This document shows positions 1 through 64,000 of a stretch of DNA of 64,000 nucleotides, piece by piece (position 1 is the stretch's first letter; each line of letters starts with the position of its first letter). Under the pieces are notes generated by a model. The model was not told the DNA's origin. It saw only the letters and a list, made by a program, of their open reading frames with translations, and did no database searches. Origin of the DNA: Tubulanus polymorphus. Its lineage: Eukaryota > Animalia > Nemertea. The stretch is taken from positions 8,207,950 to 8,271,949 of the forward strand of contig NC_134026.1 of assembly GCF_964204645.1 (NCBI RefSeq), given 5' to 3'. The translations under genes and the position numbers were made by a program.

Positions 1-306
1 CTGTAAATATTGACTTAGTATACAAAAGGGAACCTGGAACCACGTAAACTATCTGAAATCTTGGCAGTTCCTATAGTCATCCAATTAAGTAAGTCCAATG
101 AGTAAGAATTCCTAGTATAACCATTCATGTTTCAACTTAAAACATGTGGATGGTATTAAGGTTTGAGAAAAGTTAGATTTTTCCTCCGTTAGACAAGTAC
201 ACAAAATCATAATTTTGGCCAATTCCATTTCTTTGCTTTAATTTTACAAAAGATACACGATTAAATCTACACTGCAAATATTGGCTAGTTAGTATACAAA
301 ATGGAA

Positions 307-3300
307 TCACGAGGTTGAAATGTGTTGTTGTTTTATAGGCCTACACCGCCGTGTCAGTTGATCGATTCTTTCCCCGAACATCACAGATAAAGGTTGTAGA
401 AATGACAATACGACGCCAACTATCATAAATAGCGATGGCTAAAATTCGAAATAAAAATTTCAAATACATGTATATATTTTATAGATGTTTATACACATTT
501 AAAACAATTTAACTACATTAACGGGACTTTCTTGCACCTTCCCTAAATTTCTAGGGTTATATATGCGATAAGTTGGATCGGTGATAAATTGGGGCACTAT
601 AAGTCGATGGAGATGTGCCTTCACAGTTTAATTCAGGCATGGCATGTTTCTAATCAGCAGTACCGTGTAACATTTCATAGAAATTAAGTGGGACGGGTAT
701 ATACTTACTGGTAGGTAATTAATAGGTGGTCCTTCTCCCCATTTAAACAAAGGATACTGAAGCATTCCTATGATCCCACCATTTACAATCCTCAAAGTTC
801 CGTACAATCGACCAAAATGTTCCACTGGGAATCTACGGTTATTAGCATCAGAAATGAAAAGATGAAACTCCTATCAGCTGCGATCATCCGAGCGTTTATG
901 CCCCGGGCCGTTCACCGTTCACACGGGGTCCGAATTTGGCCCCACCAAAAACGTCGGACCAGGCCCGAGCCAAATTTTAGCAGGGGGCAAAATGATTGCG
1001 TTTGAATTACTACTGGTTCCAGGTGTGACTGACCGCATTTCTAGCACGGGTGACGTCACATTTGCGTACGTGAATTTCTACTGACTCCACCCGGAAGTGA
1101 CTAGCTTCGCTTTGCCACTGCATTATTATGTATCGAGTGAGTGGTTTGCGTGTGGACGCGCTCTGTAATTAGGCACGGGCCAAATTTGACTTTGATGTGA
1201 TCCGGTCCAGCAGGGCCAAATCGTCTCCGTGTTATTTCAGCTATCTAATAACTTCATAACTAACCAGTACTTACGCCATGAATAGGAACGCTCCACCCAG
1301 ACCGTAGAGAAACGCTCTGAATACAACGATAGAGATGAACTGTACGTAAAGTAGACCTTCAACAGGAATCAAAACTAGTACCGACAGTAACAAACAAACA
1401 AAACTACAGAACGCCTGAGGTAATGCAGCTGGTCTTATCTGATCATAATAATTCGGATTATCACCTGTAAAATTGTAATAGAAATAAAAACAAGACAATT
1501 TTCATTCAAATATTGTGAATTATGTATCAATATCGAAATGCAAGATGTGTACAATGTTGGTATGCGCCAGCAGAGGTAACAAGAAAATTAACTTTAATAA
1601 ATTATTTGACGCCTGCGAAAAAATGTAGAATTTCTGGGAGAAGCTAATGTGGAATTGCAAATTTGAAATCGAAGTTTTAAGAAATTTGGGGAATTATGAG
1701 ATTTGGCGATTGGGTAGATGATACAGTCTTCAACTGGTCTAATTTTAAAAAAATTGTCAACTTGTGGCCGACTTCGATTCACTTTTGCCTCTAAGCTGGT
1801 TTGCAACCTCATTACCTCCATGGTTGAAGAAAGAGTTCTTTGGATGTTTGCTTCATCATGACGTTGAGCATATCGTGTAGCCAGCCGGCCCGGTCCTGGG
1901 GCCCGGTTTGGCTGTCACTCGATATCCTAGACTTGAGTCTGGGTTGAAGTAGACATTGTCATTTAAAGAACTTATTCATGTTATTCTGTATGAATTAACC
2001 GTGTGTCTTGTATTTTGTATTTTCTTATTTTAAGATTTGTAAGTTTTTTAAATTTTATCCCGGAATTTCAATGTAATAATGATCAATAAAGTATTGAATT
2101 GAATTGTCACCTTATACACCATCAATGGACGCGGAGCCGTATATGGCAGCTATGCTATTATAAATTGCTAATCTCATGAAACTTGCATACCCCTTGTATC
2201 GAACATATTTTCTAAAACATTTGAATATTGAAATTATATGTTAACACGTTTTTATATAGACCGCTTGTAGCCGCCGATGAAATTCACGCCGGCCCTACTC
2301 AGATCGTAGATAGCTTCGTCATTCCACTAGCATCCCCATGTCAGGGTCTGACTTTTATATCAGACTTCCAAATCGTGTATACATCCGCCATTTAACCGAA
2401 TAATCCGATTTACTTATCATTTCTATTTATGCCTGCCGCTCCTGATATAATCATACATCCTTTACTATTACAATACGTCTTCTCATGATATTCAATGCAA
2501 TATAACATTTCGACGTTCAAATAGACGTCATTATATAATCAAAGGGAGCCATTCTACATCTTTATCAATAATATTTTGCCAAATAGCTTGTATGTGTACA
2601 CATAAACCTGTGACGTTTTGCACATCGATTTACGGTTGTCGTTTGTAAAATGACGCTGAATGGTTAACATTGTTTAGGTTTCATAATGGTAACGTTTTAT
2701 AAGGCGTCAAAAAATGCCAGCGGTGTAAAAAAGGTTACACGTCACGAGTCCGACGGTTCACGAATTTTGAATTACGTATCAACATCAAAACGACTTTCTT
2801 ATTCAATAAAACATGAAGCAGCACTTGGGAAAACGAAATGCAAGATGTGTACAATGTCTGTATGCGCCAGCAGAATAAAAATGCCAGGGGTGTAAAAACA
2901 CCAGAGGAAAAATGCCAAAAGGAAATTGTTGCGTTTTTTTCAGTACGGACATAAGTGTTCAAACTGAAATCAAACAAGTGATTCCCAGAAACTTTTGATT
3001 CGATTTATCATAAAAAAACTTGGGTGTCAAATCGTCTCCTAAACTATTCATTTCATTGTTGATTTGATATTATTTTAGATACATGAAATTTATTGATCGC
3101 AACAATGCATTCATTTTTCTAATTTACAATAATCTAGAAATATGTTGTATCTAAATGTCATCTAGTGTGAATAAGAGGAAACAGGTAAATAATCCCCCAG
3201 TAAAAATCCCACAAGATCTATGTACCTGTATTCCTAAATATTGTTCTGAAAAATGTCATGCTCTAATTTTCACCTAAGATTTGTATTCTAATTTGATTGA

Positions 3301-6178
3301 AAACTGAACTTTGGGGGGATTTTTGCTAGAAGAAGTTTTTTCTCGGGATTCCAGTAGGATTTTTACGGGGAAAATATCCCCAATTCTTAAAAGTGGGTAA
3401 AAATCCCCCACTTTTTAACTTGCATGTATATACAACCTAAGGATTTGGGGATCTTTTACTCAGGGGATGTGTACTCGGTAGATCTTTGCTTATAACCGAG
3501 AGGGATTTTTACCTGCATTCTAAATAGGACTATCGTGTTCAATGTTAATACATTCTCATGTTTTAATTGTCTATTTGTCTTTTATGAATTACGGATTCAC
3601 AATATTTCAACTGTGCATGCAGTATGTGAATGTCATGTTAAATGTTTACAAATTCTCATGTTACAGTAAATAATCTCTGCATATTTCCTTCTGGTATTTT
3701 TGCCTGATTTTTCCTCTGGCATTGTTACCTGTGTTCTATATTGCCAGGTACTTGGTGGCCGATTCAAACAGATCACTGTACATGATAAGATCATAGAAGA
3801 CAATTATGGCAAGCTTTACATACATGTATATAGAAAATAGACTTAAATACATACGGTGAAGACGTTTCTTCTCCAAGTGCAAAAATAGTCCTTCCAATGG
3901 TCCAAGAAATATGCCGCCAAGCAGAATATAGGAAAATATATTCGTGAAAAAACTCACTGTAAAACATCAAACACATAGTATAACTGTTATTACTGGGTAT
4001 TTTGCGGTTTTGCGTATCAATTAGGCCTACCTTTATCAACATCGTTTTTAGTGAAGCGGGTGAGCATTGGGTTTAAAGTGCCCATATAATAGAAGAATTG
4101 TAGTTGAATTATAGCCTCCCACATCAATTCTAATAGATAGACTCTACTGAACAAATAATATGTCAAAGCTTTCACCTTACGTTCATCAACTGTAAAATGA
4201 AACCGGTGTTAAATGAGTTGTGGGCTGATAATATGAAATCCTAATATGCAGTACTTTCAGCAATGCAGTCTAACCTTTCGGTTCGTAAGAAGTTTGTATT
4301 TCGTTCGTTTGGTTACTCGCATCTTCGACTGAAACTGTACCAGCTATATATCCTACTTTGGGGTCTGCGTCGTCGTTCGAACGATTCTTATCACTTCCTC
4401 GCTGATGATCTTTCGGGAAAACTTTGAACTTAGGAAGCAGGGCGAATGTGCTTATCGACACCATCACCACACTCAATACGCACAGAACAATGAAATAGTG
4501 TAATCGTTTCACACCTTTGCCGTGCAAATGCTGCAAGAATGATTCCACTTGATAATCACAACATAAACTGACATTACAAAATCTTGAATAAACTACTCAA
4601 GGAATCATTTTCGGACTTAAATTTTCGTTATTATTGTGGGATTCTCTTTATATCATCGTCTCAACGCAGATAAAGTGTGCTATTAATGGCGATTAAGGTA
4701 AGCTCGCTATCCGAGCAGTAAGCCTTTTTAATTACTTGTCTCCTATCATTTGAATGAAATTCATCACAATTTTCACTCCTTTTTTCTGAAGTCCTTCTGG
4801 GATGGAAAATGCTCAAATAATAAGAAAAAATGTATTTTCCTTTTCATTTTTTTCTCTTCGCCCTCCCAACGTTTTGTTGAAAAAATACCCCGCTCTCCAA
4901 CTAATTAGAAAAGGCCTCAGCAAAATGAAAGGGATGCGGTTCTGTGGCATCCTAGGAACTTAAGGTTGTGTGATTAATCGGCAAGAAATTAACTTATTGA
5001 TTACCTTCATAATTAACATTACAAAACTGGAAATGTCAAACGAAGAATTGTATAACGTAACAACCGTTAAACGAGCTGTATCAAAATAATTGCCAATCTA
5101 AAAAGAAAATTACAATTTTTTCTTTAAACAAAACACAATTATATCACTATCAAAAATATTCAAAAGCGTGCTGTTGTTCAAATGAAATTATGATTTGTAC
5201 CATGACGTACCTGCATATTAGTTGCAAGCAAGCCTATGCCTCCGATACCAATACCAGCTAACCCAGGAAATACGAGGACAGGAACATCTGTATGCACAAA
5301 TTTTCCGATCATTGAGCAGGTTGACGAAATATCAGGACCGTATCACTGCTTCTGGGCCCCAATCCCTGCCTTGTCAAGCGAAAATATTGATTCAAGAAAA
5401 CGGATTTTTTTGCTCAATTTACATAGTTGAAATAAAATTGGGGGTTGCAAAACTGTAACCCCTGTTACAAACCTAGAAAGTCTAAATCAAAAGTTATTGT
5501 AATTTACGTACCCGGACTTGCAAAACCCAACATTAAACAGCCACTGGCATATGTAATGCTGAAAGGAAAATTTAAAAAATACATTTATTCATCATTATGC
5601 ACTATGGTGGCTGATTCGGGCTATACTAAAATATTTTCTGTATGGCTAAACGAACGATGAAAATATGCGGTCAATTTTCTTTTGTTTTCTCGCTCTATCC
5701 GAATAATGCCTCTTCTCTTCTGGAACCCGGCCTTCCAAATTTCCTAGATCCGTTCATGAAACAGCATATGAATACGTTTGAATACGTTATCAACTTACAT
5801 GATAATAATTCGCGTTACTCTGGTTCCATATTTATCTAACAACCAACCAATAACTGCAGCAGAACAACTTAGAGCTGCTACGCCTATCGAAAAAACTAAC
5901 ATTAGCATGTCATTCTGTTGGAGGCACGTCGGATAGGCTACACTCGCATTGTTGTCATCTTTAGTCACAATCTCTGCAAATGATTCCGAATCACTCGCCG
6001 TATCGCTACCGTTTTTTAGACCGATGTTGCACAAATGGCTATAGACTCCGTCTTGCTTAAGGACAAAAACTAATGGCACCCAGCCGAATATACTGCCAGC
6101 AAATATTAAACATTCGAACCATCCAAATAGAAACGAAACCAAGTTCCTCAGACGTTCATTACGGTGATAATTCTCCAT
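307..6178 (-). CDS. SLC43A3: SLC43A3/ENBT1-like MFS transporter, tandem copy A (10 exons, ~519 aa)
   Basis: Exons read by hand, GT-AG, phases consistent: 6178-5799, 5558-5512, 5287-5211, 5097-5005, 4530-4275, 4189-4031, 3956-3855, 1464-1275, 832-709, 438-307 (TGA); total 1560 nt. Motifs ECLIFAGSIFGW, IGNYFDTARLTVVTLYNSSFDISS, YYMGTLNPML and AFPVEHFGRLYG match SLC43 motifs as recalled for SLC43A3 ([36 protein letters not shown]). A3 versus A1/A2 orthology is an inference. Confidence 0.88.
876..1242. mobile_element. MITE (TIR AGCTGCGATCA...) in intron 8 of copy A; related copies at 11102-11321, ~46480-46664, 55517-55986
   Basis: Imperfect terminal inverted repeats AGCTGCGATCATCCG / CGTGTTATTTCAGCT; internal motifs GGGCCAAATTT and GTGAACGCGCTCT shared with dispersed copies; the copy-B element has an internal deletion. 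Confidence 0.7.
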
Positions 6179-6348
6179 GCTCACGCTTAGATTGTGCGTG
6201 TGATATTACTTTGAATGCGTTTTGAGCATATAGATATTACGCACAGCAGAAATCGCTTCTTGTCGAATTCAATGGGGACATTGATTTTTTTACGAGATTA
6301 GCCGAAATTTGACCTAATATATATGATATATACCCGGTCTGCAGAACA

Positions 6349-7717
6349 ATGTGTGGCTTAAACTTAAGCGTACTCATTTACGCCGATAATACGGTCCTAT
6401 TCGCCGATAGTCCACAAGGACTTCAGCATTTAATTGATAACCTGTATGCCTACTGTAAAAAATGGAAATTATGTATTAATTGTGATAAGACGAAAGTGAT
6501 GATTTTTTCTAAACGACGGTTACGGATCTTACCTGATTTCTTTATAAACGGCCAGAAACTGGAAATAGTTGATAGTTATAAACACCTGGGTATAATTTTT
6601 TCTTATACAGGATCCTTTGTTCAATGTCATAAAACTCTAGCGGAGCAAGCAAGGAAATCGTTATTTTTTGTACTAAAGAAGGCCAGCGAGCACTCCCTAC
6701 TTAGATATAACTTTAAAACTTTTCGATAGCATGGTATTACCAATTTTATTGTTTGGCTGCGAAATTTGGGGTTTTGAAAACCCCCAGGTACTTGAACGAG
6801 TCCAGTTATCTTTTTTCAGTACATACTTAGAGTAAAGCGATCCACCCCTAGTATTTTCATCGATGGTGAACTGGGACGCCACCCCTTGTATATTTTTGTT
6901 AAAATCAGAATGGTGAAATTCTGGGCCAAATTAGTCAATGAAACAAACAATATTTCTTCGTTAATATATAAACATGGTTATTACATGCACATCAATGGAC
7001 AATCTAATAATGGATTTGTCATGTTAAGAATATCCTTGTGAGAAATGGCCTCGGTTACTTCTGGGAGAACCAGGCAGTCCCTGACATCAACCACCTAACT
7101 GCTCTTTGCGACAAAGACTGACTGACCAGTATACCCAAGACTGGCACGCGAAAATCAATGAATCACCAATTGCTGCATCTTACAGAAAATTTAAACATCA
7201 AGCCGGTTTCAAATTTGAAGATTATTTAACTTCCATCCCTTTAAACATCCGTGTAGAGATGTGCCGTTTCAGATGCTCCAATCATAGGTTATCTATAGAG
7301 GAGGGTAGATATCGCCATATTGAGCGAAATGAAAGAATATGCACTAAGTGTAATATGGGAGTGGTTGGTGACGAATTTCATTTTCTTTTAGTGTGTCCAT
7401 TTTCACAAAATTTAAGAACTGAATTCATCCCTAGATATTTCTGGCGCTCCCCACACCAAAGCCAACTCCAAAATCTGTTCAACTTATCTGGATCACTCCT
7501 TCTCAATTTGGCGATATATATCAAAAAAGGTTTGCAATTATTCTATTAATATCTGTCATGTTCGCCGTATTGTTATTATGTGTATATACGTGTATTGTAA
7601 TTTTTCTAATTTTTCTCTTTTGCTTTTTCTTTTCTATAAATATATTGTATTGTATGTTTAACTCTGTGCAATGAGTTAATTGTGGAGCAATAGACTTAAC
7701 TTAACTTAACTTAACTT
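6349..7717 (+). mobile_element. 5'-truncated, frameshifted non-LTR retrotransposon (RTE-X-like LINE)
   Basis: RT motif LIYADNTVL (degenerate YADD) and KTKVMIF...YKHLG in ORF 6349-6729; C-terminal RCSNHRLSIEEGRY...CTKC...DEFHFLLVC in ORF 7106-7549; AT-rich 3'UTR; (ACTTA)n tail at ~7693-7717. Absent from the homologous site of copy B. Confidence 0.88.
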
Positions 7718-7867
7718 GAACCTGACCTCGCGTGTATTGTGATGTATGTATATCGTAAATTAAGTGTACAAAGTGTCATAACAGAACAAGTCATTTTATT
7801 ATCAACGGATGAATGATGAATCGTGATTGTGACGCGTGATCAGTGATTGACAAATCGGATTTTACTT

Positions 7868-9633
7868 AATAAAGAAGTTTCCAGTTTCTAGGCGCCATTT
7901 TGTAGCGGTCCCTCGAGGTCCCCATTGTTGCGATTATTTGCGCTCATTTTCAAAACATAAGTTTAGATTGAATATCATATAGTTCTGCAGTCCCTTGCTC
8001 GATGAACTTAATTTATACACCATTTTAATGGAAATGAAATGCAAATATTTGATGGTGATTCTTGGATTTTTTGAACGCAGCAATTGAGAACAGTGACGAT
8101 ATGAAACCAAGGACCGCATATCTTAACCGCGCGTAAAAGAAATCGCGATATTTATTAATTCTGAAATATCTAAGTATATCTTGAAGCTATATTTCCAATT
8201 TTCACATAGGTTAAAGAGGGTTATTTGCAGTTTAGGCCTGCTTTAAAATGTTTTGAATATCTTTCCTGAGGACTGATCTGTACCCGCTTGAGTTGAGATT
8301 ACGCGCAAAAGGGGTCTCCCACTGCGCACCGCCATTTAACCGAACATTGAGATTTGCGAAAAGAAATCGCAAAAATAAGATTTTATACTGGTTTGATATC
8401 ATTAATATTGCTTCTTATGGTTATATATTACCTTTATTTTCGTATGGTTAAAAATGGACTTTGAGTGCTTTGAGGAATTTGACTTTTGTTGCGTTGGGAA
8501 ATTGAAGGATTTCTTGTAAGAGTGGGGACGTTCTGTGTTGGTTGCAAAGGTGGCCTAGTTGAGAGCCTAATTTGCTTGCCAACAGAATGTATCACTCATG
8601 GATGGACACTAGAACAAAATCTAAGTTTTTATATAATTTTGAATATGCGGCGCAGCTTTAAGTAGCCCAACTGGACGTTGACCCCCTAAAACAGAATATC
8701 AAATGGGGGACAGGAACCCCTTCAAATATAATATTGGAATTTTATATCAGTAAGGTTATCTGGTCGATGTTTTCCAGCAAGAAGGTTGAGATTCAGTAAA
8801 TTCATCGTATGATCCCAGGATGAGGGATTACCAGAGGGAGAGAGATATGTGTTGAAATATGTCCTAAGCGTTTAAATTGACTGGCACATTTCACCATGGA
8901 CTCTAAAACGTTTTGGGCCTATGATTTCACCGAACACAAAATCGGCGCTAGGCTGGACGGGCTGCATGCGACAATTCCCCAACTGGGCCTTTCAAACTTC
9001 AAAGCGGGACAAACCGGATCCCGAAACAGGCTAATCAAATTGCCCCCGCCAAAATACAGTATAAACAAGTTATGGATTATAATCTCAAAATATCCCCATG
9101 GAAAATGTGAAGAAATCAAATTGCATTTAAAGATTTCTTGTTGCAAATCTCAATGTTCAGTGAAATTGCAATGCGCAGTTGGAGACCCCTTTTGTGCGTG
9201 ATCTCAAACTCAAGCGGGTACAGATCAGTCGTCAGCAAAGATATTCAAAAGATTTTAACGCAGGCTTAAACTGCAAATAACCCTTTTCAACCTCTACAAA
9301 AATAGAAAATACAGCTTCAAGAGATACTTAGATATTTCAAAATCAATAAATATTGCGATTTCTTTTACGCGCCGTTAAGATATGCGGTCCATGGACTCAC
9401 ATCGTCACTGTTCTCAATTGTTGCATTCAAAAATTTCAAGAATCGCCAACAAATATCTGCATTTCATTTCCTTTAAAATGGTGTATAAATTAAGTTCATC
9501 GACCAAGGGACTGCAGAACTATGTGATATTCAATCCAAACTTATGTTTTAAAAATGAGCGCAAATTATCGCAACAATGGGGACCTCGAGGGACTGCCACA
9601 AAATGGCGCATAGAAACTGGAAACTTCTTTATT
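7868..9633. mobile_element. Non-autonomous DNA transposon with ~470 bp terminal inverted repeats
   Basis: Starts AATAAAGAAGTTTCCAGTTTCTAGGCGCCATTTTG and ends CAAAATGGCGCATAGAAACTGGAAACTTCTTTATT; inverted homology spans ~7868-8345 versus ~9160-9633. A diverged solo end lies at ~38366-38540. No transposase ORF recognised; superfamily unassigned. Confidence 0.85.
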
Positions 9634-10532
9634 TGGAGCAGAAATTTTGCCTGGCAGTCCCTAGTCATCCGAATTAAGTAAGTTCGATCTACTGTGTTTG
9701 GAATTTCCTAATCTCCGAGGTATAACCATACATTCTACTGTTTTAACTTAAAAGATGTGCCATTTTTGATGATCAAGCTAAAGATGCATCGATAAAGATA
9801 CAAGTTTTTATGTTCAAGTTCATTTATTTCACATTTTACAATTACAGGTTTGAGAAAAGTTATATTTTTGAGTAAGTTTAGATGATGAAAGAGCTCGAGC
9901 CTATACGTATAGGAAAAAATGAGATTAGTAACGATGATAAGAAATAGTTAACAATTACCTGTTCATGTGGACTAGAATTCATTTTATCTATTCAAATAAA
10001 TGTGACCAGGTTGACGATCATCACGGACGGTTATTAAGATGCAACAGCAGTTGTTTAAGAACTTCTATGAATGAATATAGAATTCTTCACTTACGACAGA
10101 TAGATTAAGTTTACAGTTAATAGGAATAAACAATAATTACGAGACCTCGCACTCGGCAGCGCGTGCCATTTTGTCGAGATCGGGATCTGAATTGACAGGT
10201 CTGTTTAGCGCGGTGATATTTTGAGTGAATTCCCGCGGGTCCTGACAATCCAATGAAAAATACACACGAATGAATGAGGTAATTTGACTTCTTTGTCTGA
10301 ATGAAGTTCAGTCGAACGCCTAGTTCCGAAGGCGTCTTGATCAGAGTGGACTCCAGCGAAGTGGAAAACGAGATCTTCTAATGTTCACGGTCAGACGAGC
10401 ACGGTATGATTTTTTCCTCCGTTACAGTACAGAAAATTATGATTTTGGTCTGTTCCAATTCTTTGCTTCAATTTACAAAAGATACATGATTGAATCTATA
10501 CTGTAAATATTGACTTAGTATACAAAAGGGAA

Positions 10533-13500
10533 TCATGAGGTTAAAATGCCTTGTTGTTTTATAGGCCTACACCACCGTGTCAGTTGATCGATTCTTTCCC
10601 CGAACATCACAGATAAAGGTTGTAGAAATGACAATACGACGCCAACTATCATAAATAGCGATGGCTAAAATTCGAAATGAAAATTTCAAATACATGTATA
10701 TATTTTATAGATGTTTATACACATTTAAAACAATTTAACTACATTAACGGGACTTTCTTGCACCTTCCCTAAATTTCTAGGGTTATATATGCGATAAGTT
10801 GGATCGGTGATAAATTGGGGCACTATGCGTCGATGGAGATGTGCCTTCACAGTTTAATTCAGGCATGGCATGTTTCTAATCAGCAGTACCGTGTAACATT
10901 TCATAGAAATTAAGTGGGACGGGTATATACTTACTGGTAGGTAATTAATAGGTGGTCCTTCTCCCCATTTAAACAAAGGATACTGAAGCATGCCTATGAT
11001 TCCACCATTTATGATCCTCAAAGATCCGAACAATCGACCAAAATGTTCCACTGGGAATCTACGGTTATTAAATTCAGAAATGATAAGATGAAACTCCTAT
11101 CAGCTGCGATCATCCGAGCGTTTATGCCCCGGACCATTCACCGTTCACACGGGGTCCGAATTTGGCCCCACCAAAAACGTCGGACCAGGCCCGAGCCAAA
11201 TTTTAGCACGGGTCAAAAGGATTGCGTGTGAACGCGCTCTGTAATTATTAGGCACGGGCCAAATTTGACTTTGGTGTGATCCGGTCCTGCAGGGCGAAAC
11301 CGGCGCCGTGTGATTTCGGCTATCTTATAACTTCAAAATTAACCAGTACTTACGCCATGAAAAGGAAAGCCGCGCTCAAACCGAAAAGAAACGCTCTGAA
11401 TACAACGAGACAGATGAACTGTACGTAAAGTAGACCTTCAACAGGAATCAAAACTAGTACCGACAGTAACAAACAAACAAAACTACAGAATGCCTGAGGT
11501 AATGCAGCTGGTCTTATCTGATCATAATAATTCGGATTATCACCTGTAAAATTATAGATAAATAATAACAAGACAATTTTCATTCAAATATTGTCAATTA
11601 TGTATCAATATCGAAATGCAAGATGTGTACAATGTTGGTATGCACCAGCCGAGGTAAAAATGCCAGAGGTGTAAAAAAGGTTACACGTCACGAGTCCGAC
11701 GGTTCACGAGTCCAACGGTTCACGAGTCCGAGAGTTACGAATCGGATATTTGCTCTTGAAATGGGGTAATTTTCCCTCATCTATTTGATTGATTGATTTT
11801 GATTTGATGTGCTTTGGAGACCCACCAGTCACACCTCCTTTTAGATCGGAAATTGAGGTAGCCTACAGATATGTATTCAGTAGATGATCGGTCGAATTTA
11901 GAACATGTTTGTTTAATCAAATCGACGTACACGTAGGGCTACATGTTATTGTAATGGGACATTTCGATTCGGGTTCATGTAAACAATTTATAGGGTAATT
12001 TTCTTGGATGCTAAAGTTTACATATTGAGTTCTCAGCAAATATATCATTTGGCTTTTCAGGAAATATTATTGAACTTTCGGTTATCAGCGGTTAAACAAT
12101 AGCCAACAAGTAATGTACGACAGCTGGTCAGTGGTCCGATCCCGCAACCAAGCGTGTGGTGAGGTGTAAAGAATACTGAAAAATACGGAAGTCAAGCTTA
12201 CGTACTTTATGCACGGCCCCCTACAGGAGCTGATATTGCATTGCATGTATAAAAGTTTTTATCTTCGCTTGAAATTATATTATACCTTCGGACTCGTGAA
12301 CTGTCGGACCCGTAAACCACGGACTCGTGAACCGTCGTACTCGTGGGCTGTTTCCGATAAGGATCCCCGGCAAGATTATCACCGAATTCTATATTGCCAG
12401 GTATGAAGACCGACTCTAGACAGATCCATTGTGCATGATAATCTCATAGATGAAGTTATCAAGATAATTATGCCACGGTTTACATGAAACTATGGAAATA
12501 TATAGACTTTAATACATACGATGAAGACGTTTCTTCTCCAAGTGCAAAAATAATCCTTCCAATGGTCCAAGAAATATGCCGCCAAGCAGAATATAGGAAA
12601 ATATATTCGTGAAAAAACTCACTGTAAAACATCAAACACATAATCTAACTGTTATTACTGGGTATTTTGCGGTTTACCTAACAATCAGCCCTACCTTTAT
12701 CAACATCGTTTTTAGTGAAGCGGGTGAGCATTGGGTTTAAAGTTCCCATATAATAGAAGAATTGTAGTTGAATTATAGCCTCCCACATCAGTTCTAATAG
12801 ATAGACTCTACTGAACAAATAATATGTCAAAGCTTTCACCTTACGTTCATCAACTGTAAAATGAAACCTGTGTTAGGTGAGTTGTGGGCCGACTATGATA
12901 TCCTAATAGGCAGCACCTTCAGCAATGCAGTCTAACCTTTCGGTTCGTACGAAGTTTGTATTTCGTCCGTTTTGTTTCTCTCATCTTCGACTAAAACTGT
13001 ACCAGCTATATATCCTACTTTGGCGTCTGCGTCGTCGTTCGATCGATTTTTACCACTTCCTCGCGGATGATCTTTCGGGAAAATTTTGAATTTAGGAAGC
13101 AGGGCGAACGTGCTTATTGACACCATCACCACACTCAATACGCAAAGGACAATGAAATAGTGTAATCGCTTCACACCTTTGCCGTGCAAATGCTGCAAGA
13201 ATGATTCCACTTGATAATCAAAACATAAACCGACATTAGACGTATCTAATATTAGAAAATATCTAGCTCGCTAATAATAAGAAAATCCCACAATGATAAC
13301 GAAAAATTAAGTCCGAAAACGTTTCAACGTTTCGAGTTATAGATAGCTTATTCAACGTTTCGAATATATTTATATCCTAATAAGTCATCTGAAGATGACT
13401 ATTAGGATATAGTTTTGTGTTATTATTGTGGGATTCTCTTCATATTATTGTCTCAACACGGATAAAGTGTCTCATCAATGGCGATCTAGCTCGCTATCCG

Positions 13501-15305
13501 AGCAGTAGGCTAAGGCGTTTTTTAATTACTTGGAGTACGGATCCGCCGCCCAGAATTCTGCAAAAATCATCATTTTAGAAAGAAGTAAAATTTTTTGTCC
13601 TCCTGCGTGTCTTCATCACGATTATTTAATGAATTTTTTTTGTTATGTCCGTCTTGATTTTCAATCTCATGATTTGCAAAAATTTTTTGAATTCCAACAA
13701 TCAATTCTGTTCAATCAATCACAATCAATTCTGTTCGCCCTCCCACTATTTCTTGAAAAAAAAAATATATGCTCTCCAAGTAATTAAAAAAGGCTTAAAG
13801 GATTACCTTCATAATTAACATTACAAAACCGGAAATGTCATATGAAGAACTGTATAACGTAACAACAGTTAAACGAGCGGTATCAAAATAATTGCCAATC
13901 TAAAAAGAAAATTACAAAATCTTTAATAAAAATAAAACAAAATTATACCTCTACCAATATTTATCTTCGTTGTTGTTCAAATGAAATGATCATATTTGTA
14001 CCATGACGTACGTACCTGCATATTTGTTGCAAGCAAGCCTACACCTCCGATACCAATACCAGCTAACCCAGGAAATACGAGGACAGGAACATCTAGAAAT
14101 TGCACAAATCCCATCATTGATCAGATGTCGAAATATCAGGAGAGTATCGCTGCTTTTGGGCCCCAATCCTTGCCTTGTCATGGGGGAAAATCCCATATTT
14201 ACCATATTGATTCATGAAAACAGATTTTTATGCTCAATTTACATAATTTATTTGAAATATCATTGGGGTTGCAAACTATAACCACTGTTACAATCCTAGA
14301 TCAAAAGTTATCGTAATTTACGCACCTGGACTTGCAAAACCCAACATTAAACATCCACTGGCAAATATAATGCTGAAACGAAAATTTAAAAAATACATTT
14401 ATTCATCATTATGCACTATGGTGGCTGATTCGGGCTATAATAAAATATTTTCTGTATGGCTAGACGAACGATGAAAATATGCGGTCAATTTTCTTTTGTT
14501 TTCTCGCCCGAGAATTCAAAAAGTTTGGTTTTCTCGTGTAAAAAACCAAAAGCTCATTAAGATTGCCCTTTTCGTTAAGTCAAAGATCTTTAAACCAGCA
14601 ATTTTGACATTCATCCTATCGGAAACTACATATTTCCTGACGTATTTCTTCAAAAATATCTGATAGTAGCCTATGAAATGGCCGCTCTATCTGAAAATGC
14701 CTCTTCTTCTCCTCCCGACCCCGGCATTCCGAATTTCCTAAATATCTTCTGTTCAGCTAGACGAACGATGAAAATATGCGGTCAATTTTCTTTTGTTTTC
14801 TCTCTCTATCCGAAAAATGCCTCTTCTTCTCTTCTGGACCCCGCCCTCCAAATTTCCTAGATCCGTTCATGAAACAGCATACGTTTGAATACGTTATATC
14901 AACTTACATGATGGTAATTCGCGTAACTCGGGTTCCATGTTTATCTAACAACCAACCAATAACTGCAGCAGAACAACATAGAGCTGCTACGCCTATCGAA
15001 AACACTAACATTAGCATGTCATTCTGTTGGAGACAAGTCGAATAGGCTACACTCGTATTGTTGTCGTCATTGGTCACGATCTCCGCAAATGATGTTTCAT
15101 TTCTGCTGGATTCCGAATCACTCGCCGTATCGCTACCGTTTTTTAGACCGATGTTGCACAAATGGCTATAGACTCCGTCTTGCTTAAGGACAAAAACTAA
15201 TGGCACCCAACCGAATATACTGCCAGCAAATATTAAACATTCCACCCATCCAAATAGAAACGCAAATATGTTCTTCATACGTTCATTACGGTGACAATTT
15301 TCCAT
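10533..15305 (-). CDS. SLC43A3: SLC43A3/ENBT1-like MFS transporter, tandem copy B (10 exons, ~525 aa)
   Basis: Exons 15305-14908, 14372-14326, 14092-14016, 13899-13807, 13192-12937, 12853-12695, 12621-12520, 11543-11354, 11058-10935, 10664-10533. Exon sizes equal copy A except an 18-nt insertion (SRNETS) in the first extracellular loop; reading frame open. Confidence 0.88.
11679..12356. mobile_element. MITE with inverted arrays of ~15-bp subterminal repeats (CACGAGTCCGACGGTT)
   Basis: Tandem CACGAGTCCGACGGTT units at 11689-11745 mirrored by GGACTCGTGAAC units at 12290-12345; only the left end persists in copy A (~2733-2763). Confidence 0.6.
13270..13485. mobile_element. Penelope-like (PLE) terminal-repeat remnant in inverted arrangement; related pieces at ~4600-4695 and ~51140-51350
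   Basis: CTGAAGATGACTATTAGGATATAGT faces an inverted copy ending CGAAACGTTGAA; the flank TTATTGTGGGATTCTC...GATA(A/T)AGTGT is shared at three loci. Confidence 0.5.
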
Positions 15306-15463
15306 GCTCGCGGTTAGAGTAGATATTACTCTGTATACGCATTGAGCAAAGATAAGCACAGTAAAATTAATCGACTTGGGGCCACAGATCTTTTCACGAG
15401 ATTAGCCGAAATTCGACCTAAAAGAAGTCATTTTATCATATATACGGGTGAATGACGAATCAG

Positions 15464-15483
15464 GTGATTGTGACACGTGATCA
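15464..15483 (-). promoter_or_regulatory. E-box (TCACGTG) ~170 bp upstream of the copy B start codon
   Basis: GTGATTGTGACACGTGATCA; the copy-A homologue at 7822-7841 reads GTGATTGTGACGCGTGATCA. Marks the upstream end of homology between the copies. Function is inferred. Confidence 0.35.
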
Positions 15484-16237
15484 CTTTTATGAATGGAGTT
15501 ATCACACAATTATAGCAATAGCGGATTTAGGGTACCTCACATGCCTCCCCTTTTTGGATAGGCGAAAAAAAATCGAAATGAATTTGAAAAAAATGTTTTA
15601 TCGAGCTGAATTTCCTGAGGGTGTACCTCAAACGGTTGGGTCCTGCTGAGAGATGTTTCGGATATTCGGCAAACGTTGAGAATTTTCTGGAATTGAAAGA
15701 AAGGGCAGTGAAAGAAATTAGGGTTTTGTGTCTGAAAGTGATGAAAAATGGCATCAAGCGTAATATGTATGTTGAAAATCTAAGGCAAGAAGAATGTTAT
15801 TCAAAGTAAGAATATTTCAAGAAACCGGCCTAACCATTTCACGCAGGAATGCGTGCCCTAATTTTCCCGTTTGTAGATTTTCGAATTCGAATGAAGAAAT
15901 CTGTCAAAAAAGGCTAGATTTTTTTGTAATCTAGCAAAGTAGTTGTTTTTACTGCGTACTTTTTCGCAAACAGGACGTGCCCTTTTTGGCAAAGGATGTA
16001 CCTATCCTCAAAAATCTTGGCTGAGCGTGTTGAAAAAAGCACATTCGATAAGGAGTAAACGTAAATTATGGTTACGCTAGGTTTCTTTTTAAGACAGTAA
16101 AAAATCGTTGTAATAAAAATGAATTATATTATGCATTTGGGTTGATTCCTATTATCTCTTTCCTTTGCTGGATCCGGCATGTTGAATTTCTTCGCCAATT
16201 TTCCCCCGTTCATTATCTTTTTTTATTTCGTCCGTAT

Positions 16238-16436
16238 CTCTTCTTCTTCTTCTTCTTCTTCTTCTTCTTCTTTAGAGTAATGTGGAGGACCCGCATTGTC
16301 CCACAGCGTCTTTTTTTTTTAATCAGTGAGTCGACGAACACTGATATGTGTCCTGCCTGAATGCATGGTTTCACTAGGATTCGAACCCTCAACCTCTCAG
16401 TTGTGAGTCAAACACCTTATCCACCATGCCACAGGA
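16238..16436 (-). mobile_element. tRNA-derived SINE with (GAA)n tail
   Basis: Minus strand: TGGCATGGTGGATAAGG (A-box-like) ... GGTTCGAATCC (B-box), a unique body, then ~11 GAA units (TTC repeat at 16238-16271 on +). Confidence 0.75.
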
Positions 16437-16822
16437 CAGGACATCTCCTGGATTGGATTAGATAGAGACGAAGAAGTGAAAATATCGATGGACTCAGCTG
16501 ATATGATATTACTCATTCATGTACGTAGTTCCTGCAACAATGTTACGTTGGTGAGGATGCATTGAATTTTCGAATTCACCGTTTCGTGCAATATGGTCGT
16601 GAGTTTGGGTTTTTTTCGGGACCAATTCAATTCAATTCACCTGTGGTGAAAGGTCTGTCATGTCAAAATAAATTGAATTCAATTCAATTGACAGGTTCTG
16701 GAAACTCTGCAGACATTCCGCTCATAGATAAACATCAACCAAATTGTCAGCTAGTGGACTTTCATTCATAAGATAAGGTTCTTGACTTAAGATTATCGTA
16801 TCGTATCGTTTTCATGGCCACC

Positions 16823-17059
16823 GTTAGTCAGTAACCTGTCCGTGGTTTTTACGATCGGATATTTTCACAAACCACATCCGATTGGTAGAGGTATAAGCCC
16901 ATCCGATTATAAAACTTACCACCAACGATTAGTAGGTAACTAACTACAACAACGAGAGGCAAGTTGACTTACCTACCTACTTAGTTAGTTACCTAATCGT
17001 TGGTTGTGAAAATATCCGATCGTGAAACTAAACCACGGCACAGTCAGGTTACTGACTAC
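16823..17059. repeat. Inverted-repeat (MITE-like) element immediately upstream of WDR34
   Basis: TAGTCAGTAACCTG...CGATCGGATATTTTCACAA mirrored by TTGTGAAAATATCCGATCG...CAGGTTACTGACTA. Confidence 0.6.
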
Positions 17060-17064
17060 TTCTA

Positions 17065-17079
17065 GTTGTACGTGGTAAC
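17065..17079 (+). promoter_or_regulatory. Candidate RFX X-box in the WDR34 promoter
   Basis: GTTGTA-CGT-GGTAAC versus consensus GTNRCC-N(0-3)-RGYAAC (right half perfect, left half 2 mismatches), ~200 bp upstream of the ATG of a ciliary gene. Confidence 0.4.
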
Positions 17080-17271
17080 TTAGACAAAAGCATCAAACAA
17101 CATGAACATAGAAAGTTTTGAGGGTCCCCATTAAGAGGGAAAATTGGGTTTCTAAATGCTCTGAACGAACATCGCTTGTCATCGCAGTGAATGGTAGAAT
17201 GTTAAAGAATTTACTCAACTATTCATAATTTGTTTTTCATTTGATTAGTTGCAATACAGTAGGCGTCGATT

Positions 17272-20200
17272 ATGTTTAATGATGAATCGTTAGATGCCAT
17301 AGAAATCAAGTCGACATGGAAAAGAGAAAGGTACTAGGCCCTATAATTTATAAGTTCATGATAAGGGGGGAAAGCTTAGCACTAAGCAAGTATAATTCAA
17401 GTCATGAAAATGACATTTTTTCAGTAGAATAGTATTGTAACCCATGGTAATCTCTAGTAGTATGAAGTAATAAGATGTAGCGTATAGTAATGTATAGCAA
17501 TCTGAAGTAGGCCTAGAGTAACTGATAGTAATGTAATGTAAGTAAAATGAAGTAATGTCTAGTAATATGAAGTAATAAGATGTAACCGAACCCATAGTAA
17601 TGCCTAGCAATATCGAGTAATATAGTATATAGTATAGTATATACCTATATAATTATAGATGCTATAATTAGGCATCAATACAATATCCGAGTTGTATATT
17701 ATGTATTGCGTAGATGGTTCACAAAAAATATTTCAACAAACTTCGCAATGGATTGGTTGTCCCTGTCGATTGGATCCGACTTGAGCGTAGTCTACTGTAG
17801 TTAGCCAAAAAAAAGCGTGATGGTGATATATGTGCGAGGTGCTATTTTTCAGGTCACTGGCAGAAGCCCATACGCAAACGCGAGAAATTATTTCGGATGA
17901 AATAGGGATCCAAAGTGTTTCAAAAGCAAATGCTCAAGTGAGTATAAAGAGAGATTAAACCAGCCAACCCGAGCTAGATTGATATTCTTCGTAACTGTAT
18001 TGAGTTATAAACATGTATATTACTATCATAGGTGCAAACCGACGAACAGCCTGAAGAAGATTTCAGCGAAATATGCGATGACTCGGATGATTTGATCGAA
18101 TTTCTGAAGAAATGGGAGCCGTACATCGCCAGACAGTTAGAGAGTAACAGGAGAAGCCATGCTTTTGATGGTTAGTCAATACAGTAGAATTCGCTTGATT
18201 CGGATCATTTGAGACCAACAAAATTCAGCGGGTTTATGGCAAATCCGAATTCAAAGACATGTTCTTGTAGGCCTAAATTAATGAACAAATGGATTGCAAA
18301 TATTGTCCGGATCAGACCGAAATCCGGATTAAGCCTATCAGCCATTTAGCGGGTTTGATTGTATTTTGATTCATGTCGGCTACAGCTACACAGTTCACAT
18401 CCTCCCCTGGCAGGGATTCGAACCTATGGCATCGATATTAGCACGGTACGAATCGCGCAGCTACACTTGAAGCTTAGATGAATGAGCCAATGAGTCATTA
18501 TTAGCCAATCACATAGGCCTATTCCGTTTTAATTTAGCCCGAGTTTTCCCATTTATAGTTCTTGCGTGAAATTTGCCTGAACGATTTTACAACAAGCAAT
18601 CTGATTGGTGCCGCAAGTTCGTGTGGTAAACCTGCGCATGCACAGCCAACCCGGTCTAGTGTGGCAGGGTTTCGTGGCGTGGCCGAGTGTAGCGATGCCA
18701 TCAGGTTTGAATCCCTGCCGAGGGACGATGCATGGTTCAGTAATGAGATACTTTCATTTAACTCTGACTAAAGTTCCACTGTTCTAGAATATAATTCATC
18801 TTTTTGTTGAATTAGATCTAAAGTGTTTCATTGTAGGGTAAAATTTTACTTAAAGACTAATTTGATATGTACATGTCGTAGGCTTGAATGGAAATATTTT
18901 TAAATCGCTCTATTTGTAGGCTATCGCGTTATGTGGGAAGAACAAAACTCATCAGTTTCGTGTATTCACACTTTGAAGAACGCGAGTTTAACAGATTTAG
19001 AGGTGACAAGTTTAGCATGGAATTGCACTGGATCTGTGATTGCTGCAGCGTATCCTTTACCTATTAGATATTGTTTATCTTTGCGATGAAGAATTTGTTT
19101 AGATGTGCGTGGTTAGTATGTAGGCCCGTGATGACTTCATAGATGATTTAATCCATTTTTGGAAGTAGTCTAAAGCTGCTTAGATACTCTCTAATTTTAG
19201 AATGGCTTTTACATTTTGAATACATGTACCTTAGAACATATGATTGATTCTCACATTGGTAAGACAGTTACTTTTCAGAAACAAATTGAAAATGTCCATA
19301 CAAACAGGGGAAAAGATGCCCGTCAAAAAGGACAAAAATTATCAATGGGGGCAGGACAGAAAGTGTTTGGCAAACCCGACAAAAATGTCCATGCATGCTG
19401 GACAAAATATGCCTGTTTAACAATGACATAAATGCCCATGAGAATAGGACACAAAATTTCCATGCAAACGCGACAAAAAATTTCATTTACTTCTATTTGC
19501 TCACCCTTTAGCTAGTCAGAATTCATCAAAATGTGCCATTTCAAAATAACTATAACAATAATTTACCACCACTCTTCTCGTCCCCCTTTGAGGATTCCCA
19601 ACTTTTTGGTATTTCTCCGCTCTCATACCTGTAAGTTTTAGATTAAAATCCTTAATCAGTGTGAAGTTATGGAAGATACGATCACGAGGACTGGTGTACG
19701 CATAAATCGAGTTTGTGTTTTTGGAATCTGAATCGTCGATCTTTGGACGCCGATAAACCGGAGCAAACCGTCGATTTGTCGAGTTGTTTGATGTGCATCT
19801 CATTTCATCCGAATCAACCGGCTTTAATTGCGGGCGGAACATTCAACGGTAGGTCGATTTAATTTTTACTGATAATATCCATGTCAGCCAGGAGAGAGAT
19901 GCATTTCCACTGACTCCGGTTCGGTCACCAGTGCCATTACGAATATACTCGTAGCTGATTCTTCCTATTTACAGTTAGATATTTGCACTCTGGCACATGG
20001 GAATGACACAGTTCCTGAATAACGGGCAGTGTGAACAAACTCTGCTTCATTCTTGATGCTCATTAGTCAATTTTCGAGCAAACGCCGACTATGTAACAGA
20101 TCCAATGCTAACCTACGAGTAATACTTATCCAGCTACGAGTATACTCTTAGTGGTAGTTGGGGGCAGCACCGTTTTATCACTGTGGCAGCAGACATGTTA

Positions 20201-23200
20201 ATGCAGGAGGTGTGAATACAGGATCTTCTATCAACTTGCCAAAAATCCAGTATCCATCCTTGATAAACACCTGGGCCCGGTTTTATAGACTGGTATCAAC
20301 TTTTGACCTTTTGACCCGGGGGCTAAATCAATTCATTTTCAATTGAGTTAACCCACGGGTTAAAGTTAATACCAGTCCATAAAACTGAGTCCTGGTTAAC
20401 ATGGCACAAATTTCATAAAGCAGAGTATCTCCATCGACTAAAATCAGACCCTTTTCCAGAAGTCCTGACAACTAGACAACCGTCAGAATCTAGCCTGTGA
20501 ATATCTCTGTCGAATTAAACGTCCCCCTCGTTTGATACATACACCAGTCAACTTTCAGCTTCCAGCCTCTATGATTATTTTGATGTATTCACCGATGATT
20601 TGGTGTGTACTGTATATTGTATCCAATAGGGGAGGTTATTGTATGGGACACGGCTAATGAAGATGATATAGTAGCGGCTAGTTCTGGTATAGGAGATGAT
20701 TCTCATCGTGAACCGGTATCGAAAGTTCATTGGGTCAAAGATCTTCAATCAAAAACGTCAACAAAATATAACGTACGTATTGAACGAAAGTAAACTTACC
20801 AAGGAGCTTGTCACATATAGCTGGTTTCCATCAGAGTTTCCTACTATTTAACCTTTTTGTAATTATATCAGTTGGTGTTTGCCAGGATACGAGGGCGGAG
20901 CTTTCATTAGGGGTGGATATGTGACAAGCCCTGAGGGCCCAGTTTCACGAAAAGGATTAAGGCCTAAATCGATTTAAGATAAACTGAGTTAACACTTTCA
21001 GTGCTGACTAACTGATACCCTATAGTGCTGGAGATAACTTGAAAATTTTGATAAATTCCACCCTAGTGTGTTGTAGAGCGGGAATACCGTTACAGTACGT
21101 CTACACCGTGGTGCGGTGTATTGCTAGTTACTAAAATTTCACTATGTTTGACAGGTGCTGCCATTTTTCAATAGAGATAAAAACTAATTACTAATTACAT
21201 CAATGCACCGCGGTGCAGCGTACTAGCAAAATCCATCACCGATTTATACACTGCAATGCGGTGTAGACGCACTGAAAGGTGGAACAATGGGAATACCACT
21301 ATAGTGGTATTCCCATTGTTCAACACACTAGGGTGGAATTTTTTAGAATTTTCAAATTTTCTCCAGCACTATAGGGTATTAATTAGTCAGCACTGAAAGG
21401 GTTAACTCGCAGATTTTTCCCTCATTTCACTCTCTAGCTTGTCAGCGTCAGCGGTGATGGTAAAATGCTCACGTGGCAGTTGAATTTACAGAAGCGAAAA
21501 CTAAACCTTATCGAAGGGTGAGTTCGAACAATTTCCTACTTAAAAATCTAATGTCTATTTCAACTTGACTTGAGAGCACATCAGGTGGCCTAGTTTTGGT
21601 GGTACATACCTGATAAAAGTCTTATTAGAACCAGAAAGGAGTGGTATTTGAACTAAAGCATTGTTTTCTAGTCCATTATTCACTGTACTGAGGGACAGCA
21701 AAAAAGTCTTCATTGAAAGGGGTTCATGAGAGAAGAGACTCCATGATTTAAAAGTTTAACAATATGTTTCCATGCCTACACACCAAACTACAGTTGGTAT
21801 GCTTGGAAACATATTGTTAGACTTTCAAATCATGGAGTCTCTGTTTTCTCTCATGAACCCCTTTCAATTAAGACTCTTTTGCTCTAAAGTCTGGTTGAAA
21901 TTGACATTAGTCGCGAAGATGAAGGCGAGTTTGCATGCAGGTAATGTGCGTTTCATATTTTGTAGACATATATTACTGACAGAGAGCCTGCCGCGTTCGA
22001 CACGAACTCAACAAGGCCACGAGATGGGCGTCACTTGTATATCGTTTTCGCGTGATGATAAGTCGACATTTTTAGTCGGTTCGGAGTGTGGCGGTTTATT
22101 CAAATGTTCGATGCGTATGCGAGGAACTCCGGCTGGTAGTAAGTACCACTCGTAGCCTGGAACCAGTTCCTCGCAGTTGTGAATTTAGAGTTCACTCTTG
22201 AATTAGAATTAATTCGTTACTCAGCAACTGCAGAAACGTATCCTTTGTGCTAATAGTTTCTGATCTCAATTGAAAAGGTCTTTTCATGTTATCGTGATCA
22301 GCGGCCTAATATACAGAATTTTTTGTTTAAATCGAAGCACATGATTTGGAAATTTCGGTCCCAATTCATTCAAACAATCTTCTAACCAGTCTGAATCGGC
22401 AAGCAACTGATAAGGGTTAATTTTGTTGGTTGCCTAGTTTGATATATCAAGATTTAAACTATACTATACTATAAAGTAGAACATTGACTTTAAAGTTATG
22501 TCATTCTTTCTTATTCCATTTTAGGTCACATCAAGTCTTCAGTAATGTTGACATCACCGGTAACATTCAGTTATGATACCCACACTGGTCCGGTCTATTC
22601 AGTCGATTGCTCTCCGTTTCATAGAAATCTGTTCGTTTCTTGTGGATCGGATTCATCCGCCAGACTATACAGCATGTTACTGGTAAGGTTTTCAAAAACT
22701 TGTTTTCTTCAATACGTTTAAGCGCCGGTATAGCTGAGGGTGAATGATGTCAAAATTAACTAGAAATGACTAATTTCAGCATTATTTGGATATAGTCTAG
22801 GATTATAGTTGTTTAGAATTAACTTATTTGATAACAAATGAAAAAATTTTTATGGTAATAACTGTCGAATTCTGGTGTTGTTTTGCCATTTTAGTCCAAA
22901 CCAATAATGACCTTCGAACCTAGTGCTGGGTATTTGTTCTCTGCTCACTGGTCGCCCGTGCGTCCGATGGTGATCGCTATGGTATCGGAAAGTGGACATC
23001 TCATCATTTACGACCTGGAATTGAGTAATGCGCCGAAATATAAACTAGAGGCCAGCGCGAATAAATCTCCGGTGTTCACTCTACAGTTCAACAATCATTT
23101 GTAAGTTGTAATCAGTAACTATTGTATCAAATACTCAGGGGGTCTTGAGCAAACCTCACGTGGCGAGTTCCAAGATCGATACCTTGAATTTTGGAATACC

Positions 23201-24180
23201 GCATAAGAATTAACTAAATAAGGAGTTATAAAGGGAGTTAAGTTCATCTTTTCCACAAATATAGCATACTTATGATCTTTGTAGGATTCTTGCTACTTGC
23301 ATACATGTACAGTAAACCCCCGATAAACCACCACAACGGTGCAGAATGATTTTGGCGGTATAGAGAATATGGTGGTTTATCGAGGGTGTTTTACTATGTA
23401 TTTGTATTGTATTGTGGGGTTGGCGGTATATGGGAGGGCGGTATATTGGGGGTGACTGTACTTCGATATTGCTGGTTACCAACTGATTACAATTAATCAT
23501 ACCCAACTTTTCAAATGTGCACCAATGATAATTATTGACGTAGAAAAACCACTATCCGTACCATAAAGGGACGCAAACTCTCTTGAAAAAGGTTATAATC
23601 GATTACCTTTGGAGCGAATTGCAAATCCATTTAACCCTTTCAGTGCGTCTACACCGAATTTTACAAAGTTATCTCCAGGCCCAGTTTCATGAAAAAGTTG
23701 AACTCACATTTTTGGCGTAATTGCTATTGATTACTTCATGTTTTCAATGAGGACAACATTTCAAACTTAACCGTCTTAAGCTTAAACTTTTTCATGAAAC
23801 CGGCCCCTGGGCTCGGTTTCACAAAAAAGTTAAACTCACATTTTTGGTGTAATTTCCATTGGTTACTTCATGTTTTGATTGAGGACAACAATTAGAACTT
23901 AACCGTTTTAGGCTTGAATTTTTTGGCGAAACTGGGCCCAGTCCTGTAGTGTTAATATTAACGAGCCAGAGCAGTGAAAGCGTTAAAACCTTAGTCAGAA
24001 TTATCGGTCTTTAAACTCAAAAACATCGGTCATGATTATCATCATTTCAGAAATCGATTGTTGGCGACTGGCGGAGCAGACGGGTGCATAAAAATCTGGC
24101 AGCTCAGCAACGACTTAACAACGCAAATCGACAAGGAAGAAGAGAAATTCAATCAGTTAGCCGACTCCTTCGTGGATTAA
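17272..24180 (+). CDS. DYNC2I2: Cytoplasmic dynein-2 intermediate chain 2 (WDR34), 11 exons, ~494 aa
   Basis: Exons 17272-17330, 17853-17937, 18032-18170, 18920-19049, 19667-19848, 20630-20772, 21438-21517, 21966-22138, 22525-22682, 22895-23100, 24051-24180 (1485 nt, phases consistent). N-terminal TQT/VQT light-chain motifs; SHAFDGY, WNCTGSVIAAAYGRYDHEDW, GGTFNGEVIVWD, CSPFHRNLF and WSPVRP are WDR34 signatures. AATAAA at 24430. Confidence 0.95.
17437..17640. repeat. Degenerate low-complexity tandem repeat (AGTAAT-rich) in WDR34 intron 1
   Basis: Recurring TAGTA(A/G)TATGAAGTAATAAGATGTA and AACCCAT(G/A)GTAAT blocks. Confidence 0.55.
18396..18731. mobile_element. Element with inverted tRNA-like (B-box) ends
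   Basis: Left CATCCTCCCCTGGCAGGGATTCGAACCTATGGCATCG and right CGATGCCATCAGGTTTGAATCCCTGCCGAGGGACGATG are near reverse complements; related copies at ~37006-37088 and ~50970-51533. Confidence 0.55.
19050..19666 (+). other. U12-type (minor spliceosome) GT-AG intron in WDR34
   Basis: 5' site GTATCCTTT (19050-19058); branch point TCCTTAAT (19649-19656) ending 10 nt before the 3' splice site; no polypyrimidine tract; splicing restores ...VIAAA-YGRYDHEDW in frame. Confidence 0.9.
20993..21401. mobile_element. piggyBac-type MITE with TTAA target-site duplication
   Basis: TTAA|CACTTTCAGTGCTGACTAA ... TTAGTCAGCACTGAAAGGG|TTAA, with ~90 bp inverted repeats. Confidence 0.85.
21558..21878. repeat. Dispersed repeat with palindromic core (second copy ~25217-25505 in LYAR intron 1)
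   Basis: TTTCAACTTGACTTGAGAGCA... shared by both loci; TGAAAGGGGTTCATGAGAG ... CTCTCATGAACCCCTTTCA palindrome at ~21714-21868. Confidence 0.7.
23310..23458. mobile_element. Tc1/mariner (pogo/Tigger-like) MITE with TA TSD
   Basis: TA|CAGTAAACCCCCGATA ... TATTGGGGGTGACTG|TA; a related copy beginning ~29385 is interrupted by the Helentron-like element. Confidence 0.75.
23632..23986. mobile_element. Degenerate piggyBac-type MITE containing two tandem PIF/Harbinger-like MITEs (~23679-23807, ~23808-23939)
   Basis: TTAACCCTTTCAGTGC ... GCAGTGAAAGCGTTAA flanks two ~130 bp units, GGCCCAGTTTCA...TGAAACCGGCCC and GGGCTCGGTTTCA...GAAACTGGGCCC, abutting at CWG sites. Confidence 0.7.
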
Positions 24181-24624
24181 TCCTCGAAGCTGTTCGTATC
24201 TGGATATAAATGAACTCGTGACTGTTTATTTTCATTTCGATATTGACGATCTGTGATCACATTAGAATACCTAATCAACAACTCTATCCGTCCACATCGT
24301 TCTGTGCATCCTAGAATTTGTCATCAGCTAATTGAGCATTTATATAAACGATGCTTGTATGATATGATATTAGTGTGTATTTATTTGTTTGTATACAGTA
24401 GTTTAATTGTATATTTTATCTATTTGTAGAATAAAATCATTCGTATGGTTCATTTACACATTTTATCAAAGTATGTTTTTGATTTTCTCAGTGCTCCTAA
24501 CTCTGCTCTTTGGTCAGGTTTTTAAAACCACTATTAGTATCAAGATAAAGTTTTAAATTTCCAGAGATTTTTGGTCGCAAGGTAAATTCGGATTCGAACC
24601 CGAACGATCGTCATCCACCGCCGA

Positions 24625-24632
24625 TGACGTCA
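24625..24632. promoter_or_regulatory. Palindromic CRE (TGACGTCA) in the putative LYAR promoter
   Basis: Perfect CRE in a GC-richer patch between the WDR34 polyA signal and LYAR; possible 5'UTR intron 24724 (GTAAGC) to 24940 (TTTTCAG). Confidence 0.4.
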
Positions 24633-24966
24633 TTTGCGCCGGGCTTCGCGAAATATCCATTGCCACGTACATGTTGGAATTCGGTGTAATTTCTTGAACT
24701 TTTTTCACCATTTCTAGCTCGACGTAAGCTAACAAGCTTCCGATATATTATATTTGTATTTTAATTGAGGGTATCAATGCTTTGAAGAATTTAAAAACCG
24801 TTTTTTTTTGTCGAAACAAGGCGTCAAATGTGAATGCGAGAATGGATGCCGTACTAATTACCGCCCGATGTCTATCGAAAACAGGAACATCATGGCATCC
24901 GCTTGGATACGCAAATGCTTGATTTTCGCTCTCTTTTCAGAGTGAGAAGTTGGAAACCCCATAAAT

Positions 24967-27900
24967 ATGGTGTTCTTTAACTGTAATGCGTGCGGTGAAA
25001 GTATGAAAAAGAACCAAGTCGACAACCACTGTCGAAAATGTCGCAATTGTCAGGTGGTGTCATGCGTTGATTGCGGAAAAGAATTTTGGTAAATATCTCA
25101 GTCTGGGTCAAGAAAAGTATTGGGATGGGACGTTTCCCTATGGGTTAAAATTCGACTGCAAATTTAAGAAAGAAAATATTCAATCCACTGGAACACAGCA
25201 ACTCAAACCGGATCCTTTCAACTTGACTTGAGAGCATATCAGGTGGTCTAGCTCAGTCAGTTTTGGTGCTACATACTTGATAAAAGTCTTATTAGAACTA
25301 GAAAGGACTGGCAGTTCACCTAAAACATAGATTTCTAATCCATTTTAGACTGTTTTGAAGGATATCCAAAAAGTCTTGAATGAAAGGGGTTAAAAAGAGG
25401 AAAGTGACTACATGATTTGAAAGTTTAACAACATTTTTATATATGAAAACATATCGTTAAACTTTTAAAATCATTGAGTCTCTTTTCTCTCATGAACCCC
25501 TTTCATCTCTCACGATTTTGATAGATTTTACAAAAAACCTAGAAAGATCAGGAAATTTGGGTTTCTTTATAAATATGCGGTTAATTAAAAAGAATGATTT
25601 GTAACATTTTAAACTAAGAAATTCGTCGGATTTACTCGGGGAATTTTCTAGGAAAACAGGGAATTTGTGTCAGTTAGTGGAAAGAAGCCACCCTGTATTT
25701 GTTTTAAAAATTGTTTCATTCTTTTTCTATTTCATTTACAGGGGTAACGATTACAATGAACACGTAAAGTGTATCAGCGAACAGGAAAAATACTCTGGGA
25801 AAAATTACAAACCGACTGTCAACAAGGGTGAAGTGAAACAGTCAGCTTGGATAGACGTAAGGATTAACTGTACTGTCAATTCCCAACCCCCTATATACCT
25901 CTCACATCGATGATTTAGGATTTAAAGCGGTTGGCTGCATATCAGGCTTTTACCCTTTCGCTGCGTCACTGTGGTGTGCTGGGGTCCCCAGGTCAAAAAT
26001 AAAAAAATTCAAATTAAAGAATACCATTAATTTTTTTGGGCTGTATTCATTATGATATTTCCTGATGTTTCTTCGATGAAAATAACTAGAAATATTGAAT
26101 AAAAATTTTTATCAGATGCAATGAGCCTTGCAAATGCCGATGGCGCACATCAAATGCCTATTTTATGACAAGCCCAGCTCGTCCTATGCAGTGAACGGGT
26201 TACGTTTGACTAGTTCCAAAACAAAACACAGATGTTCTATTCTTAGAAACTTTGTGTTAGGCGGGTTTGGCAGTTTATCGAAAGCTAGGTGGTGTATTAG
26301 GGATTGCTAAAGCCTGCTTGATCTTTGTCACATTGTTTTGTAATCTGAATTCTCAAAAGTTGTTGATCTTTCTTTGCAGCAATGTCAGAGAGCCATCGAT
26401 AAACATAAAAACGACATCCAACTGAAAGACTTACTCATACGACTTCAGTCGTATCCAAATATTCCTCGCAAGAAAGCTAAATTTCTGGTACGGATATTTA
26501 TTTCCTCGCGATCGTTCTACTAAAGTCCATTTTGCCGTCATCTTACCAATATCTATTAACTGATTCATCAATTCTTTTCAGAACTTTGCCAGGAGTAGTT
26601 TGAATTTGAAATTCAAAGAATATCTAGTCGGGAAACTTTGGGAGGTGCTCGAAGCTGAAGCTAATATAGATAAACAGGTAAACCGATGATATCAAGATAC
26701 ATTCCAATCTATGCCACATGCAATTACTCTGAGCTAGGTGTTGATGAATTTTTTCTCACCATTGTTTCCAAATTTTAAATTTTAAAACATTTTGACGAGG
26801 GGAGGGTGGTCTCTGACCTAGAAAACTCAGGTAATCAGAAAAATCATGAAAAACCAGGGAAAACTCAGGGAAATTTATGTTATCGGCTACACTTGTCTTT
26901 ATCAATGCGCGATTCATTAAAAATGATTAAATCTTCTCATTTTCGACAAAGAAATTCCTTGGATTTACTCGGGGAATTTTTTGTATTATAACATGGAAAA
27001 ATCTGAGAATTCGTAGATTTGTGGAAAGTTGCTACCCTTGTGGGGATAGGATGATTAGTGCTTTGCAAGAAGATTTGAAAAGATTGGGAAAATGAAACTG
27101 TATCGTTGAAATTTGGGTTAAGCAAATTGAGGATTGTGCTAGCCTTTGTCTATTGCCAGAAAAGAAGTTAACAGGATTTGTCAAAGTCATGTTAGTTAGT
27201 TGGAATTTTGTATTCTAACAGAAAGCCGAAGCTGAGAAGGCCGAGAAAGGCGTAGAGCCAGAAAAAACTACAACGGTGACACAAACACCTGAAGAGACTC
27301 GAGTAGAAGCTCCTACCGAAAACGATGAAAACACGACAAAGAAAAAGAATAAACGCGAGAAAAAGGAAGAAAGAAGCGGAAAGAAAGCATCGAAAAAAGA
27401 GAAGAAAAATTCCGATCAACACGACCAAGCGGAGGAGAACGGTGAGAAAAAAACGAAGAAAAAGAGGAAACGAAAGCACGACTCGGAGAGCGAGGAGAAT
27501 GAAGGGGTGACCACAGAAGCTAAGAGAGTTAAACGTGATGATACCGACGCGGAACAGGTTTGTATTCGTCAAAGTCTCTTCAGGGAAAAAAAGTTTACAC
27601 AACCTTGATATTGGAATCTAAATCTACCGTTACCCTGAGGGATGAAATTTTGAAATGGAGATCTGGGAGATTCCTTATTAGTTTTGTTTTGATACACCAC
27701 GCATTAGTCAGAATTGGATATTTGAAAATTGTTGAATTTGATTTTGAGGTTGACTCTAACTCAAAGGCGTCCCCAAGGGGGTGCGGGGGTAGCGGACGCA
27801 CCCCCTTTTCGAGATAGCGTACTTTTCAAGATACTATGTAATCAATGTTCAAGATTTTTCTTGCGAATTTGACTAGACTTTTAACTCTAATGATTCATTT

Positions 27901-30900
27901 AGAGCCTGGAAAATATCTCTAGCTAAAGCCTCCAATTGTCACAAAGTGTTTTTGGGTAGGCTTACCAAACACCCAACATTGTGGATAGGTCTACTCTACT
28001 GGATTGATGCTTATTCGAACCCCCTATGAAAATTCCTGGGGACGCCTATGTAACTCTTAACTTGCTTTGTTACTACCCTCCAATTAACTAGTGTTTTTCT
28101 CCCTGGGTCTTGTAATGTGAAAGAAGATTTGTTTGTTACAGTTTCATGACTTATTGTCCGAAATATATTGTAGAAGCCTGTCGAAAATGGTAAACATAAA
28201 GAAAAGAAGAAAAATAAAACGAGTCAGTTAGATACAAGTATAGCACCGAATACAAATCACGACCATCCAGTTGAACCAGACACAGGTGAGATATGGAACG
28301 ATACTAACTCAAGAAATGCCCAAAACTCCTTAAAAACTCCTTCAATTTTGAGAAATAGGCAAATTGTACTACTACGCCTACACCTTAATGGGTACAGTTG
28401 GGACCAGGTGATAATCGAATTAGAACCCATGTTTAGAAGTGTAAATGATAATTGTCGATAACAAAACCACCAAATTAATGGTTTACCAAGATAAACGGTG
28501 GCTATTTAGGAGTCTCCTGTAATTGGGATATAAAAGTGATGCAGACACTTCCTCGAAATCTAAAACTTTTTTCCTTTAAAACTCCTTATAACCTGGATTG
28601 ACTGATCAATAGGGACCCTAATGGATGCCCAGCATTTACAGACCAGTTTTAACTTCAACCGAATTTGCCAATAGTTGAAAATCAGATCAGTTTGGAAAAA
28701 TAACAAGACTTTGATAACTTGTGCTGTACCGGTATTATTCTTCAGGTGATAAGTGTAGTAAGAAATTCAACTGGCTGAAGACGATTGTCAGTCTGTTAGA
28801 ACACAAGTCTGATAAAGAGATGGGAATAAACAAGCTGAAAAAGAAAGTGAGTGGATTGATACATAGATTATTTACAGTATTTTACACTTGTTGACTCAAG
28901 GCTGGTCGAGCTGGGCAATGGTTTTGCAGATGATGATTCGTTCATGAAGGTTTTTCAGCTAGGTTTGCTCCCATCTCCCCGAAAACGTATTCTGTGATGG
29001 ATTATGAAACAGCTGCGTCTTAAACACTAGGATCTGTAAACATTCATAAACAAAGTGACTCAATTCACGTGGATCATGGTACCGGAAAACAATGGTCTCA
29101 AATAGTCCCAGAGTCTTTGAAACGGAACCATTTTACAAAGTTTCTCTGGGGATGACCCCGAAACCCTTGAAAAAATGCGAATTTTTTGGTTGACACCTTG
29201 CGCCATCAGATATGGGCCGGGCCAATCAATGTCAACTCGCTTCAGACCAGTGTGGACCAGCCGTACCAGTGAAAATCAAACCCACCCTACTTCCAATTTT
29301 GAATTGCCAAATACACTAACACTTTAAAACAGCCATCGTACAGACTTCACATACTGATGCATGCAGGCTGCAGATGAATACTTACAGTCAACTCCCGAAA
29401 TGCCATTCACATCAGTGCAGAACAATTTTGGTGGTATAGAGAGTATGGCGGTATATCGGGGGTGTTTTACTTTGTTAGCCCACTTGGGACTTTAGTCCCA
29501 CTTGGGACTTTAGTCCCAGCGGGCTATTGCGTTCACTTTTTGTCCGTCGTCCGTCCGTTCGTCCGTCCGTAGACGGAATCCAGTTATTTTGGGAAGTTTT
29601 GAAGACACTTCAAGGTAATGTCTTGATATTTGGTTTATACATGTTTCTACCCTAGACACATCTTCAGCCCAAGAACTGGCCCTATCAGAATCAAGATGGC
29701 CGACTGGCAGCCATTGTTGTTCGCCAAAATCAGGACTTTTTACACATTTTCGAAGTTTACGAGGGAAACTTTGAAGACTATATGATCTTTCGAATATATT
29801 TGAATCTACCAAGGGCCCATCAGCATAAGAAAAATTGGGTCCATCTGACTCAAGATGGCCGTCCTATGACCTTTTTAGTGCCCAAAAATGTCAATTTTGG
29901 CCAGAATTCTAGGTCCTGTAGCTTCCTACTGGTTTGCCATTTCTCATTGCAATTTGTGATGGGTATTCTTTGTAAAGGGATGTTTTATACCTGAGATAGG
30001 TATTTTTGATCCGCCAATTATGACGCAATTGGCGGCCATCTTGGTGTCATTAGTACTCATTCGTAGGTGGGAAAAAGTTTTTCGACATTATATTGTTACC
30101 TAAGCATATTTTGTTACAACAATGAATTAGAAAGTTGTAGCGTATAACGTGTTCTATGATTGGGGTGAGTTTCAAGTTCATTGTTTTTTGTATATGGCCA
30201 CCAGGGGGCGTTGAATAATACAATATCTTAGTATTTCTATATTATATTTGTACCAATACATATTTGCAATCAATTGCAAAGTTGTAGCTCATGACATCAT
30301 CTATGATTGTGGTGAGTTTTAAGGAAATTAGTCTATATGGTCACCAGGGGGCGTTGAATAGTAGAATAACCTGGTATTTCCTTATTATATTGGTACCTAG
30401 GCATATTTTGTTACCATGATCAATTGCAAAGTTGTAGTTCATGACATGTTCTATGAATATGGTGAGTTACAAGGTTATTGGGTTTTGAATATGGTCACCA
30501 GGGGGCGTTGAATAGTAGATTAACTTAGTATTTCCATATTAAATTAGTAACGAGGCATTTTTTGTTATCACAATCAATTACAAAATCGTAGCTGCTGACG
30601 TGTTTTATGATAGTATTGAGTTTCAAGGTCATTGGTTTTTGTATATGGTCACCAGAGGGCGTTGAATATTGAAATTGTTAGATTGTTGAGCATTTGAAAC
30701 CACTTCCCAAGTGGGCATGGTGTCCCTGGACCCCTAGTTTTTGTTTAGAGGTGGGGGTGGCAGTAAATGGGAGGGCGGTAAGAAAGGATTGTTGTTTTTT
30801 ATACTGGTGTATGCATACTTATTTCTGTTATGTAGGTGATAGCAGAGTACATGGAAAAAGGCGGCAAACGAACGAAGTCGGAACACGAACTATGGGCTAA

Positions 30901-30976
30901 ATTCAGTCATAAGATCAACGCGCATCCGCGATTTAAAGTGTTAAAAGAACGCGTGAAACTGGTGGACGAGGGTTGA
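24967..30976 (+). CDS. LYAR: Cell growth-regulating nucleolar protein LYAR, 8 exons, ~376 aa
   Basis: Exons 24967-25088, 25742-25856, 26380-26487, 26582-26677, 27222-27557, 28174-28285, 28746-28846, 30836-30976 (1131 nt). MVFFNCNACGESMKK..H..C and SCVDCGKEFW..HVKCISEQEKY (two LYAR C2HC fingers), NIPRKKAKF, Lys/Glu-rich middle, C-terminal KFNW...KLKKKVIAEY...PRFKV. AATAAA at 31076. Confidence 0.96.
29472..30740 (+). mobile_element. Non-autonomous Helentron/DINE-1-like (HINE) element in LYAR intron 7
   Basis: 5' TTAGCCCACTTGGG with a short duplication, (GTCC)n microsatellite at ~29543-29570, internal ~150 bp tandem repeats, 3' subterminal inverted repeat CCCAAGTGGG, short GC hairpin (GTCC-CT-GGAC) and CTAGTT end; inserted in a T run inside a Tc1-type MITE. 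Confidence 0.78.
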
Positions 30977-31917
30977 AGAATGCGGTGTATGGTTTAAACG
31001 ATGCATTTATTATATAAGGTGGATGCGTGAATGCAAGTGCGAGGTTGTGTGAAAACATTATGTTAATGTTTTATGAATAAATATTTTAAAGATGAATTTG
31101 ATAATATTGTCATATGTTATGGTGGATTTCCGATTGTTCTTGAATCTTCGGAACCTTTTCGGTAAGCTGCAAGTTGCATTGAACTCTACGATGAATTTGA
31201 GGCGAGGCTTGGATTTGCTGATGCTAGAGGCAGAAAGAAATGGGGATAGAATTAATGGCTGAAAAGGGAAACTGGCAAAAACGAATACAAGCGATTTAGG
31301 AAGGAATTACATGGGCATGAATTCGTTAAAAATGTGGGAATGAATGAACACCCATTGTGCTGTAGATTCCGCTTGATACGGATCATTTGGGACAAACAAA
31401 ACGATATATAAGTATATGAAATATCAATGAACAAAAGGTGCTGCCGCTATGCTCGTCGTAAGCGGATTTTTTGTACACTAACATGAACCGACTCTGCCAA
31501 TCAAATAGACCGGTTGCCGCGGAATTGTAGTGAAAGACTGGTTGCCTGAGCTCTCGTTGGATTGCCAGAATCGGGCATCAGGACTCCAAATGAAAAAAGA
31601 GGAAAATTCGACGTTTTTCTCCGTTCTGGCGTTACGTGTCTTTTTGCGAATTTTACGTTTTGCCCAAATCAGTCAACATACCGGTGCCTAAATAGCAAGC
31701 AGTCGACAAAAGACGGGCGCGCTCCATTTTTGACCAAACGTGCACTGAGACCATTAAAAAACTATACAATTATTAATTTATTTGGACGGAAGCTGGTGCT
31801 TCCCCGTATGTCTCACACCCTCTTCCCTCCCCCTCAGTCGCCCCCTCTCCAGAAGTACACCGATGAAAACCGTATAAACCCTGGACTAGTATCTGATTCA
31901 AACTAAACTCAGGAAAC

Positions 31918-32374
31918 TATGGTGGCTGATTCGGGCCATGTAAAAAAAATCACAGACGTTGCAAATCTTTTTTTTACAGACGCTTACAAGTCATTTTATT
32001 GCGCAATAAAACGAAAATTACTACTCAATAACGTAAAAAAACCACGATAAAACAGGACATTTTCGTTTCTTCGTTTTATTGTCGCGTTCAAACGAAAAAA
32101 TAGCGATATAAAACGCGAAAAAACGACGTCTCGATAAAATGGAAAACAAAAATTTCCGTTTTCTCCATTTTCCCTTTTAATTTGGCAAGAAAACGAAAAG
32201 GTGACGATAAAACGACTTTTTCTCGTTTATCGCGCGATAAAACGAAAATATACCGTTTAATCATGGTTATTTCTCGTTTTAATGCGTGATGAAACGACTT
32301 TTAAGCGTCTGTAAAAAACCTTGCATTCTCTGTGCTTCTTATTTACGCGGCCCGTGCCCGAATCAGCCACCATA
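31918..32374. mobile_element. MITE with 19-bp TIR TATGGTGGCTGATTCGGGC
   Basis: Perfect TIR pair (GCCCGAATCAGCCACCATA at right); internal GATAAAACGA / TCGTTT repeats; the same end occurs in intron 1 of both SLC43A3 copies (~5603, ~14417). Confidence 0.8.
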
Positions 32375-32450
32375 AGATTCTATTCAAAAAGGTTCATTTT
32401 GAACAAACTCTGAGTGGGGATGGATAGAAGCATTCTGCCCGAAACGTCAG

Positions 32451-32589
32451 GGCCCAGTTGCACAGTCGTGACTTAAGTCCAAAATTGGTCTTAAATCTTA
32501 AGACTGGTCTTAAGTTGTTAGATTGAGTATAGAACTAAGTTGGTCTTAGACCAGTCTTAAATCTAAGCCATGACTATGCAACTGGCCCC
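32451..32589. mobile_element. PIF/Harbinger-like palindromic MITE; relatives at ~20273-20392, ~36737-36800, ~38248-38364, ~39125-39251, ~57788-57914
   Basis: GGCCCAGTTGCACAGTCGTGACTTA ... TAAGCCATGACTATGCAACTGGCCC with CAG flanks. Confidence 0.72.
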
Positions 32590-32938
32590 AGGATCACAGA
32601 ACGTGTAGTCATTTGATCACTTTGGTGGTTTTTATGGTATAGTTTACGAAGCTCCTTGAGGGGTTATTTCCACGTTAAACCAGCACGTGAGGCGCATATG
32701 ACGCGCGATTCTCGTATATTGGGTTCGACTCAAACCTACTTTATTGCTTCGGCTAATGATGAAATGAAACCCTGACAAGCGAGGACTTTCCGGTCGGTCC
32801 TACAGGGAGTCAACTGGAAGACATTCTTAGGCAAAAAGGGCAACCTTAAATAGAAAGGTAACTCAGCCCCCGTAATAATGAGCTTAGGGATTAAGAAATA
32901 TCAAGGAACAAAATATTTGTTGAAATTTTGTAAAATTT

Positions 32939-35900
32939 TTTATTTATTGCTTTCTTAAATCGACCCTGTACAAAATATCTATGACTTTGGTCATATACTA
33001 TGACAATGACACTACAGTAAAACATAAACATTGATTGTCCTATGTTACAAGCAGCTATGCAATCAAAGAATATATTTACACATATATTGTTTATTGGACC
33101 ATAGTTGCCGCCATTAGAATAAATATGTCTTAATAATTTTTCTTTTTTTTGGAAATTTAGTACCTGCATAAAAGCATTCATCGTGATAAGGGATAATGCA
33201 GGCGGTGCTTTTGTACAGATTCAGGTACCAATACATGCTTAAATAACTAAATCCTGGCTCGAGTAATTTTCTGGAACCCGTCTCACAATTATTGATATCT
33301 ATATATAAGTATAACAATTCGAATTTTCAAAAATACAAGTCAGCAGAGTTGAATTTCAACTCAAAACTGTTGAAATTGCTGTTGTATTGGTACAAATTTC
33401 AGGAATAATATCTGCTATATAGAATATCCCCTAAAGTCGACCAAAATATCTAAAAGAATTTCGTCGACAACTATGGCCCACTAACGGCATCTCTGTCCCC
33501 AAAAAAGCTACAGTAACATATACAATATGATGCACGAAATGGTTTTGAAATACAGACCCTGGCTTCCGGAACAAAAAAATAAAAATCTCAATCAATGAGT
33601 TTAAAAAAAAACAACAAAAATGTCATCAAAATAATCATTTTACATATAGAAGAATAGATAGAATGAATTAGATTTCGCGTAAAGCCTTATAGTTTATTTC
33701 TAATTTCGAAATGTTTGCTTTAAAATCAATTAAACTACGACCCTGTTCTTCGATTACGTAATAAAATCAAACGTTTTGGACACTGGTGGTTAGAATATTC
33801 ATCCCATCATTAAATTTAATGAGTGGCTATACTTAGATGTATGTCTGGTTAGATTTGCTAGATTGACGCGGGTCTACAATCTTAAGTTCGGAAATACAGG
33901 AACCGCCGACGCCAACATTACTCATATTAATGAATCGTTTTTCAATCAAAACCGCTATTTCATCCATACACCAACGCCGATATACGAATACACGTATATA
34001 CCATGCGATGTATATACATTTATTTATATATACCCTGTTGACAATTATTATATAACGAATCTTCTTATTTTAAACTATATGGAATCACAATAATACACAA
34101 AGACGTGGAAGCATAAAAAATACAAAATAAATTATTTGGTTTGTGTCACCGTCTATTTACACAGACTCGCCGTTATAGAAGTACGCGCGAAACATTTCTA
34201 TTCATTTTCACGTTCTTCGTAATTGTACGAGTATACTTTCTTTCATATGATTATTTACAGTAATTCATTTCGTTAATCAGAGAGCTGTCATGGATATTTT
34301 TATCGGATTTTAGAATACTCATATTATATATATATATATTATGATAAAGCTATCACACGCGAATCTAGAGCCAAAATGCAGAAATCGTCCGCACGCGCCA
34401 CACGCGACTGGTGCTACATTTGTTTTTACACAAAAATATCGTAGAAACTTTCATATATCAATATTTATAGAGCAACGCAACTGCGAAAGCAACACATATT
34501 CCATACCGCCGTACTTAATTCGTTGAAATCATCAAATCGTCTTTAAGCAACGCCGACGATGAAGATACAAAAATGGAGAGCTACAATAGTTCGATAGAGA
34601 CGATTGGAGGGAACATTCTAGAAAAATCGCTAAATTTCTTTTAAAAAACTGTATTTTCATTTCGAATATATTGTTCTTTACGAAAGTTTTATTGCTTTAT
34701 ATACGCGGTGTGCATACGTTACTATTATTGCATGTGCAAATGACAACGGAAATTTGAAATTATCTATTTGTTGGCCGGTGCAAAATCTATACCAAAACGT
34801 TAAATTCATGGGGCAGAGTCACCAATTTTACTTGAAGGGAGTAGGATTACATTTACTAGCTAGATATATAAATAGTGCCCGCGTACGCATTCTTATTTGA
34901 CTATTTGATATAATTATTCTCTCCTAAGATTATTGAGAATGGGAAACGTACAAATATGATAAATGCAATGATTTCTACGCGAAACGCCCAGGAGTTGATA
35001 CTTGGAGAATTTTAAGGTATAGTAATGCATCGACGTTGGAGATACATATCAGTAACACATCTTTTTGCGTGTTCTTTTTCCATAAAAATTCCGGTCTTTC
35101 TATGTTTTTTTCTTTCAGTCCGAAAATATTCAATATCCGCCATTATCCATTATAACGTCTTTCCTTATAGCGTAGGAAGTTGTTTAGAATTTTCTTCGAG
35201 TTTTGGTACCGGACTAAAATATGATAGATATTGATGAAAAAAACTTCTAATTAGAATTACCCTGTAGATTAAAACATACTTTTGAGGTCGCGGTCATATC
35301 ATAATGAACGAGCCCGGTGTATTAAGTAAGAGAAATCGGATGCCCCCGGCCACCGCTGAACTCATCATCCATAGAAAATCCAAAGGAAATCACGGAAATA
35401 CGGTATCGCCGAGGTAGCAGACGTATTTTCAATTACCAGCATGACATTATCAATCACATGAAACCAATTGACTGGAACTATCATTATTTTACCAGTGCGG
35501 GGAAGGCACGGCTTATAACGAGAGAACGAACGAGGAAAAAAAATCATTCGCATTTCATACATCAGTAATCATAAGTACTTAATTTTCTAAGTACAATCAC
35601 TACAATATATGTTTATATATATATATATATATATATATAGGTATATGTATTAGTATACATCACAAAAATACAGGAAAACAATACTATCCGTCGCGAAGAC
35701 GATCGAAATAAAAGTGCCACGATTAGAATTTAGAAAATTAAATCGTATCGTTACTTTAACGGAATGCTGCCTCGTTGTACTAGGGGGCAGCCGATAGTCG
35801 GTATCAATACACAAGTTATGCCTTCTTAAAACTAAACGCGGCCTTATAGTCTATTGTAGTAGGATGCCTACTATATACCTTGTTTTTCAATTACCCTGTG

Positions 35901-37830
35901 AACGATTTCTTATTCGAACGAACAGACGCTTCGTTTTTATAGATTTTATATAGAAGCGCAAAATCAACGCTCGTCTTAATCTTAATTATATACCCTGTCA
36001 TTCGTGATCATTTACGTTAGTGTATATTGAATAATGAATAACGTTTTACGATAATTTCTTTTTTTTTCTTTAAAAACTCAAAGAGTACCCTGATTACTCC
36101 AATAACCCTGTTCACGATCATACGATGAATTGCGAGAAAGGCTGAACACGAATGATACCTTGCTTCTCCTCGGATCGGCCGGGTCATTTTAGTAAACCGC
36201 AATGAAATTTGTTATCAGTTCATTTCTACAGCTGCTCGGTCTGTTATGGTTAGCCTGATTATGATTTAAAAAAATAATGCACAGAGTAGATAGGCGGCCG
36301 ACCGGGTCAACAGAAAGGAAAAACAAGGTATCAATTTTCTAGCCTAAAATCATACTTTAAATTAATTTTTTATGAGTACCCTGATTAATCCAATTAATGA
36401 ATGAATGATTACACCCTGTTCACGATTCACGATTCTTTCGAATCCCCCCACCCGCCCCTAATTTTTAACCGCTCGTTTTTTCATTCATCGCAGTATTCAA
36501 CTTCGCGATATTCGTTTTTGTTCTATCATAATTTTACTCTCAGCTTGACGAAAGCCGTAGCGATGAATGCAACGTGCACGATATTATGCTTGAGTACACC
36601 TCAAATCGTGACGAAACATAACGAACAGCATAGCTGCGACAACTTAAGAGGCCATCCATTAAGTATGCATCGAAATCTAAATTAAGACATTTTTGAAAAA
36701 TTCTGAGAGGCTTTTACGTCAATGTTTAAGCCTCAGGGGCCGGTTCCGTAGTCATGGCTTAGACTTAAGACCAGTCTAAGACCATCTTAGTTCTATGGAA
36801 AAACTAACAAATTAAAAATTAAACAATGATATTGTTATGACTGCACGATAAAACCGTTTTTGAAAATGGCCCATAGAATTGGATAGAAACGTCAAATTAT
36901 CATTCAGTTTTTTTTTCATTATCTTGTGGGATTTCACTTCAATTATATCAGATAGTCACTTGTCTACGGAAACCAAAACGATTTGACGAGTTGTGCTACA
37001 AATTCTCATCCTCCCCGGGCAAGGGTTTCGTGCTGTGACCGACTCAAGCGATGCCATCAGGTTCGAATCCCTGCCGGGTGGGAAGCGAATTCTTTGTGTA
37101 CAGAAAATTTTTAGACTATGAATACTTAATGAATGGCCTCGTTCGATGTACATGAAATAAATATTCAACATTCAAGAGATTTAAGAAGAATCGATGTGAA
37201 TCCTAACAAAAAAAGAAACATGACCATATCATACGTATATAGTCAACATATTTGTTTTGATAGCTTGACATAAAAATTTCATTTTCACGATAACTTTCTC
37301 AAAATGACATTAATAATGATAGCAATGATAACAATAATAATAATTATTATTATTACTACCATCACTGCGCTAATATACAATATCATCAACAACATTTAAT
37401 ATGTAAATAATAATAATCTTTCGCACACGCATACGTATGGTAATTTACATTTTTAAAAAAGAAGAAAAAATAACATATTTCACGAGTCGACGACGACGAC
37501 GTTGCCTCAATATACAATGACTGTGTGAACGCCTTTTTTCTATTATTACCCTGTTGTCCAGTTGAGAACAATACTGTCTATACACCGATATAATAACATA
37601 TACGGACATAACCAAAAAGCACATGCCCACATTTCGTAATTGGTTCATTCCTTTTTTTTCGTTAAATAATGAAGCTCGAGAAGAGGTTTTTTGTTTGTAT
37701 GTTTGTGTATACAATATATCACATAATCGTCACGAACAGAGAGAGAGAGAGAGAGAGATAGAGAGAGAGAGAGTCAGTGAGAGAGATAAACGACAAAAAA
37801 CATCGGTGACTAATAGCGGTCGTTACGGAA
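32939..37830 (-). promoter_or_regulatory. Putative long 3'UTR of FGFRL1 with clustered miR-10 seed sites
   Basis: Runs from the stop codon (37831) to overlapping AATAAA signals on the minus strand (32939-32948) with a U-rich tract downstream; AT-rich and transposon-poor; 12 ACCCTG matches on + (CAGGGU in the mRNA). UTR extent is inferred, not transcript-supported. Confidence 0.6.
37738..37787. repeat. (AG)n microsatellite; also (TA)n at ~35614-35639
   Basis: Read directly from the sequence. Confidence 0.9.
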
Positions 37831-40800
37831 CTAGCATTCACCGTACATAGTGTGTTGAGGCGTTTGCATGTACATTCTCTGCATGTTCGACGAATTGTTG
37901 AAGTCCGACTGCGAATGCATGTCCGAATTGTAGTTTTTTAACATTCGTTCGGTGGTCGGCGCAGTGCCCGCGCCCGCGGCCGTGCCCGGCGCGTAGCGTT
38001 TCGCCGGCGTTTTCTGAGGTTTCCTCGTGCATTTTTGGCGCACAACGATTACGATGATTATTATTATAATGAGTAACGCGATCGGAATGCCAATGATTAA
38101 CGAATAGTTTGATATATCGTCCAACGGCGTCGAATTGTGAACCTTTTTCGTATGGCGGTCTAATGGCTTCGCGTTCGGATCTGAAAAAAACCGAAAAAAT
38201 TAGAAAAATAATGACGGTACTTCCAAGAATCACCGGCAAATACATGGGGTCAGTTGCTCTAAGGTTGGATAACCAGCGGATAACACAGTTACAATGCAAT
38301 TTCAATTATCACTATGTCAACTATCCGCTGGTTAACTCTAAACAATTTTTCAGCAACCGACCCCTGCATTTCATTTCCTTTAAAATGGTGTACAGATTAG
38401 GTTTATCAAACAAGATACTGCATAGCTAATTTAGATTCAATGAAAACATATGTTTCAAAAAAGCGTGAACATTATCCAAACAATAAGGATCTCGAGGGAT
38501 CGCCACAAAATGGCGCCTAGAAACTGGAAGCTTCTTTATTATCTCTGAGTTTCATTTATCTGGTATTATTCTGATCGTTAAACTATGATGAAACCGGCGA
38601 TATTTAGATAGTCCATTGGCAACGAAATGATTGACGGAAAAATCTGAATTAAATGTCGAACACATTACGGTTGAGTGGGGATGTGCTATTTCGATCGGGA
38701 AAGTGAAACTTGACTATAGGAAAGTCCTTGATCAAGATACGTTACGCACCGCATTAACGGGCGATTCTGTAAACAACATTATTGAACGTTAATGCACCCG
38801 TAACTAGATACGACGAATACTCTTAACGGCGTATATTTACCTGGCGTTACCACTAAATATGCTTCTTTGTAGTTATATCCGCGGTTATTAGCACCAAGAC
38901 ACACGTACATGCCGGCATCTTCCGCTCGTGCGTTGTGAATTGTCAGTTTATTTAAATAGGAGCCATCTTTGCGGAACCAGACCTCTCCCTTTTTCAGCAC
39001 GTGTAAAACCATGCCGTTCACTTCGATAGTTTGATTCGGCTGCGTGACGGGCATTTTACTGTCTAACTTTTTCAACCACTGAAACGGTTAGAGTATAGGA
39101 TGATGAATGATACAATCTATATAGGAGCCAGTTGCTCAAAAGTTAGCTTAAGATAACCGGTGGATAAATATCATAGTTAAAAGAACTTTTAATTGTCACT
39201 ATGTCAACTATCCACTGGTTAACTCTAAGCAACTTTTGACCAACTGGCCCCTGGTTGTACAGACAAACTATCAGAGGCTTCAGTTGAGATCTTTTTATAC
39301 CCAAAATATCATAAACTGACATGCAACCAGACCCACGACTAAAACAGAACCATAGTACAGTGGAACAAGTACCAGGTACTCCTCTCTATCAAAGGGGATT
39401 AAAAAAGCATCAAATTATTAAAATGGACTTTTTGAAGCCACTTTCCAAGACATAAGTTCTATCAGTTCCCAGTTTTCTCAACACCCAAATCCCGAATTCC
39501 AAGTGTAGAGTGCTATCTCAGCTTCTCGTTGAAGATTCAACCTTTTTAACATTTTCCGTTATAATCGAATCGTAGGAACTTTGTCCAACAAATGTATTAT
39601 TGTATAATAACATTCAGATTCACTTAATACACAAAACAAACAACACTTACCGTTATATGAGGAGCCACCTCGCTGCGAACCTTACATTGGAAGGAAGCCG
39701 TGTGACCGAACTGAACAGTAGTGTTCACGGGATGTGGTGGAATTAACTCCGGTTTCAACATTAGTTCGCGTTCTGTAAATATCATAAACATCGCATGTTA
39801 TATCGTATAAATATCTTAAGTGTATGTGCCAGTTTTTCTTAAATGTTACAAGAAGACCGAATAGCCGAAAACTAATGAAAATCACTACGACCTCATGGTA
39901 CAGAATTTCATATGAAAATCCTCTCTCGAGACCTCGGAGAATTATCGGAGCATTATCAAATCCGATAGTTAATCTTAGGTCCGTATAGTTTTTGATGGAC
40001 AAAAAACTAAAGCGATCACGGTCTTTTGAGCAACACAGGATCTCGAGAGAGTATAGGCTATATACACTTTATAACGCGTGTTGAAAAAAATAGCAATATA
40101 ATTCTGCAATACAAAATTACGAAATCTGCTAATTTCAAATTTTCATTAGAAACTACGTTTCAACTAGTCACTTCCGGCCACCATTCCATTTGACGATGGC
40201 TGGAAGTGACCAGTCGAAATGTCGTGGCTACTGGAAAATCGAAAATTCGAAATAAGCAGATTTCGAACTATTTCGTTTTATTAATCAAAGATTGACAAGG
40301 TTGAATAATAGTAAATAAGAATTTGAATGATCCGGTATCTGCAGCAAAATTTACAAAATCTCTGACGTTGCCCACACTCTCGACTTGAATGTCTCTTCGC
40401 TTCTTACGCGAGAACGGACATAATGGAGACGAGAATATTTTGAAATATCAAAGGTGATGCAACGCTCCAGAGGATGATGTCATCTTTTCCTCTGGCAGTC
40501 GTTGTTTCGTTCTCATCAATTTTCATTAATGTATTTTTATATGCTGATGTGTTTAATGCTCCCCGCGGTGGTAATTTATCCTAAATTATGCAAACACGAA
40601 TATGCTTATCGTTCCCATGGGCTGAATGAGCGATATTGTATTGCGTAATAGATCGTCGGAAAAAAATATCCTCGCTTATTAATCGTGAATTAAAATTCTT
40701 CCTCTTAGGCGGAAAAAAAATAGAATTCACCGCGAAATATATTCTACAAATCAATGAAGACTATTTGTTTTGTAAACTCGCAGAAAACGAAAATATTGTT

Positions 40801-43800
40801 CTTCATAGATAAGCTTATTCAAAAGTTTTTTATTCATTTATTTTATCAAATTGACATTGAAACTTTCGGACAGCAAGCTTTTTCGCGTCTAGCGCCAAGA
40901 CTTTGTGGAATAAATCAAATCTTTCCGATTTATGTCATCTCAATCTGGATCAGTTATAAAGACATCTCAAAACCACTTTGTTCTGTGACTATTACGATAA
41001 GATTTACCCACAGGGGCGCATATTGCTCTGTACTATAGGATCCTTGCGCGATATAAGAACAATTTATCATTCATTATTTCTATCAAATTTAACACAAGCC
41101 TGTGGCACGTAATTCCCGAATCTTACCTATTATTTTAAGCTCAAATGTGTAATTTACATATCCGACGCGGTTTTCGGCTCTGCACATATATTTGCCACTG
41201 TCCTCTTTATGCAAATTGGCCAACTCGAGCGTCCACTGGGACTTCTTGATTCCTTGCGTTTCTCTCCATTCTCCGTCGACCTGTTTGAACCAGGTTATTG
41301 TCGGCCGCGGTTTACCTTTCGCTTTGCATTTCAGCCGGATGTCGTTGCCGACTGGCCGTAGTATCGGCTCCCTCCGTAGCTTCTCCGGGTGTACGAACAA
41401 GGGCGCAACTAGATTTCGAGAAGAAATGGCCAATTAGAAAAATAAAAAGGCTTTTACACCACCCTCGATGACACCGAAATAGGTGCTGCCAATATTCGCA
41501 ATCGATTTAGGCACTACGATAGATAAATCAATCATAAACAGAATTGCGAAATCGACAAAACTGTCCAATACGTTCTATCATCAATTTCACAATGTAAACT
41601 AATGGAGTAGGTTTTTTTCCGCTTCTGTATATAAACCAAATTCAGCCATTTTGATGAAATCTTGAATTTCGCTGTTTTGCAATTGAATGATTCTAAGGAG
41701 GATAAACCGATCAAAGTGAAAATATTTCCGACATTTTTGAATCCACTGTTACGAAGATATAAAGAAAGAATTCATTTCATTAGGACATGAATATCTTATG
41801 AAAATAAAGAGATCAAACTGAAAAGTATGTTTTTGCAATTTTTGAATCCATGTGTACACATATAAAGAAAAGATCGATTCAGTTTGCACCTGAATGCAAG
41901 CCACAAACCACGGAAATTGTAGTCCAGTTTTTTATTGCTTTCTTTAGATTTTGTTAATAACAGATTAAATTCTATATCGAATTACGTTCCGTACGGCAGG
42001 GTCAATTTCCAAGGCAGATTCTCTCCGGGATCTCTCAACACGATCGAGATTACAACCGAAGGATCGGATCTCGATCGGAGGAAAGCAACCAGAAATCCCG
42101 GAGAGAAAAATCGTTTGTCAGCAATAAGAGTATCGGCTGATTTCGCGGAAGCTACACCGTTCGAAACTAGCAGCAAATTTGAAATCAATATGGCTGTTGA
42201 TGATTGGTTAGCGATGAAATATAGCTGATTGCCAATTTCGAGTTGCTACACGGAATTCACACCCGACGCATTCGTTCACCGGGGAACGCAGATACGGAAG
42301 GCTCCGAAGAGACCCGTGATTTGGAATTGAATTTCCTCCGCGCATTGATAGCGTATATAACTCGAGTTAACGCGGGCGAAAATTTGTTACTAGCTTTATG
42401 GTCGGGCTACACAGTGCGCAGAATTTATCAACTCGAAATTGAGCGGAATGAACTGAATACGAGGAATACCCTCGGTACAGGGAGCGAAATGATTATACAT
42501 AAACGTTCGAATCTCCTACCGAAAAAGACACGATTGAATGGGTACCCGCAAAACCAGCTATCCCACCAGATGGCGTGACGAGCAGTAGGTCGTCGGTTGT
42601 CAAAAGTGAACTGGATTTTTAGACTCCCCAATAGGTATATCATCACAGCACCCAGAGAAAAGTTCATTTCGATTTAATTGAAATGTAGAAGAAAACGAAG
42701 GCGGACGACCAACTTGCTACTAGCGAACCTGGCGGATCCTCGCCTGCCATGCGTGGAATCCTCGATTGACACAGCAGCACCCCTGCGGGTACCTCATTGA
42801 CTTGAGATGATGAATATCGATATGAATTTACACTTACTTCCCGGTGAATTTGAAAAGTTCGCCGTGGTATTTCCATCTGCAAAATAGAAAGACGAAAATT
42901 TAAAAAAAAAACGATGATATATTATTTCAGACGTGATATAGAATCTATTACGGGTAAGGGTTATACATGGTCGGATGTGACATTTTTGACAAGGCGAGCA
43001 TTTTGTTCGGCTTATCGTTGGGAAATGGAAGAGGATTTCTGATGTCCCTGAGGCAGTAATTAATTGACTTCATACGACAAGTGTGAGTGAAACAAATTGC
43101 TTTCTGATCAATTTCTGCCCAGTCGCAGTTGCTTATATACGGGTGGTATTTAAATGAGATCGGACGACGAGAAAGTAACGCTCTGACCGGTTTGTTGCAG
43201 CCGATTATCTGACCGCGGAGCAACAGTCAATTGTGCGCGCGCGATGGCCGTTCGGACCACGTAATTTCGAGTGACGTCTAGCAAGGAAGGATTACTAATA
43301 TCGCAGTTGATTTGAAGGCGCCGACTTTCGATACGAACTGGCGTGCCGAGTAATTCCGAACACGGCGTTTTGTGCGCATAACCTGAAATGTGTCGTTCCA
43401 AATCTCTTACTATTTCGATCATTTCTTTTCCGGTCGAAAAGACCTCATCATCCCGAAATATCATCATTTGCTCCACTAACCTACATTATCATTATTGTAT
43501 AAGAGAACCTTGTGGCCTTCTCTTCGTTATGTCATTATCGTCAAACTATTTGGTTTCCAGCATTTCAGATGATTCAGGTTTCATCATCTAGACGTGCCTT
43601 ATCGTTTTCTGAGAATCTGAAAGCGACCTCCGAAGCATTTTCAAAAACTTAAACCGACACCAAACCAAACCTACATTTCTATTTTTCTGTAAATCCGAAA
43701 CAAAATGGCGGCCTTTACGTAGTAAAGCGGCCTCCGAAGCATTTTCGAAAACCTTAAACAAGAAACCAAAGCTATATTTCTCTTTTTCTGTGAATTCGTA

Positions 43801-46800
43801 ACAAAACGGTATTTTTCATACTTATTCAGGAATCAGTGATCAAAGTAGAATTTTCTGATAATTCTGATAATTCGTATCACGGTATTTCTCGACGATAAGC
43901 AGGCCTCGGCAACCTTCGTTGCAGAAATTTTTCCAGTTTTTTTTCTCTCCCCGCGGACGATTTCAGTCGCATATGGCGCGGCATTAAAAATACTAACTCT
44001 CCCGACTAAAATTGTTACCAGACGAAAACATGAAACGATTTTCAGGACTTATATCAGTGCTGTTGAAAATCAACGTGTCAGTAGACTTCTGTGTTAATTC
44101 ATTCGGAGCTCTCTGTCAATCACAATCGGATGTATACACGTAACCCTGACTTTTTTTCGTGAGTCATTCCATGACCGAACGCTCTCGTATCCCACAGGAA
44201 AACTTGGGCAAATAACATGCATGAATTGTGCAGCGTTTGAGCTGTCATTGTGCGCGCGCGTGTGTGCGTTTATTGTGAATCATCTAATTAGAATATTTGC
44301 ATAAACATATCATATTATTATATCCCTCGATTACAGCCGACATGATTCTTTTCGCCGACCCCGAAAACCACTTTCCGCAGCGAAAGAGACGAACAATTCA
44401 AACAAAATATCTTATGTTTTATGTTTTTTCTTTTAAGCGCGGAATTTCTTCAATATGCTCGATCGGCCGGTCGGTCGATCGTTCATACCTCTTTTTGAGA
44501 TTTAGGATTGAGTCTATTAGAGTTTGAATTCTTAGAATAAAACTACAATATTCGATTCAGATGAGATCCGGATAAGAATATATACCCTACTGATTTCTCT
44601 TCGAACTGAATAAAACATTATTATCATTATCATAAAGTATATATATCTAATATCAAAATTCCTTAAGACTGTCTTTATGCCTTTTGCTAATATTCAAGCC
44701 AAGAAATATCAATATTCTGACGAAATACATAGTTATAAGGGTTTATTGAGAAGATAGTAGACCCTTAGCGACCAATGATTGAGAGTGTGGCAGGTAGCGA
44801 TTGATATTCGAAAATACTTTCGAATGCAAATATTGCGTTCATCATTACATCGAAATTATGTGCGAACTTTTATGACATAGCACGCTAAACAATACACAAG
44901 CACTATCATAATATTATATAAGCAAATATGCGTTATGTAATACAACCTTTACTGGTGGCGCACTGAGCAAATTTTTGTTCGGATTTTCCATAACAACAAT
45001 TATATCAAATATTGTTACGCAATGCGGCCGGGATGGAAAGGTATGGTTGTATTATATTTGTATTTATCCGGTCGAAGATCTAACAATATATATGAATATC
45101 ATTTCGTATATCGGTGCCATGATGCTCTCCGATTATTTACTTGTATTTGACAGACGTTATGTTTGTCTAATACATTAAATATTGATCGTTAGGTAAATAC
45201 GACGGAAATTTCTGCGAAAATCTACGCCAGCCATAGGCTATACCGCACGAAGACTAGATCCGTATACCCACGGACGAACGAGGCATTCGTCAGCCCGAGG
45301 GAATTTTGTCTTTACCGGAAATCATTTTGAGACAAACAAGTGCCTGATTTATCGCGAGACCGATCTAATATATTCAAAATATTCATCAAATATACAAAAA
45401 GCCCATCGGAATAAGATGGCGTAATTAAATTTTTCCTGATTTTTCAACGCGACCGCCGCGAATCGACCGAGTATCGATATTTCCTTCGGCGTTTCAGCGA
45501 GAGATGGAAAAATAGCTCTATCCAAGAATTGTTTCGAATTTAAAACTGTCGCGCGGTACAAAAACAGCCTCGGCACTCGTATTGAAGCTGACACATGTTA
45601 GTTAAACGAAGTTAGACTCATGAATACTGGTTGTTTTTAATGACCGCGTCGGGCGTTCTTCCTCCGCGCTGCGCAGCTTGACAGCTCCAATTCTAATGCG
45701 AGTCTAAAATCGTTAAAATTCTGTTCACGCCGGAATATTTTTCCCGGCAACGACGCGTAATGAAATTACCGAAGACTGGCTTTCAGAGATTACCTTGTTT
45801 CAATCTCTGGGCGGCGTATATAAGCGTATAGATCAATCGCTACCTCGGCGACTTGAAATTGAGTTCAGACGTTCTGACACGGGATCGACGCTGATTCATT
45901 CAAATTCGAAGTCCCCGCGAACGCGGCCGGTCATAACATTATGCGACATTTATTTAAAACGAACGACGCGGACGCCGCTCTAAATAAACCTAAAATAAAG
46001 GGATCCCGGTTGCTTCGTTATTTCCCGAGGGAGACGGCATAGCATATAGCAATCACGCCACAGTCAGTTGAGGTCTTCATGTAAAGGCTTTCTGGTTGAC
46101 TGACGACGTCAAAGTGATTAGAAGCGTTCGTCGATCATTGATTGGGTTTTTTTTCATAATCATGATAACATTTGAATAATTGGTTTACGGCAAAAATGCT
46201 TGTCACAGTGATAGGAAGCATAAATGGATTGCCCGTAAGGCATTCAGATCGAGTGAACCTCCGAGAGACTCTGAACTATGATTGAAAGCCACGGATATTT
46301 TGCTGATCGTGATTTCCAACGGTCGAAAATACGACTGCTGTTACTCGAACTTGTTACAGCCGCTGATGATGAACAACTTGAATCGAAAGCGTCTCTTGAA
46401 AAGTATGAGCAGCAATCACGCAATGGTTTTTGGCCCGTGCCAAAAGGAGCAATCGTTCACAAAGGTGCTAAATGGATCCGTGCCTGTCTAGCCCGAACAG
46501 AAAACGTCGTACCAGGCCCGGGCCAAATTACTCTGTATGAATTGCTACTCGTTCCGGAAGTGTCTCATTTTGTAAAAATATGGTGAACCCGCTCTCTGAT
46601 AAGGCGCAGGCCAAATTTTACTCGGGCCTGATCCGGGCCAAATTGTCTTCGAGTGATCGCGGCTATAGTGTTGCATAAGTATGATCTTGTAGTTTAGCAT
46701 AGAATGTACAAACTACATTATACGTCCGTGATCTCAGCAACACCGCAATATGTAACGGATTCTAAGCTCGTTATAAGAAATGTTTTGAGAAGAAAATTTG

Positions 46801-49800
46801 TAATTCACAAACAAATATATCAATGAATTGGTGCTTTCATTTACGCAAAAGAAATCTCGCTTCAAATCACCACCTTCATAAAGCATTATGTATCGAGTTC
46901 ATGCATTAAGGAGAGCTATTTTTCCTCTTCGGAAATGTTGTTGTTTCGGCCTCCAAAGCGTAAAGACGTATATGATTGCTTTTCGCTTTTTGCAACAGTA
47001 GTTCTCTGTGTGCGCTATTCTCCCATTACTAACTAGTTCGAAGCGGCAAATTATAATAAGGGGTATCCGCATAGCGCGGCGAATAAGCCGAATGAAATGC
47101 CAGCGTCGAGCAAGCTGCGTCGGCAACTGGGCCTCTGACCCCAACCATCACGAGAACTCGACGGTTAACTGTGTTTCAACAAACAAGAACATCGACTCCG
47201 GTGGGCAGGGATTGTGTAACCGACCGTGCTTCGCAGACATAAGGGATATCCGATTTACTAGAGGATGTAATTTTTTATCGTACCCGTCCAATATGATACG
47301 GCCGCCGCCGAGATAAGCGAGCTTTTAACAGGTAAAACGGTAAATCGGATCCCGTCTTATCAACTTATTGTGTTTTCTGCTCGACGCCGACCGGCATTTC
47401 AATCACGAAACATTTCAAACATTTTCGAATGAACGGCGCTCGAGCAAGAGCTGATCGTAGATTCGAATATCAACAAAGCAAGTATATTTGAAACGGACAA
47501 CGCCGTAACATGGCTATAGTTCCTATAGCGAATGGCCTGTGTGATGATATGAATCAAGAAAATTTGCCGGACGAAAAATCTGCTCTTCGCCCTTCGACAG
47601 TATGGAACCGAAACATTGTGTGTCGTTTCAAAAATTCGCTGTTATGGGGGAATTTCAGATAATCGTTTCCAATAAACATGTGAAAAAACAGATCGCCGAA
47701 AGTCCCTGCCAAAATGAATCAAATTTTCAAGGACAAAAGGACGCTACAACGTACGTAAACATATTTCAGAACTTTTGTTAATTAGTACAATGTGTTTCAT
47801 TCAAAGTTTTCAGCTATGAAAACGTCACCTAAACACAAATACTTAAAGATATCGCCATACTTGAAATTCTGGTTCATTCATTCACCAGTGAAATATGAAC
47901 ACGCACGAAGTTTTATACATAAAAAGAACGTTGGTTCTATAGAAATTCGATGAGATAATTTATTCGTTGACGAGTGATTGACATTGCGGGGTGTTTGTCA
48001 AAACGTAAAATGAGCAAGATGAGAAAAAGAAAAGCCAACTATGTGAGTCACCTTTGTTGTTCTTGTAAAGACCGTGCCCTACCAACAGGATCGTCAAACA
48101 AAACCGTAATTATATCTAGCTGTATGATTGACAGCAGGTATATAGGAAGTAAACAATAATAGCCGAGTATGTATACATTCTTGCCGTGACAAACTTTGCC
48201 CCTGAGTTCATATACCGTCTTCCATTATTAGCCATTTCCCGAAGATATAGTGTACACTTGCACGCCACGATGTTTGGATTTCGACAAAAGCCTTTGTCGC
48301 GATATCAAACACATGGCATTCGACCGGGACTGGAGACATTATAGGCCATCTATAGTTTCAATTACAAGCTCTTTTTGAATTCAATGCTAAAATCGTTTGA
48401 TCGCCCCCGACTTATTCATGTTCTATTTTCGGCGTCCTGGACCGCTTGAATACGCCAACATCAACGGCATTACAAGGGATTCTGCTCTTTCACAATTGCT
48501 GCCAAACCTCCGGTCCTCGTTCCGTTGAACCGTCCAACAAATAGAATAGAAGCGTCTTCAAACCGGCAGCAGAAATCTGGGTTTGCCTGTAGGCAGTCTG
48601 TGCGCGCACCGGGGCACAAAATGGCAAAGCTTATTCATTTCTGTTTGGAGGAAGAAGAAAAAACAACCCGAAATAAAAGGTTTTTCATCCGCATCGACGC
48701 TCTAAAAAATGCCAAATTTCTATTGACGGAGTTGCCGGGCATCTTTGTAAAACTACCTGCTCGGGAGGCCTCTTAACATATCATAAATCATCAATATAAA
48801 GTGAGTAATGACAGCGCGCACACTTCTCCTTCTGGGCTGCTATCAATAATGCCGAGCAAGTAGAGAGATACGGTTAGGGCTCCGTGCATTAGTTTAACTA
48901 TTGACTCTAAAACGTTACCATGGTTTAACTCGAGCACCGGGACTTCTCCAAGCGTTAGTAAGCGATGACCCGGTCAGAAAATAGGCCGTTCGGGGGCAGG
49001 TAGGCTCCCCGCTAGCGAACCAATTTGTATCTGGCTGCTAAAACTTCTGACAGGTTTTGCTAACACTGACGAACGCTCTTCTATCTTATGCGAAAACCCA
49101 TTAATCACTTGACACGTATATGAGTGAAAGATGGAATTATAATGTACAGGCTATCTTTATCAATACTTAACAACAACTAACAAGCATACGAGTAATAGCG
49201 TATATCAGCCATAATGATATCGTATATACAACTTGCATCTCAATACCGTTCTCATAACAACTTTATGAATACCTGTCCACTAAACAACACGCGTTAACCC
49301 TTTAAAGCCCGGGCCATCCTAGGAAACTAATCGAATGTGAGTGCGTGACGCACATCCCTATCACCTGCCTTCTATAATTTCCCAGAGAGGGAGTTTGTCA
49401 ACAACCAGTATGCTGGGCAGGATACAGAATCTACATCCCGGAGGAATCAGGCCCGATTCCCGTCCGCCTTCATACTTGGCGTCGACTCAAAAGGTGCCTT
49501 GGGCTGTAAAGAGTTAAACGAGCGCTCGTTTCTGCGCGATTCATGCTTCTCAACGCAGAAACTGTCGAGCACTAAAAACAAACCCTCAAGTTCGTTCCCT
49601 TCTCTAGACGCATGAAAGAAACACAACCCTTATACCATTTACGGTTTCTACGCGTTTAGATATGGATCGACCTTTTTGTTACGTATATGCATCAATCTCA
49701 ACGGCACCGTTCTCTTTTTTCCGCTAGGCGAGTTAGAAAAAAATCGATCGTCTTTTTTTGAGTTGAATTTATCTTGATAGCACCACCACCGCGTGGCATT

Positions 49801-52800
49801 CCAACTTTCGCTGCAGTTCGAATTCCTGTACACCGAACGCATCGAGATTGTGAGAGACGTCTGAGATTTCCGTTTGGTTAAAGAGAACAAGTTTGCGAAT
49901 GTTTGGCAGTTACTCGGATGAAGGGTTCATTGGAGTGCATAACAATGTTTGATCAACCTCTCCATGTCAAAAATCACGCACTGCCTATTTGGTGAACCCA
50001 TTTGCCAAAGTTGAATTTCGGGTCTTGTGACAAACAACACAGGTCAATCTATCAAACATCGATGTGATCTCGAAAGTTTAACTAAAATCTAATTTTGATT
50101 CGAGCGTCGATCGTGATAATGTGTATTCAATGACAATCGGGGGTTCCAAAGAACTGTTGACCAAAATCTCCCCCTCAATCGTTTTGCTAGAATTTTTTCT
50201 CACGGCCAAGTTTGAGAAATGCTTCAGTTTGAAACAATAAAGTGTGAACCATTGTGCTTATTGAGAACTTAAAGTGTACACATCCAAATTAAACCACACT
50301 TTTCAGGTAAACCGGGGCCACGATTTGAGTCATGAATGAATATGTATACCACAGACAAACCTTTCGAATACAGGGACGGATCTATAGAGTCTGATTTAGG
50401 GAGGGGTGCAACCCCGAAAAAAGGCATTTCATATAATTACAAAGACACCCCGAAAGAAAACCCATCGCAAAATATTAACTCATTCTTGGAACTTCGTATG
50501 AATTTAAACTTTTTAAGGTATACCAGTAGTTGTTTGATATTTTTCATTTTCCAGTTAAATTTTAATTCTAGGGCAACTTGACATTTTAAGGGGCGCACCC
50601 TCCCATAACTCCCCTTGGTTCTGCCCCTGAAATACGGTGATGTTATTTGTTGATTTATGTTGGGCGAATATGATTCTATAATGGATAAAGAAATCCAATT
50701 CCGATTCTGAATTCGAATTACACCCTTTCCCTGTCGCTGTCCTAATGCAAACCATCATGAATTGAAAGATCTAAAACAAACATCATCCGGGATTAAGAAT
50801 AATCCTTGTAAATAACTGTTGTCATGGTGATTGTAATCAATCGTAGCTTAAAAGATGGTCTAATTTGTTGGTCATGTTCGACAACACACACGGATACACG
50901 CCATCTTTGATGTCGAATCCAACGACCTCGCTGAGATGAGCGTTGCGAATGTCGTCGCTGCAAATATTGTCACATCGTCCCTCGGCATGAATTCGAACCT
51001 AATGGCATTTTCAAACAATACCATACGAAATAATATTTTCGAAGTTTAGAGCTTATGATCGAACGCATTATAACTCGGTCTTATACCAATCTCACAGCGT
51101 CGGCCATCTTGGAATTAGGTTTCACCACTAATATAAGAAGGTCCCGCAACAATAACGAACAAATAAAGTCCGGAAATGTTTCCTTGAGCTGTTAATTTAT
51201 TCAACGTTTCGACTATATTCTGATGTTCACCATCTTCGGGAACACTGAATTCAGTATCGGCTTCAGTTGAATTCAGTTTTTTCGTCATTATTGTGGGATT
51301 CTCGTTATATTATCGTCGCAATACGGATATAGTGTCTCACTAACGGTGATAATACGGTGACCAATGTTTCGATAAAAAAGGTCAAACCAACCGACGTTCC
51401 GTTTTACTAAAGTTCGCCAATAGTCAACCGACTACACAAAGGTCGCCATTAGTTCACCGGGCACGCAGCTATTTGACTTGGCACCATCGGCTTCACGATG
51501 TCGCCATGTTCGAATCTCTGCCGACGAGGGATGAAGCAACTGTATCATTCACCGAGATACTAAAACTTAATATCTGCATTATCGGTCGCCGAAGTTGAAT
51601 CTTCTGCGATCGCCACACGGATTACAGAATCATATAGACATGTAGAAATAGGATGACAGACGAGATTTGATTGATTCACACGTTGCGACTGGACGAGACA
51701 CACACAACGCACGCCGTGTAAACCCCCGATTAAAATATATCGATGTATGATCCGAATCCGTGTGTTATAATCATTGACGACTTTTGCAGATGTAAAATAG
51801 ATGCAGATAATTTTTTTTAAATACCTCAACCCACTGAGAGCCACGCAGGGCATTATTGGCTGGTTCGATGTTTCTGTTTCTCAATTGGGGAGAGACCAGA
51901 GAAAGACTTTCGACCAAGAAACTCTGTCGCCACCGGGATTCGAACCCATGAAATTAGATTACAAAAACTCTGTGTGAATTTATAGATTTGTAGATTGTAT
52001 TTGTATAGGTTAGTTTATTCTAAACTGGGAAAACAATAAAGATAATTACCAGGAGTTTTGATATGTTGTATCAAACTGGATGAGAGTTCGGTATGCTTTA
52101 TTACCAAATAACAGGCACAGATTCGTGTTTGCTATTCAGATCAACGTATATTGTTATAATTTCGGAGATGATTTGGCGAATGTGCGGAATGAAATCTTGA
52201 TTGAGTTTTGAATTCATGCGATCTCCGTTCGACGTTCGGCAATCATAGAAAAAGCACTCGCAGCCCAATTAGTTTTGTTTTCAATTTCCACGGAGAGTTC
52301 GACTGAAGCGAGATTGCAATTACTCATGGTATGAATCAGATACTGACAGTTCTTCCATTCACACCGCTGCCAAAGGCGCGTAGAGAGAATGACTTTCTGA
52401 CATCGCTACTATAGACCCGATACAACCTGATCAGCGCTCCCCCGCTGGCCGGTGAAGTATGAAAAACACATCATGGTCGCCCTTATCATCCGTATGAATC
52501 GGAGCGATGACCGCCACGCGGGTGTCAGGAGTAGATAGCTTTATACAGTCTAGTCGCAGTTGTCACAGCGGTCAGCGCATGATTCAACATCGCCCGCCAG
52601 GGAAACCTATTTACCTATTGTATACAACTTTTTTACCTCAGAATGATATGACATTTTTACTAATGCGCTTGTCCGCGACGTCTGGTTCATGGCGATTGTC
52701 GGCGGATTATTGTCTCGATGCGGAAAAAGATGCGATTAAAAGCGAATTCGTTATTGCTCAATTGTGAAAGGATGGACAGCCGAGCAGACGTGCACTGTCG

Positions 52801-53927
52801 CCCGAAATTACGTATCAATACGCAGCGTGTGTTTCTAAACAAACGAAAACCGTTGCGCGCCCGTGAGTCACTTGTATACTTACGCGCGCGCGGACGCTAA
52901 CGACAGTAACTATGGAAATGGCGAATGATGGATTACATCGACGTCGCCATCTACAATGACATTTCACTCGCCGGAAATTATTTGAGATATCTCTCATTTG
53001 ACAATCGGAAAGGCATCGCGGAATGCTTCGCTGTCTACAAATTTCAGATGAATTGATCACCATTCAATTGAGACAGCACGTCGCGCTACAGCGCGGCCCT
53101 ATATGGAGAAATAAAAACAACAACCTGACCGCGCGAGGGCAGAGTGTTGAATAATTTATAATTTATGTTATACTCGCTTTCCGGAAATATTCAGGCAAAC
53201 TACGATAATGTATTTCCTTGGTAACCAGCCATCCCATTAAGTGCAACGGCCCCGCATAATCTAGTTTAGGGATGCGTTGAATTCCGGAGACTGGACTGCG
53301 CATTAGACTAACAGCAGCTCCAGGGACGTGTCATCTTTTCAGAACAAAGGATATGTTTTCCAGCAGAAAAGAAAATTCTGAAAATGACATCTGATCTAGA
53401 AACATAACCTGGATGTCAAAAGCAGACCCCGGTAAAAGCTAATACCGGGAATCATTCGTTTTTTTTTTGTCAGAAGTGTCTTGGTGTTCTCTTTATTCCG
53501 CCTTCGTCTTTCTCGAAACTTCACAACAACCTTGAGCCAGAGTTCGGTCGGTTTTCGTGACGTTTTATCCGGCTAATGAGCCGCCTCGTTCACACCGGTG
53601 GTATCTTTAAGGAGCGGAATAAGGGCCTCGCTTAAAAGCCAGGCGCGAACTTACCGATCACTTTTAATGTAATGTTGACGGACACCGAACCAAATCCATT
53701 AGTAACGGTGCATCTGTATACACCTGAATCTTCCATGATTACGTCTAAGATTCGCAGTCTTTTGTTCATTACTTCAAATCGCTCCCAGCCTCCGCCGATG
53801 ATTTGCATGTCTTTGTGCCATTGGTAATACGCGTCCGAGTCGGATTCCGCCGGACACGGAATCTTCGTGTTGTGTCCCAGGCGGGCCGTGTGGTATTTCG
53901 CCACGCGCTGCGATACCACTGGTGGAC
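37831..53927 (-). CDS. FGFRL1: Fibroblast growth factor receptor-like 1 (FGFRL1/nou-darake), 5'-partial
   Basis: Exons 53927-53655 (Ig1, GPPVVSQRV...ARLG...[13 protein letters not shown]), 42876-42838 (39-nt linker), 41408-41127 (Ig2, [11 protein letters not shown]), 39772-39651 and 39078-38841 (Ig3, [31 protein letters not shown]; DGSYLNKL...[11 protein letters not shown]), 38180-37831 ([12 protein letters not shown] and a kinase-less tail ending YGEC*). Phases consistent. Signal-peptide exon not found in the window. Confidence 0.95.
38366..38540 (+). mobile_element. Solo terminal fragment of the long-TIR transposon family seen at 7868-9633
   Basis: Aligns with 9459-9633, ending CAAAATGGCGCCTAGAAACTGGAAGCTTCTTTATT. 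Confidence 0.8.
40850..41080 (+). mobile_element. L2/CR1-group LINE 3' end fragment
   Basis: Translates to [14 protein letters not shown], then frameshifted (W)N...HLKTTLF, typical of the L2 ORF2 C-terminus; followed by GCGCGATATAAG and an AT-rich tail. Confidence 0.6.
43620..43810. repeat. ~115 bp direct tandem duplication in a FGFRL1 intron
   Basis: AAAGCG(A/G)CCTCCGAAGCATTTTC...TTTCTGT(A/G)AAT..AACAAAA occurs twice (~43620, ~43723). Confidence 0.7.
49298..49513. mobile_element. piggyBac-type MITE
   Basis: TTAA|CCCTTTAAAGCCC ... GGGCTGTAAAGAG|TTAA. Confidence 0.6.
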
Positions 53928-56900
53928 CTGAAAAATATAACAGAAAAGAAAAACGATTTAGAAAATAACATTTTTTAGGATCACGTTCAGGAACTTCGTG
54001 AAACATTCTGCGCGCAACTTTTATGGAAATCGAACCGTTTAAATCGATGGCAGAAATTTCGCGAAATTTTCGTCGGGCAAATTTTTGCCGAAAGCAAACT
54101 ATGGCTTATACTCAGATAACAAGGAATTAGCTTTTATTCGCATTCAACGGTTGCCCAGGTATATTCAAGCGGATCCAGGGATAATAGTCTCTCCGACATC
54201 AGAAACCTGTTACAGGAAATCTATACTTTCAAGTATAAAGTCGTGTACTCGACTTCTTCTGTCGTTTCGCAGCCACATGCGTAGCTCTTGCGAATTGGAA
54301 CCGTTTTAGAGAACCGGGCGCGGGTCCAACGAAACGAAGAAAAAAACTTAGAAAGTTGAAAACTTCTGGTAGAAACGCAACCGATAAGATGTATGATGAA
54401 ACCGTCACCTGATTTCACCGAATTAGTTTATTATTACGTATATACTAGAAAATACCCAGCCACGGCATGGGTAGAAATTTGATTTGATTTGATTTGATTT
54501 GATACATTTCATCGCCACCGTAGTATGATTCCTCACAATCGAGAGTGTGCGTTCCTTGTAAATTGGAAAGATTCGTTGTATATTATCTGAACAAATCCTA
54601 AAATCCCTGTTTTTGCATCTACGTACATGCATTATCTGAAATCTGTATAATGGAATTACGAAAATAATTCGTATGATGTTTTAAACAAATAAATCACTCA
54701 ATCATAATTGCGGGGAATGGAGCCACACCTAAAAACTAACAAAAGAAGAATGTCTATAAAAACGAACCGAATGCATTGAATGATGCGTTGTTACGGAGAT
54801 AATGCCATCGCAAGAAATGCCACCGGAAAAAATGCTATCAAAATTCAGTGAAACAAAGGAGAAAATGCCACCAGGTTACTTTTAGTAAGAAAAAAATAGG
54901 TTAAACGGCAACCAGTCAATGATCTCTTTTTACTTGATCCTTTTGCTTTTTACTTCCTTTTCCCTTAACCCCCTAGTTTGCTTTGCTTTGAATATATTCA
55001 GTTTGTTGTGTTTATGCCGTATATTATTCTGTTTCTATCATTAATACATAAATGATAAGAGTCTTTTCCTAGTACGTATTCAGAGTTGATTAACTATACT
55101 TCGGACGTGTTATCATCTGGATAGAGGAAGCGTTAAAATAAACTATAGCGTTTAATTATCATAATGTATTCATTTTAGATTGTTGGAAAAAAAATTATAG
55201 GTGGCATTTTTCCTATCCTAATGTCATTTTCCATTGGTGGCATGTTTGGCACTGGCATTTTTACCGGTGCTAATTCTCCCGGTGGAATTTTTCCTACATT
55301 CCTATATGATGAACGCCGTCCTATTCGTTCGACTTCCGGGGGATGGGGCGAGTATTTCGAAGCAGAAACACGGTGAACGCTGTAACCGTACGGTTGGGCC
55401 CCGACTGCGGAAAAGAAATACTATCGATAAGAACCAGCGGAGGAATATACCGGCTTATCACGAGACCACTAAAAAACTCCCCGAGCGATCGTTTTTATAG
55501 TTTTACGTCTACTTAAAGCTGCGATCGCACGAGCGTTTTTGGAACAACCCGACCAAATTTTAGTACGGGACAAATGATTGCGTTCGAATTGCAACTGGTT
55601 CCGTTAGTGACTCACTTCACTTTGCACTAGTAGTTTTAGATGTTAGTTTTTCTGGCCCAGAATTTTATGAAGAGTCGAAAATCAGTGGTTGAAACGTTCT
55701 ATCGATGATGGTTTCATTCATCGTCAACTGAAACAAACGGGACATTGTTAAGTATCGAGAGAGTGGTTTACGTGTGAACGCGCTCTCTAATTAGGCATAG
55801 GCTAAATTTGACTCGGGCCTGATCCGGGCCAATTTAGATAAGATAGCTTTATCTTTCTGAAAATTTGTAACGAAACATATATAAAATCATTCATCGGATA
55901 CATGACGAGTGAAAACAATATTTCATACACAATATGAAATGTTGTTACAATATCCCGGGCCAAATCGTCTCCGTGAGATCGCGGCTTTCGAGGTGGCTTC
56001 ATACAATGCAGTCGCAGTCGTCACCATTTCTTTCTCACACAATCGCTCGCCTCTCTATCGACGGCATTATTTATATAGATCGGCCATTTATCGACATAAT
56101 CGTTATTAGAAACATCGCGTTCTGTACCGTTTTAATGATTAACTTTAATTATCATATACCCAATGATTGGCATATCTCATAATCAAACGTTGATTAGGTG
56201 ACAATAAACGACTATTAGGACTATATATCATTTCGCTCTGATGGCTGTCAATTATCATACCAAATGTAAATGATACCATATTTTTCGCGGCCAAATGACT
56301 ATTGCGCACGTATTATACGTGCTGAATATAGCGTGAGTTCTGCCGTTCTGCCTTTTTCGAAGTTATATCGGCCGTTCCCAGAATTTCCAAATACGAATAC
56401 CAACAATATACGATTCATACGAATTATGTCTATTCACCATATTTTATACACATCCACGCTACAGAGCATGATATGTTAAGTGTTGCTGGTATTCTACAGG
56501 ACGACCAGGTGACTGGATGACTAAATTGCAGGTCGACAAAATTCGATGCACTTAAATCTAGTCAGCTAGTCGTCCAGTCAACCAGTGGGGTAGTCATCCT
56601 GTCCTCCGGTCGCCCAATCAACCAAGCTCCTAGTCACTCTAGTCCAGTCATCCAGGGCCAAATTCGGTTTTCGTATCTAGTCGAATAGTGGTCGGAACTA
56701 ACAACCGAATGCACTTGATTTTCGAACTATTTCCGGAATATAGTTCCGACTAACGGACATTCGGTTTCGTTTAGTTCGACTATAGTCGACTAACTCAGAT
56801 AACCGAAGGTGGTCCAGTCGGACAGTCGCCCTTTACTTGTCACCTGTCTACAGTCTGTCGGCGGGTCTCCGGATAAGGAACTGCGTCCGATCATTGACGA

Positions 56901-58485
56901 ATAAACTATCTAGTTAATACGTCCATGGTCCGACGTACGGGACATCTTCCTAGACCTGTGCACTATTCCACCAGATTTTACACACGGGCCCGGGATAAGT
57001 TATTCACAGTCCTGGCATTATTGTGCAATAGCCTGATCATAGGAAAATGACAAGCGCCCTGGCTGTCTAAAGATCGCTGTCAGGTATTTGGGTTACCTGC
57101 TGATCGTACATAAACAAACCAGTTCTCGAAATAACAAAGAAAATCCAATTTATCGTTTAGAAATTGCATATAGGCTCGACGTATTGTATATCTGTTCATG
57201 CCATACATGTGTTTTCATTTCTGGTAGAATTGTAGTTTTCTGCGTTTGAAAAGAAATGGACTTCTTTTAATTTTCACCGGTTGAATTCGCATTTGATGCA
57301 CACATATGTGACAGCTAGGAGGAAGCGGTTTATTTTCTTTTCAAAACTATAACGGTAGCATTTGAGAATGCGTTTTATGCTTATATTCGTTTGATAAAGG
57401 CTAAAAAAAATCATACTTTGTTCTCATTTATGCCGAGCTTAAAAATTGACCCATACGACAACCAATCTACCCTGAAAATTCCTTTTTTTCAATTCAAGTA
57501 TTTTCATCCAATTATGTATTGGATTTGCTTAGAATTCAAAGCCGATTACATAATGCTGTGAGAATATTTCGGTTTTAGTTTGACTTTCGATCTGAAATTA
57601 TAAGGCTTGAAAGTTTATTCCGTTATTTCTACTTTCTGCTTTAAAGTTGGCCCAGTCGGCCGCCATTATAGACTACCCTGTACACTACTTTTTTAAAATC
57701 ACGATCAAGTTAACCATAAGAGACCCGGCAGCTATAGAAGTGAACTGATTACAAATGTTATTGCAGTTTACAAAATAACCCACCCAGGACCCAGTTCCAC
57801 AGTAACTGTGGTTATAACTGTTGTCACAAATGTTGTGAGTTAAGAGATAACTCATTGAAAATAAACTAATTTTAACTATGAGTTAACTCTAACTCAGAAC
57901 TACGGAACCGGATCCTGTTGATTATGAGATACAAAGTATCATTTCAAAATTCAGCCATATATTCAACATATATCGGGATCTATAGATTGATCCTTCGAAT
58001 AGAGAATCGACTGCAGAAAAAAAACCCGACGTGACTGCGACAAATTTCTTGTTTGCGTGCTCAAATTGAATTACACTCGCGTGATTGACACTGGATGGAA
58101 AACGTGTTTTCACATATTTACGGCGTCGTAATACGGCCCGAGCTTGATTAAATGCAAATTTTAATTGATATGTAAATGAGGCTGTCCAGCCACATGTCAA
58201 TTAACGTCAGTTTACTACGGAACAGCGGCGAAGATGCCGAATTCTGTGATTACGGTATATTACTACGGGGAATTGCATCAACCGTGTTATTAAATCTAAT
58301 GAACACGTCGCAGCTTAAACGGCATTATGAACGAGAATGTAAAAATATTTATGAAATTGATTCGCGACCGACGCCGGACTTCGATATACCTATACGTAAA
58401 TGGAAGACGGATAAAGAAGATGATTTTTTATACTTGTACATTTCAAACATGGTTTATCTAAATTTTATATTTTTCACTAAATACA

Positions 58486-58996
58486 AAAGCTGGCGCAAAC
58501 TCAGGATGAAGTTAATTCGCTATCGAATTTGTATACGCGCCATTTTCTTCGCCAAGTTCTGTTGTTTCCCTATTTTCACAGATTTCTAAACACATATTCA
58601 AAGGGAATTTAGTTAAGCTTCTATCGCTTTCGGTGAAGGTCGGTAGGGCCTTACTTGCTTTATGCCCAAATACTTTGATTGTTCTGTTTTCCATATTTTC
58701 ACAGATTTCTAAACACAAATGCTAAAGCTGGTGCAAACTCAGAAGAATTCAGTTAAGTCTCTATCGATTTTGGTGAAGGCATAGAGCCATTTACTTGCTT
58801 AAACCCAAATACTTTGATCGTTCTGTTTTTCCATATTTTCACAGATTTCTAAACACAAATGCTAAAGCTGGTGCAAACTCAGAATTCAGTTAAGTCTCTA
58901 TCGATTTTGGTAAAGGTATAGAGCCATTTTCTTGCCAAATACCCAAATACTTTGATTGTTCTGTTTTTCCCTATTTTCACAGATTTATAAACACAT
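58486..58996. repeat. Minisatellite, ~4 copies of a ~110-140 bp unit
   Basis: Recurring AAAGCTGG(C/T)GCAAACTCAG, CCCAAATACTTTGAT and TATTTTCACAGATTT(C/A)TAAACACA; unit ends at ~58593, 58716, 58856, 58995. Confidence 0.85.
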
Positions 58997-61900
58997 AGAA
59001 TCGAAGAGAAGGAAGCGACGTTCAGAAACCTAATTTCACCAAATTGTTCGAAGCTTTTTTCTCAGCGCAAGTTTGTTTTAACTGTATAAATAGAGGAACT
59101 TTGCTCGAATTAGATTGAGCAGGTAAATAAGATATCGGCTGCCTGGAAACTGCCACCGAGACATGCTCGGAAGTTATGCAATACGATTTGGCACGCAATT
59201 AACCTGACTTCTAGAGCAATCGGGAAACTAATGAAAGTAATTCAATATTCACTTAATAGAATCATCGACCGACCGTAGTGCTGCAATTCCGACCTACTAC
59301 ACAATCTGATGACGTAATACACACTTATCGCACCACGACAATGGCAGAAGTGTTTCGGCAAACATCTCGAATGTCGGCATTATTAAGTGATGAAATTCTG
59401 CCTCGAGAAAATCAAGAAAAATAGCAATTGTGTCTGTATATTTCAGCAGGTGCATTTGGCCCGCTTTGCAAGTTGAATTTATAAGCTAAATTTCCTAAAT
59501 GATCTAAATTTCCCAACTTTTTTCCAAAATGAAATTCTGCGCCAAAAAATCACGAAATCAAGCTATTGTGCTTGTGTATTTGGTCCGCTTTCACCAGACT
59601 TTTTATATGGAAATTCAAGCTCCGATGTTTTTCAACGTCTTTCGATTTTATTTTCCCGATGGGGACATTCAGACAGCCATCAACTTTGAAGAGCAGATTG
59701 TGTTGTCTTTTTTTTAAATTTTCAAACAGATCCACGCCGTAGCGCCATCAGATTCCCGTCATCAACGCGTCAAAACTCTTCAATCGCGCACATCTCGCTA
59801 GAAACGCTTAAATACAGGCGACTCGGCAGAAATGTATAAGTAACGTTGCGGCAGATCTGATGTGTCAAGCATACACGAGTCGTTATTTCGCACATAATCA
59901 CCGCGCTGCGAAGTGCTTCTCATCTTGGTGACTGTCGAGATGTTTAACTCAGACATCTGACACCTATAAGTCATCCTCGAGAGGTCTACTGCTACATATC
60001 ATACAGTGATATATACGGCGCTCAGTACATGCAAATATTCTGCCTTTCTACTTTCACCCTAGTCAAAGAAACATCATACGTCGTTTCTAATGTTTCTGGC
60101 CGTTTTCAAAGCAGTTAAACACGTACAAATCGGCAACAAACTGAAGAAATCTAAAGCGGGGAAACTTAAGGGGTACTAAAATACAGCCAAATACAATAGT
60201 TAGTCGCAAATTTATTTTCCTACTATACAAAAAGTCGCATTTTTACCGATAGCATTTTTCCTATGGTGCAAAATTTTGTGGCATTTTTTTCCGGTGGCAT
60301 TTCTTCTGTATACCACATGGCTTGGATCTGACCTATACGAACAATCATCTCGAGCTCGTTGATATGACAGTTCATGGACAGTCTAAAGACTGAAATTGAC
60401 TCAACTTGGTCTTATCTGAAGCCTAGAGCGCGTAGATCCAATCCTGTTACCATACAGACTTTGGAGATCCCTTCAAATCGAAGAAAGTGTTCTTTCTTTT
60501 TCTTCGGAATAGCGTTTCAGAGAGATTTTGTATACCGGATACGATTAGGAGATCTTTGTTTTATTCTCTGGCATAATCCAGCTCGGAGAAAATAATCGCG
60601 TTGCCTTCCATAACGTTAGTATCCGAGGGTAAACTATATCGGCGAGGTTTATCAACGAAACCGTATTGCTTACAACCGCACCACATGGCTGCAACGTGGT
60701 TACTAAAAGGTTGAACGTTATACCAATTTTACTGACGAGCACTCCGAATATCTACCATTCTAGCAACTTTTATTTTATAAGTAAGGATCACTTTGAGTTT
60801 GTAAATATTTCGTGGTAAATGCCAAATGTGAAATCAATTTATTGTCTAGAAGATTATAGCTAACTGTATCAATCGATTTTTCCAAAAACATAAGAAAAAT
60901 GGGGAAACACTTTTCAAACTTTTTCCCCATCACACCGAAACTATTAAGCCGTCAATCATCCCGTCGTCGTCAATTTGCGCAGTAAAACGCAAAGCTTAGC
61001 ATAATCTGCGCAAAATTCGTTTACAGGATAAAAGTGTCGCGGACGTAAATAATGCTGACCACAGATGTGCCGGTCATTAAATACTGATAATATATGCCCC
61101 GGGTAAGGTGAATGCCGCCGCGAGTTTCTAGCTCGTATTAATATGTTCTATTGTCGTCTGGTTTGCGAATGTTTATCCACAGATATTGCAGTGATTTATA
61201 ACTCCAATTATGCGTTCATTAATCTTGGTGACGATGGCACAGACTGTCTTATAGCGCGATCGCACCGGCTGGCTGATTTTGCCTTCTCCACCACCGACTA
61301 GGCGGTTCGAAGATGATTCAAACGATCCGACTATCAACTCAGAGAATTTTGTACAGTTCGTACTAAAAACAAAACGAAAGCAGATTTTCAGAACAAAAGT
61401 CTGGATCCAATTTTACAACAAAAAAAAGAATTATCATATTTATTCACCTAGTATAAATGATATGCGATTATAAAAAAGGTGCTGAAACATACATATGCTC
61501 GGAAAGCCAATAGAGACTTTTTGTCCCTTTAGGGATCCACGCACCCAGAACCGTATGAATCCAAGCACCCAGAATCATGATAAGTTCCCATTTCTGCAAT
61601 GTCTATAGTCGCTATAACAGTCAGGTTTTTGCTGGGAATCGGAGCGCAGTCGACATGATATAAGCTAGGCTACGATCGCGGTTGCTCTCAGTTGCGTCGG
61701 TATCGGTCGACATAAGTCAGCCTTTATTCAGCCGGGCCCAGCTAAGGGCAGAAGGTTAGCTACCGACATCTAAACTGTCGATTTTCAACCGATCATCGGG
61801 CGAACCAATCTTGCACTGTGCTTGTAAGATATGCGAATATATATATTTATATATATAACCGAAAATAATCGCATTGCGGGATAGAATTTTTGATCAGCGA

Positions 61901-64000
61901 ACGCTGCTCCGTCGAAGAAGATTCATCATGTTATGTCAGCGTATTGTCAGCTTATCTATACCCGAACAGGATTGAGTAAGGCAGAGTAAGGCATGTTAAA
62001 CGGCTATACAGCTAACGAACGATAACTTGTAGCATTTGATGCGGCGATGTTAACCGTACCGTTTTTCCATCTTGCGCCTTACACATTATTTGTCAGTGCA
62101 CAGATGGGCAGGATGATGTCTCAGAAGCTTTCGATAATTTAGTCGGTAACCGGACTGTGTGGTTTTCGTTACGCGAATGATGGCTTTTTTAACCGGCTCA
62201 TCTGACAGCCAACGATCGGGTTACCGCCCTATACCATCGATAACAGAATCTACGAAAACAACTTTCGATTCCACTTGAACGAATCGTATCGTTCGTGTGA
62301 TCGAATCCTGTTGCTGATAGATAGCATGTCTTGATTGATAGGCCTTCGACTTATCCCTCGAATAAGTGGAAAAATAAACCCTAGTTCGCAATGCCCTAGT
62401 GGCGCGCTATACGTAGACTTTTTTCTGATACGTAGGTTATGGTAACAACGGGTGTAGAAATATTTCGGTGATCGTTGAATGAGAGCTATGTGGTACATTC
62501 GCCATCAAAAATGCCACAAAGTTTACTCGGAATATCTACCGAATAATGACAGTTCGTAACTGGTTCGTTTATACAGAAAGTGTTTGATAACAACACCTTC
62601 TTGCACCGATAGACAATTAGCATACAGGCATCTTTACTCACAAATACTTCAATTTGACACCGAAAGCGACTGGATATACCGAATCTCTAAACAAAAGATT
62701 AGTTACCACAACTGGTTACACTCACGGCGTTTCCCGACAAATGTCTAATATTTGTGTTCGAGGTCTAAAATATTTATGTTTAGATGTTTTTATCAGGCTC
62801 GGATACATTAGGGCTGAAGTGCGTGGCAGCGTAAATGGAAACCGGTAGAAAAATTCTGTTTACCCTTCAGAAACGGCCGTCTAAAAGGAACCACTACATC
62901 ATCCGGAGGATAGTTATTGGAGAGCGACGAAGAAGTAGCCGGTCGGAGCAATCCTCTTCGCTTTCTAATGGCATCGGCTTGCAGATATCATCAACTGACA
63001 TACTCGGCGTCAAGATGGCCACTTCGTTTGCCGAGTGAAAGAGTTAACAGAACCAAAACTTTATGTCTTGGTATAACTCGACGTAGAATGACATTTAGAT
63101 AACTATAAATGCTTTCTAAATTTAGGCTTTTTCATTAAAACGCCGGCATCGATTTTGACGTGTCGGCGAAAACAGGCTATATATTCTGCGTTACGTGTGA
63201 AGGCTACCTATGGCATTTTCCTCTTGAAACTTAACTCACCGGATGTTGCACGTTGAACGGCTCGCGAACATCAACAGTTTACGAATTGACAGCCCGAAGC
63301 CGTGATAGAAAAGAACAGCTTTTATACACTTGAATGCGAGCCTCCAACTGCAAAAAGCCAACACAAAAGTGTTGTTTAGCTGGCGGCCATTGATAACAAG
63401 TAGACGATGTTTAATATCAAAATCATCGATAAGCTGCAGTGTTTGAATTCCTCATCGGGTGAACTTCGTAAACGGGCGAAATATAAAAATTAGAGATTGT
63501 TAGTTCACAATATCGCAATTGTCGTTTCCGACTATGCGATCTGAATGGGAACAGCAAAATATGCAATGTACGGTCTGAAAAAAAACCATGATTCCATGAG
63601 GAAGATCACGAGATGTCCGGACGCAAGGCTAAACAAGAAAACTAACGTGAAAGTGTATTGACGCCTTAGAAAATAACTTAAAATTGCTTAAAATTGTCGA
63701 TGGTAAATAATGTTTATATACATTGATACCCGCGTTACTCGAAGGGGTTCTTTGAATCGATGTGCACTACGTCATCAATATTGGCGTTTCAAAATAACAA
63801 TTATAATTGCGCATTTTGGCGTTTATTTTGTAATTAAACATATTTCATAACTACTATCATTATCTTATCTTTGATAAATTTCAATGATTACTTTTTGAGA
63901 GGATGTGCACTGCGTGAATACATCGGGGCTAGACTGGTTGCCGGTCAATTCAATTCAATTATCGATATATTCAAATCCGAAATAACTTTATTGATCCTTG

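Follow-up and report, generated by a model that had tools for sequence, protein, structure and literature searches.

A dense array of miR-10 seed matches in the predicted 3' UTR of FGFRL1 as a likely microRNA target in the nemertean Tubulanus polymorphus

Is the FGFRL1 mRNA of Tubulanus polymorphus, beside whose gene matches to the miR-10 seed recur, a target of miR-10-family microRNAs, and could such repression help to separate head from trunk? In the present study, we examined this question in a window of 64 kb, the whole stretch of DNA analysed. A previous sequence-only reading had assigned the minus-strand gene beside the array to FGFRL1/nou-darake, and the architecture, best matches and tail alignment of the predicted protein (P0001) bear this out: judged by its sequence, the gene is FGFRL1, a kinase-less FGF receptor. 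The predicted protein of 461 aa has three I-set stretches and one transmembrane segment, with no kinase among 14 Pfam families, and its closest named matches are FGFRL1 of Lineus, Lingula and Branchiostoma, in a similarity ranking and not a tree. Its short tail can be aligned to the HQH..Y.C ends of FGFRL1 relatives, with fewer His. On the minus strand, IgI is encoded at 53653-53928 and a small linker exon lies at 42839-42877 (both with approximate bounds), followed by IgII at 41127-41408 and the first and second halves of IgIII at 39651-39772 and 38841-39078. The last coding exon part (37831-38180), seen in the sequence and in the spliced record X2-6, holds the transmembrane segment, the kinase-less tail and the TAG stop codon at 37831-37833. 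No signal-peptide exon was found within the window. In flatworms, FGFRL1 confines the brain to the head.

The interval beyond the stop codon had been taken as the 3' UTR of this gene, which is supported by bridging contigs and by a poly(A) signal. The predicted UTR of 4.9 kb (32920-37830, minus strand) was delimited by the stop codon and the poly(A) signal, and its longest ATG ORF has 87 aa. This putative signal consists of two overlapping AATAAA at 32939-32948 on the same strand, with a U-rich element downstream. The spliced record X2-6 leads from the coding exons to 40 nt beyond the stop codon. In the same run (X2), contig pieces, which are strandless, span the stop codon together with 10 of the 12 seed matches described below, and contigs of a separate study (X3) bridge 5 of these 10. 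X2 and X3 are classed as RNA runs solely from their exon-joined records; the tested intron bins (40100-40867) had zero depth in both. We drew no evidence from how contig depth varies over the UTR, since depth cannot rank gene parts. The X2 and X3 pieces end at differing points (33118 and 32948, respectively), and the RNA 3' end was placed from the poly(A) signal. From a further run, X6, only 6 records matched, all in one repeat.

Alternatively, the stretch might be transcribed as an independent non-coding RNA, perhaps acting as a sponge for miR-10, and the FGFRL1 mRNA itself would then end soon after its stop codon, as at ATTAAA 37395. Several poly(A)-like hexamers upstream would suit such an arrangement, as would the strandless contigs, which have no RNA end, and the segment 37434-37790, which is spanned by none of the listed contigs. 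The seed match at 37547 lies outside every listed piece, and none of the X2 or X3 contigs extends unbroken from the stop codon to the distal sites. However, the contig gaps (37434-37790 and 35579-35662) coincide with simple repeats, (AG)n and (AT)n runs, which break contigs, and the pieces otherwise tile down to the canonical poly(A) signal in the FGFRL1 direction. In addition, 3' pairing of the type that triggers microRNA decay is not enriched (see below). We regard a separate RNA as quite improbable, and the assignment of the 4.9-kb stretch to the 3' UTR of the FGFRL1 mRNA as well supported.

An exact word search of this interval found 12 miR-10 seed matches, all on the mRNA-sense (minus) strand, and every site previously listed was recovered at its + strand coordinate. 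Read on the + strand, the five 8mers are TACCCTGT (34031-34038, 35258-35269 with its extension, 35892-35899, 35991-35998 and 37547-37554), further copies of ACCCTGT form four 7mer-m8 sites (32963-32969, 33740-33746, 36105-36111 and 36413-36419), TACCCTG forms two 7mer-A1 sites (36086-36092 and 36377-36383) and ACCCTG one 6mer (33556-33561). The extended match claimed at 35258 was confirmed as 12 nt, reaching miRNA nt 12, and this site forms the strongest duplex (-20.9 kcal/mol). The 8mer at 37547, 283 nt from the stop codon, and that at 35892 also fit Mir-10-P5 as 8mers and P6 as 7mer-m8 sites. Both 7mer-A1 sites are 7mer-m8 sites for Mir-10-P5; they lie 18 nt from the 36105 site (36086) and 35 nt from the 36413 site (36377). 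The site at 32963 is about 15 nt ahead of the poly(A) signal. The 11 sites of at least 7 nt, including the two close pairs, amount to 2.2 per kb. The opposite-orientation word CAGGGT has, as was claimed, 0 copies on the + strand of the interval; across the full window that strand carries 3 (2342, 18665 and 41997). The claim of one ACCCTGT elsewhere in the window needs correction, as two are present (25690 and 57675).

As the sequence-only reading had proposed, the interval was compared with its own dinucleotide shuffles. In 3000 of them, ACAGGGT had a mean of 0.09 and a maximum of 2, against 9 observed, and the 6-mer core a mean of 0.34 and a maximum of 4, against 12 observed. Markov models of orders 0-4 trained on both window strands gave 0.15-0.25 expected ACAGGGT; shuffles and models together put the expectation at 0.09-0.25, where a rough value of 0.1-0.2 had been offered earlier. 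Under these window-trained models, ACAGGGT ranked first among the 7-mers of the interval, with Bonferroni-corrected (4^7) values of 1e-7 to 1e-9. With interval-trained models, which contain the motif itself and thus feed its own expectation, it ranked first up to order 3 and 59th at order 4. The UTR, bounded independently for this purpose from stop codon to poly(A) signal, makes up 4% of the sequence and holds 9 of the 11 ACAGGGT of the window on both strands (binomial 9e-12). The cores in the interval number 12 on the mRNA strand and 0 on the opposite one; same-strand introns have 3 in 19.8 kb and coding exons 0 in 1269 nt.

It should be considered whether the array arose by chance, or was left behind by a repeat or by local duplications. 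A module of about 45 nt is indeed duplicated locally, at 36083-36118 (module A, with the 36086 and 36105 sites) and 36374-36426 (module B, with the 36377 and 36413 sites), by which one 7mer-m8 and one 7mer-A1 site are copies, and the UTR contains three dispersed repeats (36170-36345, 36734-36815 and 37022-37100). However, none of the 12 sites lies inside these repeats, the site flanks are unrelated beyond the one module, and the bins with sites outside the duplicate show low depth in X4, a DNA-like run. After the duplicated site was collapsed, 8 independent ACAGGGT were left with log10 P of -10.4 (P ~1e-10); the best word in 11 other control tiles of 4.9 kb reached -5.0. Membership of the motif in a dispersed repeat, which the earlier reading held would overturn its proposal, was checked and rejected, as neither shared flanks nor high copy number were seen. 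An origin as relics or by chance is largely refuted and very improbable.

The sites have sharp, seed-like limits, since all 9 ACAGGG are followed by T and all 12 AGGGT are preceded by C. At t8, A occurs in 9 of the 12 sites (p 0.003), and at t1 in 7 (p 0.05, a borderline excess); t9 agrees with miR-10 in just 2. The flanks are AU-rich (p ~0.015) and the sites more open than GC-matched words (accessibility, p 0.03). A match at t8, A at t1 and an AU-rich, open context are rules of microRNA seed sites. The array thus consists, as canonical seed sites do, of exact complements of nt 2-7 or 2-8 on the mRNA-sense strand, above chance and in a context that follows these rules. CAGGGU could instead be the word of an RNA-binding protein, with the match to miR-10 coincidental; G-run binding proteins exist, and strand-specific repetition would fit such a protein equally well. 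However, all 6 nt of the word are invariant, its single-mismatch neighbours are nearly absent, the t8 and t1 preferences are those that the seed rules predict, and the word is the seed of a pan-bilaterian microRNA, which makes a protein-binding word improbable.

The claim that the sites fit the canonical register and not the 1-nt-shifted Drosophila form stood in its first part, with 9 matches vs 2 for the +1 shift, but the register is not exclusive: 7 of the 12 sites are 7mer-m8 or better for Mir-10-P5, a 5'-shifted lophotrochozoan paralogue (PMC12257675), and P6 has 3 matches. All P5 and P6 matches lie inside the same 12 cores, so that these paralogues have no evidence separate from the cores. 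Mir-10-P1 is bilaterian, and P5 and P6 are lophotrochozoan (PMC12257675 supplement 3). The miR-100 seed, the miR-125 7mer and the antisense P4 seed each had 0 matches in the interval. Supplementary 3' pairing was not enriched (p 0.049 with random positions as the control, 0.14 once the duplicates were left out and 0.26 against shuffled miRNA tails), and the duplex energy of the sites showed no excess (p 0.31). Two further candidates were rejected: an extended-pairing site that triggers slicing or microRNA decay, as 3' pairing is not enriched and the 35258 site pairs nt 1-12 with mismatches at 13-14, and a miR-10 gene copy at 35258, where the folds are weak (-7.7 and -8.8 kcal/mol) and without a pre-miRNA stem. 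An Rfam scan of the window gave 0 matches.

Overall, we consider it likely, with a probability of about 0.75, that the twelve sites have been selected for repression of FGFRL1 by miR-10-family microRNAs. The sites, their excess, their strand bias and their seed-shaped limits are observed, and the place of the stretch in the mRNA 3' UTR, most of which is covered by contigs of the run with spliced FGFRL1, is well supported. By established seed rules, Argonaute with Mir-10-P1 (seed ACCCUGU) would bind the 11 sites of at least 7 nt, the shifted Mir-10-P5 may help at 7 sites, and the outcome would be strong deadenylation and translational repression of FGFRL1. The array is thus likely a real and very dense new miR-10 target with an ordinary mechanism. 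Across the listed X2 UTR pieces we found 2 differences within the species, 0 of them inside sites, a variation too low for a constraint test. Five orthologue loci of FGFRL1 were obtained from metagenomes, of which L002 and L003 stop short of the stop codon. The UTRs of L001 (201 nt), L004 (10 nt) and L005 (796 nt) had 0 sites; at the Tubulanus site density, the probability of none is 0.61, 0.98 and 0.14, respectively, these UTRs being too short to decide. The fish-like one among these three gives no support, and the genome and viral collections yielded no orthologue UTR.

The role of such repression can be approached from other phyla. miR-10 follows Hox4 in its expression and acts as a repressor of anterior Hox genes (PMC2148072), human neural progenitors are caudalized by miR-10 (PMC4582174), and in one nemertean the Hox genes are absent from the head rudiments (PMC4426647). 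If miR-10 is made together with Hox4/Hox5 in the trunk of Tubulanus, FGFRL1 would be lost posterior to the head and persist anteriorly, giving a sharper anterior FGF-sequestering zone of the nou-darake kind. By this analogy a head-trunk circuit of miR-10 and FGFRL1 is plausible; given the repression, we hold it tentatively, somewhat short of an even chance. By the same mechanism, miR-10 may rather tune FGFRL1 where both occur, as in gut, nerve cords, maternal mRNA or regeneration, and not at the head-trunk border, a serious contender that we place a little below the halfway mark. FGFRL1 of amphioxus is maternal and at first ubiquitous, and its later expression extends to the trunk endoderm, the anus and the tailbud; fly miR-10 is found in nerve cord and mid/hindgut. 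Posterior FGFRL1 domains occur in amphioxus and mouse as well (PMC2754479). However, eleven 7-8mer sites suggest clearance over mild tuning, and an anterior bias of FGFRL1 recurs across several phyla, being seen in amphioxus, Xenopus and the sea-urchin apical plate. In the literature consulted, validated miR-10 patterning targets are mainly anterior Hox genes, and loss of a Hox microRNA often has slight effects. In its broadest form, the head-trunk proposal would be an old bilaterian circuit, in which miR-10 and its shifted lophotrochozoan paralogues clear FGFRL1 from the Hox-positive trunk and the Hox cluster sets the rear limit of a Hox-free, brain-forming head field, also in the head regeneration gained independently by the Tubulanus lineage; this we think unlikely. 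Such an independent gain is described for two Tubulanus species, T. polymorphus not being named there (bioRxiv 10.1101/439497).

If true, FGFRL1 with its eleven 7-8mer sites would stand out, as a target other than a Hox gene, among candidates for the role of the deeply conserved miR-10 in a spiralian, and its orthology to nou-darake would offer a testable direct link from the Hox cluster to the FGF-based mechanism that keeps the brain in the head. If the array is limited to the Tubulanus lineage, it would be an ordinary though very dense target. The sequence-only reading knew of no report of this interaction, and our literature search likewise found no paper linking miR-10 to FGFRL1. In titles and abstract openings, none described miR-10 acting on FGFRL1/nou-darake; the 89-gene target list in PMC4582174 lay outside this search and could include FGFRL1. 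Texts naming both, in the portions covered, are cancer reviews. For microRNA control of planarian nou-darake, the search found no report.

Among known systems, planarian nou-darake, an FGFRL1 orthologue, has three Ig domains and one membrane span and is kinase-less, as in Tubulanus (PMC2754479). The human FGFRL1 3' UTR is under miR-210, miR-107 and miR-187-3p, so that FGFRL1 is likewise a microRNA target there, but these belong to other microRNA families in a hypoxia and cancer setting, and miR-10 is not named in the part of that source consulted (PMC12026108). In vertebrate endothelium, miR-10 lowers a growth-factor decoy receptor and frees its ligand, as proposed for Tubulanus, the ligand being VEGF there, whereas the present proposal concerns FGF and axial patterning. 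The proposed logic is also that of zebrafish miR-10, a Hox4-linked microRNA that clears an anterior transcript posteriorly, and in the repression of HoxB1a and HoxB3a the seed and the types of 3' UTR site are alike. The zebrafish targets are validated Hox factors with 2-3 UTR sites each (PMC2148072), whereas the Tubulanus candidate, a decoy of the FGF pathway, has 12 sites.

The gene had been called FGFRL1 in the sequence-only reading, and this identity was borne out: its IgII exon matched P0001, a protein labelled FGFRL1 of Tubulanus polymorphus, at 99%. P0001 has three Ig domains and a hydrophobic span without a kinase, and its best named matches are FGFRL1 of Lineus, Lingula and Branchiostoma, with tails that align. 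The six coding exons lie on the minus strand (53928-37831; stop codon 37831-37833), and a signal-peptide exon was looked for within the 64-kb window and not found. One record of the sequencing run X2 joins exons 37791-38180, 38841-39078 and 41127-41408 in consecutive letters and extends 40 nt beyond the stop; since these letters map to separate exons, it was regarded as spliced mRNA, in a set of runs none of which is annotated as RNA. Further X2 pieces cover 33118-33802, 33804-35578, 35663-36773, 36767-37075 and 37049-37433, and X3, from a different study, has pieces between 32948 and 37067. The intron bins at 40100-40867 had zero depth in both runs, with depth present in the DNA-like X4. Gaps between pieces coincide with (AT)n and (AG)n runs, and at 32939-32948 two overlapping minus-strand AATAAA hexamers are followed by a U-rich tract. 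Thus, the interval 32943-37830 is well supported as the 4.9-kb 3' UTR of FGFRL1, short of proof because contigs carry no strand, end or continuity information. The same contigs might be read as a separate sponge RNA, which we consider very improbable.

The convergent plus-strand neighbour (24967-31096), whose contig piece ends at 31096, is presumably LYAR-like from its N-terminal zinc-finger sequence, a label that Pfam did not confirm. Human LYAR lies at 4p16, as does human FGFRL1, a possible old linkage. Farther off are a plus-strand gene with a WD40 domain match (20000-24200), which we take to be WDR34/DYNC2I2-like, and two closely similar tandem copies of a minus-strand multi-pass transporter (600-15400), presumably SLC43-like, with a reverse-transcriptase fragment between them (6313-7549).

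MicroRNA sites are classed by standard rules as 8mer, 7mer-m8, 7mer-A1 and 6mer. The mRNA-sense (minus) strand of the interval contains 12 CAGGGT cores (five 8mers, four 7mer-m8, two 7mer-A1 and one 6mer); every site claimed earlier was recovered at its stated coordinate, and the opposite strand has no core, as had been said. X2 bridges ten of the 12 with at least 31 letters on either side and X3 five of those ten; an X3 piece has its end 15 nt from the 32963 site, and the 37547 site is outside all pieces listed. The full seed word, ACCCTGT on the plus strand, occurs nine times, against a mean of 0.09 and a maximum of 2 in 3000 dinucleotide shuffles of the interval, so the proposed enrichment was confirmed. 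Outside the interval a second copy, at 25690, had been overlooked, and the whole window has 11 (shuffles of both strands: mean 3.8, maximum 9). Window-trained Markov models of order 0-4 expected 0.15-0.25 and ranked the word first (Bonferroni-corrected P 1e-7 to 1e-9). In interval-trained models, whose null includes the motif itself, the signal was predictably weaker at order 3 and gone at order 4 (rank 59). Same-strand introns held three cores in 19.8 kb, and coding exons none in 1269 nt.

Two site pairs derive from one duplicated module of ~45 nt (7mer-A1 then 7mer-m8; 36083-36118 and 36374-36426), the copies flanking a dispersed repeat at ~36170-36345. Their spacings, 18 nt in the first and 35 nt in the second, which was widened by an ATGA run, are within the cooperative range of miRNA sites. 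The earlier reading had allowed that the motif might belong to a dispersed repeat, and this duplication invites the idea that the sites are repeat relics; none of the 12 lies inside any of the UTR's three dispersed repeats, and we hold that origin to be highly unlikely. After merging of the module, eight independent 7-mers remained (log10 P -10.4), and the best word among 11 other equal-size tiles reached -5.0, these being counted as 11 rather than 22 because both strands of a tile yielded the identical word. Just past the UTR end (31918-32374 and 32450-32589), nested inverted repeats with perfect outer arms of 19 nt accompany a high-copy palindromic element, MITE-like in appearance.

In the UTR, ACAGGG is followed by T in 9/9 cases and AGGGT directly preceded by C in 12/12, and single-mismatch neighbours of the core are nearly missing. 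The target position opposite miRNA nucleotide 8 is A in nine of 12 sites (p 0.003) and that opposite nucleotide 1 in seven (p 0.05), and agreement with miR-10 falls to 2/12 opposite nucleotide 9. Flanks are AU-rich (0.74 vs 0.66, p 0.015), and the sites show greater openness than words of matched GC content (p 0.03). Pairing past the seed is not enriched across the 12. CAGGGT might instead be a word for an RNA-binding protein, which we think most improbable given these edges. As judged from sequence, the profile is that of plain seed sites, under rules given in part in PMC2148072. The 12-nt match at 35258 was tried as a miR-10 hairpin and rejected, there being no hairpin.

In the Platynereis catalogue, the miR-10 family member Mir-10-P1 has the seed ACCCUGU, shared by P4-2 and P7, and lophotrochozoan P5 and P6 are shifted one and two bases 5' (PMC12257675). 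The 7mer-m8 matches number nine for P1, seven for P5, three for P6 and two for the +1 register, all inside the 12 cores, so separate action of P5 or P6 has no support; three sites suit P1, P5 and P6 together. The claimed register therefore stood against the +1 form and proved not exclusive: P1 would account for every site, and P5 could share seven. No miR-100 or miR-125 7mer was found in the UTR. Seeds of miR-252 (35572-35594) and miR-281 (34287-34293, 36751-36757) in the same list gave two 7mer matches each against an expectation of 0.18 apiece, an excess that does not survive multiple-testing correction; one miR-281 match is inside a repeat.

Most likely, with a probability of about three in four, miR-10-loaded Argonaute would bind the 11 predicted sites of at least 7 nt and strongly lower FGFRL1 output wherever miR-10 is present. 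Additional minus-strand AATAAA/ATTAAA hexamers occur at 33090, 33693, 33815, 34019, 34688 and 37395, and alternative polyadenylation at the last would leave just one of the 12 in the transcript and might thus serve as an escape route. A further step, in which trunk miR-10 would clear FGFRL1, we rate by analogy at somewhat under even odds once targeting is granted. Zebrafish miR-10 follows Hox4 and represses anterior Hox genes (PMC2148072), human fore- and midbrain are without miR-10, which caudalizes progenitors (PMC4582174), and head rudiments of the nemertean Micrura are without Hox gene expression (PMC4426647). Planarian nou-darake is an FGFRL1 orthologue, and FGFRL1 of amphioxus and Xenopus is anterior-biased (PMC2754479); it also marks the apical plate of sea urchins and the hypothalamus of zebrafish (PMC11758999). 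Against trunk clearance, however, amphioxus and mouse FGFRL1 have posterior domains too (PMC2754479), and Hox microRNA effects in vivo are often not apparent (PMC3394115). Head regeneration in two Tubulanus species (bioRxiv 10.1101/439497) offers a setting for tests.

A metagenome scan gave five FGFRL1 loci, two stopping short of the stop codon; the UTRs of the other three (201, 10 and 796 nt) had no sites, for which the chance at Tubulanus density is 0.61, 0.98 and 0.14, so that they carry little weight for or against conservation. Genome and viral collections yielded no FGFRL1 ortholog UTRs. Literature searches turned up no paper in which miR-10 acts on FGFRL1 or nou-darake, though such a link may exist in supplements, in articles behind subscriptions or in target databases. 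An FGFRL1 review names miR-210, miR-107 and miR-187-3p (PMC12026108), a slug Hox cluster has several miR-10-like copies, and lophophorate FGF work leaves out FGFRL (PMC12506671 / PMC8180254). The VEGF receptor Flt1, listed as a miR-10 target (PMC4200483), is a parallel case. The mechanism is ordinary; as far as found, the target, the density and a possible Hox-to-FGF head link are new.
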